From NCBI GenBank assembly GCA_023213395.1, contig CM041465.1:123325741-123389740 (forward strand): 64,000 bases of DNA. Direction: 5' to 3'. The notes beneath the pieces were generated by a model, which made no database searches, was not told the DNA's origin, and saw nothing but the letters and a program-made list of their open reading frames with translations. The DNA is from Cycas panzhihuaensis (Eukaryota; Plantae; Cycadophyta). The position numbers were made by a program, and so were the translations under genes. Positions within the stretch are counted from its first letter, which is position 1, and every line of letters begins with the position of its first letter. This document shows positions 1 through 64,000 of this stretch, in pieces.

Positions 1-3000
1 AGTCTCGCCAGGGACAGAGTGGTGGTTCTCGACCTTACCAATGGGGGTGAGCAAGGTTCTCTCTCTCCTTTTCTTGGCAATTTGTCTTTTCTTGGTATAT
101 TGAATCTCTCTAAAATAGTTTTTACGGATGCATTCCAAAAGAGCTTGGATACTTCGTCGCTTATGAAAGTTGTCTCTTTCGTATAACCCTTTGAGCGGAA
201 GCATTCCCTCTGAACTCGGCCTCCTCACAAATCTAGAGGTTCTTTTCTTGGGTAGAGACGGCCCGACAGGCACCATTCCCTCTTCCTTTGCGAACATCTC
301 CTCTTTGATTAATTTGCAATTGGGGGGAAACAATTTGACCGGTGTCATTCCCCCTGAATTCAGAATGCTTGCACACTTGCAAGTGCTCTACATAATGGAA
401 AGTCGAGTGCCAGGTAGCATTCCCTCTTCATTAGCAAATATCTCCACTCTGATTGAATTGGATCTCCATTCAAATCACATTGGCAGTGTCATTCTTCCTG
501 AATTTGGTCGTCTTGCAAATCTCAACTTACTTTCCTTGTACCAAAACTACTTGGAAGGATCGATTCCTTCTTCCCTCTCCAACTGCACCTCTCTCCGAAC
601 TTTGTCCCTATCCGACAACGTCTTAATTGGAGGCATTCCATCGGAGTTGGGTAACAAACTCACTGAGTTGCAACAACTGCATCTATGGGGAAATCAACTG
701 ATTCGCAGCATTCCAAACTCCCTTGCCAATTGTTCCCAACTCACAATGCTTGAGCTATCCCATAATCAGCTGAGTGGGATGGTGCCAATAGAGCTGGGTA
801 AGTTGGCTCTCCTTCAACACCTTGACTTAGGGACAAATCAACTTGCTAGTGAAAGCAGCACCGCATTGCCCATTCTTACACATCTCACTAATTTCTCCCT
901 CTTAAAAGACTTAGTGTTGGAGTATAATGGACTGAGTGGTGTTTTGCCTTCTGCTATAGGCCAGCTTTCTACCAAACTCGTTCTTCCAGACTTAGGAGAC
1001 AACATTATAGGAAGAAGAATACCTCAGCAGATTGGCAATCTGACCAACTTGACATTGTTGGCTTTGGGTGGCAATCTCTTCCGTGGCAACATCCCATCCG
1101 AATTCAAAAGGCTTCAAAAGCTGGAAAGATTGTTTTTGACCAACAACGAATTAGAAGGGAGCATACTGAGCGAGATGCGTCAATTACAAAGCTTAGGACT
1201 CTTATCCCTTGATGAAAACATGCTTTCTAGATCAATTCCTCATTCTCTTGGCGATCTCCAGCAGATCAGAAGGCTCAATCTTTCGAAAAACCAATTATTA
1301 GGAAGCATACCTGCAGCTCTTAGCAACTGTTGGCGTCTGGAATTGCTTGACCTGTCCTACAACAGACTCGATGGAGGAATACTGCCAGAGGTCGCCGGTC
1401 TACAAAATCTGCAATTCTATTTCAACCTCTCAGGCAATTCTCTCCAAGGTTCCCTGCCTTTCGAGATTGGTAAAATGGGAATGGTCCAAGCTATAGACAT
1501 CTCTGTCAATCACTTGTCTGGCATCATTGCAAGCACAAGTCGAAGCTGCACAGGGTTAGAATATCTGAATCTATCTCATAACACCTTGGAAGGTCCAATT
1601 CCACCATCATTTGGAAATTTAAAAAGTCTCCAAGACATGGATGTTTCTTCCAATAAGCTGTCAGGCACAATACCAAAGTCTCTGGAGAAACTTCCTATGC
1701 TTGCTCACTTGAATTTCTCATACAACCACCTCACTGGAGAAATTCCAAGAGAAGGAAATTTTGTAAATTTGAGTAATGCATCATTGATGGGAAATTCTGG
1801 ACTCTGCAGTTCATGGATATGCTTGCCTCCCTGCACCAATTCCACTCTTTTGAAACAAACAGGGCATTCATCTCTCAAAAGAGTAATAGTACCAGTTGCA
1901 AGTGTTGGTGTCCTTAGAATCTGCTGTTTACTCAATAGGATTCTTTTGGAGAAGCAAGAGTTTACATTTCTCAAAAGCTCTTGCACTAAAACGGGAACTC
2001 CCTGTTATTTCATATCAACAACTTATTCATGCAACAGATGGATTTAGTGAGGCCAACTTGCTTGGAGTTGGTAGCTTTGGTTCAGTCTATAAAGGAATTT
2101 TAGGGAATGGCACAATGATTGCTGTCAAGGTTTTTAATTTGCAGAATGAAGAGCACAATGGAAGTTTTGAAAAGGAATGCAAAGGTATTAAAGAAAATTC
2201 GGCACCGGAATCTTGTTAGAATAATAACCTTGTGTTCAAGCCTTCATTTCAGAGCTTTGGTCCTCCAATTCATGCCAAAGGGAAGCTTGGAGAAGATTTT
2301 GTATCCTGATGACAGCAATGAGAATGAAGATGGTAATGCTTGCTCAGTTAGCTTCCTCAAGCGATTAAACATAGCCATTGACATAGCCCATGGCATGGAA
2401 TACCTTCATCATGATTGTTATGTTCAAGTTCTGCATTGTGATCTAAAGCCAAGCAACGTGCTTTTAGATGACAGTATGACAGCGCATATTACTGATTTTG
2501 GCCTGGCCCGAGTAACTTGTCCCACCTCTGAGCATTCCTTCACTTCAACACATGCACTCAAGAGGATCTGTTGGCTACATCGTCCCAGGTTTGCTTTTAT
2601 GCTTCAAATGATCGAAATACTGTTTGTCACTTTTCTTGCATATCTTGTATGAGTTAGTAGAGTAAAAATTTGAAGATGATGGCTTGAATGAATAGAGAGT
2701 ACGGATTAGGAGGGAGGACTTCAACAAAGGGGGATGTTAACAGCTATGGCACTCTGTTATTGGAGATGCTGACCAGAAGGCGGCCCAGCAGTGACATGTT
2801 CGTAGGAGGACTGGACCTGCAGAAGTGAGTGAACATGGCATTTCCTGATAGATTGGAGGATGTTGTTGACAGTAGCCCACTAAGAAATGTGAGTGCTGAA
2901 GGAATGGATGGGCATAAGATGTACAAACATCTTACGGAACTCATGCCTGTGGGTTTGTTGTGCACAAAACAATCCCCTGAAGAAAGACCAAGTATGAGAG

Positions 3001-3161
3001 ACGTGGTGGGAGTGTTGGAGAGTATCAGAGCAACATTTCTTGGAACAACAACCACAGGGACTATCAAATTCCCAGCAGATATATCATCTTTATTAGAAAG
3101 TAGGACTACAGGAAGCAACAACTTGGGAGCATTTGATAGCCAGAGTCGTTCGACATCGTAG
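1..3161 (+). pseudogene. LRR receptor-like kinase pseudogene, LRR-XII (EFR/FLS2/Xa21-like), non-RD kinase; 5' end lies outside the window
   Basis: Frame 1 at the start reads RDRVVVLDLTN...LSPFLGNLSFL. ORF 170-2047 has many plant LxxLxLxxNxLxGxIP repeats. Kinase motifs are split over frames: NLLGVGSFGSVYKG, AVKVF, IRHRNLVRI, VLHCDLKPSNVLL, DFGLAR, GYIVPE/YG, GDVNSYG, PEERPSM. Frameshifts near 112, 150, ~1860-1900, ~2185 and ~2565; in-frame TGA stops near 164 and 2826. Confidence 0.93.
2589..2697 (+). other. Conserved kinase-domain intron of the LRR-XII gene
   Basis: GTC CCA G|gtttgc...aatagag|AG TAC GGA rebuilds P-E-Y-G. A phase-1 GT-AG intron at this position is typical of LRR-XII RLKs. Confidence 0.8.
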
Positions 3162-3757
3162 TTAATGCGTAGTGAACATCAAGTCCATTTTCCAGTACAA
3201 TTGTTGCATGAATGAATACAAAAACTGGCACAATTATCAGGTGCATGCTGGCAACATCTGCGGGAACGTAAGGTCTAGCTCTGCTTTAATGTCATTTCAC
3301 TCGGCAAATATTGTAAGAAAGTTATTATTATTGATTGTTTGACGCATTAAGTTGATATATTTGGGTCGGTATTTGTTATATCGAGATGTATTAATTCTTT
3401 CTATAAGACCAGGGTATTAAATTATAACATAATATTTACTGATCAATCAACTGCTGGAGCAGGAAGACAGGGAGACCGCAACGGACAGTGGGAGCTACAC
3501 GGAATTGCAAAAGTTCATAACCCATAGATTTGGTTTGGAAAGCAATTTATCCAGGAACACGTTGAAGTAAAATATATATCAAATATACAAACAATGAGTG
3601 ATGATTAGATGATGTGAGATAATATGAGCACTTAAAAGTGGCTTCTTAAATGTGTTTATTTTAGAGCTTGTGCTGTAACGTAATACACACAAAACATTAT
3701 CCGTGTGAACACTCACAAGCGAACTCACAAGCGAAGTACACTTCTAAATTGTAGCAG

Positions 3758-4239
3758 TGCGGTCCCATGTGGGGGGTTTCCGGAAAACCCGGAGTGGGTA
3801 TCGCATTGGATTTTGCGGGGTGGCTCGGGGAGATTGGATCCTATGTGATTTTTTCAATTCCTCGTGCCACAGCAATCAGTAGTAAAAAAAATGAGAAAAA
3901 ATCAGAAGGAAAAATTTTGGTGGTAAAAAAATGAGAAAAACTTAATGAGAGAAAATTTTGGTGAACAAATGATTTATGATAGAAAAAATTTTGGTGAAGA
4001 AATGATTTATGATGAAAAAATTTGTGGCCAATTAAATAACGCTAGTTGTAATACTGTATCGTTCAGTGAAAACCGCTGAATTGAACGACGCAAATTTTGC
4101 GTCGCTCGAAATCGCCACTCTTTAGCGGGTTGAGAATCCTGGAGAAGTTTCAATCTTCTCCTGCGAGCGGATAATCACCGGCTGCATGGGACTGACTGAG
4201 CTGTTGAAATTGCAGCCCAACCCTCCGCATGGGACTGCA
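3758..4239. mobile_element. Possible MITE-like element bounded by a 21-bp imperfect inverted repeat
   Basis: TGCGGTCCCATGTGGGGGGTT (3758-3778) and AACCCTCCGCATGGGACTGCA (4219-4239) are 18/21 complementary. The interior is CpG-rich, with A-rich short tandem repeats (3885-4025) and a palindrome at 4086-4104. No clear TSD. Confidence 0.35.
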
Positions 4240-5699
4240 AGGTAATTGTGTGATCCCATGGAGAGAAGTTGCGCTGACAAATGTGGTTCATGGGGCTCTA
4301 TGCAATTTTCTGACAGCCGCTGCAGGAGGTATTGGAAGCTTCTCTAATAGATGTAAAGCGGAAATGCTAAAATTTGACTATTTCAACTGGCTTAAAAATA
4401 CGTCTATAAAGCTAGCAAAAATTGTTGAATGGTAATTGTACAAACATAGTTGTGCATGTTCCTCTTTTTATGAGTGAATTTCTAACACCAATTATGTGTT
4501 GCCAAATGTAATTCCTCGAAATCTACAAATTAGAAGAGGGAAATGGAGGATTCATAGAACCCCATTTTCCTCTTTGAACTCTAGAAAAATAGTAGCAACT
4601 CCACTGCAATTTTTTTAGAAAGCCCCTTCATGAGACCATCAAGTAAGTTTGGGTTAATGGATGGAGAAATATTTTGGATTAAATTTGTCATAAGATGTTG
4701 CATTGATATTTTAGTTCATTTGAAATTTTGAGGATATTTACTATTTCAACACATTAAGTAGGGGAAATTGAACGCATCCTTGAAGTTTTTATTTGAATAG
4801 TGCTAAAGAAAAGCAACATACAAAAGAACTATGTTTAATTTACAACTAATAAGCAACTAATATTAAAATAAAATTATGGACACTAAGTTGAGCAAGTTAC
4901 CAAGGGGCTTTGACATGGTGAATGAGTCTTGTAGACAATAACAATATGTGATTGTCATGCAAATTCTAAGACTTTATTGCTTCGCCTAAGTCTTTCTAAG
5001 GGTAAGTCTAATGCTTTGTCCTCTAAAAAATCCCCTAAATATTACCTTAGATAAACTATGATGGGAAAGTTACACTTTATTCATACTTCAAAATATATAC
5101 CTTGTAAATTTTTGTTGAGGTGAAATTTGGGAAACTATATTCGCGAGAAATTAATATATGTTTGTTAAGAGTGAACCCCTAATTCTCCGATATAGAGTTG
5201 CGTGAGTTGGAATTAATTTAGGGAGTCTTCTATTTTCTAGAGTAATCACCTAAATCATAGGCCCTTATCAAACAACACAAAAGTGTTTTCTCCCTAAAAC
5301 TTATGATCGCACACTATTGTCTTGATGTTATAAACTAGAGATATTGAATGACACACTTTCATAATAAGGGACGTGGAGAGTGAAAGTCAACATGATATGG
5401 CATGCTAGTCCCTTGCTCTATAAAGGGTTTTGGCATTAAGAAAAGGAAAAAGACAAGGAAGACTTCTAAATGATGAGAAGATTGGATTCATTATTCTCTT
5501 CAATTGTATACCCTTTTTTAGTATTTAGTTTAAATTAAGAAGTAAAAAAAAGAGAGAATTAAACTTGAAATTAGAGCCCTTTTTCTTTCCTTTGGTGAGG
5601 TGTTCATGGGCTTAACCTAAAATTTGTAGCACTTCATGTTGCTATAGACATCTTTGTAGAATCTTATTTAATTGTATCTTAAATAATGCTTTGCAAACA

Positions 5700-6873
5700 A
5701 GCTAGAACAAGTTTTTCTTAGCATAGTTCTATCATTCTAGGTCGTGTGGTTCTAATATATCTGCATTAAATAATTTGGCATACAAAAAATCATCATTTAT
5801 ACTAATTGATTTCTTGCCTTTCATGATGTGTGAAATCCAATCAAGAATAATATGATCTTCTCTTAGTTTGACTATGTCCTTAAATCAAAACTCTTGAAAT
5901 AACAATAGCCATTTATTTGCCCTCCCTTGTAGCAATGGTTTGTTTAGGAGATGTAATAATCTTTGATAGTCATCAAAATAATTTAAAAGAGTTGGCTAGC
6001 AAGTAATGCCTAAAATTTTGGAGGGCATAGACCATAGCCAACCCTTCGTTCTTCGGCATTGTACAATTATACACAACTATAATTAATTTCTTACCAGTAA
6101 AGTATTTTGGATAGTTTATCTTTTTATTTATAGATTGAGTTAAGATGCATCAAATAGCATACTAGGATACATTGGCATAGATAATTTTTTTTTTTATCAA
6201 TTCAAAAATTCCAAATTTGTCATTTAAGTTTGGATACATTGAATGACATTTGTTCACTTCTCCCTATGTTTAGGGCATATCTTGGATTAAGAATTTAATG
6301 ACAAGGAAATCCAAGCATTTTCTTTAATGAATTTTCTATAATAACTTGCTATATCCAATGATTCTTGACTTGATTTAGAGTAGTTTGACTTGTGAATATC
6401 ATAATCACTTAAACTTTGGTAGTATTTGTCAATGACCATTGTTTTCTGGAAATGTGACCTAACAACCTTCCAAATGACACCTTAAAATTATATGTTTTGA
6501 GGGTTTATATATAATTCTTTTTTCTTTTGCAATCTTCTAGCATGTCACTTTGGTTTTCCAAATGTTTATCTAATAAAATATACAACACAACCATTAAAAA
6601 AACTCACCTTTGTATCAATCACCTATTTAAATATGTTTAATATGACTCCATGGAATGTTGTTGAGGTAATAGTCAAGTCAAATGGTATTTCATAGTAAGC
6701 ATTGGTTCATGGTATATATTTTTATTGATCTTTTGGGGATAAATTGAGCTGATTACAACCATTAAAGCCATTTATAAAGAATTCCATTTTATAATCAATG
6801 ATTCTCGAAAACATCTTTAGTAAATGGTAAAAAAAATGTATTCTTTCATGATTTGTTCAATGGTCTATAATCA

Positions 6874-6915
<42 letters not shown>

Positions 6916-7560
6916 TCCCATTCTTCTTTTTAACCACTATCATTGGTTTCACCCATTATCTATTGTCTACCTTATAAACATAAATTAATAACAACATGTT
7001 ATTTATGTTTTTAACTAGGGGATTCATATGGGGGGGCCTTTTTCATATTAATTTTATACCTTCCACTAATTCTATCTTGTGTACTCCAAATTTTGGTGTA
7101 ATTCCTTTGCTTTTATAAGACCATACAAATATATTTGCATTGTGTGAATAATACTAGAGCCTTTGTGACAATGGTTATATCTTAGTAATCACCCATGTTT
7201 ATGTTTTATAGCTAGATTTATGTTTGAATATTAGTCTTATGAACCTCAAGTCCTTTTAAATAATTCCCTATCTTGTCTTCTTTTATCTTATGAATTGATG
7301 TCTTCTTGTTTGTTCTTATGCCATGTCATATATTTGTGTATTTAAATGTGAATTTCCCATAAAAATAGTGAAAAATTGTAGAAGACAAATACCCTTTTTA
7401 TTTGATTTTTTTTCCTTTGGTTTTCCTCAGTAATGTGGTTGGTATGTGTTCTTCTTCTTAACACAATAGTTAGTGCAACATTCTTCACAACATAGTAGCT
7501 AGTTTTTTCTCCATTTTATTCACTTACAAAACACACAAGTTGGCCTTTACTCTGATACCA
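5700..7560 (-). mobile_element. Highly degenerate Ty1/Copia remnant with tRNA-iMet PBS
   Basis: CTCTGATACCA at 7550-7560 is the reverse complement of TGGTATCAGAG. Faint minus-strand traces of integrase (LxPPKF) near 6020 and the RT start (GKKSISI) near 5800. No ORFs remain, so boundaries are approximate. Confidence 0.4.
6874..6913. repeat. Compound (AT)n(GT)n microsatellite
   Basis: Directly visible. Confidence 0.95.
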
Positions 7561-8305
7561 TATCAAAGTTTATTCACAATACGAGCAATATTTGCACATA
7601 ATAATTACTTTATTAATCATTTATATAAGTTTGAGGTATACAAATTTGGAAAATGAATGATGTTAATAAACACAAGGGTGGGAGGATAAAGTGATATTAC
7701 AAAGGAAAGGAACACAATCATCTCCAGATTTAATGATTCGTACACCTCAAGGCTTGTAAACACCAATGGGTGTTAATTAGTTATGGATAAATTGAAAGCA
7801 TAATAATAATACAGAATAAGTATTAATAGAATAAGTATCAATACTAAATAAAAGTTAATACAAAATTAACATTAGAACAATGCTACCTTTTAACTTTACC
7901 TTTAATAATGGGTGGATTCTCATTTGATTGGCTAATTTTAGAGAAAATGTCGAGTATGTTAAATGTGTCTTACGTATCTTACTTTAGGTTTCCTCAAGAA
8001 TATATTGACCTTTTGATTCCCCATCTATTAAGGTACCATTATTAAGAGATCATGCAACATAGGTAGTTGAGGCTCTAAATTAATATCTCTCGTTTTATCT
8101 CTTTATAGTCAAAATTTGATTTGATGTTTTTGGGGGTAAACCTTTATGGCCCTATTATTATAGGAAAATATATTAAAATATCACGAACTTCACCATTTAA
8201 ACACCTCCATCAAGAGAAATATTAGTCCAAACTTCTTAATTAGTGCTCACAACAATAAGAACTTTTAGCTCATAGAGAGTTCATGAAATACTCCACGTGA
8301 TATCC

Positions 8306-8307
<2 letters not shown>

Positions 8308-8340
<33 letters not shown>
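8308..8340. repeat. (TA)n microsatellite
   Basis: Directly visible. Confidence 0.95.
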
Positions 8341-8342
<2 letters not shown>

Positions 8343-9191
8343 TTTCCTTATATTTTGTTTTGTTATAATATAAATACATCCCTTGTTATAAAATTGGAGC
8401 TTAGTAAAAGCATTATTAAGGCATGGTATATACCTAAATATATTTTTTGTATTTTGCAATCTGATACTACATGATATTAGAGGTGAGAGGCCTATATGTG
8501 TATAACTATTTTAGGAGTCATATGTTCGAATATATATAACTGATATGAATGATAAGTCTAGTAGTAATAAAATATAACAAGATGGCATTATAGGTGAATA
8601 TATACATATACCTATTTTAGGATTTGTATGCTCAAACATATATAAATGATGTAAATAATAAGTTCAATAGCAATAAGATATGATAAGATTATTTAAGGGA
8701 AGAAAATAGATGGGAGGCATATAATATGAATGAGGGAGAAATTCTTGAATAGTGGAAGTTTTAAAAGCCATGACTTCTGTGTTTGATTCTTTTTCTAATA
8801 AATCACTCAATTATTAATACATGTAGTAGAGTATGGTTATAGTTCAAACCTATGTATGAAAATAGTCCCTTTTAGAATGTGAATAAAAAGGGAAACTTAT
8901 CTTAATTATTCTCTAATTACCTTAGTCTTCCCTAACTACTTTGACCTTAAGGTAGTTAATTGCCAAAGTTGGCTGACCATTTGTTATAATTTGGAAGGTG
9001 GTGGGTTATTTTAGTTAGTTACCTCTTTGATTAGACATATATAAATTTCACTTGTGCATTCTTATGTGGAGAGAATATTCTACCCATATTGGGGGCTTTT
9101 TGGTATTGTGTGTTAGAGGAAGGGTCCTTTTAAATTCATTAGTAGGTTACATGGCTTTGGCTGTATTGTGATGCATAGTAATTTTTGTGGT

Positions 9192-9301
9192 AAGATGCAG
9201 CTGGTGGTGTGATGCCACTTGTTTTATGCCTAGTATTCTTAATGGTAAGATACCATATGTGGTGTGATGCTACATATTTGATGCCTAGTAAGCTTAAGGG
9301 T
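9192..9301. repeat. ~55-bp tandem dimer, probably within an old LTR fragment
   Basis: AAGATGCAGCTGGTGGTGTGATGCCAC...ATGCCTAGTATTCTTAATGGT followed by AAGATACCATATGTGGTGTGATGCTAC...ATGCCTAGTAAGCTTAAGGGT. Confidence 0.6.
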
Positions 9302-10105
9302 ATAATGCCATTGGTTTGGGCTCATATATTTCCATGGTGAGATGTCAAAGTATTGTTATTATTAGGCCATAATATTATTAATTCTATATAATAATGTCAT
9401 TGTTATTAGTATTCTAATGTTCATATCATATGGCTTAGCTTGAATGTAGATTCTTGTGATCAATTTTCAAATGGCTAAGTGGTGAATGTTTCTTCGATTT
9501 TAGGCCCCTTACTCTCAATCAAGTATGATCTCGTAGACTCTCTTGTTAGATATGTATAACATGCTTGTTATTTGTTTTATGTTGCATTTGATTGCATCCG
9601 CTCAAATTATCTCGATCAAAAATACATCTAAAAACTTCCTAAAAAATTGCCGATCAATTACACATCATCCATAGTTAAAATTGCATGAAATCCATTTGGC
9701 TTCGCATTTTGATGATCATGCTCTATAGATCTATTTGTTCTGAGGTTATTTTCTTTGATACACAATAATCTTCACTTAAAAAATATTTAAAAATCTTGCC
9801 CTTCTTTGCCAAAATTTGCTCATGAATTATACATCTTTCATAGATGATAAAACCCTATTAAATTTGATTTCATTTGGCATTTTTTAAACTATAATCCCAA
9901 GATCCATTCAACATTAATGTTGTTTACCATTAACTCATATCAAATCCATTTCATAAGCAATAAAAATCACTTGATCCACACTAAAAACTCATTTATTTGA
10001 TGTTTGTTCTATGTGAAAACTCTTAAAATCTCCACTCATTCATTGCATTTTTTAATTTAATTTATAGTCTCATTAATCAAAAGCTCTTTTCCATCAAACC
10101 CCACT

Positions 10106-12039
10106 TGGAAATATGAGTGAAATAAGGTGTGCAACACAAGGGGAGCCAGGGACTTGGTCACATAAATTATCTATAATCAACCTTTATAAGCATTTGTTAG
10201 TATCATGGAGCAACATGGATCAATGTAGTTGTACTGTATCATACGTTTCGAGCTTCTCACCCTCGAAGGCTCTTTTCAGATAGGCAAAGTTGTATGGGTG
10301 TGTTTTATCTTATATTCATGTGAGAGTCTTATCAATTCATGAATGTGAGACAATTCACACACACACACACCCCATCCCATGAACGTGAGAAATTTATCCA
10401 ATAAAGGGGATACGTTACATTTAACCAAGCAGCAATCTAATTCAAGAATGTGGGAAATCAACTCGATGAGGGGAATATATCACACCCAATCCAAGTGGAA
10501 ATGGCCAAGACAATGCACTAGGAAATATGAGTGGAATAAGATGTGCAATACAAGGGGAGCCAAGGATTCGATCGCATGAATCATCAATAATCAACCTTTC
10601 TAAGTATTTGTTAGTACTAAGAAGCAACGTGGATCAATGCAGTTGTACTGTATCACACGTTTCAGGCTTCTCACCCTCTAAAGCTCTTTTCGGATTAACA
10701 AAGTTGTATGTGTGTGTTTTACTTTATATTTATGTGAGAGTCTCGTCAACTCATGAATGTGAGACAATTCACATACACGCAAACATACACCACATCCCAT
10801 AAACGTGGGAAATCTACCTAATGAAAGGGATGCATCACATCCAATCGAGCAGCAACCTAACCCAAGAATGTGAGAAATCAACCCGATGAGGGGAATACAT
10901 TACACCCAACCCAAGTGACAATGACCAAGACAGAGCATTAGGAGATATGGGTGGAATAAACCGTGCAGCACAAGGGGAGCTAGGAACTTGATCACATGAA
11001 TCATCAATAATCAACCCTTCTAAGCATTTCTTAGTACCGTGGAGTAACGTGGATTGGTGTGCTTGCACTGTATCACACGTTTCGAGCTTTTCACCATCGA
11101 AGACTATTTCTAAATTGACAAAGCTGTAGGGGTGTGTTTTACCTTATATTCATATGAGAGTCTCGTCAACTCATGAATGTTGGACAATTCACACACACAC
11201 ACATACACAACACATCCCATAAACATACAAAATCTACTCAATGAATGGAATACATCACATCCAACTTTGTAGCAACATAACCTAAGAGTGTGAGAAATCA
11301 ACTCGATGAGGGGAATACATCACACACAACGCAAGTGACAATGGTTAACACAGAGCACTAGGAGATATGAGTGGAATAAGGCATGTAACACAAGGGCAGT
11401 CAGGGACTCGATCACATGAATTATCAATAATCAACCATTCTAAGCATTTGTTAGTACCAGAGAGTAATGTAGATCGGTGTGATTGCACTATTACACTGTA
11501 TCATACATTTCGGATTTTTCACCCTCGAAGGTTATTTTCAGATTAGCAAAGTTGTAGGGGTGTGTTTTACCTTATATTCATGTCATAGTCTCGCCAATTC
11601 ATGAATGTGGGACAATTCACACATGCACAAACATACACAAACACCACATCCTATGAACGTGGGAAATCTACCTAATGAAGGGGATACATCGCATTCAACC
11701 GAGCAGTAATCTAACCCAAGAATGTTAGAATCAACCTGATGAGGGGAATACATCACACCCAACCCCAGTGACAATAGCTAAGATTGAGCACTAGGAGATA
11801 TGAGTGGAACAAGGCATGCAACACAAGGGGAGCTAGAGACTCGATCATATGAATTATCAATAATCAATCATTCTAAGCATTTGTTAGTAGTATGGAGCAA
11901 CGTGGATCGATGTGGTTGCACTGTATCACATGTTTTGGACTTTTCACTCTCGAATGTTTTTTTCGGATTGGCAAAGCTGTAGGGATGTGTTTTACCTTAT
12001 ATTCATGTGAGAGTCTTGCCAACTCAGAAATGTGAGACA

Positions 12040-12083
<44 letters not shown>

Positions 12084-14942
12084 GCACACACACATAAACA
12101 CACACATCCCATGAATGTGGAAAATCTACCTAATAAAGGAGATATATTACATCTAATTGAGTAGCAACCTAACCTAAGAATGTAGGAAATCAAATCGATG
12201 AGGGGAATACATCGCACCCAACCCAAGTAGCAATGATAAAGACAAAGCACTAGGAGATATGAGTGGAATAAGGCGTGCAACACAAGGGGAGCTAGGGTAT
12301 CGATTACATGAATCATCAATAATCAAACTTTCTAAGCATTTGTTAGTATCATAGAGCAACGTGGATCGGTGTAGTTGCATTGTATCACACATTTCGGGCT
12401 TCTCACCCTCGAAGACTCTTTCCGAATTGACAAAGTTGTAAGCATGTGTTTTATCTTATATTCATGTGAGAGTCTCGCCAACTTATGAATGTGGGACATT
12501 TCGCAAACACACGCACACACACATACACACACACCACATCCCATGGACATGAGAAATCTATCCAATGAAGGGGATACATCGCATTCAACCGAGCAGCAAC
12601 CTAACCCAAGAATGTGGGAAATCAACCCGATGAGGGGAATACATCACACCCAACCCAAGTGGCAACAACTAAGACATAACACTAGGAGATATGAATGGAA
12701 TAAGGTGTGCAACACAAGGGGAGTTAGGGACTCAATCACATGAATCATCAATAATCAACCCTTCTAAGCATTTGTTAGTACCGGGAAGCAACGCTGATCG
12801 ATGTGGTTGCACCGTATCACACATTTCGGGCTTTTGACTTTCGAAGGCTTTTTTTAGATTGGCAAATCTGTAAGGGTGTGTTTTATATTATATTTATATG
12901 AGAGTCTTATTAATTCATGAATGCGAGATAATTCACAAACACACGCAAAGACACACCACATTCTATGAACGTGAGAAATCTACCTAATGAAATGGATACA
13001 TCACATCCAACCGAGCAGTAACCTAACTCAAGAATGTAGGAAATTAACTTGATGAGGGGAATACATCACACCTAACCGAAGTGGCAACGACTAAGATAGA
13101 GCACTAAGAGATATGAGTGGAATAATGCGTGCAACACAAGGGGGGCCAATGACTCAATCACATGAATCATTAATAATCAACCATTCTAAGCATTTATTAG
13201 TATCGATGAGCAACGTGGATCAGTGTGGTTGTACTGTATCACATGTTTTGGGCTTTTAACTCTCGAATGCTCTTTCCGGATTGACAAAGCTATAAATGTA
13301 TATTTTACCTTATATTCATGTGAGAGTCTCATAAACTCATGAATGTGGGACAATTGACATACATACACACTACATCCTATGAACGTGAGAAATCTATTCA
13401 ATAAAGGTGATACATTACATCCAACTGAGTAACAACTTAATCCAAGAATGTAGGAAATCAACGTGATGAGGGGAATACATCACACCCAACCCAAGTGGCA
13501 ATGGCCAAGACAGAACACTAGGAGATATGAATGAAATAAGGCATGGAACACAAGGGGAGTCAGGGATTCGATCACATGAATCAATAATAATCAACAATTC
13601 TAAGCATTTTTTAGTATCGGGGAGTAACGTTGATCGGCGTGGTTTCACTGTATCACACATTTTGGGCTTCTCACTCTCGACGACTCTTCTCAGATTGGCA
13701 AAGCTATATGGGTGTGTTTTATCTTATATTCATGTGAGAGTCTTGACAACTCATAAATGTGGGACAACTCACACACACACACACATATACACATCATATC
13801 CCATGAACGTGGTAAATCTACCAAATGAAGGGGATACATCACATCCAACTGAGCATCAATCTAACCTAAGAATGTGGGAAATCAACTCGATGGGGAGAAT
13901 ACATCACAACCAACCCAAGTGGCAACAGCCAAGACGATGCAGTAGGAGATATGAGTGGAATAAGGCGTGTAGCATAAGCGGAGCCAATGGCTCGCTTACG
14001 TGAATCATCAATAATCAACCCTTCTAGGCATTTGTTAGTACTGGGGAGCAATGTGGATCGATGTTGTTGCATTGTGTAACACCCTTCAAGCTTCTTACCC
14101 TCAAAGGCTCTTTATGGATTGACAAAGTTGTAGGGGTGTGTTTTATCTTATATTCATGTGAGAGTCTCGCAAACTCATTAATGTGGAACAATTTACACAC
14201 ACACAGTCACGTGCCACCGTTACACTAAAAGCCTCGGGGTGGTTTTGAAAGAAGACTTCCTCTAGATAGTTAGCGTCACGCACTCTAAAACTCCCCCATC
14301 ACGAGGAGTTGGTTGTACCTACACGGCATGCATGTCCACCACGACGTTCTGCGATGGTCACTTCCCCACCTTCACGCATGTTCGGGTGCACTACCGTGGT
14401 ACACATAACCGGTTTTGAACCCTAGTCGCTCTAATACCACTTTTCATAGGCTGCCATTACACCAAAAGCCCTAGGGTGATTTGGGAAGAAGACTTCCTCG
14501 AGATAGTTAACGTTACACGTTTCAACACACGTGCACACACATACATTATATCCCATGAATGTGGGAAATCTACCCAATGAAGGGGATACATCACATCCAA
14601 CCGAGAAGCAATCTAACCAAAGAACGTGGGAAATCAATCCAATTAGGGGAATACATCACACCCAACCCAAGTGGCAACGACCAAGACAGAGCACTAGGAG
14701 ATACGAGTGGAATAAGGCATGCAGTACAAGAGGAGTCAGGAACTCGATCACATGAATCGTTAATAATCAACCCTTCTAAGTATTTATTAGTATCGGGTAG
14801 TAACATAAATCAGTGTGGTTGCACTGTATCACATGTTTCAAGCTTCTCACCCTCGAAGGCTATTTTTGGATTGACAAAGATGTAAGGGTGTGTTTTACCT
14901 TATATTTATGTGAGAGTCTCGTCAATTCATGAATGTGAGACA

Positions 14943-14981
<39 letters not shown>

Positions 14982-17900
14982 ATATCCCCAAAACATAAGA
15001 AATCCATCTAATGAAGGGGATACATCACATCTAACTGAGCCGTAACTTAACCCAAGAATGTGGGAAATCAACCCGATGAGGGGAATACATTACACCTAAC
15101 CCAAGTGGCAATGGCAAAGATAGAGCATTAGGAGATATGAGTGGAATTAGACACACATCATAAGGGGAGCTAAGGACTCGATCACATTAATCATCAACAA
15201 TCAACCTTTTTAAGCATTTGTTAGTATTGGGGAGCAACGTGGATCGATGTGGTTGTATTGTATCATACGTTTCAGGCTTTTCACATTTGAAGGCACTTTT
15301 CGAATTGACAAAGCTGTAGGGGTGTGTTTTACTTTATATTCATATGAGAGTCTCGTCAACTCATGAATGTGGGATAATTCACACACACACGTATACGCAC
15401 ACCACATCCTATGAATATGGAAAATCTACCCAATGAAGGAGATATATCACATTCAACCGAGCAGCAACCTAATATAAGAATGTGGAAAATCAACTCGATG
15501 AGGGGAATACATCACAACTAACCTAAGTGGCAACGACTAAGATAGAACACAATGAGATATGACTGGAATAAGGCTTGCAACACAAGGCCAGCTAGGGACT
15601 CGATCACATGAATCATCAATAATCAACCCTTCTATGCATTTGTTAGTACTAGGGAGCAATGCAGATCAGTGTGGTTGCAATGTATCACATGTTTCGAGCT
15701 TGCCACTCTCGAAGGCTCTTTCTAAATTGGCAAAGCTGTAGTGGTGTGTTTTACATTTTATTCATGTGAGAGTCTCGCCAATTATTGAATTTGGAATAAT
15801 TCACACACACATACTACATCCCATGAACGTGGAAAATCTACGCAATGAAGGGGATATATCACATCAAACCGAGTAGCAACCTAACCCAAAAATGTGGAAA
15901 GTCAACTTGATGAGGGGAATACATTACACCCAACCTAAGTGGCAATGACCAACACAGAGCACTAGGAGATATGAGTGTAATAAGGTGTGCAGCACAAGGG
16001 GAGCCAGGGACCCGATCACATGAATCATCAATAATTAATCATTCTAAGTATTTGTTAGTATCGGGGAGCAACGTGGATCAGTGTGGTTGCACTGTATCAT
16101 ATATTTTAGGATTCTTACCGTCGAAGACTCTTTCCAAATTGGCAAAGCTATATGGGTGTGTTTTATCTTATATTGATGAGAGAGTCTCGCTAGTTCATGA
16201 ATGTAAGACAATTCACACACATACGTACAACCATACACATCTCATGAATGCGAAAAATCTACCTAATGAAGAGGATATATCACATCCAACCGAGTAATAA
16301 CCTAACTCAAGAATGTGGGAAATCAACCTGATGAGGGGAATACATTGCACCAAACCCAAGTGGCAACGATTAAGATAGAGCACTAAGAGATATGAGCGGA
16401 ATAAGGCGTGCAACATAAGGGGAGCTAGGGACTCGATTGCATGAATTATCAATAATTAACCCTTCTAAGCATTTGTTAGTACCGGAGAGCAATGTGGATC
16501 GGTGCGATTGCACTGTATCATACGTTCCAGGCTTCTCACATTCGGAGGTTCTTTCCGTATTGACAAAGCTATATGGGTGTGTTTTATTTGATATTCATAT
16601 GAGAGTCTCACCAATTCATGAATGTGGGATAATTCACACACACACACACACACACACACACCATGAACGTGGAAAATCTATCAAATGAAGGGAATACGTC
16701 ACATCTAACTGAGCAGTAACCTAACCCAAGAATGTGAAAAATCAACTGAATGAGGAGAATATCACACCTAACCAAAGTGGCAATCACCAAGACAGAGCAC
16801 TAGGAGATATGAGTGGAATAAGGCGTGCAACACAAGGGGAGCTAGGGACTCGATCACATGAATCATCAATAATCAACCCTTCTAAGTATTTGTTAGTACC
16901 GAGGAGCAATATGGATTGGTGTGGTTGCATTGTATTACACGTTTCGAGCTTTTCACCCTCGAAGGCTCTTTTTGGATTGACAAAGTTGTAGGAGTGTGTT
17001 TTACCTTATATTCATGTCAGAGTCTCGCCAACTCATAAATATTGGACAATTCACACACACGCACACATGTACAATATATCCCATAAACATGGAAAATCTA
17101 CCTAATGAAAGGGATACATCACATTGAACTGAGCAGTAATATAACCTAAAAATGTAGGAAATCAACCCAATGATGGGAATACATCACACCAAACCCAAGT
17201 GGCAATGGTCAAGACAGAGCACTAGGAGATATGAGTGGAATAAGGCATGCAACACAAGGGGAGCCATGGGCTTGATCACATGAATCATCAATAATCAACC
17301 TTTCTAAGTATTTGTTAGTATTGGGGAGCAACGTGGATTGGTGTGGTTGTACTGTATCATATGTTTTAGGCTTCTCACCCCTGAAGGCTCTTTCTAGACT
17401 AGTAACGTTGTACCAGTGTGTTTTACCTTATATTAATGTGAGAGTCTTGGCAACTCATGAATGTGGGATAATTCACACACGCACACATATACACACATCA
17501 CATCTTATGAACGTGGACAATTTACCCAATGAAGGGGATACATGATATCCAATTGAGCAGCAACCTGACCAAAGAATGTTGAAAATCAATCCGATGAGGG
17601 GAATATATTGCACCCAACCCAAGTGGCAACGACCAAGATAGAGCATTAGGAGATGTGAGTGGAATAAGGCATGTGGCATAATGGGAGCCATGAACTCAAT
17701 CACACGAATCATCAATCATCAACTTCTAAGCATTTTTTTAGTACCTGGGAGCAATGTGGATTGTTGTGGTTGTGCTGTATCACACGTTTCAGGATTCTCA
17801 CCATTGAATGCTCTTTCTGGATTAGCAAAGTTGTAGGGGTGTGTTTTACCTTATATTCATATGAGAGTCTCACAAACTCATGAATGTGAGATAATTCACA

Positions 17901-18119
17901 CACACATGCGCACACACATATCACATCCTATGAACATGAGAAATTTACCTAATGAAGGGGATACATTACATCCAATTGAGCAGCAACCTAACCAAAGAAT
18001 GTGGGAAATCAACCCGATGAGACGAATACATCACACGCAATCCAAGTGGTAATGGCTAAGACAGAGTACTAGGAGATATAAGTGGAATAAAGCAACACAA
18101 GAGGAGCCAGGGACTCGAT
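10106..18119 (+). repeat. ~420-bp tandem repeat array, left arm (about 18 full units plus a partial), subfamily L
   Basis: The anchor GGA(G/A)ATATGAGTGGAATAAGG recurs at ~10107, 10521, 10941, 11361, 11794, 12253, 12685, 13107, 13521, 13945, 14697, 15131, 15553, 15965, 16386, 16803, 17225, 17649 and 18072. Each unit has a variable (CA)n tract and an internal ~65-bp dimer. Confidence 0.97.
14205..14527 (-). mobile_element. TRIM (terminal-repeat retrotransposon in miniature), 323 bp, inserted in the (CA)n tract of a repeat unit
   Basis: Two ~86-bp direct repeats (14205-14290, 14442-14527) share GAAGACTTCCTC(T/G)AGATAGTTA. PBS complement GCTCTAATACCA at 14428-14439; PPT complement CTCCCCCATC at 14291-14300; ~150-bp non-coding interior. 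Confidence 0.85.
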
Positions 18120-21100
18120 GTCACTTGGTTGGATGTGTTGCACGCCTTAATCTCGTATGTTACTTCTTAGTACTCTGTCTTGGTCGTTGCCACTTGATTG
18201 GATGTGATGTATCCATCTCATTAGGTTGATTTCCCACATTCTAGGGTAAGGTTGCCACTTGGTTGGATGTGAGATAACCCCTTCATTGGGTTGATTTCCC
18301 ACCTTTATGGGATGTAGTGTATATATGTGTGTAATTTGTCCCACATTCATGAGTTGGTAAGACTCCCACATGAATATAAGGTAAAATACACCTCTACAAC
18401 TTTGCTAATTCGAAAAGAGCATTCGGGGGTGAGAAGCTTGAAACGTGTGATACAGTGCAATCACACTTATCCACGTTGCTTCCCGATATTAATAAATGTT
18501 TAGAAGGGTTATTATTGATACTTTTTGTGATTGAGTCCCTGTCTTCCCTAGTATTACACGCCTTAGTGTCGTCTCCTACTTCTTAGTACTCTGTTTTGGC
18601 CATTGCCACTTGGGTTGGGTGTGATGTATCCCCTTGATTGGGTTGATTTGCCATATTCTTGGGTTGGGTTGCCACTTGGTTGAATGTGAGATGTTCCATT
18701 CATTGGGTTGATTTTTCACGTTCATGGAATGTGGTGTATATATGTGTGATTTATCTGACATTCATGAGTTGACCAGACTCTCAGATGAATATAAGGTAAA
18801 ACACACCCTTATAACTTTGCCAATTCGTAAAGAGTCTTCGATGGTGAGAAGCCTGAAACGTGTGATAAAGTGCAACCACACCGATCCAGGTTGCTCTCCG
18901 GTACTAACAAATGCTTAAAATGGTTGATTATTGATGATTCATGTGATTAAGTCCTTGACTTCCCTAGTGCTGCATGTCTTAATGTCATCCCCTACTTCCT
19001 AATACTATGTCCTGGCCGTTGCCACTTTGGTTGGGTATGATGTACCCCCCTCATTGGGTTGATTTTCCACATTTTTGGGTCAGGTTGTCACTTGGTTGGA
19101 TATGAAATGTTCCATTCATTAGGTTGATTTCTCACCTTCATGGGATATGGTGTGTGTGTATGTGTGTGATTTGTCTCATATTCATGAGTTAGTAAGACTC
19201 TCAAATAAATATAAGGTAAAACACACCCTTATAGCTTTACCAATCTAGAAAGAGTCTTCGAGAGTGAGAAGTCTGAAACGTGTGATATAGTGCAACGACA
19301 TCGATCCACGTTGCTTCCTAGTACTAACAAATGCTTAGAAATATTGATTATTGATGATTCATGTGATTGAGTCATTGGTTCCCCTAGTGTTGCATGCCTT
19401 AATGCCATTTCCTACTTCCTAACACTCTGTCTTGGTCGTTGCCACTTGGGTTGGGTGTGATGTATATCCCTCATTAGGTTGATTTTCCACATTTTTGAGT
19501 CGGATTACCACTTAGTTAGATGTGAGATGTCCCATTCATTTGGTTGATTTTCTATGTTCATGGGATGTGGTGTATGTGTGTGTGTGATTTATCCCACATT
19601 CATGAGTTGACGAGACTCACATGAATATAAGGTAAAACACACCCTTATAACTTTGCCAATCTAGAAAGAGCCTTCGAGGGTGAGAAGCCTGAAACGTGTG
19701 ATATAATATAACCACACTGATCCACGTTGCTTCTCGGTATTAATAAATGCTTATAAGGGTTGATTATTGATGATTCATGTGATTGACTCCCCGACTCCTA
19801 TAGTGTTGCACGTCTTAATGTCCTCTCCTATTTCCTAGTACTCTGTGTTGGCCATTGCCACTTGGTTTGGTTGTGATGTATCTCTCTCATTAGGTCGATT
19901 TCCCACATTCTTGGGTCGAGTTGGCACTTGGTTAGATGTGAGATATCCCTTTCATTGGGTTGATTTCCCACGTTCATGGGATGTGGTGTATGTGTGTGAT
20001 TTGACACACATTCATGAGTGAGTTAGACTTTCACATAAATATAAAGTAAAGCACACCCCTACAACTTTGCCAATCCGGAAAGAGCCTTCGAGGGTGAGAA
20101 ACCTGAAACATTTGGTACATTGCAACCACACCGATCCACGTTGCTTCTCGGTACTAACAAATACTTAGAATGATTGATTTTTGATGATTCATATGATTAA
20201 GTCATTCACTTCCCTAGTGTTGTAGACCTTAATGCCCTGTACTACTTACTAGTACTTTGTCTTGTCCGTTGTCACTTGGGTTATGTGTGATGTATGCCCC
20301 TCATTGGGTTGATTTTCCACATTCTTGGGTCTGGTTGCCACTTGGTTGGATGTGAGATGTCCCATTCATTAGGTTGATTTCTCACATTCATGAGATGTGG
20401 TGTATGTGTGTGTGATTTGTTCAACATTCATGAGTTGGCCATACTCTCACATGAATATAATGTAAAATACATCTTTACAACTTTGTCAATCCAAAAAGAT
20501 TCGTTGAGGGTGAGGAGCCTGCAACGTGTGATACAGTGAAACCACATTGATCCACGTTACTCTTGGGTACCAACAAATACTTAGAAGGGTTGATTATTGA
20601 TGATTCATGTGATTGAGCCCTTGACTCCTCTAGTGTTGCCTGTGTTAGTGTCCTCTCCTACTTGCTAATATTCTATCTTGGCTGTTGCCACTTGGGTTGG
20701 GTGTGGTGTGTCCCCCTCATTAGGTTGATTTCTCACATTCTTGAGTCGAGTTGCCTATTGGTTGGATGTGAGATGTTTCCTTCAATGGGTTGATTTCCCA
20801 CGTTCATGAGATGTGGCGTATGTGTGTGTGATTTGTCTTACATTCATGAGTTGACTAGATTCTAAAACACATCCTTATAGTTTTGCCAATCCAGAAAGAG
20901 CCTTGGAGAGTGAGAAGCTTGAAACGTGTGATATAGTGCAACCACACCGATCCATGTTACTCTCCGGTACTAACAAATACTTAGAAGGGTTGATTATTAA
21001 TGATTCATGTGATTGAGTCCATGGCTCCCCTAGTGTTGCATGCCTTAATGTCCTCTCCTATTTCTAGTACTCTATTTTGGCCGTTGCCACTTAGGTTGGG

Positions 21101-24100
21101 TGTGATGTATCCCCCTCGTTGGGTTGATTTCCCATACCTTCGTTGGGTTGATTTCTCACATTCTTGGGTCGGGTTGCCACTTGGTTGGATGTGAGATGTC
21201 TCATTCACTGGGTTGATTTCCTACGTTCATGGGATGTGGTGTATTTGTGTGTGTGATTTGTCCCACATTTATGAGTTGGCTAAATTCTCACATGAATATA
21301 AGGTAAAACACACCCCTATAATTTTGTCAATCTGGAAAAAGTCTTCGAGGGTGAGAAGCCCAAAACGTGTGATACAATGCAACCACACCGATCGATGTTG
21401 CTCCATAGTACTAACAAATGCTTAGAATAGTTAATTATTAATGATTTATGTGATTGAGTCCCTGGCTCTCAAAGTGTAGCACGCATTAATGTCTTCTCCT
21501 ACTTCTTATTACTCTTTAGTAGTCATTGCCACTTGGGTTGGGTATGATGTATCCCTATCGTTTGGTTGATTTCTCACATTCTTTGGTCAGTTGGGTTGCC
21601 ACATGTTGGATGTGAGATGTCCATTTCATTGGGTTGATTTCCCATGTTTATGGGATGTGGTGTATGTGTATATGTGTGATTTGCCCGACATTTATGAGTT
21701 GGCCAAACTCTCACATGAATATAAGGTAAAACACACCTCTACAACTTTGCCAATTCGAAAAGAGCCTTCGAATGTGAGAATCTCGAAATGTGTGAGAAAA
21801 TGCAACCACACAGATCCACGTTGCTCCTTGGTACCAATAAATGTTTATAAGAGTTGATTATTAATGATTCATGTAATCGAGTCCGTGACTTCCCTAGTGT
21901 TGCACGTCTTAATGTCCTCTCCTACTTCCTAGTACTCTGTATTAGCCATTGCCACTTGGGTTGGATGTGATGTATTCCCTTCATTGGGTTGATTTCCCAC
22001 ATTCTTGGGTCGGGTTGCCACTTGGTTGGATGTGAGATGTACCATTCATTAGGTTGATTCTCCACGTTCATGGCATATGGTGTATGTGTGTGTGTGATTT
22101 AACCCATATTCATGAGTTAGACAGACTCTCACATGAATATAAAGTAAAATACACCCTTACAATTTTGCCAATTCGGAAAGAGCCTTCGAGGGTGAGAAGC
22201 TCAAAACGTGTGGTATAGTGCAACCACACTGATCCATGTTGCTTCCCGGTACTAACAAATATTTAGAATGGTTGATTTTTGATAATTCATGTGATTAAGT
22301 CTCTAGCTCTCTTAGTGTTGCATGCCTTAATGCCCTCTTCTACTTATTAGTACTCTGTGTTATCCGTTGTCATTTGGGTTATGTGTGATGTATGCCCCTC
22401 ATTGGGTTGATTTCCTACATTCTTGGGTTAAGTTGCCATTTGGTTGGATGTGAAATGTTCCATTCATTGGGTTGATTTTCCGCATTCATGGGATGTGCTG
22501 TATGTGTGTGTGATTTGTCCCACATTCATGAATTGGCCAGATTCTCACATGAATATAAGATAAAACACACCCTTACAACTTTGCCAATTCGAAAAAACCC
22601 TTTGAGGGTGAGAAGTTCGAAACGTGTGATACAATGCAACCATACCGATCCATGTTGTTCTTGGGTACTAACAAATGCTTAGAAGGGTTGATTACTGATG
22701 ATTCATGTGACTAAGTCTCTGACTCTCCTAGTGTTGCACGCCTTAATGTCCTCTCCTACTTCCTAGTACTCTGTCTTGATTGTTGTCACTTGGGTTGGGT
22801 GTGATGTATCCCCCTCATTAGGTTGATTTTTTACATTTTTGGGTCAAATTGCCACTTGGTTGGATGTGAGCTGTCACCTTCATTGGATTGATTTTCTACA
22901 TTCATGGGATGTGGTTTATATGTGTATGTGTGTGTGATTTGTCCCACATTTGTGAGTTGGTTACACTCTTACTTGAATATAAGGTAAAACATACTCCTAT
23001 AACGTTGCAAATCCAGAAAGAGTCTTCGAGGGTAAGAAGCCCGAAATGTGTGAAACAATACAACCACACCGATCCGCATTGCTCCCTACTACTAACAAAT
23101 GCTTAGAAGGATTGATTATTGATGATTCATATGATTGAGTCCCTGGCTCCTCTAATGTTGCACGCCTTAATGTTCTCTCTTACTTCCTAGTACTTTGTCT
23201 TGGCCGTTGCCACTTGGGTTGAGTGTGATGTATCCCCCTAATTGGGTTGATTTTCCACAACTTGTGTTGGGTGTGATGTATCCCCTTCATTGGGTTGATT
23301 TCTCACATTCTTGGGTCGGGTTACCACTTAGTTGGATGTAAGATGTCCTCTTCATTAGGTTAATTTCCCATGTTCTTAGTATGTATGTGTGTGTGTGTGA
23401 TTTGTCTGACATTCATGAGTTGGCCAGACTCTCATATGAATATAAGGTAAAACACACCCTTATAACTTTGCCAATTCAAAAAGAGCCTTCGAGGGTGAGA
23501 AGCTCGAAACATGTGATACAGTGCAACCACACCAATCCACGTTGCTTTCCGGTACTAACAAATGCTTAAAAGGGTTGATTTTTGATGATTCATGTGATTG
23601 AGTCCTTGGCTCCCCTAGTGTTGTACGCCTTAATGTCCTCTCATACTTCCTAATACTTTGTTTTTATCATTGTCACTTGGGTTGGGTGTGATATATCCTC
23701 ATCATTAGGCTGATTTTCCACATTCTTGGGTCGGATTGCCACTTGGCTGTATGTGAGATGTTACCTTCATTGGGTTGATTTTCGATGTTCACAGGATATG
23801 GTGTATGTGTATGTGATTTGTCCCACATTCATGAGTTGGCTAGACTATCACATGAATATAAGATAAAACACACTCTTACAACTTTGTCAATCTGAAAAGA
23901 ATCTTCAAGTGTGAGAAGCCTGAAACGTATGATACAGTGCAACCACACCGATAAACGTTCTTCCCCAGTACTAACAAATGCTTAAAATGGTTGATTATTA
24001 ATGATTCATGTAATTAAGTCCATGACTCTCCTAGTGTTGCATGGTTTAATGTCATCTCCTACTTCCTAGTACTCTGTCTTGGCCGTTGCCACTTGGATTG

Positions 24101-24880
24101 GGTGTGATGTATCCCTCTCATTAGGTTGATTTTCCACATTCTTGGGTCGGGTTGCCACTTGGTTGGATGTGAGATGTCCTCTTCATTGTGTTGATTTCCC
24201 ACATTCATGGGATGTGGTGTGTGTGTGTGATGTGTCTCACATTCATGAGTTGGCCAGATTCTTATATGAATATAAGGTAAAACACACCCCTACAACTTTG
24301 TCAATTAAGCCTAAAACATGGGATATAATGCAACTACACCAATTCACGTTGCTCACCGGTACTAACAAATGCTTAGAAGGGTTGATTATTGATGATTCAT
24401 GTGATTGAGTCCGTGGTTCCCCTAGTGTTGCACACCTTAATATCCTCTCTTAGTTCCTAGTACTCTGTATTAGCCATTGACACTTGGGTTGGGTGTGATG
24501 TATCCCCTTTATTGGATTGATTTTTCACATTCTTGGGTCGGGTTACCACTTAGTTGGATGTGATATGTCCCATTCATTGGGTTGATTTCCCATGTTCATG
24601 GGATGTGGTGTATGTGTGTGTATATGTGATTTGTCGCACATTCATGAGTTGGCCAGACTTTCACATGAATATAAGAGAAAACACACACCTATAACTTTGT
24701 CAATCTAGAAAGAGTCTTCGAGGATGAGAAGCCCGAAATGAGTGATACAGTGTAACCACACTGACCTACATTGTTCTATGGTACTAACAAATGCTTAGAA
24801 GGGTTGATTATTGATGCTTCATGTGATTGAGTCCCTGGCTCCCCTAGTGCTGCATGCCTTAATGTCATCTCCTATTTCCA
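18120..24880 (-). repeat. ~420-bp tandem repeat array, right arm in inverted orientation (about 16 units), subfamily R
   Basis: Reverse complement of the left-arm unit. The anchor TACTCTGTCTTGGCCGTTGCCACTTGG recurs at ~18171, 18587, 19003, 19421, 19838, 20253, 20670, 21068, 21510, 21932, 22351, 22767, 23191, 23653, 24070 and 24461. Fixed differences from the left arm. Confidence 0.97.
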
Positions 24881-27155
24881 TCTGGTCTTGATTCACTCAG
24901 CCACAGGTTGTACACATAGCCCATATGACCTTATGATAAATGACAAAATGTGCTAATATACATTTTCACGCTTAAATTTGTATTTTTAACAACACAAAAC
25001 CACTCTTTTGAGCATAATCTTATATATGATATCAAATTCACGATCCATCTAAACTGGAAAAATTTTAACTCAGACACCGTCATAATACATGGTCACGTAA
25101 GTATTTTTGTTAATCATTTGAAAGAGAATTTAATCAATGAATTTTGGATGATTTAAAAAGCAATAAATTTAGTTCATTTTAATATTATATAGGTCTATAA
25201 CTTGGACTCATATTTTCAATCTATGTTTACACTTTTCAGTTGGATATTATAATTGAGTATTTCTCCTTTATAATATGACTCCCATGGAGACTTAGAGGAC
25301 TTCTCCTTAATTTTTCTATCACCAACAATAGAAAAGAGGCCTCATCTATGCAGTCTTCCTAATAAGAATGTCTTCATAATAAGACACTCTTAAGCATATA
25401 CTTCTCAAGGTGAAGACATTAAACAACTTTGAGCTTTTTCTTTTTAGTCTCATATTCTTTGGAAGAAGATGTTAGTTCATCCTCTTCTCAACCTTTTGTA
25501 AGGTCCTCTAGAGGGGTTGAGTCTTTGACTCCTCAAGCGTATCATTCTTGTAAGTCTCCTTCAATCTCTCACATATAATTTGCTTTGTCTAGCCCTATGC
25601 CTTCCATATAACCATTGACAAATTCTTCCTCTTTTCTTCAAAATCCTATATTTAGGTTGGATCTTTCATGATTATCATCATCCTTTCCTATTTCTACCCC
25701 CTTGATATAAAGCATACCGTTTGGATCATCGGGCTTAGTTAGTCATACTTCGCAACTAGAATCTCAATCCATACCTCAAACAATTTTACAACCAACCTTT
25801 CAAGAGGTTCCACTTCAAGTTTCTACTATGACCTTTACTAATTTGGCTCAAATAGCTCAAGCCTTGGGTACTCTTGGTGATTTGTTAAATCAAGTAATAA
25901 ACCGTTAATCCAAAATGACAAGTTGTCAAAAATTTCAAGTGAAAAGTAGCTCAGAGAGGAGATAGAGGTAGTTGAAGATTGGGGGAGAGCATGTTTAAGA
26001 AATCTTTAAGAGGGTAATAGTGAAGCAATGGTATGTAGGTCCTTGTGTGTATGAGTTATTTATGGAAATCATTATTACTACCCTGTATTTAGTGGAGTCA
26101 AGGGTTCTATCATTTTAGTATGGTTGGTTGGCCAATTTACTTCAAATTGGGAGTTTATATGGCTTCCTTAGGAAGTAATTAATCCTTTATAAAAGTGATT
26201 AAAGCAAACCAATCCAAAGTACTTTTATCTTCTCTATTTAATTTACAAGGGAAGAATGACATCAAAGCAAGCCAAGAAATTCATCCCCAAGGTCTTCAAT
26301 AAGGATAGTCAAATTTTCCAATGGTCTTTTTCAGAATTAGTGATGTTTCTAATACTCTGTAAGAAGTTTACTCCTGCACTTTAAAAGCGTACTTTGTTGG
26401 CCAAATGCCCCTAGAAGCTATTGTTCAATAGTGGGCTAAGTTAACTATCAAAATTTCTAATAGAAAATAGTATCCATTTGGAACTTATGGAAGGGTTTTT
26501 TTTTCCCCTTTATCTTTGAATCTCTAGAAGCCTGACAACAAGTATTGTGTAAAGGCTCATGGATATGCTAAAGAAACTTGGTTATTTTTTATTATTGGGA
26601 TCTATACTTCTTTATAGATAGGGACACTACTTTTAAATACCTAGTGTAGGTGGAGTTCTTGAGTCTTTCAATGTACTATTGACCTTTTATAAAGGAACTC
26701 AGATAGTCGTTAGGGGACATTATCTCTCTAAAACTCCACAAGGAGTTCTCATTGTTGGGTATGTGACAATAATGTGTAAGGATTCTAAAATTTTAGACCT
26801 TTTTCAGCGTAGTTTTTCCTACCAATTTTTCTTGGGAGAATCCAAGGGAACCGACAACCCCCCTTAAGCCAGGAGGTGTGAGGGGAGTAGCACTTGAGAA
26901 GGTTTATACAATGCAAAATTGTGTAGATATGTTCAATAAACCAGTATTACTAGAGAAACTCAAATGGTGTTTGGCTTCTTTTGGTTTGTAGAAAGGGTGA
27001 TGAATGGTTCATGGAAGGTACTAGGTAAAATTATTGTCAAGGTGGAGATTGTTGGGTATGTGACAACAATGCATAAGGAGACTAAAATTTTGGACCTTTT
27101 TTAGCACGATTTTTTCCACCAACTTTCCTCGGGGGGATCCAAGTGGGGTGGTAAA

Positions 27156-30100
27156 TGTTGGATATGTTGAACACTTTACAGGTGTTATATATGTATAAGG
27201 GGGTTAAAATTTTGGTCTTGCTTCGGTGCAGTTTTTCCCTCCAACTCCTTGTGGGATGATCCAAGGGATGTGGCAACCCCTTTTGGTGGGGGGGTGCAAG
27301 GGGTGGGGGAATTGTCTCCTCCTCCCCTTCTCCCCTCCTTAAAATAGGGGTTCGGGGGTGACAACCCCAAAGCAAATTTTAGGGTTCAAACAGAAAAGAG
27401 AATCATGGTCGCTCATCATAAAAACTCTAAATCTAACGGTTGAAATCTTGCACCTTCTTATGACATTCTTTATGTAACCTAAATTAAATAATTCTTTGTA
27501 GAGTGACAAAGTGGATGAGTTGATGAGGCGAGTTGGGGTTTCATCTCTGTAATTCTGTAGCTATTGCTCAGGTTAATAAAATGTTTATGCTTAGACCTGA
27601 ACCTCCTAGTGTTTTTTGTTGTGTGTTTGATTTGTTTATGTTATTTTTCTTTGCATGGTTAAAGTTATGTTAATATTATTTTCACAGTTGCATTTTGCTC
27701 TTTATTTGGTATTACAACTAAGGGTTTTAGTTCTGTGGGAAGCCATTTGGTGAGTGGGAGTCTTGTTTGGTAAACTTAAGTGTGAAGATCATAGCAAGTA
27801 CTACAAAGATGGAGACTGAAAAGTACAATGACTAGAACTTTGAGTTGTAGAAGCTAAAGATGGAGTATATCTATATCGTGAAAGATTAGTGGATCGTTGT
27901 GGTAGGAACAAAGCATGCGACTATGGGTGATGATGACTAGAAGAAGCTTGATTGAAAAGTAATCAGTTTGATAAGGCTATGCCTTAAAGACACGATGTTT
28001 TTCAACGTTGCAACAGAGACTGCGACCAAAGATTTGGAGACAAAGTTAAGGGCTTTGTATTGAATTAAGTCTTTGGTTAATAAGATATTTCTTTGAGAAA
28101 AGTTGCATTCACTCAGAATGAGTGATGGAGATGTAGTTGCAGATCATTTCACTACATTTAACACTGTGGTGAGTCAGCTTGTTTTAGTTGGGGTAATAAT
28201 GTCTGAAGAAGATAAGTGTATTGCCTTGTTATGCTTGTTTTGTGAGTCATGGGATAATCTTGTGACGACAATTGGTAGTACAGGTGCTACCACTTTAAAA
28301 TTTGATGATGTTGTTGCTACTTTGCTGTCAGAAGAGACAAGCCAAAAATCTCTTGAAGATTATTTAAAAAAAGTATTAGTAGTGAGAGGTCAAATTTTGG
28401 ATTGCGATCAATAAAGCCCTAGGAACAGACAACCAAAATCTAGAGGAAATCTAAATCTCCAAGCAGAGGCCCTTTGGTATGCTAGAGATGTGGAAAGGCT
28501 AGCCATATGAAGAGGCAGTGTTGAGTTAAGGTTGACAATGGAAAGTCACATGAAGCTACTTCTTTCATGATAGTAAAAGCCTCCAATGAAGCCGATGGCG
28601 ATGTTTATTTGGTAACTTTAGGTAAGTTGTCAAATGTTGAGTCTTGGTTAATCGACTCTGGTGCTTTGCTTCATGTTACTCCCCATAAGAAGTTTTATGA
28701 ATACCCAAGTATTGATGGAGGTGAAGTATTTCTTAAGAATCATTACCCATATAAAGTTATAGGTCATGGAAGGGTGAAGGTTTGATTTGGGAATGAAAGG
28801 GTTAAAATTATCCCTGATGTGAGTCATATTCTAGTTTGGCTATGAGTATGTTGTCTATTAGTCAATTGGGTGATGTAGGAATATAAGTGATTTTTAATAA
28901 AGATGATTGCGGAATGGTACAAAGAGCATTGGTGTTAGTAAGAGGGGTCTGATTTGGAACGTTATACAAGCTTGATGCGAGCACAATGTGTGTTGACAGT
29001 TGTAATCCAACTATTATAAAAAGTAGCAATAATATAGGTAGGACCCAAATATCACTTGCTGGTAAAACTATGTTGTGGCATCAGAGATTGGGTCATATTG
29101 GAAAGAAATGTCTCCATGATTTATTCTCGAAAGGTATGGCAGAAGATATCTTTAGAATTAATGGCTCTTTTGATTTTGATTTCTATGAGCATTGTGTGTA
29201 TGGTAAACAGAATCAAGTTAGTTTTCCTTTAAGTTCAAAGAGAGTAAAGGGTATTCTTCAATTGGTACACAACGATGTTTTTGGACCTGTTGATGTACTC
29301 TCATTGGGTGGATCCAAATACTTTGTCTCGTTCATAGATGATTTATCAAGAAAAACATGGCTGTATTTTCTCAGAGAGAAATCTGAGGTCTTCAGTAAAT
29401 TCAAAGAATTTAAGACCTTTGTCGATAATCAGAGTGACAAGCAGATCGAGGTACTAAGGAATGATAATGGAGGTGAGTTTTACTCAAAGGAGTTTGAGTA
29501 GTTCTGTAAATAGTATGGGATAGTAAGACAAAAGATAATTTCCTATACGCCACAACATAACGAAGTTGCTGAAAGGATGAATAGGACCTTGCTGGAGAGA
29601 TCAAGGAGTGTGTTTAGTAAACAGATCACCGACGGCTGCCTTAGTGTACAAAACACCTGAATAAGTGTGGTCTAGTGAAAAACTATCTCTTGGTCATCTT
29701 AGAGTTTTTGGTTTTGAAGCTTTTGTGTATGTTCTTAAATAACAGGGAACTAAGCTTGATTTTAAAGCACAAAAGACTATTTTCATTGACTATGGTGATG
29801 GTGTCAAAGGGTACAAGCTTTATAACCTTGAATCATAAAATGTTGTATATAACTGTGATGTTGTCTTAAGGAGGAGTTTAACTCTCTAAAGCAAGATGAT
29901 GAACCAAAGGAGGAAGACTCTAAGAAGGTACAGTTTGAGGTAAGAGATAAAGATTCTGCATCAGAATATGAGTTAATCGAAGAGGAAGGACTAATTGTAG
30001 AGGTAGCTCAACCTCAAGAACTCCACATCTTGAGGAGATCAACTCATGAGAGAAGACAGTTTGACAAATATATTCTTAAGGACTTTTGTCGCTCCTCTTT

Positions 30101-32269
30101 TGTTTTATCGGTTACAGATGATGATCCAGGTATTGTTAAGGAGGCTATGGAGTCAAAAGAGAGCCAACTCTGGGTGAAGCTTATGGAAGAAGAAATGATG
30201 GCCTTGGATAAAAATAACATATGGGATTTGGTGGATTTGTTTGATGGCAGAAAACCTATTGATAACAAATAGATCTTCAAGAAGAAGTTTCAGGCAAATG
30301 GTACTGTGGAAAAGTACAAGGCTCGCTTAGTAGCAAAGGGTTATTCCTAGGTCAATGGAATAGATTTTGGTGAGGTATTTTCTCATGTTGTAAAAGTAGC
30401 TTCTATTAGATTTTTATTGGCTGTAGCAGCTGCCTATGACCTTAAGGTGGATTAAATGGATGTGAAGACTATGTTTCTTCATGGTGACCTTGAGGAAGAA
30501 ATTTATATGTTACAACCTCAAGGTTTTGAAGTTGTAGGGAAGAAGAATATGGTGTGTAGGTTGAAGAAGTCATTATATGGTTTGAAATAGTCACCAAAGA
30601 TGTGGTATCAGAAGTTCGATTCATATATATTGGCAGATGATTTTATATCCATCAAAGCAAATCATCATGTTTATTATAAACAGGTTGGTGATCACTTTGT
30701 TATTCTAGCTTTATATGTTGATGACATACTTTTAGTTGGTAACAATGAAGAAATGAGCCAACTTGTGAAAGCCAACTAGTATCTCATTTAGAGATGAAGG
30801 ACCTTAGTGCTACACATTTTATTTTGGGCATTAAGATTAAAAGGGATAGGAGAAGTAGGAAGATTTAGCTTAGTCAAAGACGGTACATTAAGATAATATT
30901 GTAGCAGTTCAAGTTGCAGGATAGTAAACTAGTTAATATTCCTCTTTTTGTTAGTTTAAAATTATCAGTTGAACAATGCCCAAAGACTCACTAAGAAGTT
31001 GAAGACATGGCATTTGTCCTTTATGCTAGTGTTGTTGGTAGTCTGATGTATGCAATGGTTTGTACTCGACTAGACATTATCCATCTAGTGGGAGTAGTTA
31101 GTAGGTACATGTCAAACCTAGGCAGGGAGCATTGCTTGGCTATGAAAATAATTTTCAAGTATTTGCGAGGTATATTAGACTATGGAATTTGCTATCAAGG
31201 AGATCTCATAGAGTGTAGGACAATAAACCTGAGAGGGTCTGTTGATGCTAATTGGGTTGGAGATCTTGACAACAGAATATCTATAAGCGAGTATGTTTTT
31301 ACCCTTTGTGGTGGCACAGTTAGATGGATGAGCAAAAGACAAGAAGTTGTGGCACTTTCTAGCATAAACGACGAGTATATGATAGCTACCCATGTGTGCA
31401 AGGAAGCAGTTTGATTACATCGATTATGCACAAATGTTGGATTTAAGGAGGATGCTACAAGTATAAATTATAATAGTCAAAGTGTAATCTACCCAGCGAA
31501 GAACTCCACTTTTCATACTCGGTCGAAGCATATTGATGTGCAATTCTATTTTTTATGAGAGAGTTCAAGATTACAACATGGACTTGCAAAAGATTACTAC
31601 ATATGAAAGTGTTGTAGACTCATTGAGCACAGAAAAATTTAAATGGTGTAGAAAGGCAATGGGTATTTGTGATTTTGGCATTAAGTAGTTGTGTATGTAG
31701 GTTTCTTGTAAAGTGTTCAACAAGTGGGAGATTGTTGTGTATGTTGAACACTTTACAAGTGTTACATATGTATAAGGAGGCTAAAATTTTGGTCATTCAT
31801 TAGCGCAGTTTTCCCCTCTAACTCCTTGTGGGGGGATCCAAGGGGGGTGGCAACCCCCTTTGGTATGGGAGGCACGGAGGGAGGGGAGAGATGTCTCTCC
31901 CCTCTGCAAGCAGGGGTTCGAGGGCGACTGCCCCTGAAGTAAATTTTAAGGTTCAAACAGAAAAGAGAATCATGGCCGCTCATCATAAAGACCCTAGATC
32001 TGACAGTTGAAATCTTGCACTTTTTAATGACATTCTTCATGTAACATGAATTGGGTAATTCTTTATAGAGTGTATATTGGATGAGTTGATGAGGTGAGTT
32101 GGGGTTTCGTCTTTGTAATTCTTTAGCTATTGCTCAGATTAATAAAAGGTCTATGCTTAAACCTGGATCTCTTAGTGTTCTTTGTTGTGTGCTTGATTTA
32201 TTTTGCTATTTTTCTTTGTATGGTTAAAACTCTATTAATATTGCTTTCACGGTTACATTTTTCTCTTCA
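27156..32269 (+). mobile_element. Ty1/Copia element B, full-length but degenerate, inserted in the LTR of element A
   Basis: LTRs 27156-27704 and 31733-32269 (TGTTG.ATATGTTGAACACTTTACA...CTCTTCA). Degenerate PBS TGGTATTACAAC at ~27707; PPT AAGTGGGAGAT at 31722-31732. Flanks GTAAA/GTAGC form an imperfect TSD. Confidence 0.9.
27791..31688 (+). pseudogene. Disrupted gag-pol of Copia B (gag, protease, integrase, RT, RNase H)
   Basis: ORF fragments: ESWDNLVTT (gag), WLIDSGA (protease), LWHQRLGH/YFVSFIDDLSR/LRNDNGGEF (integrase), YASVVGSLMYAMVCTR (RT), VDANWVGD/QEVVALSS (RNase H). Many TAG/TGA stops. Confidence 0.92.
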
Positions 32270-34444
32270 GTAGCCCCCTTAGTAGGGGGTGTCGAAACTG
32301 CCTCTCGTAAATAACAGTTAGGGGGTGCTAGCCCCTAAAGTAAAAAGCTAGGGTTTTAAACCTATTAAATTGTAAAGAGAATCATGGCCATTCATAAAAA
32401 AGGCCATAGATCTGATGGTTGGGATTATGTACCTTCTTATATGTAACCTGATTTAGGGTAATTGTATCATATTGTATTGTATCGCATTTGAGTGGGTGAT
32501 TGTTGGTTGTTGCTGCTGTGAGAACTTTGTGGTGACTATATGTACAAAATTTTCATTCATGATCAATAAAGCTTGATACATTTTTTGTGTGGATATTTCC
32601 CTAGCACACTATTAGAGTTTTACCACATTAAATTTGGTGTACTTAGTAATGTATATGCTTTTTTGTATATATTGAATGATATCTGGTTTATGTACTTGCA
32701 TTTATTACAGTTTTGAATCTTTGTTCTTACTTGGTTTTGATTATTTAGAACAAAGTTTTCTCAACAAGTGGTATCAGAGCCACTTATATTTTGCAGTAAG
32801 TGTGTGAAGGGTTTGGTATTGGTTTCTTTTACATCAAATGGTGAAAGTAACAAATGCAAAGTTCAAGGTGGAGAAGTTCAATAGGAAATACAACTTCGAG
32901 TTGTGGAAGCTCAAAGCAAATGACGTTCCGGTGCAACATGGATTGTATAGAACTTTTAAAAGGCAAGTGCAGGAAACTCTTGGGAATGGATGATGAAGAA
33001 TTGGAGGACATGGACAAAAGAGCTAATAGCACAATACATTTGTACTTGGCAGATGGAGTTCTAGTTAATATTGGAGATGAAAGTTAGTAGCAAGATTATG
33101 GACCAAGTTAGAAGGCCTGTATATGACAAAGTCTGTGACCAATCGAATCTACTTAAAGATGTAACTGTATTCATTGTGAATGAAGGAAGGTATCAAAATT
33201 CCTGACCATCTAAATGTCTTTAATATTCTTATATGTTAATTAGCTAGCATAGGGTGTAAAGATAGAGGATGAAGACAAGGCAATAACCTTGTTATGCTCA
33301 TTACCTGGGTCTTGGGATAACATTGTCACCTCTAGTAGGTTTAGTACGACTGATGAGCTAGATTATGACTCTGCTGTGAGTACCTTGTTGATTGAAGAGG
33401 TGAGGAGGAAATCCAGTTTAGAAACCTCCATACCAGAAGCCGCGACAACAAGGGGTAGATCCATTGAAAGAGGACAAAGTTCTAGGAATACATCAAGATC
33501 AAAGTCAAAAGGCAAGAAGGGGAATCTAAGATGTTGGCATTGCAATAAGATAGGACACCTCAAGGACTGTTGGAAGAGGAAGGACTTCCAGAAGAAGGAA
33601 GACTCTGTCGAGGAGGCAAATCAGACATAATCAAGTCAAGGTACGGATGATGATGTCTTGGTTGCATGCAATGTCTTTCATTACCATGATGATTGGCTAT
33701 TAGATTCAAGTGCTTCTCACCACGTGTCCACACAATAGTTGGCTTTCTTCATACCAACCTCTTGATGGTGGTGATGTTCTTATGGGAAATGATGTTTCTT
33801 GTAAAGTTGTTGGGATTGGTAGCATCAAGGTCAAGATGTTTGATGGTGTAGTGAGAATCTTAACAGAAGTAAGACATGTACCAGAACTTAAAAGAAACCA
33901 AATTTCTTTGGGTGAGTTACATTCTAGTGGCTTTAAGTACACATGTCATGGAGGAGTAATGAAGGTGTCAAAGGGAGTTGTGGAACATGAGTGAGAAATG
34001 ACTGAAAGTGTTGATGAACCGTAAGTTACTTCTTGATTTGAAGCTTCTAGATTTGACATTTTGTAAACATTGTGTCTTTAGAAAGCAGTATAAACTTAGA
34101 TTTAATGTAGGGAGTTACACAAATAAAGGTATTTTGGATTATGTTCGTTCAGATGTATGGGGACTAACCCCTACAATATCATATAGAGGGGCATTGTATT
34201 TTGTTACACTCATTAATGACTACTCTAGGAAGGTGTGGGTCTATTTTCTGAAAAGAAAGTTTGATGTATTTAGTGTGTTTAAGCATTTTAAAATTTTGGT
34301 TGAAAGAGCACAAGTAAGTCAATCAAATGCTTATGAATAGATAATGGAGGTGAGTTCAATTCTTTGGAGTTTGAAAACTATTGCAGAGAATTAGGGATTG
34401 AAAGACATAAAACTACAAGTTATATTCCACAGTAGAATGGCATT

Positions 34445-37399
34445 CAAGTTGGGTGTGGGAAATACTTATGCTACTTTCTGATCACCAAGATCCGAGTGGG
34501 TGAGGTGAGAGCATACGGTAGATAAGCTTTGAGAATAAGATGGCGATGAGAATAATAAGAGATAACTAAAAATTAAAACATTGACAGATCAGATCTTGAT
34601 ACACAACTGAGTTACTGAAGGCAGAAAAGTAATTTGCTCTTTAAATCTTTCTCTTTATTTCCATCAAGTTCATCAAACAAGGACTTACAACCACTGCCTT
34701 TAACAGAACACACATGAATTCCAAGAGAAAATTCTTCGAGACTTACTATTCTTCGAAAATCTGACTACTTTGCTAGACTCCTTGCTATCTTCTCCTTCAT
34801 CTCTCTCGCACTTTGTCTTCTCCTTGACGCTTGTGTGTTACAAATGAGAGGGATACACTCTTTTATAACTTTACAAGCTTTTTACAACCGTCGGATCCAC
34901 CGACTACCCACCGCCTTACTGGATGCGTTGGATCACTTTAAGTGATCTAATCTTGACCTTTCATCTCGCCGCCTTATAGGAAGCGTTAGATCATCTTTAA
35001 GTGATCTATTCTAGACCCTAGATTTTAAGATCTAATCTACACCCTTTATTTGCATCGCCTCATGAGAGTCGTTAGATCAGTTTTAAGTGATCTAATCTGA
35101 GGCGTCCATCTAGACTACTACTGTTTGTACATATCTTACAATTGTTTAGATATTTATTCGCCAAATTTTAGGCCACTTGGCATCTTGGCTGAATAAATAT
35201 CTTTTCACCTGTGTCATGAGGTGTCCATGGCCCCCGAGTGTTGGGATGCTGACTGGGATGTCAATGTGGTTGTTTGCTCTGGATCTTGTGACTCTTCTAG
35301 AACCATGGTTACTTTTGCTCTTAGGCATCAGTCGATTGTAATCATGATTTGAGGGTACTCTGCATAGTTCAGGACGGTGAGATCTTTGAGTACCGCTGTT
35401 GGTCATATTATTTTGCCATTCTGAAACAACTCTCCATAAAATGGAACTAACTCTTTGCCGAAACTTACAAAGCTTCACTTATAATACTGAGGTAGAAATA
35501 TTAGATTTGACAACTTTCCACAAAACAAGACATATTTTACAATTTTTACCGTAAATATACTTTAGTCAGTAGAGTTAACAAGGATACTTGTTCTGCAATT
35601 TGCATCTGGGAAGAGTGTGATGACACACTTTCTGGAATGTCCCTGAAATTGATTGGATGCGGTTTCGCAGAAATTGAATATATCTTGTTCAGATACCAAC
35701 GGTTCTTCATAATTCCACTGCGTTAGATTTTGTTTGCAGTGATGTACCATGAAGATCGCCATTTCCCTTGTTAGGGCATCAGGGAGACTATTTTGTTTTC
35801 TCGGAATAAACTCCACATTGAATTGGTATTGTGATAACAGAGTTTGCCACCAGGCATATCTTCCTCAGCACAGTTGCGCTGATACTAGTTTATTCATGAA
35901 GAATTTAAAATTTCTACTATCTGTTATAATGGTGAATTGTTTAGGCAATAGGCACTGTCTGTAAGCCTCAATTCCTTTTACAATAGCTAGTATCTCTTTT
36001 TCTGTCGGCTAGTAATTGAGTTCATATTTTTCGAACTGTCCGCTTTTATGCTACCAGAGCCTTTATTCCCTATCTCCTTTTTGTAGAAGTATTGCCGCCC
36101 AATTTTCTTTTGATGCGTCAGTTTGGAGTACATATGGTCATTTTAAAGCAGGTGCCAGTGCTGGCAGTTTTAGGCATTGTTCCTTTATCTTTTTGACGGC
36201 TACTATTGATTCTCCTGACCATTTGAATCCTTCTTTGTTGTAGCATATTCTGATTGGTGCAGTCTGCTTGGAACAATCCTTAATATACATGTGTACATAG
36301 TTAATGCAACCTAAAAATCTTTGGCATTGCTCTACATTTTCTAATTTGTCAGGGAAGCCTATAATTTTCTTAATTACATGATCCTGCATTTGGATACAAT
36401 TATGAGAAATATTTACACCTAAGAATTATATTTTATTTACAGCCACCTGAAATTTTTTGTCATCTGCAGCTAGTCCGATGCTGTGCTCTTTTATGATTCT
36501 TCTAAAGAGTTTGAGATGATCCCAGTGCTCCTCTATGCTGTCAGAGAAAATTAAGAAGTCATCTATATAATTGGCTACAAAATGGTGGAACTTGTTAAAT
36601 ATTCCATCCATTCTCATTTGGAAATGAGCGGGGGCATTTTTTAATCCAAATGGCATAACAAGCCATTCATAAAGCCCCATTGGAGTAATAAAGGTTGTCT
36701 TTTTGATATCCTGCTCAGTTATTCAGATTTGATGGTAGCCAGATTTACAGTCGAACTTGGAAAAAATCTTGCCTTTTGCAACTTTGTTGATGAGTTCTTC
36801 TTTATTTGGCAGGGGCCATTTAATGTCGACCGTGATGATGTTCAGAGGGATGTAGTTTATCACCATCCTTGCTTTACCCCTCCTTTGTTTTGCATGATTT
36901 CTAACAATAAAGGCATAACAACTATAAGAAGAACTAGAAGCTCTGATCAAACCTTTTTCTTCTAATTCTCTTACCTGACTTCGCATTTCAGCGTCGTCAC
37001 TGGAATTGAGCACAATTCTTTTCCCTTGTACTGGGTGATCATGAATTGTTGGGATTGACGCCCAAAACTCATCTCTTTCCCAGTTCTGTAGCAGATGTTC
37101 AATGCAGCATTCTTTCAAAGCTTGAATTGTTTCTGCTAACTGCTCTGGATGCTGGGTTGATACCTCTGAATACTTCTGTATTTTGAACAGTTCCTTTTTC
37201 TGTTCTTTTTCTTCTTCTTCTTTTATAATCTGCTCCAAAGACTTTTCTGCTTCAAGCTGATGAATGTGCACCTTTTTCTTTCTTTCTGAAATTCTGGGTA
37301 GAATTACCCATTCACCTGCCATATGAAATGTGACTGCATCTGATGAAAAACCATAAGGTGACATTGATATAGGATGTTCGTTCCTTGATTCTTTGTCAC
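34445..37399 (-). mobile_element. Endogenous caulimovirid, partial copy 1 (intergenic region, C-terminal extension, RNase H, RT, end of protease)
   Basis: Colinear with 37399-40345. RT motifs FIVRNHAKQRRGKARMVINY, IFSKFDCKSGYHQI, YEWLVMPFGLKNAP, NYIDDFLIFS, RFLGCINY. RNase H motifs LQTDAS and NSLPDALTR. Confidence 0.93.
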
Positions 37400-37607
37400 A
37401 AGTTGGGTGAGGGAAATACTTATGCTACTTTCTGATCACCAAGATTCAAGTAGGCGAGGTGAGAGCATACGGTAGATAAACTTTGAGAATAAGATGGCGA
37501 TGAGAATAATAAGAGATAACTAAAAATCAAAACATTGACAGATCAGATCTTCATGCACAACTAAGTTACCGAAGGCAGAAAAGTAATTTGCTCTTTAAAT
37601 CTTTCTC

Positions 37608-37613
37608 TTTATT
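37608..37613 (-). terminator. Putative viral polyadenylation signal (copy 1 equivalent 34654-34659)
   Basis: Minus-strand AATAAA between the TATA box and the PBS, which would give a terminally redundant transcript. Confidence 0.55.
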
Positions 37614-37813
37614 TCCATCAAGTTCATCAAACAAGGACTTCCAACTACTGCCTTTAACAGAACACACAGGAATTCCAAGAGAAAATTCTTCGAGACTCAC
37701 TATTCTTCGAAAATCTGACTACTCTGCTAGACTCCTTCCTAACTTCTCCTTCCTTTCTCTCACACTTCGTCTTCGCCTTGACGCTTGTGTGTTACAAATG
37801 AGAGGGATACACT

Positions 37814-37821
37814 CTTTTATA
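37814..37821 (-). promoter_or_regulatory. Putative TATA box of the viral pregenomic RNA promoter (copy 1 equivalent 34860-34867)
   Basis: Minus-strand TATAAAAG in the intergenic region, downstream of the polyprotein stop and ~200 nt upstream of an AATAAA; this is the standard caulimovirid layout. Confidence 0.6.
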
Positions 37822-38161
37822 ACTTTACAAGCTTTTTACAACCGTCGGATCCACCAACTATCCACCGCCTTACTGGAGGCGTTGGATCACTTTAAGTGAT
37901 CTAATCTTGACATTTCATCTCGCATAGGAAGCGTTAGATCATCTTTAAGTGATCTATTCTAGACCCTAGATTTTAAGATCTAATCTACACCCTTTATTTG
38001 CACTGCCTCATGAGAGTCGTTAGATCAGTTTTAAGTGATCTAATCTGAGGCGTCCATCTAGACTACTACTGTTTGTACATATTTTACAATTGTTTAGATG
38101 TTTATTCGCCAAATTTTAGGCCACGTGGCATTTTGGCTGAATAAATATCTTTTCATCTATA

Positions 38162-41100
38162 TCATGAGGTGTCCATGGCGCCCGAGTGTTGGGATGCTGA
38201 CTGGGATATCGATGTGGTTGTTTGGTCTGGATCTTGTGACTGTTCTAGAACCATGGTTACTTTTGCTCTTAAGCATCCGTCGATTGTAATCATGATTTGA
38301 GGGTACTCTGCATAGTTCAGGACGGTGAGATCTTTGAGTACCGCTGTTGGTCCTATTATTCTGCCATTCTAAAACAGCTCTCCATAAAATGGAACTAACT
38401 CTTTGCCGAAACTTACAAAGCTTCCGGAGAACCTATAATACTGAGGCAGAAATATTAGATTTGACAACTTTCCACAAAATAGGACATATTTTACAATTTT
38501 TACTGTAAATATACTTCAGTCAGTAGAGTTAACAAGGATACTTGTTCTGCAATTTGCATCTGGGAAGAGTGTGATGACACATTTTCTGGAATGTCCCTAA
38601 AATTGATTGGATGCAGTTTCGCAGAAATTGAATATATCTTGTTCAGATACCAACGGTTCTTCATAATTCCACTGCATGAGATTTTGTTTGCAGTGATGTA
38701 CCATGAAGATCGCCATTTCCCTTGTTAGGGCATCATGGAGGCTATTTTGTTTTCCCGGAATAAACTCCACATTGAATTGGTATTGTGATAACGGAGTTTG
38801 CCACCAGGCATATCTTCCTCGGCACAGTTGCGCTGATACTGGTTTATTCATGAAGAATTTAAAATTTCTACTGTCTGTTCTAATGGTGAATTGTTCAGGC
38901 AGTAGGTATTGTCTGTAAGCCTCAATTCCTTTTACAATAGACAGTATCTCTTTTTTTGCTGGCCAGTAATTGAGTTCATATTTTTTGAACTGTTCACTTC
39001 TATGCTGCTAGAGCCTTTCTTCCCTATCTCCTTTTTATCGAAGTATTGTCGCCCAATTTTCTTTTGATGCGTCAGTTTGGAGTACATATGGTCCTTTTAA
39101 AGCAGGTGCCAGTGCTGGCAGTTTTAGGCATTGTTCCTTTATCTTTTTAACGGCTACTGTTGCTTCTCCTGACCATTTGAATCCTTATTTGTTGCAGCAT
39201 CTTCTGGTTGGTGCAGTCTTCTTGAAACAATCTTTAATATACATGTGTACATAGTTAATGCAACCCAAAAATCTTTGGCATTGCTCTACATTTTCTAATT
39301 TGTCAGGGAAGCCTATAATTTTCTTAATTACATGATCCTGCATTTGGATACAATTATGAGAAATATTTACACCTAAGAATTCTATTTTATTTATAGCCAC
39401 CTGAAATTTTTTGTCATCTGCAGCTAGTCCGATGCCGTGCTCTTTTATGATTCTTCTAAAGAGTTTGAGATGATACCAGTGCTCCTCTATGTTGTCAGAG
39501 AAAATTAAGAAGTCATCTATATAATTGGCTACAAAATGGTGGAACTTGTTAAATATTCCATCCATTCTCATTTGGAACTGAACGGGGGCACTTTTTAATC
39601 CAAATGGCATAACAAGCCATTCATAAAGCCCCATTGGAGTAATAAAGGCATCTTTTGATATCACCTTTCGATTATTGATTTGATGGTAGCGATTCTGATC
39701 GAACTTGGAAAAAATCCTGCCTTTTGCAACTTTGTTGATGAGTTCTTCTTTATTTGGCAGGGGCCATTTAATGTCGACCGTGATGACGTTCAGAGGGATG
39801 TAGTTTATCACCATCCTTGCTTTACCCCTCCTTTGTGTTGCATGATTTCTAACAATAAAGGCGGAACAACTATAAGAAGAACTAGAAGCTCTGATCAAAC
39901 CTTTTTCTTCTAATTCTCTTACCTGACTTCGCATTTCAACGTCGTCACTGGAATTGAGCACAATTCTTTTCCCTTGTATTGGGTGATCACGAATTGTTGG
40001 GATTGACGCCCAAAACTCATCTCTTTCCCAGTTCTGTAGCGGATGTTCAATGCAGCATTCTTTCAAAGCTTGAATTGTTTCTACTAAGCACTTTCACGGA
40101 TCTTTGGGTTGATACCTCGAATATACGTATTTTGAGCAGTTCCTTTTACATTCTTTTCTTCTTCTTCTTTTATAATCTGCTCCAAAGACTTTTCTGCTTC
40201 AAGCTAATGAATGTGCACCTTTTTCTTTCTTTCTGAAATTCTGGGTAGAATTACCCGTTCACCTGCTATATGAAATGTGATTGCATTTGATGAAAAACCA
40301 TAAGGTGACAAAGAATCAAGGAATGGATATCCTATACCAGTGTCAAATTCAAAATTTTGCAACTGTGCAAATGAGGCTGTGCCTTCAAAGGATCCTAGCT
40401 TGATTGGCACCTTAAAGGCCCAATACTTTATCTGCAATGGTCCATTGGTCGAATTTACTGTCTCTGGCTTACTTTGAATCCATCACGAGAATGTATTTGG
40501 GGCTGCAAAATTGATGTCTGCTCCAGTGTCTATGAAGACTGTACAAAGTTTGAACCTCCTTTTACCATCTATTGCTACATACATTTGTGTTAATATCTGA
40601 CTTTTGTTAGATAACAACTCGTTTATATGCTTTTGTTGTTTTCTTATGGCATCCGGATATATTGGTTCATGTGTTAATCTTTTTGCGAAAAATTTGTATA
40701 CAGGGGTTAATACTTCTTTTCCTTTTAGGTACCTGACTGGTTGTAATTTGTATTTATAATGCAGTTGCTCTTCTTCGTCTGATTTCGAAGTTGTTGCAGT
40801 GTCTGAACTGCTTCTTTGTTTTTTTGTCGAGCATTCTGCTTCATTATTACACAGGAATTAAGCTTCTTCTTCTACATCTGAATATCCTGTGTTTTTCTTC
40901 ATCTGAAATCTCTATGTCTGAAAATTCGTCTGAATTGTAATAGCTTCTGGCCATGTTTATGTGGAACATGTAGTCCTCTACCTCTTCTATTTCTTTGTCT
41001 GAATTAATTTCAAATATTTCTTAGGCGGTTTCTATGTCATCGACTAATTCGACCAACTCCCATTCTTGCTCAAACTGTCTGTCCTGGAACATCATCTTTA

Positions 41101-43513
41101 CCTTCTTTGGTGCCTTGGAAGGGCACTTATGGGCATAATGCCCCATTTCTTTGCAAGCATAGCAGCAAACCTTAGAAAGATCTTTTCTTAAAGGAATTCT
41201 TCTTCTTCTCATGCACCTATATGGTTTGAACCTCCTTTGAAATTGTTTTCTGCTTTTCTTCTGGAATTTTTTAGGCCTTGTTGTTCCAAATTGGTTACAA
41301 CCTTCTATTTTTGAGCAAATACTTGAGGGCAACGATTTCAGACTGTTCTGTGTCCTTGTGTGTAGACACAGGCTTCTTATTTCTAATCTAATCATTTCAG
41401 TTATATAAGAAAAATACAGATTAGATATATACAAGTTTTGCATACGCATTCTATCCTCTACAAGCTTGCCTAATCCCATAGGTATAGCATTTAAGTATTG
41501 CATTTTTACAAAGTCATTCCTATGCAAACTTAATTTATATACTTGCTGTATATATTCCTTTTGGAAGGCTTCGAATTGACTCAAGTCTCTTAGTCTTAAG
41601 GCAACTAGATTTATTTGGTCCATTTGTGCCTTGAACGGCTGATTCAGATAGAATTTAATGTATAAAGTTTCCTCTAGCTTGAACATTCCTCCACCCACCC
41701 TATTACCTTTGTCATCTTTGGGACCAAACTTAATATCTTGCTTTCCCTCTTCGGCGCCTGCATACCACCAATCGTGAGCTATCCCGAGCATGTTTCTTAT
41801 TGCCTATTCTACCGCTTGATCACCTGGTATGTTGTTCAATTCTGATGTGGTCAAGTAGTGCATAGCCCATGTATGTATAATGTGTGATGGATCTGCAATT
41901 CTGTCTATGTTGAGCAAGAGATTTGATCTTGCTCCTTGAGGGATGGTCGCCTCTGCTGCTTGAGTCGCACCATCATATTCATTCTTAAGTTTATATACAT
42001 TCTTCTTTGAAGAAGAGGTGGCATAACTGGATGAACTGGCAATATTTGTCCGTACAACATACATTGGACTTACTGTAGGTGTCAGTGGAGATACCTGAGG
42101 AATGATTACCGATTTTTCTTCTTTCTTATTTTCACAAGTTAATAGCATCTCCATGCTAGTCGTTAACTCTGCTATATCATCGGTTATGTCATCCACCTTT
42201 GTATGCAGATTATCAATATTTTTTTCTGCAAATGATGTCCAGGTATTTAAATAATTTAATTGCCTGGTCGTTTCTGTTTGATCTGCTCTCTCTATTACAT
42301 CATGTTCCAGTAGGAATGAGCAGTCAGCTCGGCTAGTTGGGCTTTTTATGTCTGTAACGGTTGTGCAAAAAGAATGATGTGGAGGCCATTTTCCTCCCTT
42401 TACAAACGTTTTGTTCCCATATTTTATTTCCTGCCTTATGGGACTTTCTGTATTTCTCTTTCTTCTTACACTGAATGCCATAATGTGAGGTCTTCTCCTA
42501 GAATTGATTCTTTCAATTTTTGCATGTATATCAAAGGTGTGAATCACAATCTGATTGTCCTCTGGGACTGCATCATAGGAGACTGAGGGTCTTGATGTCT
42601 TTCTCCATTTTCCCTCTTCTTCCTCATTATCAGTTTCAACATTTGAATAGGAGTATGAAGGTTCAGGTAAGTCTTCTACCTTAGCCTTGATTGTTTTCAT
42701 TTGAACCGTTCCAATCCTTTTACAAACATTTCTTGGATAAACATAAAACTTGTTTCTTATCATTGGTCTCTGTGTAAACTCTTGAGATTGCATGTACTCT
42801 TCCAAAACTGGATATGAGTTCACAACACCACTTTCAATTCTTTTGCCACAGTCTTTCAAATTTTCTGAACCAATGGGGAAATTCACAGCATAGTTTTTAC
42901 ATACAGGAGCAAAAACCGAATTCATCAATCTAAAAATACATCTGCTACCAATGGTGCAATGTACCGATCCCGGTAGCATACTTAAACCTTTAATTTCTAT
43001 ACACAAAATAAAGGCATTGGTTATGTGTGCATCATCTAAAGCCATTGTAAAGTTGAGTTGAACACAGCACACTGCATCCTAATTCAACTGTGCTCTGAGT
43101 TGACACACCAGTTCATCGTCCCAGTTGATATGCCTTACATCTAGCAGAGAGGCTTGAAACTCTGCGTATATGTCATAGTTGAAGTGAGGATGGATGACTA
43201 TATCAATTTCTGAAAAGTGAATGTAAAAGTGTTTCTGTAGTATCCATCTGGTTACTTCTTCTTTTGTTACAAACGGAAGAAAAACCGCCATTTTACCATC
43301 TCCTTTGAGTTGCAAGTTTACTTCTGTTTGTTTTACTGTGCTTAAGCATCTCGCTTTAAAGCTTGACTCATTATAGAGGTCTGGGACTGTCATGTTGGGA
43401 TATTCAAAGTCGCCCTGAGAGTTAACATAAGTCTCATTTTCTGTCACAAACTTATGAATTAGCTGGGTTGATCCCTGTACAGCTAATTTGTGACTGGTTA
43501 CTGTTCCTGCCAT
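38162..43513 (-). pseudogene. Caulimovirid single polyprotein MP-CP-AP-RT-RH-extension (~1780 codons reconstructed)
   Basis: ATG at 43513. MP motif HFSEIDIVIHP..LLDVRH. In-frame stops at 43079, 41804 and 41021 (consistent with CAG/CAA deamination) link the track ORFs. CYACKEMGHYAHKC knuckle; VFIDTGADINF at ~40522-40530; RT 39185-40066; RNase H to ~38720. The frame continues, through two stops, to TGA at 38162-38164. Confidence 0.85.
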
Positions 43514-43631
43514 TTTACTGTAGATCTAAAATTTTTTTGGCAGAATAACACTTCTCTTACAGTCAGTCAAACAGTGACTAAAGCCTTTCGATTCGCAGGT
43601 CAGGCCTTAGAATTTCTCAAGAACGAAACAT

Positions 43632-43644
43632 GGCTCTGATACCA
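43632..43644 (-). promoter_or_regulatory. Viral minus-strand primer binding site (tRNA-iMet)
   Basis: GGCTCTGATACCA is the reverse complement of TGGTATCAGAGCC, ~120 nt upstream of the MP ATG. Confidence 0.92.
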
Positions 43645-45924
43645 AGTTGGGTGTGGGAAATACTTATGCTACTTTCTGATCACCAAGATCCGAGTGGGCG
43701 AGAACAGAACTCTTTTAGAAAGAGTAAGGAGTATGCTTAGTAATGCAGGAGTGGAGCATGGCTTATGGACAAAAGTAGTTCAAACAACTTGCTATCTAGT
43801 AAATAGATCACCATTAGTTGTAATAGAATGCAAAATTCCTAAAGAGGTATGGACATGACACCTATGCGATTATTTAAATTTGAAAATATTTGGTTGTGAT
43901 GCTTATGCTTTGACTAATAAAAGTTAGCATACTAAATTAGATGCAAAATCTAGAAGATACATCTTTGTTAGGTATGGTGATAGGGATGGAGTTGGAGGAT
44001 ACAAGTTGTGGGACCCTACTTCCCACAAAATCATCATCAATAGAGATGTGGTATTTGATGAATCTCCCTTCCTAAAATCACACTTTGTAGAAGTTGAAAC
44101 GAAATAGGAACAAAAAATAGAATATCAACAGGTAAAATTTAAAATCCAATCATCTTCAAAAGCAAAAAAGGATGAGAGTTTTTTAAAGATGAACTTATAG
44201 AAGAAATACAAGAATATGAGGATACTCCTCAACCATCTCTAAGAAGATCTACACGGGTTAGACATCCTTCTGAAAGGTACAACCCAACTAGTTCTATTGC
44301 TTTGATTTCGAATGATGGAGAACCTACATGTTTTCAAGAAGCAATGGATGATATCCATAGAGCATGGTGATGAGGGCTATGTAGGAAGAAATGGAGGCCT
44401 TGGAGAAGAATAACTCTTGGGACCTGATAAAACTTCCACAAGGTAGGAAAACTGTTGGTTGTAGGTGGGTCTACAAAAAGAAAATAGATGTTGATGGGAA
44501 AGTTGAAAGATATAGAGCAAGATTAGTGGCAAAAGGTTTTACACAAAAAGTAGATATAGATTTCCATGAAATATTTTCATGAGTTGTTAAGCTTGTTTCT
44601 ATTTAGTTTCTGTTATCATTAATAGCTTCACTCAATTTAGCGCTGGAGCAATTAAATGTTAAAACATCATTTCTACATGGAGATTTAGAGGAGCAAATAT
44701 ATATAGAACAACTATAAGACTTTGTACATGATGGCAAAAATAGACTTGTTTGTAGGATCAAGAAATCTTTGTATGGCCTGACGCAATCATTTAGGCAATG
44801 GTACAAGAAAGTTTGATTCCTTCATAGAGATCCAAAATTTAAAACAAAGTGAGTATGACCATTATGTTTATTTTAAAATCTTGGTCAATGGTTTATTCAT
44901 TATTTTGGTGTTATATGTTGATGACGTGCTTGTGGCAAGCAAAAGTATGGCATAAATCAATAGGTTGAAGGCTCAAATGGCTAGGACGCTTGATATGAAG
45001 GATCTTGGTGTAGCAAAACAAATCTTAGGCATGGAGATTATAGACAAGAAGAATGGTAAGCTTTGGTTGTCATAACAGAAATATGTCGAGAAGATACTAT
45101 TAGATTTGGTATGGCGAATGTGAAACCTGTTAGTATCTCGTTTGCTTCTCATTTCAAGCTTTCTTCAAGTTTATGTTCTAGGTTTACATAAGAAAAAAAA
45201 TATATGTCTCATGTTCCTTATGCTAGTGCAGTAGGAAGCTTAATGTATGCCATGGTATGTATAAGATCTGATATTTCACATGCAGTCGGTGTGGTTAGCA
45301 GATATATGGTAAATCTAGGGAAAGAACATTAGGCAGTAGTGGAATGGATGCTTTAGTATTTAAGAGGCACAAGTGACTATTACATCACTTTTAGTAGTAC
45401 AGGTAATTCAGTTTGTGGTTATGTGGATTCAGATTTTGTAAGAGACTTTGATAAAAGAAGATCAACTTCAAGTTATGTATTTACGCTTGCAAATGGTTTA
45501 ATTAGTTGGATGTCTAAACTTTAAAGTACAATTGCTTTATCTACTACAAAAGTTGAGTATATTGTTATAGCACATGCTTGTAAGGAGGCAATTTAGTTGC
45601 AGGGTCTATTGGGTGAGCTTGGAAGGAAACAGGATAAGGTAAAGGTATTTTGTGATAGTCAAAGTGCGATTTACTTAGTTAAGAATTTGGCTCATCATAA
45701 GAGGACAGAGCACATTACAATTAAATATCATTTTATTAGATAGGTTGTTGAAGTAAGTAGAGTAACACTTGAGAATGTTCATACAATGCAGAATTATGCA
45801 GACATGTTCACTAAACCAATACTGCTAAAGAAGTTCAAATGATGTTTGGTTTCTCTTGGCTTATATAAAAAGTGATGAATGGTTGAAGGAAGGTATCATG
45901 CAAATTTATTATCATGGTGGAGAT

Positions 45925-46558
45925 TATTGGGTATGTGACAATAATGTATAAGGAGGTTAAAATTTTAGACATTTTTCAGTGCGGTTTTCTCCACCAACTT
46001 TCTTTGAGGGTGGGGGGGGGGGGATCCAAATGGAGCGATAGTCCCCCCTTAGCCAGGGAGTGTGGGGCGTGTCGGAACCTGGCCCCCCATAAATGGAGGT
46101 TCAGGGGTGCTAGCCCCTAAAGCAAAAAGCTAAAATTCAAAACCTACTAAATTGTAAAGAGAATTAAGGCCGTTCATCAAGAAGGTCGTATATCTAATGG
46201 TTGAGATTATGTACCTTCTTATATGTAACCCGATTTGGGGTAATTGTATCGTATTTTGAGTGGGTGACTGTTAGTTGTTGCTACTGTGAGAACTCTGTGG
46301 TAGTTACATATACAAAATTTTCATTCTTAATTAATAAAACTTGATACGTTTCCTGTGTGGATGTTTCCATAGCACATTGTTAAGGTTTTACCATGTTAAA
46401 TTTGGTGTACTTGATAATGTGTATGCTTGCTTGTGTATGTTGAATGATATCTGGTTTATGTACTTGTATTTATTATAGTTTTGAATCTTTGCTCTTGTCG
46501 TAAAATAGATAGATCTTGGTGGTCGGTTTTGGTTATTTAAAACTAGGTTTTCTCAACA
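45925..46558 (+). repeat. 3' LTR of Copia A
   Basis: Follows the PPT and matches 27050-27155 plus 32275-32766. Confidence 0.9.
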
Positions 46559-48120
46559 CTCCTTGAGACCAAACATTAGGGCCTATATTAGGGTAGATTT
46601 ATTAAAGAGTTTATTAGAATGTATCCATATCTAGTGTGGGGATGTAGTCCCTAATTAGAACGTACTATATCTTAATATCCCCAACTCTCACTTTAGATGC
46701 CACTTTAAGGAGAATATGATGAAGAGTTACCCTTTAAATAAGGCTATAGAAATCCAAAATCTTGTTAAGCTTGATAGTCCAAATCTTGTGTTAGAAACCT
46801 CAAATGGTTGGATTGAAGTACCAACAAAAAGGCAATCAATAAGATTAAGCTTAGACAACAATCCACTATAGAAAAAATACCTTAGTAGGTGAATCCAAAA
46901 CCCAAAAATAAAGAGCCACAACCATCGGGTAGGGAGAACGACAAGGGAAAGATTTTTGAACCAATGTTTACAGACCTCCTTTAGTCACACCCAAACCTAT
47001 ATCCCCTTATGATATATCCAAAACTCCTAGGGCCAAAGGGAATACTAAGGAGGAGAATGGAGAAGTCTCTATCAAGGCCTTTTTTGACCTCATCATTAAG
47101 TGACCTAAGTCTTCTAGCAGTTCCCCCAAGTCTAATCATTTTTTTTTTATCAAGTGACAATTTGAAAGGGGAGGGTGGTAACATGGACATGGAAGATATC
47201 CATGATAAACATTATTAGTTAGAATATAAGGGGTTTATGTAACTACTTTAAATGTATGGTGGTAAAGAAATTTTGTTATATAGGTTTACAAGTTTAAATG
47301 TCCTTTGCCTATTGGAAGTTAAGTATTCTAATAGTAATCTAAAGTTTATGGCTATATATATTTGGATTGATGCCATCCATTTCTTTATGATGCATGATGA
47401 GGGACAAGGTGGTGCACTTATTTTGCTCAAATCTTAGTGGGGCAAACATGTCGTCATGAATGTTTTAAACCCTTAGAATAGGCGTGTGTGTGTGGCTTAT
47501 CATTAAGTATGATAATATATTTTTAGGAGTTCTCATTGTTTATGTATCTAACCTTCCTAATGAAAAAGCCATCTTATGGAACTAGTTGCATGTCAACTTG
47601 CTCAACATTACGTGGGTGGTTTGTAGGGACTTTAACATGATTAAATCCCTAGATAACAAAACAGAAGGCAAGCCTTTTAGATGGAACCATAATAAAAGGA
47701 TTAAGTGGCTTTCCTTCAAGAATAAATTTAGTCTATATGACCTAAATGTTTCTAGAAGGAGGGGAAGGGCACAATCCTTAGTTCACCTAATCTAATTTTA
47801 GGCATAATAAGGATAGAATCCTAAAGAGACTTGAAGGAGATATGTTATCCTTAGATTAGCATTTTAGATTTCTACAATATTGTTCTTGTCGTGTCAAGGT
47901 GGTGAATGATACCCTTCTATTTGACCATCATCCTATCACTTCTAGCATCACTTAAAGGGAAGATAGAGCCGAACCTACTCATTTAATCTCTAAGTTGAAT
48001 ACCTCCTACCTATTAAGCATCCAACACATTTGAATACTCTGTCTACAATGGATCAGAGATAAGGGTTGCATTACTTAGTAGGAGGAGGTTGCTATAGCAG
48101 TAAAGAATGCAATGAAGCCA
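46559..48120 (+). mobile_element. Degenerate L1-type LINE (ORF1 tail and APE endonuclease); its 5' part probably lies at ~26200-26752
   Basis: APE-like motifs WVVCRDFNMI (GDFN) at ~47610, DRILKRL at ~47812 and LFDHHPI (SDHxP) at ~47920. The Copia A TSD shows 26752 and 46559 were once contiguous. Confidence 0.6.
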
Positions 48121-48599
48121 ATAATTGATAGGATTAACTATCAAAACATTAAAAATTAATTCTAAATTTTTTTTATATAATCTTTATTTAATAAATGTCT
48201 CACATTATAAACTAACACAAATAATATCTACTTCTTATTCATGCCAATTATTGTTAGAAACAATGAATATATAGATTGATTGTGTGCACACCATGTAAAG
48301 GAACTAGTATGTAATGCAAATAATGTCGAAAGTTGCCAAAAAACCCACCACCAAATATAGATCACATTGGAATAGAATATATCAAAGTACAAATGGACTT
48401 CAGATATATATAGATTCGTAAGTGCCGCAATATCCAAATATTTATATCTGTCAGTCCAAATGTAACATATAAGAATCACATACATTATTAATCCTCATTT
48501 ACATTAGTCAAGTAACACCTTTTTAACATCCCCTCTTGATGTAAATGTAGGGTCTTCAAGTCTTCCAAGGGTCGATCTAACCTTTATCATTGGATATAG

Positions 48600-51500
48600 A
48601 TCCCCTCTCAGGGATAAGATGATTAAGACCCAGGTTTGCACGAATCTTGTTGAAGTGATCCTCAGTAAGAGATTTGGTGAACATGTTCGCAAGTTACTCC
48701 TCGCTTGGACAAAACTTGACCTGCGTCTTCCCTGATTTGATCAACTCACAGATGTAATTGTGTTGAATTTCGATGTGTTTTGTACGTGCGTGAAGCTCTA
48801 GATTCTTTGAAAGTCAAATAGCACTTTGATTGCCACTATGTATAATATGTGGGCTAGATGATACTTCAATAGTCTCTAAAAGTCCCTGCAACCATACAAC
48901 TTTCCCCGCACCAACACTTAGTCCTTGATACTCAGCCTCTATAGAAGACAAGGCCATGGTGGATTGTTTTTTAGATTGCCATAAAGATAAACCCATTGCC
49001 AATACTAAAAATGTAACCAGTAGTTCCCACCCCAAGCAACATCTATATAGCCATGCAAATTTTCCTCTCTACCATGAAGGTATTCAAGGCCAAGATTGAG
49101 TGTACCCTAACATATTTCAAAATCCTCTTTGCTGCATCTAAATGTGACGCTTGGGGATTTTGCATATAACGAAATACTAATCCAACAACATTAACAATAT
49201 AAGACCTAGTATGAGTTAAGTAAATCAAACTCCCTATTAATTGTCGATATAATGTCCCATCTATAGCTGGTTTATCCATATTCTTTAGAAGCTTTATGCC
49301 TTTCATACATGGTGTCTTCGCTGGTTTGCAATCCTTCATCCCAAATCTCTCAAGTAGGGATTGAGCATACCTCATTTGTAACGTCATGATATGATCATCC
49401 ATCTGCCTGATCTTGATGCTTAAGAAGTGATGAAGATGACCAAGATCTGTCATATCAAATGTATGACCCAAATAGGCCATTATATCTGCAATAGTACTGC
49501 TACAATTATCTATAATAATAAGATCATCAACATACAAGACAATAAGAACTATTGAAGAACCACTCTTTCTAATATAAAGGCTTGGCTCTAATTTTGTTGT
49601 CGTAAAACTATCTTCCTTCAATCTAGCATCAATCTTTTTATACCAAGCATACTAAATGCTCCTAATCGTCCTTCACAAACCAAGAAGTTGGGCCATGTAA
49701 ATCTCCTCTATCAAGACCCTGTGTAGGAATTCAAACTTTATGTCCATTTGATGTAACTCCCAATCAAATGTAGCTGCTAAAGAAAGGATCAATTAGACCG
49801 TTGACATCTTAAAGACCAGTGCAAAAGTCTTCTCATAATTGATTCCTTCTTTTTGTCTGAAACCTTGCACCATAAGTCTTGCCTTATACTTGTCTACTTC
49901 TCCATTGGAGTGATACTTTACCTTGTAGACCCACTTGCAATTGACTAGGTTCTTGGAGGGAGGGAACATAATCAAATCCAATGTATCATTCTTTATGAGT
50001 GAACTATATTCTTCTTCCATTGCAACTTTTTATTGTAGATCTTCTTTTGCTTCCTCAAACAAAATGAAATGGTTGGAATCATTGGTGTTCATCACTAAAG
50101 CCTGATTAGTATGTTCACTCCTTATTGTTCGACCATTCTCTAGATCCTCAATCGTCACACCAGAGTCTTCAATGGTTCTCCTTGCCCATAGCAGAACACA
50201 GAGTGTAGACTGTATTTATTCTTGTAACGTCTCCTCTATATTACTTCCACTAGGTCTTGCTTCTATCTCAACCTGAGTGCTAGGCTCATATACCTATAAA
50301 CCTATTGAATTACGACTTGGAAATGACAGAAGTAGAGGGTAAAATGTATCTTTAGATGACCTGTTAACATGATATGTTATAGACTCATCAAACCTAACAT
50401 CCCGCCTAATTAAAATTTTCTCTCCTTGAAGATTCTAAAGTGTGTAAGCTTTACTCTCTTGGGAGTACCCCACAAAAATGCACTTCAAACACTTACGATC
50501 CAACTTTTATCAACTTTTGTCTGTGATGTGTGCATAGGTAATGCGCCTAGATACCTTAAAATAGTTAATAGAAGGTTTTTGACTGATCCAACATTCTTCA
50601 GGAGTCATGCCACGAACAACCTTAGTAGGGATCCTATTCAAAATATAAATGGTTGTTGCCATAGCTTTTGCCCAAAACTTGGGAGGCAAACCCTTACCAT
50701 GCACTATACACCTCACCATTTCCATCATGGTATGATTTTTTCTTTCGACTACACCATTTTACTATGGGGTATACAGAACAATCAACTCCCTTTTGATACC
50801 ATGAGTAAGGCAGAACTGATTAAAGACATTATTATCATACTCCTTTCCATTATTACTTCTTAAAATCTTTATTTCCGTACCACATTCATTCTTAACACAA
50901 GCTTTCCATTTACAAAATCTATCAAATACATCATACATATTCTTCAAAAAGAATACTCAAGTTTTTCTATTGAAATTATCTACAAACACAAACACATAAC
51001 GAGCTCCTGCATTAGAAGGATTCGGTAATGGGCCCCTCAAATTTGTATGGGTAAAGCTCTAACTTCTTTTTTGCCCTCTATGCACTATCTTTAATAAAAG
51101 GATAACGATGGTGTTTTTCATACATACATCCTTCACAAGTACCCTTTGAACATTGAATATGAGATAAACCAATTACCATCTTCAATTTATTCATTAGGTT
51201 GATGCTCCCATAGTTAAGATGACTCGACCTTTCATGCCATAACTTACTCATATCATTAGCACTAGCAACAAAATCATAAGAGTCCTATTGGGCTATAAAA
51301 TTTTCAAATATCCAACAATTATCCTGCACTTTCCTAGTAGCAACAATAGAGTAGGTTTTCTTTGGATATTTAATTAGGTATCTATCGTTATAAAGCTCAT
51401 TTTTTACACCTTGCTTGCAGATTTTCTAGGTTGAAAGAAGATTTAGCTTCATTTGGGGTACGTAATAAACACCATTGAATTTTTTACCTATAAGTGAGAC

Positions 51501-52494
51501 AATTCCAACACATTTTACATGCAAAACACGGGCATCTCTAAGAATCATGTTAGCATCACTTGAACTTTCATCCATGGCATCAAAGTTTTACTTTTGGTAG
51601 GTAATGTGTTTTTGAGCACCTGAATCTAGGTTCCAATAGTCTTTCTTTTTAGATGACATTGTTGAAATTCGAATACAATGTTCAACTACACTCTTCCCCT
51701 TCTTATCTTGGTTAACGCCTTGTACTTATCTCGTCTCTTGAACCAACAATTCCTTTCCCTATGGCCATCTTTCTTGCAACAATTACACTTACCCATGAAC
51801 TTCTTCTTCTCTCAAGAGGTCTCACCTGTTTTCTGTGTTAACGTGCCTTCTTGAACTACATCATTTTTTTGTATCTTCATTACCAAGGCCTGATCTGTAG
51901 TAGATCCACCAAGCACCCCATGGTGCTTCAATTTGGCATCTTCAGCTAAGATTAGGTTTTTCAGGGACTCAAAAGACTCATCTTTGATAACTTCATCACT
52001 ACCACAAATAGTTTGAAAAGTTGTAAATACAGTTGGCAACTTAGACATGATAATGGCAAACAACAAAGCATCATCTATTGAGTTTAATTTTAGCTCATTC
52101 AATCTATTCCTTAAATCAATAATATTGTTCAAGAAAGCACTAATATTGTTCTCGTGACCAGCTTTTACATTCAACAATTCCATCATGAGAGCAACACGAT
52201 GATTAGTCTTCTTCTTCTCAAACGTCTTACATAGTTTGGTCTAAATTGTGTGTAAGGTTTCAAAGTTGTGTACTACAACTCTTTGATTGGGGCCAAAGAT
52301 AACTTAAGTAAAATTATAACCATGAATTGTCTCTCCTCAACACATACACATTCTTTTTCATCTAAAGGCAAGCTGAATAAAGGTGACTTGGTGATCCTCC
52401 AAAGGTGGTTTACCATCAAAACAAATTCCATGTTTTCCTTTCACTTGTTAAAATTATTCCCATTGAAGGTAACTAACGGGCCTAATTTCTCCAT
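48600..52494 (-). pseudogene. Disrupted gag-pol of Copia C
   Basis: MEKLGPLVTFNGNNF start; ILRSNNGKEY and LPPKFWA..TIYILNR (integrase); CKWVYKVKY..KYKARL and VLYVDDLII (RT); SKKQSTMALSSIEAEY (RNase H). Confidence 0.9.
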
Positions 52495-52920
52495 GGCTTA
52501 ACATAATGACAACTAAACAACTCAAAATTAACCTTTACCAAGCAAATTTCTCATGAATAGTAGACTCTTTAATCACCCAACATGCAATGGAAAACTGATC
52601 CAATTGACAAAATCAAGCCAAAGAATTGTTGAAAAAAGAACCACTTTGAACACGAAAGACCTTAGATCTGATTGTAACAATATCATAAAACAACACTATT
52701 CTGAATCAATGTAATCAATGCATTGAATGTCTCTCTTATCACCTAATCAACACCTCATACAAAAATCATTAAAGTAACTCCTTTATTGATGAATAACGCA
52801 CAAATTCACTTCACTATTTCAACACAATATATACATGCCAATAATCTCTAGTTCAATCACTCAATATCAGCAATATCAACTCGAATTTAGACCTTAATCA
52901 TCTTTAAATAATCACTTTAG

Positions 52921-53066
52921 AAATCTTAAAAATATAAGGCTGATAAACTAGTGAAAGACAAATAAAAACGTACTTTATTAAAGGTATCCTGGTAAATCTT
53001 AAAAATATAACACTGATAAACTATTGAAAGACAAATAAAAAGGTACTTTATTAAAGGTATCTTGGT
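52921..53066. repeat. ~73-bp tandem dimer in the long 5' UTR of Copia C
   Basis: AAATCTTAAAAATATAA..CTGATAAACTA.TGAAAGACAAATAAAAA.GTACTTTATTAAAGGTATC.TGGT occurs twice. Confidence 0.85.
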
Positions 53067-56000
53067 AACCTTTAATCAACACGATTTAATATGAATAACG
53101 CAATATAAAAAACGTGATTATAAAGGCACATTGATATCAAATATTGAGATGTGAATGTATTTATAAAGTCACAACATTAATAATATATAAAAGTCGACTT
53201 TATAAACAAAGAATGGCGATCACAAAATGGTAGTTGCATGATGAGAATATGTAGAGCAAAACTTGTGGGTACGAGTAATAATCAAAGACGCCAATATGAA
53301 AAATATTAGCGCAAAAATATTACTACTTGCGTAGCAAAAATATTACTTGAGGGGTTGCGTATTTGTGTCTGCAAAATGTAGCGGGCATCAATACATGACT
53401 GGGTAAGTGCAATTACAGCTTTGTAAGAGCACTAAGACAACTTATGAGATTGCTCGTGAGTTATATTACCGCTCTATCAGGGATTGCCACTATATGGCTC
53501 GCAAATAATACATATGGCTCTAATATATTTGTCAAGATGCAGATATATTAAGAATAATGCATATATTAAAGGCGATAGAGTATATAGTTGAGATAGAAAT
53601 GGGAGCATGGCAATATGTACGACAAAAATTGTCTCCAAAAGGAATCCAGGGAGGCATATACCACATAAACAATAGGAGGTGACAAGATACTATAGTGGGC
53701 AGTTAGTAACCTTCAGATTTGATGGCCATAGACAAATACATAGAGAAATATAACTGCCTACAAGACATTCATTAAGTTTAAAGAAAACTAGAGACTTCTA
53801 TAAGTATGCAAGGCAAGAATAGATATAAAGTGCAGAGTGCATATATAATAGCTATTGGAGGACAAGGAGGTAAAAATGATAAAAAAATGAGAGGAATACT
53901 TTTGGAAGGGGTCACATGACATCTACAATCTTTGTAACTTCTTTAAGGTTAATTTGACTTAAATTCTTCATCAAACACCCAATTCAACTGGCAACAACGC
54001 TGCACCCACTCTTTACACAGCTCCAAGCATCAATAAGCTCAAGCAAATAAATAACGAAACCAAACAGGAGGTTTGCACACGATTATAACACCCTACGACT
54101 CATCCAGTGGCTGTGTACTACCACGGGCTCTGATACCATGTTAGAAACAATGAATATGTAGATTGTTTGTGTATACACCATGTAAAGGAAGAAGTACACA
54201 AAGCAAATTTTGTGGAAAACTTGATAAAAGACCCATCACCGAATATAGATCACATTGAAATAGAATATATCAAAGTACAAATGGACTTCAGATATATATA
54301 GATCCGTAAGTACCACAATATCCAAATATTTATATCCATCGGCCCAAATATAAAATATAAGATTCACACACACTATTAATCCTCATTTCCATTAGTTGGA
54401 TAAGACTTTTTTAGTAATTATAAATGGCCTATACATACTATATATAAAACTAAACAGAATAATAATCCTATTTAATGTGATACATGTGAGGTGAGAATTG
54501 TAATACCAATTAACTCATCACTCATAAAATATAAAATAATCCTACACTAATATAATATAAAAATTAAAGAGAAGATCTATAACCTAAGGTTATGAACCAT
54601 AAATAAACATTAATATCTAACACTCTTCCTTAATGTTTAGTTCATTTTTTTAACAGGTAAACCATGCTTAAGAGTTTGGAATTTGTTATATGTCATAGAG
54701 GGTTTGGTAAATATGTTGGTCAGTTATTCCTTTGTAGGCTTGTATACCATCTATATCATACATTTCTAAATAAACTCTCAAATAAAGTGATGGTGCACCT
54801 CAATATATTTAATGTGAGCATGGAACATAGGATTTTTGGCAATCTGCAAACTACTTTGATTATCACAGTATAAGATGGTTTGTTCTAATTGTTGTAGTAC
54901 TATGCTCTTTAAAATTTAACATGACCAAATGGCTTTTGTAGCTATCGTAACTATAGCCTTATATTGTGCTTTAGTAGAAGATACAACAATATTTGATTAT
55001 TTTTTGCTATTTCATGTGATAACAGTTAAACCAATACTGAAATAATACTCAAAAGTTGACCTTTTATTATTTACAAATTAAGTCTAATCAAAATCTATCA
55101 ATCTTATCAATTTTAAATTATTGTTATACTAGAATTTGACTCCATAGTGAATTGTCCTTTTCAAGTATTTGAGAATTCTTTTTGTAGCTTTCTAGTGACT
55201 TTGTTTTGGTGTTGCCATGAACTCGGGTAATATTTCATTTGCATAAGATAGATCAGGTTTGGTAGTGATTGAGTAAATTAGACTTCCCACCGATTGCCTA
55301 TACAATGTAGAATCAACATCTACTCCACCATATTTTGTTGTTAATATGAAAGCTATCTCCATGGAGGTAGGTGCAAGTTTACAATCTTCTATTATGAATT
55401 TCTTCAGAATTTTCCAAGTATATTTTGCCTATGTTATGAAAACATGTTTAGGCCTCTTCCATACTTCCACTCCAAGAAAGTAGCGTAAAATTTATAGATC
55501 AATTATCTTAAAGTAAAGATTAAGATCTATCTTCAAGTATGATATCATATTAATATCAATACTTGTGATAAGTAAGTCATCAATATACAATAACATAAAT
55601 ATGATTTTATTATTCTCTACTTTAATGTACATGTTTAAGTTAGCTAGAAATCTCTCAAACCCATTATTCTAAATGTGTTGGTCAATTTTTTCATACCAAG
55701 CTCTAGGACCCTATTTTAGGCCATGTAAGGCCTTTTTGAGTTAACATACCAAGTGCTTGTGTCTTTTTTTAATGAAGCTAGTGGTTATTCCATGTACACT
55801 TCTTCATTTAAATCTTTATTAAAAAATGTGTTTTTCATATCCATTTGGTGTACTTACCAATTAAATTGTATAGATATTACCATAATGAATTAAATAGCAT
55901 TCATCCTTTCAAAAGAAGTGAATGTCTCTTAATAGTCAATCCCTTCTTGTTGTTTAAAGACTTTTGCAACAAGTCGTGCTTTATACCTGTCTATAGATCC

Positions 56001-58492
56001 ATCGGATTTGAACTTGATTATGTAGATACATTTTTATCCAATTGCTTACTTGCTAATAGGTAATTCTATCAAGTCCCATGTGTGGTTTCTCTTAATTTCT
56101 TGGATTTCAACCTCTATTACATCATACCACTTCTTCTCTTTTAAGTGCTTCTTTACTTGTGGATGGTTTGTTTACATCTAACACATATTCCATAAGTGTC
56201 ATATTTACATGTTCAGATGGTTATATTTTTTGTTTTTGCTTTCCCTCACATTCTGGTATCATTTGCTTATTCTCATGGTTTTCAAATACCATTTTGGAAG
56301 TTTTTTCTTTGATGATGAAGGTGAATGCTTTATACCTGATAGTTTTTTTAGCTTAAACTTTAACTTTAGCTTAGCCTTTAGCTTTTGCTCAAAATTAGAT
56401 GCTAGAAGTTTGAATGATTCTAATTTTGCCACTTCAGCAATATTAAATGATTTATATATTGGTTGGATAATGCCATGTGAAGAACTATCTTTAGGTAACT
56501 CCTCAACCTAGTCTTCAACATCAATTGGACTAACATCCTGAGTCTCATCTTCTTGAAAGACCACATAATGAGTTATGAGAACTTTTTGAGTTAACAACTG
56601 CTATACCATGTAAGCTTTATTTTTCTTAAAGTAATTAACAAGGATGTATTTTGTGCTTTTGTCATACAACTTATATCATTTCTCCTTAGGAATATACATA
56701 TATGTTGTACACCTAAAAATTCTATGATGACTCACAATTGGTTTTCTACCTAACTAAGCCTCATTAGGTGTTATATTTCTAGCAACCCTGATAATGCTTT
56801 TGTTTGTTAGACATATGACTTTATTAACAAGTTATGTCTATAAGAAATTTGTTATATCCTTGCATTGTATCATTGCTTTAGCTTCTTTGACTAGAGTTTC
56901 ATTCATCCTCTTAGCAACTTTATTTTGTTGAGATGTATAGACAATAACAAATTGCCTCTTGATCCCATGATCCTTGTAGAATTATATGAATATGTTTGAG
57001 GCGTATTCTCCACCATTGTTAGTTCATAGGACGTTAATTTTTAGGCCACTTTCATTTTCCACCATCTCCTTGAACTATTTAAAGTTGATCAAATCTTATG
57101 ACTTTTCCTTCAATGGAAAATCCCAAACTTTTCCTAAAAATCCATTGATGAAAGTAATGGAATATCTTGCTCCACCTAGAAAGAGAACAAACATTGGTCC
57201 ATAAAATTTGAGTGAACTAATCCTAGCTTCTCTTTGGCTTTGTATACCTTCTTTTTTAGAAAGGGATCTCTGTGTTTTTCTCCAAAGATATAAGGCTCAT
57301 ACAAACAACCTTTACTATTTATCATGGGAAGATAATATATCATTGTTAGTTTATACATCAATTAGAGACTGGTGTAGTTTAGATAACCCATGTGTTCATA
57401 CCATAACTTCTGTTTAGGAGATATAAATAGGAACTCTATTTATATATGAGTGTCATAATAGCTTATATAAGTTATTTTCCCTGAGACCCTTAGCTATAAC
57501 ATTATTTTATTTATTTCTGATCACGCACTTTCCTCGAGCAAACATTATAGTCATGTCTTGTTCAATTTTCTCAATTGAAACAAGGTCAGCCTTTAAATTT
57601 AGTACATATTAAACATTGTCTAAATATTGTTGTTCTCTATTTAACATGATTATTAGAACTTTTTCTACTTTTATTGTCTCCAAATCAATATTATTGTTAA
57701 TCGTGTCCTTTTGATGTATTTCGCACATCTGAAAGAACCATTCAATCCTTCTAGTTATATGTTGTGATGTACAAAAATTGATGAATCAAACATCTTATGC
57801 ATCTAAACTATTGTGTATGCTACAATAAACAATCATTTTGAAATCTCTACAAGAGAGTTGTTTGTTGTATTTAAGATGTAATCACATTACTCGAGTCGTT
57901 ATTGTTATCATTGTTGTTGTTGCCTCTGCCACTATGGTTATTATTATTGTTGTTGATGCTACTAATGTTACTATTCCTAATAATCCTTTTCAAGGTGGCC
58001 CAATTTCCTATATTGATAATACTTTAGCCTATATTGTCCCTTCGAGCCTCTTTATTTATCCTTTTAAACTATAGGTTTTTAAGGCACATTTTTCTTCAGA
58101 ACAAAGGACCTTTTCCCTTTTGATCGAGATGACAGTGTTTTAGATGACTCTTTATACATATATTGTAGCTTATGTTCATGTTCCATAAGCAATAATTTCA
58201 AAGATCCAATTGTAAGAGTGGATAATTTATCTACTAATATTGGAGTAGTTGTGAAAATTTCATAATAAGATGGTAAACTTCTCAATATGTAGGCAATGAT
58301 TTTAGAATTAGGAACTATCTTGCCTATGGTCACTAATTAATCCTGAATGGATCTCACATGTTACATACGGTCTACTACGTTCCTAGTGATCTTCAAATTA
58401 TGTAATTATCTCCATAGATTAAGAGCTCTTGTATCGTCCTTATGCTTTAATAGATTTACCATAATGTCCTATATCTACTCTGGTGTCATCGC

Positions 58493-61400
58493 TGTTAAAA
58501 CATAATATTTAATGTGGGCTCATTATACATATGCACTTCCCACCATTCACCTATTTTGAGATATATGAGATGCACACATATCCATGCCATTTCTTTATTG
58601 GATGATGTAATAACTCATTATATTAGGTAGGCTACTCATGAGGTGATTTTCACATTATATATGTACACTTACCACTTTAGAATTTGAGAAAGAAGAGCAA
58701 GGAGAGAGGAGAAAGATGTAAACCTTATGATCATAAACGAAGTCCTAACTCCACCTTCTTCCATGACTTTTCACATAATGGGTTTTTCACATATAAATCT
58801 TGTTGTCTTGTGGTGATTATGCTTGTTGATACTTACTTTATATATTTGATATTTTATGTGTACACATTCATGAGTTTATTATTATTACATCTATTATTTT
58901 AACATGGTATTAGACCAATTCTGGTACCCTATTTTTAACCTGGTATCAGGGCATTTCTGGTACTTATTTTAACATGGAATCAGAGTAGTTTTGGTACCCT
59001 ATTTTCAACATGGTATCGGAGCAGTGTTGTATCCAAGCCACTATGGTGAGGTGAAGATCTTACTAATTTAGATTCAAGCCTATCGAGTCTATCACAGGAG
59101 CCATTTATGAAGTATTTTTTGATGAGCCAATATATGCATATGCCAGTGATATACACAATTGATTACATGGTAGATGAAGTCAGTCAAGCTACATACAGGA
59201 CATATATTATCGATACTCATGGTATGCTAATATGTTGATTTTATATGAACATTTTGTTTACGCATGTTGGGCCCTATATTCAAAGCATTTTGGTACTCAA
59301 ATTAGTCCATACGATATTATATTCCATTCATAATGAAGGCTTTTATGAGTGTCCCTTAATGGATTCGCTATCACTCATGGACTATTCTGAAGGCATTTGT
59401 GAGTATCTCACAATGAAATTCACTACTAGAATGAGAACACTCCATCAATACACAGGTAACAGGCTCATACAATAGTATGTTAACAGGTTACAGATAGTTT
59501 GTGACAACATAAAAGGTATATAGAAGATCTTATTTTAGTATGAAATGCTTGAGACATGAAATATAAGGATATGATTATATTTTATAGATGGCTTTATATA
59601 AGGACACTTAGGTTATGACTAAATGTCAAACCCTAAAAGATGGTACATAGATATAATATAGGCTTGAATAAATTGATGGCTATATGTAAACATTTTATTG
59701 TCTATTTTATTTGTTAGGATGAATACTTTAGACATGTTTTGCAGCTGAAGTTTGTGTAATGGGCATATTATATATGAAAAATCTATATACATCCATATCA
59801 GTGGCTATTGGATCCCATTGATTGTTGGTTATTTGTACTTCATTTAAGCTGATGTTAAAACAACTACTCAATTTGATGTGCTCTAGTCGTACTTACCCTA
59901 CACCATAATTACGATGCCTACTATCATTCCCTTCAGTCTCAGATTGAATACAGTTGCATTAAGAACTTTTACCATAGAGGAAACACAAGGTAAACCCTAC
60001 TGTCATATAGTCATTGATCAAGCCACAAATAGGCATTACCCTATGTGAGCTGGCCCTATCATCACACGACATGCTCTTACACTCAGCCTACCACGCATCA
60101 TGCACAGAGGAGACTAGTTTATAGCAATGAATTGTAACCTACCACAAATCACGCTCAGATTGTAAAGAGTTACTGAGATAGAAAGAATGAATGGTCGATC
60201 AAGATCCTAGAAGAAATTCTCTAATTGAAAATAGCTGGCTGATGATACACAAATAAATCGCTATACTATCGCCTATTTTACATGTAGCTATGTAGGTGCC
60301 ATCATTGCACATAATCGATACATGAAATCTGAGCATGAAGATTGATTCACTCGCATCTGTAATATTGCCATCACACCCAACAGAGATTATCCAGTTGAAG
60401 AAACTGAAACCAAATCCACTTGCAGTTGATCTCTTTATTTTTTAGTCACCTATGGAGCCCACACAAATTTGCCTACCTATAGTTGAAACACGAAGAAGAG
60501 AACACTGTTATATTAAATCTTCATTCATTCAAAATTTTATTATGCACACGCAGGAGGAATTTTTGATAACCCTAAAAAAGATTACATTTAGTTTTTCAGA
60601 TTTAATTAGATTTCATAATCATTTCAAATCCTATTTTAGCCTCTTGCACATTAATAGGTGGTCACATGGAATGCCTATACGACCAGGGGCTAAACTATTA
60701 TGGGACCAGACTCCAAAATGGAGTTAACAAAATTGAATAATTTTTGTTTTTTCAAATTTTATATTTGAAATTTGATAAAATTTTGGATCCATTTCCATTT
60801 TCTTAAGGATCACACAATTTTTCTTGGGCTATTAACACGTTTTGCTATATAACTCATCACTCGTGTATCAAAATTAGATGTCGTTTATTGAGTTAGAAAG
60901 CAGACTTTAAGACTGTCACAATGAGTGGTCACACGACCTATTTTGGGCAGTAGAAGATAGAGAAAATTTAGGGTAAAGTTGATATAAAGGCTTCAAATTT
61001 TATTTTGGATGAATTCCATATCAGCTTTCAAAAAAATTTCAGTCAATTCTAATGTTTTCTATGCTTCCAATCATGATAACAAACTCATTTTTAATGAATG
61101 GTGGATGAAAATTAGAGTTTGGTTTAAAATCAAGTAGTTTAAGGCCTATTTATGATATTTTAAGGTCCATTTCAGTTGAAAACATTCATTAAGTGAGAAA
61201 GATTTGATGAAATTATGACATAAGACATTCTTGTTATGCTGATCTTTTATTTCCCCCTTGGAAACATCACATTTGGTTTAGCGGATGACAAAACCCCTAA
61301 CCAAACATATAGATCATCTGGTTATTGAAGCAGTTTTTGTTATCTAGTTAGATGTTAAGTACATTTGCCTTGTTATAGTTAATTTGCCATGGCCAGGTAG

Positions 61401-62227
61401 TTCAGCCTATTACTAGAGTTGATTGTTCAAGATGATCTAGCTGTCAACATGATCTAGCTGATAAAATTTTGACACAACTCACCAATTATGTTGGTTCTAC
61501 AACCAATTTGGAAGGATGATGAACCATGTATCTGAAGCAATTTCCTAGTGAACCGGTGATTACAACGGTTGGTCACCTATGTATTTTCGTAGAAAGATAT
61601 TGTTTTATATGGACTTAGATATCACTTTGCTTGATTCAATGGTTAACCTAATGTTGATCATCTAACTTAATGTAGATTGAAACAAGCCACCACACAAATA
61701 AAGATATGAAGATGTGCACAAAACTTTTCATATATGTTAGTTTTATAGGTTGATGATTGATGGAGATAAGTATATGGTTACAGGGTATAGATACAGTTAT
61801 AGGATATGTGTTATTTACAAGTTACAAGTGATACTACATATAGGATATAGATAGAGTTACAAGATACAAGATATTTACAAGTGGGTGATCCTATATACGT
61901 CATACAGAATACAGGTTATAGTTATAGTTTACAGGCTCCAACATATAAAATGAAGTCTTGAAGACTCAAAATAAAGATTCAAGGACATTAAATATTATGA
62001 GGGGTGCTAAAACATAATGTTTAATATGGGCTCATTGTACACATGTACTTCCTACCATTCACCTACTTTGAGATATGTGAGATGCACATATATCCATGCT
62101 ATCTCTTTATTGGATGGTGTAACAATTCGTTGTATTTGACATGCTACTCATGAGGTGATTTTCATTATATATATATACACTCACCACTTGAGAATTTGAG
62201 AAAGAAGAGCAAGGAGAGAGGAGAAAA
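58493..62227 (+). mobile_element. Non-autonomous (LARD-like) LTR element E; 3' LTR interrupted by element F
   Basis: 5' LTR 58493-58904 (TGTTAAAA...TTTTAACA). 3' LTR starts at 62005 after the PPT TGAGGGG and matches up to 62227. The 3.1-kb interior has no recognisable gag/pol motifs. Confidence 0.8.
58893..59022 (+). repeat. Four tandem ~36-bp units, each made of the LTR 3' end plus a tRNA-iMet PBS
   Basis: TTTTAACA-TGGTATTAGACC (58905), TTTTAACC-TGGTATCAGGGC (58941), TTTTAACA-TGGAATCAGAGT (58975), TTTCAACA-TGGTATCGGAGC (59011). Confidence 0.85.
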
Positions 62228-64000
62228 TGTTGAGGGAATATATCTAGGGGTCTAGTGTACTAACACTACACAATGGCAAATAGTGAAGACAAGCACAATG
62301 TACTCAACAAGAGAAATACTAATAGCTTAAGCTCAAAGAGGAGAAGTGTAGAATATGATCACTCTCCATGTAATTTCAACTTATATAATGAGAATGCTCA
62401 TTAGGGTTTGGAATTTGAGTTTTCCCTCCCAATGATATTCAAATAGGATTACATGAAATTACAATGAAATGAACTTTATGTCATTTCACTTAAGTGACTT
62501 AAGCATAGTCACCTTATCCTAAAGTTATAAACATAAAAGTGACTTTATCTAATTCTAACTTTATGAAATGACCATGTGACATTAACATCGTCACAATTCC
62601 CCCCTTAATGGTAGAAGGTCATTTTTCTTTATCCTATTCTAATCTATGAGGTCTTTATTTTAGCCTCATCATTACATTGAGAAAAAAAATTCTACAACCT
62701 ACAAGACACATTTGTGGGAAAACCCTCAGGGAATAAAAACCCACGGACTTGACTTCCTATTCTATAAAGTGGCTCAAGCGGCTCTTTGAGTGTAGTCAGA
62801 TAGCCAAGCAGTACAATTTGGTTGTGCAGCTTTAATCAGCTGAGTCTTCATATACCGTTTCGTCATCCCCCATGCCCTTTCGGGTTTTTATAGGTTTTAA
62901 TTTTCGAAACAAGTACAACCCAACTCCTTTCACATCCATGAGGGGTTTTCATAAATGGGAGAGAGCAGAGACTTACTCTAATCCTTCCACTCCCATAAGG
63001 GGTTTTCACGAATGGGATAGAGTATGTTGGTCCTGTGTGCCATCTCCTTCAATTAGTTGGAGAAAGAGGCCCTGAGGCCGAGCTACTGTCGGAACTATTC
63101 AAACTTCACCTTTTGTAGCGGTTTGGTGAATATATCAGCCACTTGATTTGCTATGGGGCAGTGTTCCAATTGTATTATGCTGTCATGGACCAGTTCCCGG
63201 ATCTTGTGGACTTTTGTACTAATGTGCTTTGTACGAACATGAAAAACAAGATTCTTGGCCATGTGGATTGCTGACTGATTGTCCACATGTAAGCTTGTTG
63301 TATCTGTCTGGGTAATATCCAAAGTATGTAATAATTTGCGAAGCCATGTCAGCTCCTTGCTAGTCTCAAAAGCAGTTATGTATTCGGCTTCAACAATAGA
63401 ATCTGCAGTGATTTTCTACCGCCTTGACCGCCATGAAATTGGAGTTGCTCAAAGAAATGTGATGTACCCGGATGTTGATCTTCCTGTATTTTTGTCACTG
63501 GCAAAATCCGAGTCTGTGTATGCTGTAAGTTTGAAATAATTGTTGTGGTCATACAACAAACCAAGTTTGCTGGTTGTCTTTAGGTACTTCAACACTCGTA
63601 TTGTTGCTTGCCGATGGTTCTGCTTTGGAGTTGTCATGTGATGGGCAAGAATGACAACGGCATGGACAATATCTGGCCTTGTGTTGGTAACATAAATGAG
63701 GCTACCTACGAGTTGCTGATAGAGTGTTGCGTCTGCCTCTCGAGTGTCTTCGTCGGAAAGTTTGACATTAGGCTGCACTGGAGTATGCACTGTTCTAGCA
63801 TCTTCTAATCGAAACTTGATTAGAAGATTGTTGATATAATTTCCTTGAGAGAGATTTTTCCATTGCATTGAGTTACCTCAATTCCCAAGTAATATCTCAT
63901 TAGTCTGAGATCAGACAGTTCGAAGTATTTTGACAAGTTCATCTTTCATTTATTGATATCCTGCTCACTATTTCTAGTTATCAGCATGTCGTCCACAAAG
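62228..64000 (-). mobile_element. Ty1/Copia element F, 3' part (LTR 62228-62595, RNase H, RT); continues beyond the window
   Basis: TGTTGAG...GTCACA LTR; PPT complement TTCCCCCCTT at ~62597; ORFs 63095-63322 (DNQSAIHMAKN..FHVRTKHI..QVADIFTKPL) and 63449-63868 (YQQLVGSLIY..TRPDI, YTDSDFA). Confidence 0.9.

Follow-up and report, generated by a model that had tools for sequence, protein, structure and literature searches.

A decayed, non-coding inverted repeat of 14.8 kb in Cycas panzhihuaensis consists of a very abundant 422-bp repeat in two head-to-head arrays

Foldback elements are DNA elements with long inverted arms, and those of the FB type have repeat units of tens of bp, versus 422 bp in the block that we describe here. 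The existence of many copies with TSDs defines the families of this type, some of which have a known transposase, belonging to the P superfamily in the case of Galileo and Mutator-like in most others. Head-to-head repeats are also encountered as strand switches in satellite arrays, usually within far longer arrays and without phase-matched outer ends against unique DNA. Among the foldback elements that have been described, Tetris of Drosophila virilis has terminal inverted repeats (TIRs) made of tandem repeats (TIR-220) that seed satellite arrays (PMC4079207). Its TIRs measure no more than ~1.7 kb and include an outer flanking domain, not repeated, of up to 866 bp; a middle domain and verified TSDs of 8-10 bp are present as well. 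FARE of Arabidopsis has been cited among the plant foldbacks (PMC4079207). Finally, Jozin of Chenopodium is a CACTA (En/Spm) element with subterminal repeats or captured satellite arrays (PMC8978399).

Here we show that a 14.8-kb inverted repeat, located within a stretch of 64,000 nt of C. panzhihuaensis DNA that was analysed as a whole (hereafter, the window), is composed of two arrays, placed head to head, of a 422-bp repeat that is very abundant, and that it is old, decayed and non-coding. TRF, BLAST and nhmmer with a profile of the unit agree on two opposed arrays between positions 10102 and 24880 (Table 1), and they bear out an earlier note, made from the letters of this DNA, which had counted about 18-19 forward and about 16 reversed units: there are 18 plus a partial one in the left arm, and a partial one plus 16 in the right arm. 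Within the arms the monomers are arranged head to tail, with a TRF period of 414-422, and no further copies of the unit were found by the same three programs outside the two arms in the window. The flanks of the block are unique, and neither is an inverted copy of the other. A receptor-kinase gene lies ~7.5 kb from the block, and the receptor kinase is 50-55% identical to proteins of Ginkgo, Taxus, Pinus and Cryptomeria. The unit itself contains an internal sub-repeat of ~65 bp in direct orientation. The foreign insertion in unit L10, which is younger and does not belong to the repeat family, is made up of a ~238-bp sequence present ~1.3 times.

Table 1. Coordinates, in the window, of the features of the inverted repeat.
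Feature	Coordinates	Strand	Description and evidence
Left arm	10102..18123	+	18 full ~422-bp units (L-type subfamily) and a 56-bp partial unit (unit positions 1-61), 8022 bp; TRF, nhmmer segmentation, diagnostic columns, tree
Right arm	18135..24880	-	38-bp partial unit and 16 units (R-type subfamily), 6746 bp; TRF, nhmmer, diagnostic columns, tree
Left terminal octamer TGGAAATA	10106..10113	+	exact; the four nucleotides before it, CACT (10102-10105), also match the unit
Right terminal octamer TATTTCCA	24873..24880	+	exact; reverse complement of the left octamer
Turning point	18092..18141	.	7-bp stems GCAACAC (18092-18098) and GTGTTGC (18135-18141), 36-nt loop; exact
Junction patch TGTCACTTGGTTGGAT(GTG)	18119..18137	+	copy of a right-arm motif
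Expanded (CA)n tract in unit L05	12043..12106	+	TRF; a short (CA)n tract is present in every unit
Foreign insertion, ~330 bp, CpG-rich	14207..14535	+	inside the (CA)n tract of unit L10 (nhmmer)
Extra internal sub-repeat copy, 68 bp	21069..21136	-	between R07 and R08 (nhmmer)
Extra internal sub-repeat copy, 68 bp	23193..23259	-	between R12 and R13 (nhmmer)
8-bp perfect direct repeat TTTCCATC	10088..10095 and 24875-24882	+	right copy overlaps the terminal octamer; chance ~2-3% for the space searched

No transposase or other coding capacity was detected in the block, in which the largest ORF has 158 aa; the one array ORF that was scanned gave no Pfam hit, and no homologue of the 158-aa ORF was found in the protein collection. 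Neither an Rfam match nor a tRNA was obtained for the unit, and an origin from a structured RNA or a tRNA/SINE was dismissed on the basis of these zero hits. The 422-bp family is very abundant in the host genome and in related species. It is represented by thousands of short contigs (~50 bp) from four low-coverage runs with at least three species labels, and the summed contig word depth is 10^2-10^4 per 197-bp bin (four runs, three species labels). None of these contigs shows the central junction, the outer ends or an empty site, and the stretch was found in no RNA run, which carries no information on its expression. The repeat combines head-to-tail monomers with a high genomic copy number, two features of a satellite. 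In a metagenome scan, a conserved 20-mer of the unit matched 11 loci, all of them by chance, and nhmmer returned only one match, of 37 nt (E = 3e-4). Conserved k-mers of the unit had no match in the literature searched, nor was a gymnosperm satellite of 420 or 422 bp found there. The arms are 77% complementary in register, with a longest perfect run of 32 nt, so the multi-kb hairpin or cruciform put forward in the earlier note was an overstatement; nothing points to any present-day activity or function, and at most an imperfect hairpin RNA could be formed.

The outer ends of the block had been described as stopping at unit positions that agree to within ~5 bp and as reading TGGAAATA and TATTTCCA, and this proved correct. 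Clear homology to the unit begins at 10102 (CACT) on the left and ceases at 24880 on the right, which places the ends ~5 bp apart in phase; with a unit of 422 bp, two ends would agree in phase to within 5 bp with a chance of ~2.6%. Taken together, the two termini read 5'-TG...CA-3'. Part of the claim that the terminal sequence is distinctive also stands: both terminal units have a T before GGAAATA, whereas the 32 internal units have, with essentially no exception, an A at this place (the single other T in this column is a misaligned row). GGAAATA itself, however, is shared with the internal units L02, R04 and R07, and hence is not exclusive to the ends. The reading of the shared T and of TG...CA is post hoc. 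Over ~12 bp beyond both ends, starting from ATCAA at 10093 and 24892, homology is weak and non-significant (anchored alignments, p 0.04-0.5), and a local alignment of the flanks did not reveal inverted termini extending into them (p = 0.48); such an extension is unproven.

Of all pairs of boundaries up to ~13 bp away from the ends, none has inverted termini bounded by a TSD of 3-11 bp, and duplications of the sizes of hAT, Mutator, PIF, Tc1 and CACTA elements are absent at 10102/10106 versus 24880/24884. The TTTCCATC pair was rejected as a TSD: the element that it would define, 10096-24874, does not end in inverted repeats. This boundary scan and the ORF/Pfam check agree with the earlier observation that the block has neither a TSD nor a transposase. 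The label Mutator-like does not hold: long inverted arms are indeed present, but the test for a TSD of 9-11 bp failed.

At the centre, the stem-loop of the earlier note is found exactly as it was described (Table 1), and the local DNA hairpin has a z of -4.7. Over its final 15-19 nt the loop reproduces exactly a sub-repeat motif of the right arm, one copy of which is located 134 bp away, and the two overlapping 16-mers of this patch are found exactly in the right arm, at 19086 and at 18256, 20339, 21178, 22019, 22853 and 24156. Such a patch, copied from the right arm, is an end-joining signature. It may be templated filler; alternatively, it may be what is left of a right-arm unit that lost ~293 bp internally, in which case the junction is out of register. 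The last unit position of the left arm is ~58-63 and the first of the right arm ~38; an offset not exceeding 25 bp has a chance of ~12%. The statement that the centre is in register is softer than was claimed, given this chance and the possible out-of-register reading, and the register of the centre counts as weak evidence.

The two arms constitute two clean subfamilies. They differ at 24 diagnostic columns, at which all 34 units bear the state of their own arm, and the support for the L/R split is 100/100. The diagnostic differences include transversions and a 2-bp indel, and many of them are of these kinds, transversions or indels, at frequencies of 88-100%; because of this, strand-biased hypermutation was ruled out as the source of the differences between the arms, and differences between founders were accepted instead. 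In the tree of units each arm is nearly star-like, with terminal branches of ~0.11 in both, and the only sister pairs are weak ones between units that are five units apart (R05-R10 and R06-R11). Pairwise unit identity is flat at 79-88%, without a gradient of similarity with distance inside an arm, and neither neighbour similarity nor higher-order repeats, as would be produced by ongoing homogenisation, was seen among the units. Furthermore, there are no mirror-image sister pairs between the arms, L18 and R01 being 77% identical versus 81-82% within arms. The nearly star-like arms, the branches of ~0.11 and the lack of mirror symmetry together imply that the founders diverged first, and that both arms then expanded at about the same time. 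Decay amounts to ~0.10-0.11 substitutions per site in each unit, mostly C>T, and it is old.

How could such a block have originated? We tentatively favour, as the likeliest origin, a decayed, non-autonomous DNA element of the foldback type with long TIRs. Such an element may have started as an inverted pair of ~0.5-kb terminal modules ending in 5'-TGGAAATA ... TATTTCCA-3'. As the tree shows, the two modules then diverged by ~5%, and each of them was amplified in tandem in one short burst, about simultaneously in both arms. The interior may have been lost or closed via end-joining, which would have left the 15-19-nt templated patch that is seen at the centre. The later decay, of ~0.10-0.11 per site and with the observed predominance of C>T, would be that expected for a repeat that was methylated and silenced.

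Several observations are in line with a foldback origin, namely the matched ends, the unique flanks, the two founders, the star tree, the absence of coding content, the abundance of the repeat and the existence of known analogues. The TIRs are long (8022 and 6746 bp) and consist mostly of tandem repeats, and the middle of 36 nt has no coding capacity. Phase-matched ends against flanks that are unique and not inverted are more easily explained by a defined element terminus than by random breaks. The foldback interpretation of the earlier note is therefore upheld in part. The structure is real, and the proposed order, with an inverted pair first and tandem amplification of each arm afterwards, fits, because the units coalesce within their arm (100/100, near-star, no mirror pairs). 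Mobility and the Mutator-like character did not gain support; the matched termini are the one feature that suggests past mobility. Other observations speak against a foldback origin. Firstly, a TSD of 8-10 bp should still be visible at ~11% decay, and none flanks the termini. Secondly, the repeat reaches the termini, and there is no non-repeated flanking TIR domain as in Tetris. Thirdly, there is no transposase. Moreover, satellite arrays commonly switch strand internally with no transposon involved.

The explanation that survives next best, and which we consider a serious, if less probable, candidate, is a palindromic satellite block that was never mobile. A short array, or a single unit, would have been inverted by a repair accident (fold-back or template switch), after which the arms would have undergone separate concerted evolution, as the inversion blocked unequal exchange between them, until homogenisation stopped and both decayed. 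When the two sides of an inversion evolve in concert independently, the classical result is that each arm has variants of its own, as is the case here, and the end-joining signature with its templated patch, the failure to find a TSD and the behaviour of the family as a high-copy, satellite-like repeat are all consistent with such a history. On the other hand, the inverted copy must have stopped at the array boundary within ~5 bp and without an inverted flank, the star topology and the equal branches require an abrupt and simultaneous end of homogenisation in both arms, and a gradient of similarity with distance inside an arm is absent. In the case of a fold-back duplication made by repair, the expected short spacer with a templated insertion is present (the 15-19-nt patch), but the arms are not mirror images and the flanks hold no inverted copies. 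It is for the latter reason, too, that the copying of an already existing array by fold-back does not fit in a simple way.

It seems unlikely that two independent arrays of different subfamilies were fused or juxtaposed by insertion, deletion or inversion. The arms are distinct subfamilies, both apparently abundant genome-wide, and one reading of the junction joins left-arm position ~58 to right-arm position ~349, out of register, as a fusion might. However, the phase match and the shared unusual octamer would then have arisen only by chance (~2.6% for the phase alone), and two more coincidences would be needed to account for the equal age of decay and the similar copy number (18 versus 16). 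The form of this alternative that was proposed earlier, a fusion of subtelomeric arrays, conflicts with the interstitial position of the locus, since, on the same sequence, more than 108 Mb lie ahead of the window and more than 124 Mb follow it. Finally, an assembly artefact at ~18120, due to a mis-join or to a foldback read that is chimeric, is highly improbable: no read or contig across 18099-18134 was present among the short contigs from the low-coverage runs, but a foldback-read chimera gives mirror-identical arms, whereas these are 77% alike, lack mirror pairing and have 24 fixed differences, the orientation changes precisely where the subfamily changes and where a repair-type patch is seen, and the window has no Ns.

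Should the block be a foldback element, it would provide a clear gymnosperm example of the route from transposon to satellite, which has been documented mainly in Drosophila, and it would offer a handle on the spread of a very abundant 422-bp repeat through a giant genome. A bolder proposal, which we regard as rather doubtful, is that the locus is one copy of a mobile gymnosperm foldback family whose TIRs are entire multi-kb arrays of the 422-bp satellite, up to TG...CA; if so, a transposon would be the vehicle that seeds and disperses a major tandem-repeat family across the genus. If, by contrast, it is only a local palindromic rearrangement, the block would be an ordinary fossil of repeat turnover, and a dated example of how an inverted orientation isolates the halves of an array, each keeping its own variants.

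With respect to the known systems, the block resembles strand switches in satellites in that it has head-to-head arrays of one family with side-specific variants, and differs from them in that the entire block measures 14.8 kb and has phase-matched ends against unique DNA. It recalls the CACTA elements, of which Jozin is an example and which are known for carrying tandem arrays, in that left-arm units start with CACTA (consensus CACTAGGAGATA) and the boundary of the array lies on this motif. An assignment to CACTA (En/Spm) was nevertheless rejected: the actual termini are CACTT on the left and CAGAT on the right (reverse complement), not CACTA...TAGTG, and right-arm units have TACTA. The 3-bp flanks differ as well (CCC at 10099-10101 versus GTC at 24885-24887), which is weak evidence at such an age, and subterminal motifs of 10-20 bp in both orientations, as described for this group (PMC8978399), are absent, TGGGAAAT occurring twice per unit in direct orientation only. 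Unlike Tetris, the block has a repeat that reaches the very ends, arms of 6.7-8.0 kb, a middle of 36 nt and no TSD that could be found. Like Tetris, it is non-coding, its long inverted arms hold tandem arrays of a repeat that is a few hundred bp in length and satellite-like elsewhere in the genome, the copy number in the arms varies, and an autonomous partner is not known. The block also resembles FB of Drosophila melanogaster, Galileo (PMC3573991) and FARE, in which most of the element consists of long, internally repetitive TIRs, the repeats coming close to the termini, and in which unequal arm lengths, such as those observed here, are frequent.

The 14.8-kb block consists of two head-to-head tandem arrays, the left arm (units L01-L18) and the right arm (units R01-R16), for which Tandem Repeats Finder reported periods of 414-422 bp at 10102-18119 and 18135-24879. 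Register-true segmentation came from a BLAST search of the window with the first unit, together with nhmmer using a profile of 16 left-arm units (see table). A ~65-bp sub-repeat is present twice in every unit, along with a short (CA)n tract, and nhmmer found no copy of the 422-bp unit outside the block within the 64-kb window. A ~238-bp sequence, present in about 1.3 copies, makes up the insertion in unit L10, whose two ends carry ~65-bp direct repeats; intact CpGs mark this insertion as clearly younger than the array.

Features of the inverted repeat and its surroundings
Feature	Position	Strand	Details
Receptor kinase gene	170-2652, probably continuing downstream	+	Leucine-rich-repeat (LRR) and kinase domains
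Left arm	10102-18123	+	18 full units and 56-bp partial, profile positions 2-61 (nhmmer)
(CA)n expansion	12043-12106		Left arm
Foreign insertion	about 14207-14535		~330 bp, CpG-rich, in (CA)n tract of L10
Right arm	18135-24880	-	38-bp partial and 16 units (nhmmer)
Extra sub-repeat copies (two)	21069-21136; 23193-23259		Right arm (nhmmer)
Small Copia-type LTR retrotransposon	27148-32267	+	LTRs ~555 bp, 81% alike (27148-27702, 31724-32267); gag-pre-integrase/integrase ORF 28986-29501
Caulimovirid-like endogenous sequence	34445-43702	-	Reverse transcriptase ORF 39185-40066; coat/zinc-knuckle ORF 41021-41791
~2.6-kb direct duplication in caulimovirid-like region	34445-37050; 37399-39998		Spacing 2948-2954 bp, 95-97% identity
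LTR-like repeats	45753-46072		81% related to 26751-27143
Copia-type reverse-transcriptase fragment	49043-49621	-
Small tandem repeat	52921-53068		73 bp x 2, 93% identity; AT-rich sequence
Small tandem repeat	58897-59023		36 bp x 3.6, 77% identity; AT-rich sequence

The two arms are distinct subfamilies. Pairs of units share on average 81.4% identity in the left arm and 82.4% in the right, against 77.6% for left-right pairs. The arms show no mirror symmetry, L18 and R01, which lie closest to the centre, being 77% alike. Among columns with at least 70% uniformity in either arm taken separately, the two consensuses differ at 24, and all 34 units carry the states of their own arm at these diagnostic columns. 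Since the differences include many transversions and one 2-bp indel, they are founder differences, and parallel strand-biased mutation is ruled out as their source. In a maximum-likelihood tree, the split between the arms has a support of 100/100 and an inter-arm stem of 0.054; either arm is nearly a star, with a median terminal branch of 0.11 in both. The sole internal structure is a few weak pairs, including R05-R10 and R06-R11, whose spacing of five units hints at one multi-unit duplication. The earlier note had proposed that two ancestral inverted arms were each amplified in tandem, and the grouping of units by arm, the near-star arms and the equal terminal branches support this order of events: two founders separated, each underwent amplification in a short burst, both at about the same time, and homogenisation then stopped.

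Transitions make up 76-79% of the decay spectrum, C>T plus G>A changes are six to eight times commoner than the reverse ones, and CpG sites have changed at 0.28-0.29 per site versus 0.10 elsewhere. This is the pattern expected for methylated, silenced repeat DNA, and we infer methylation from it. Substitution rates in gymnosperms are slow; assuming such rates, a decay of 0.10 per site would correspond to tens of millions of years.

Our tentative reading is that the block is a decayed, non-autonomous foldback-type element with long terminal inverted repeats (TIRs), which may once have been mobile. Firstly, the outer ends are matched in phase and share an octamer, giving the form 5'-TG...CA-3'. 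The octamers are indeed TGGAAATA at 10106-10113 and TATTTCCA at 24873-24880, and clear unit homology begins at 10102 (CACT) in the left arm and reaches 24880 in the right, a phase agreement to about 5 bp of 422 (chance about 2.6%). Left-arm internal units have CACTAGGAGATA, and those of the right arm have TACTAGGAAGTA. The T preceding GGAAATA occurs in the two terminal units only, bar one misaligned row; GGAAATA itself is also present in L02, R04 and R07 and is therefore probably ancestral, not a terminal speciality. The left boundary (10087-10113) holds a small local palindrome (TTTCCA, 12 nt, TGGAAA), so that the terminus is repeated in short inverted form immediately outside it; chance, a footprint or a target preference could account for this. 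Secondly, the DNA immediately on either side (7000-10101 and 24881-26750) is unique within the window, and neither flank is an inverted copy of the other. Thirdly, the simultaneous freeze of both arms is what deposition of a copy with internally uniform arms, or the death of an element family, would be expected to produce.

Against a foldback origin, there is no transposase in the block and, among all boundary pairs lying up to ~13 bp from the ends, no target-site duplication (TSD) of 3-11 bp, as the earlier note had also found. The single match of the TSD scan, an 8-bp direct repeat TTTCCATC at 10088 and 24875 (chance roughly 2-3% in the space searched), was rejected, since it would delimit an element at 10096-24874 whose ends are not inverted repeats. 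The CACTA-like motif with which left-arm units begin is suggestive, but a CACTA element was also rejected: the real termini are CACTT and CAGAT, the flanking 3-bp sequences do not match, and the block lacks the subterminal structure that such elements require (PMC8978399). A hint of unit homology extending ~12 bp beyond either end (ATCAA at 10093 and 24892) is not significant.

It is also possible, though we give it somewhat less credence, that the block is a non-mobile palindromic satellite whose halves underwent separate concerted evolution and were then frozen. Even when read as in register, the centre does not discriminate between origins, because palindromes made or trimmed via a hairpin are in register by construction. 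The central hairpin described in the earlier note is present (GCAACAC at 18092-18098, a 36-nt loop, GTGTTGC at 18135-18141) and folds better than 200/200 shuffles (z = -4.7), but it is weaker evidence than was thought: the left arm stops at ~58-63 of the unit and the right arm begins at ~38, and so small an offset has a chance probability of about 12%. The final 15-19 nt of the loop, TGTCACTTGGTTGGAT(GTG), exactly match a sub-repeat motif of the right arm, present at 19086, 18256 and five further sites there. On the one hand, this patch may be templated filler at an end-joining junction. On the other hand, the right arm may be 19 nt longer with a ~293-bp internal deletion, and the true junction would then join left-arm position ~58 to right-arm position ~349, out of register.

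The abundance of the family was assessed in four runs with three species labels, compared with 15300-21200; the data are short assembled contigs, with a maximum of 14% of sampled words in any run. Matching contigs numbered 4,100-5,700 (about 50-60 bp, 95-100% identity), with a summed word depth of 10^2-10^4 in most 197-bp bins of both arms; contigs of this length measure abundance and not the arrangement of other copies. The unit family is thus very abundant and common to a group of related species, which, as far as can be judged, holds for both subfamilies.

Juxtaposition of two independent arrays is improbable. The subtelomeric setting suggested for such a fusion does not apply, as the locus is interstitial, the same sequence extending >108 Mb before and >124 Mb beyond the window. 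Misassembly is very unlikely: none of the ~50-60-bp contigs of the four runs demonstrably crosses the unique loop (18099-18134), but a chimeric foldback read would yield mirror-identical arms, and the orientation switch coincides with a subfamily switch and a repair-type patch.

In the receptor kinase gene, ~7.5 kb from the array, a 625-aa LRR ORF precedes the first kinase exon, and the gene's best database relatives, proteins of Ginkgo, Taxus, Pinus and Cryptomeria, are only 50-55% identical. These relatives place the host among the seed plants, probably in a gymnosperm lineage missing from the protein collection. GC skew is unusually strong and positive (0.2-0.29) over 26-34 kb.

Contrary to the suggestion of a multi-kb hairpin, the block is a poor hairpin source: the arms are 77% complementary in register and the longest perfect run is 32 nt. 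Perfect complementary matches of at least 21 nt to anywhere in the left arm start at 459 right-arm positions. Among described systems, Tetris of Drosophila virilis comes closest: its TIRs contain tandem repeats of ~220 bp, which make up satellite arrays as well (PMC4079207). Unlike in the block, however, the outer TIR domain of Tetris is non-repeated, its arms are far shorter, and its 8-10-bp TSDs are verified (PMC4079207).
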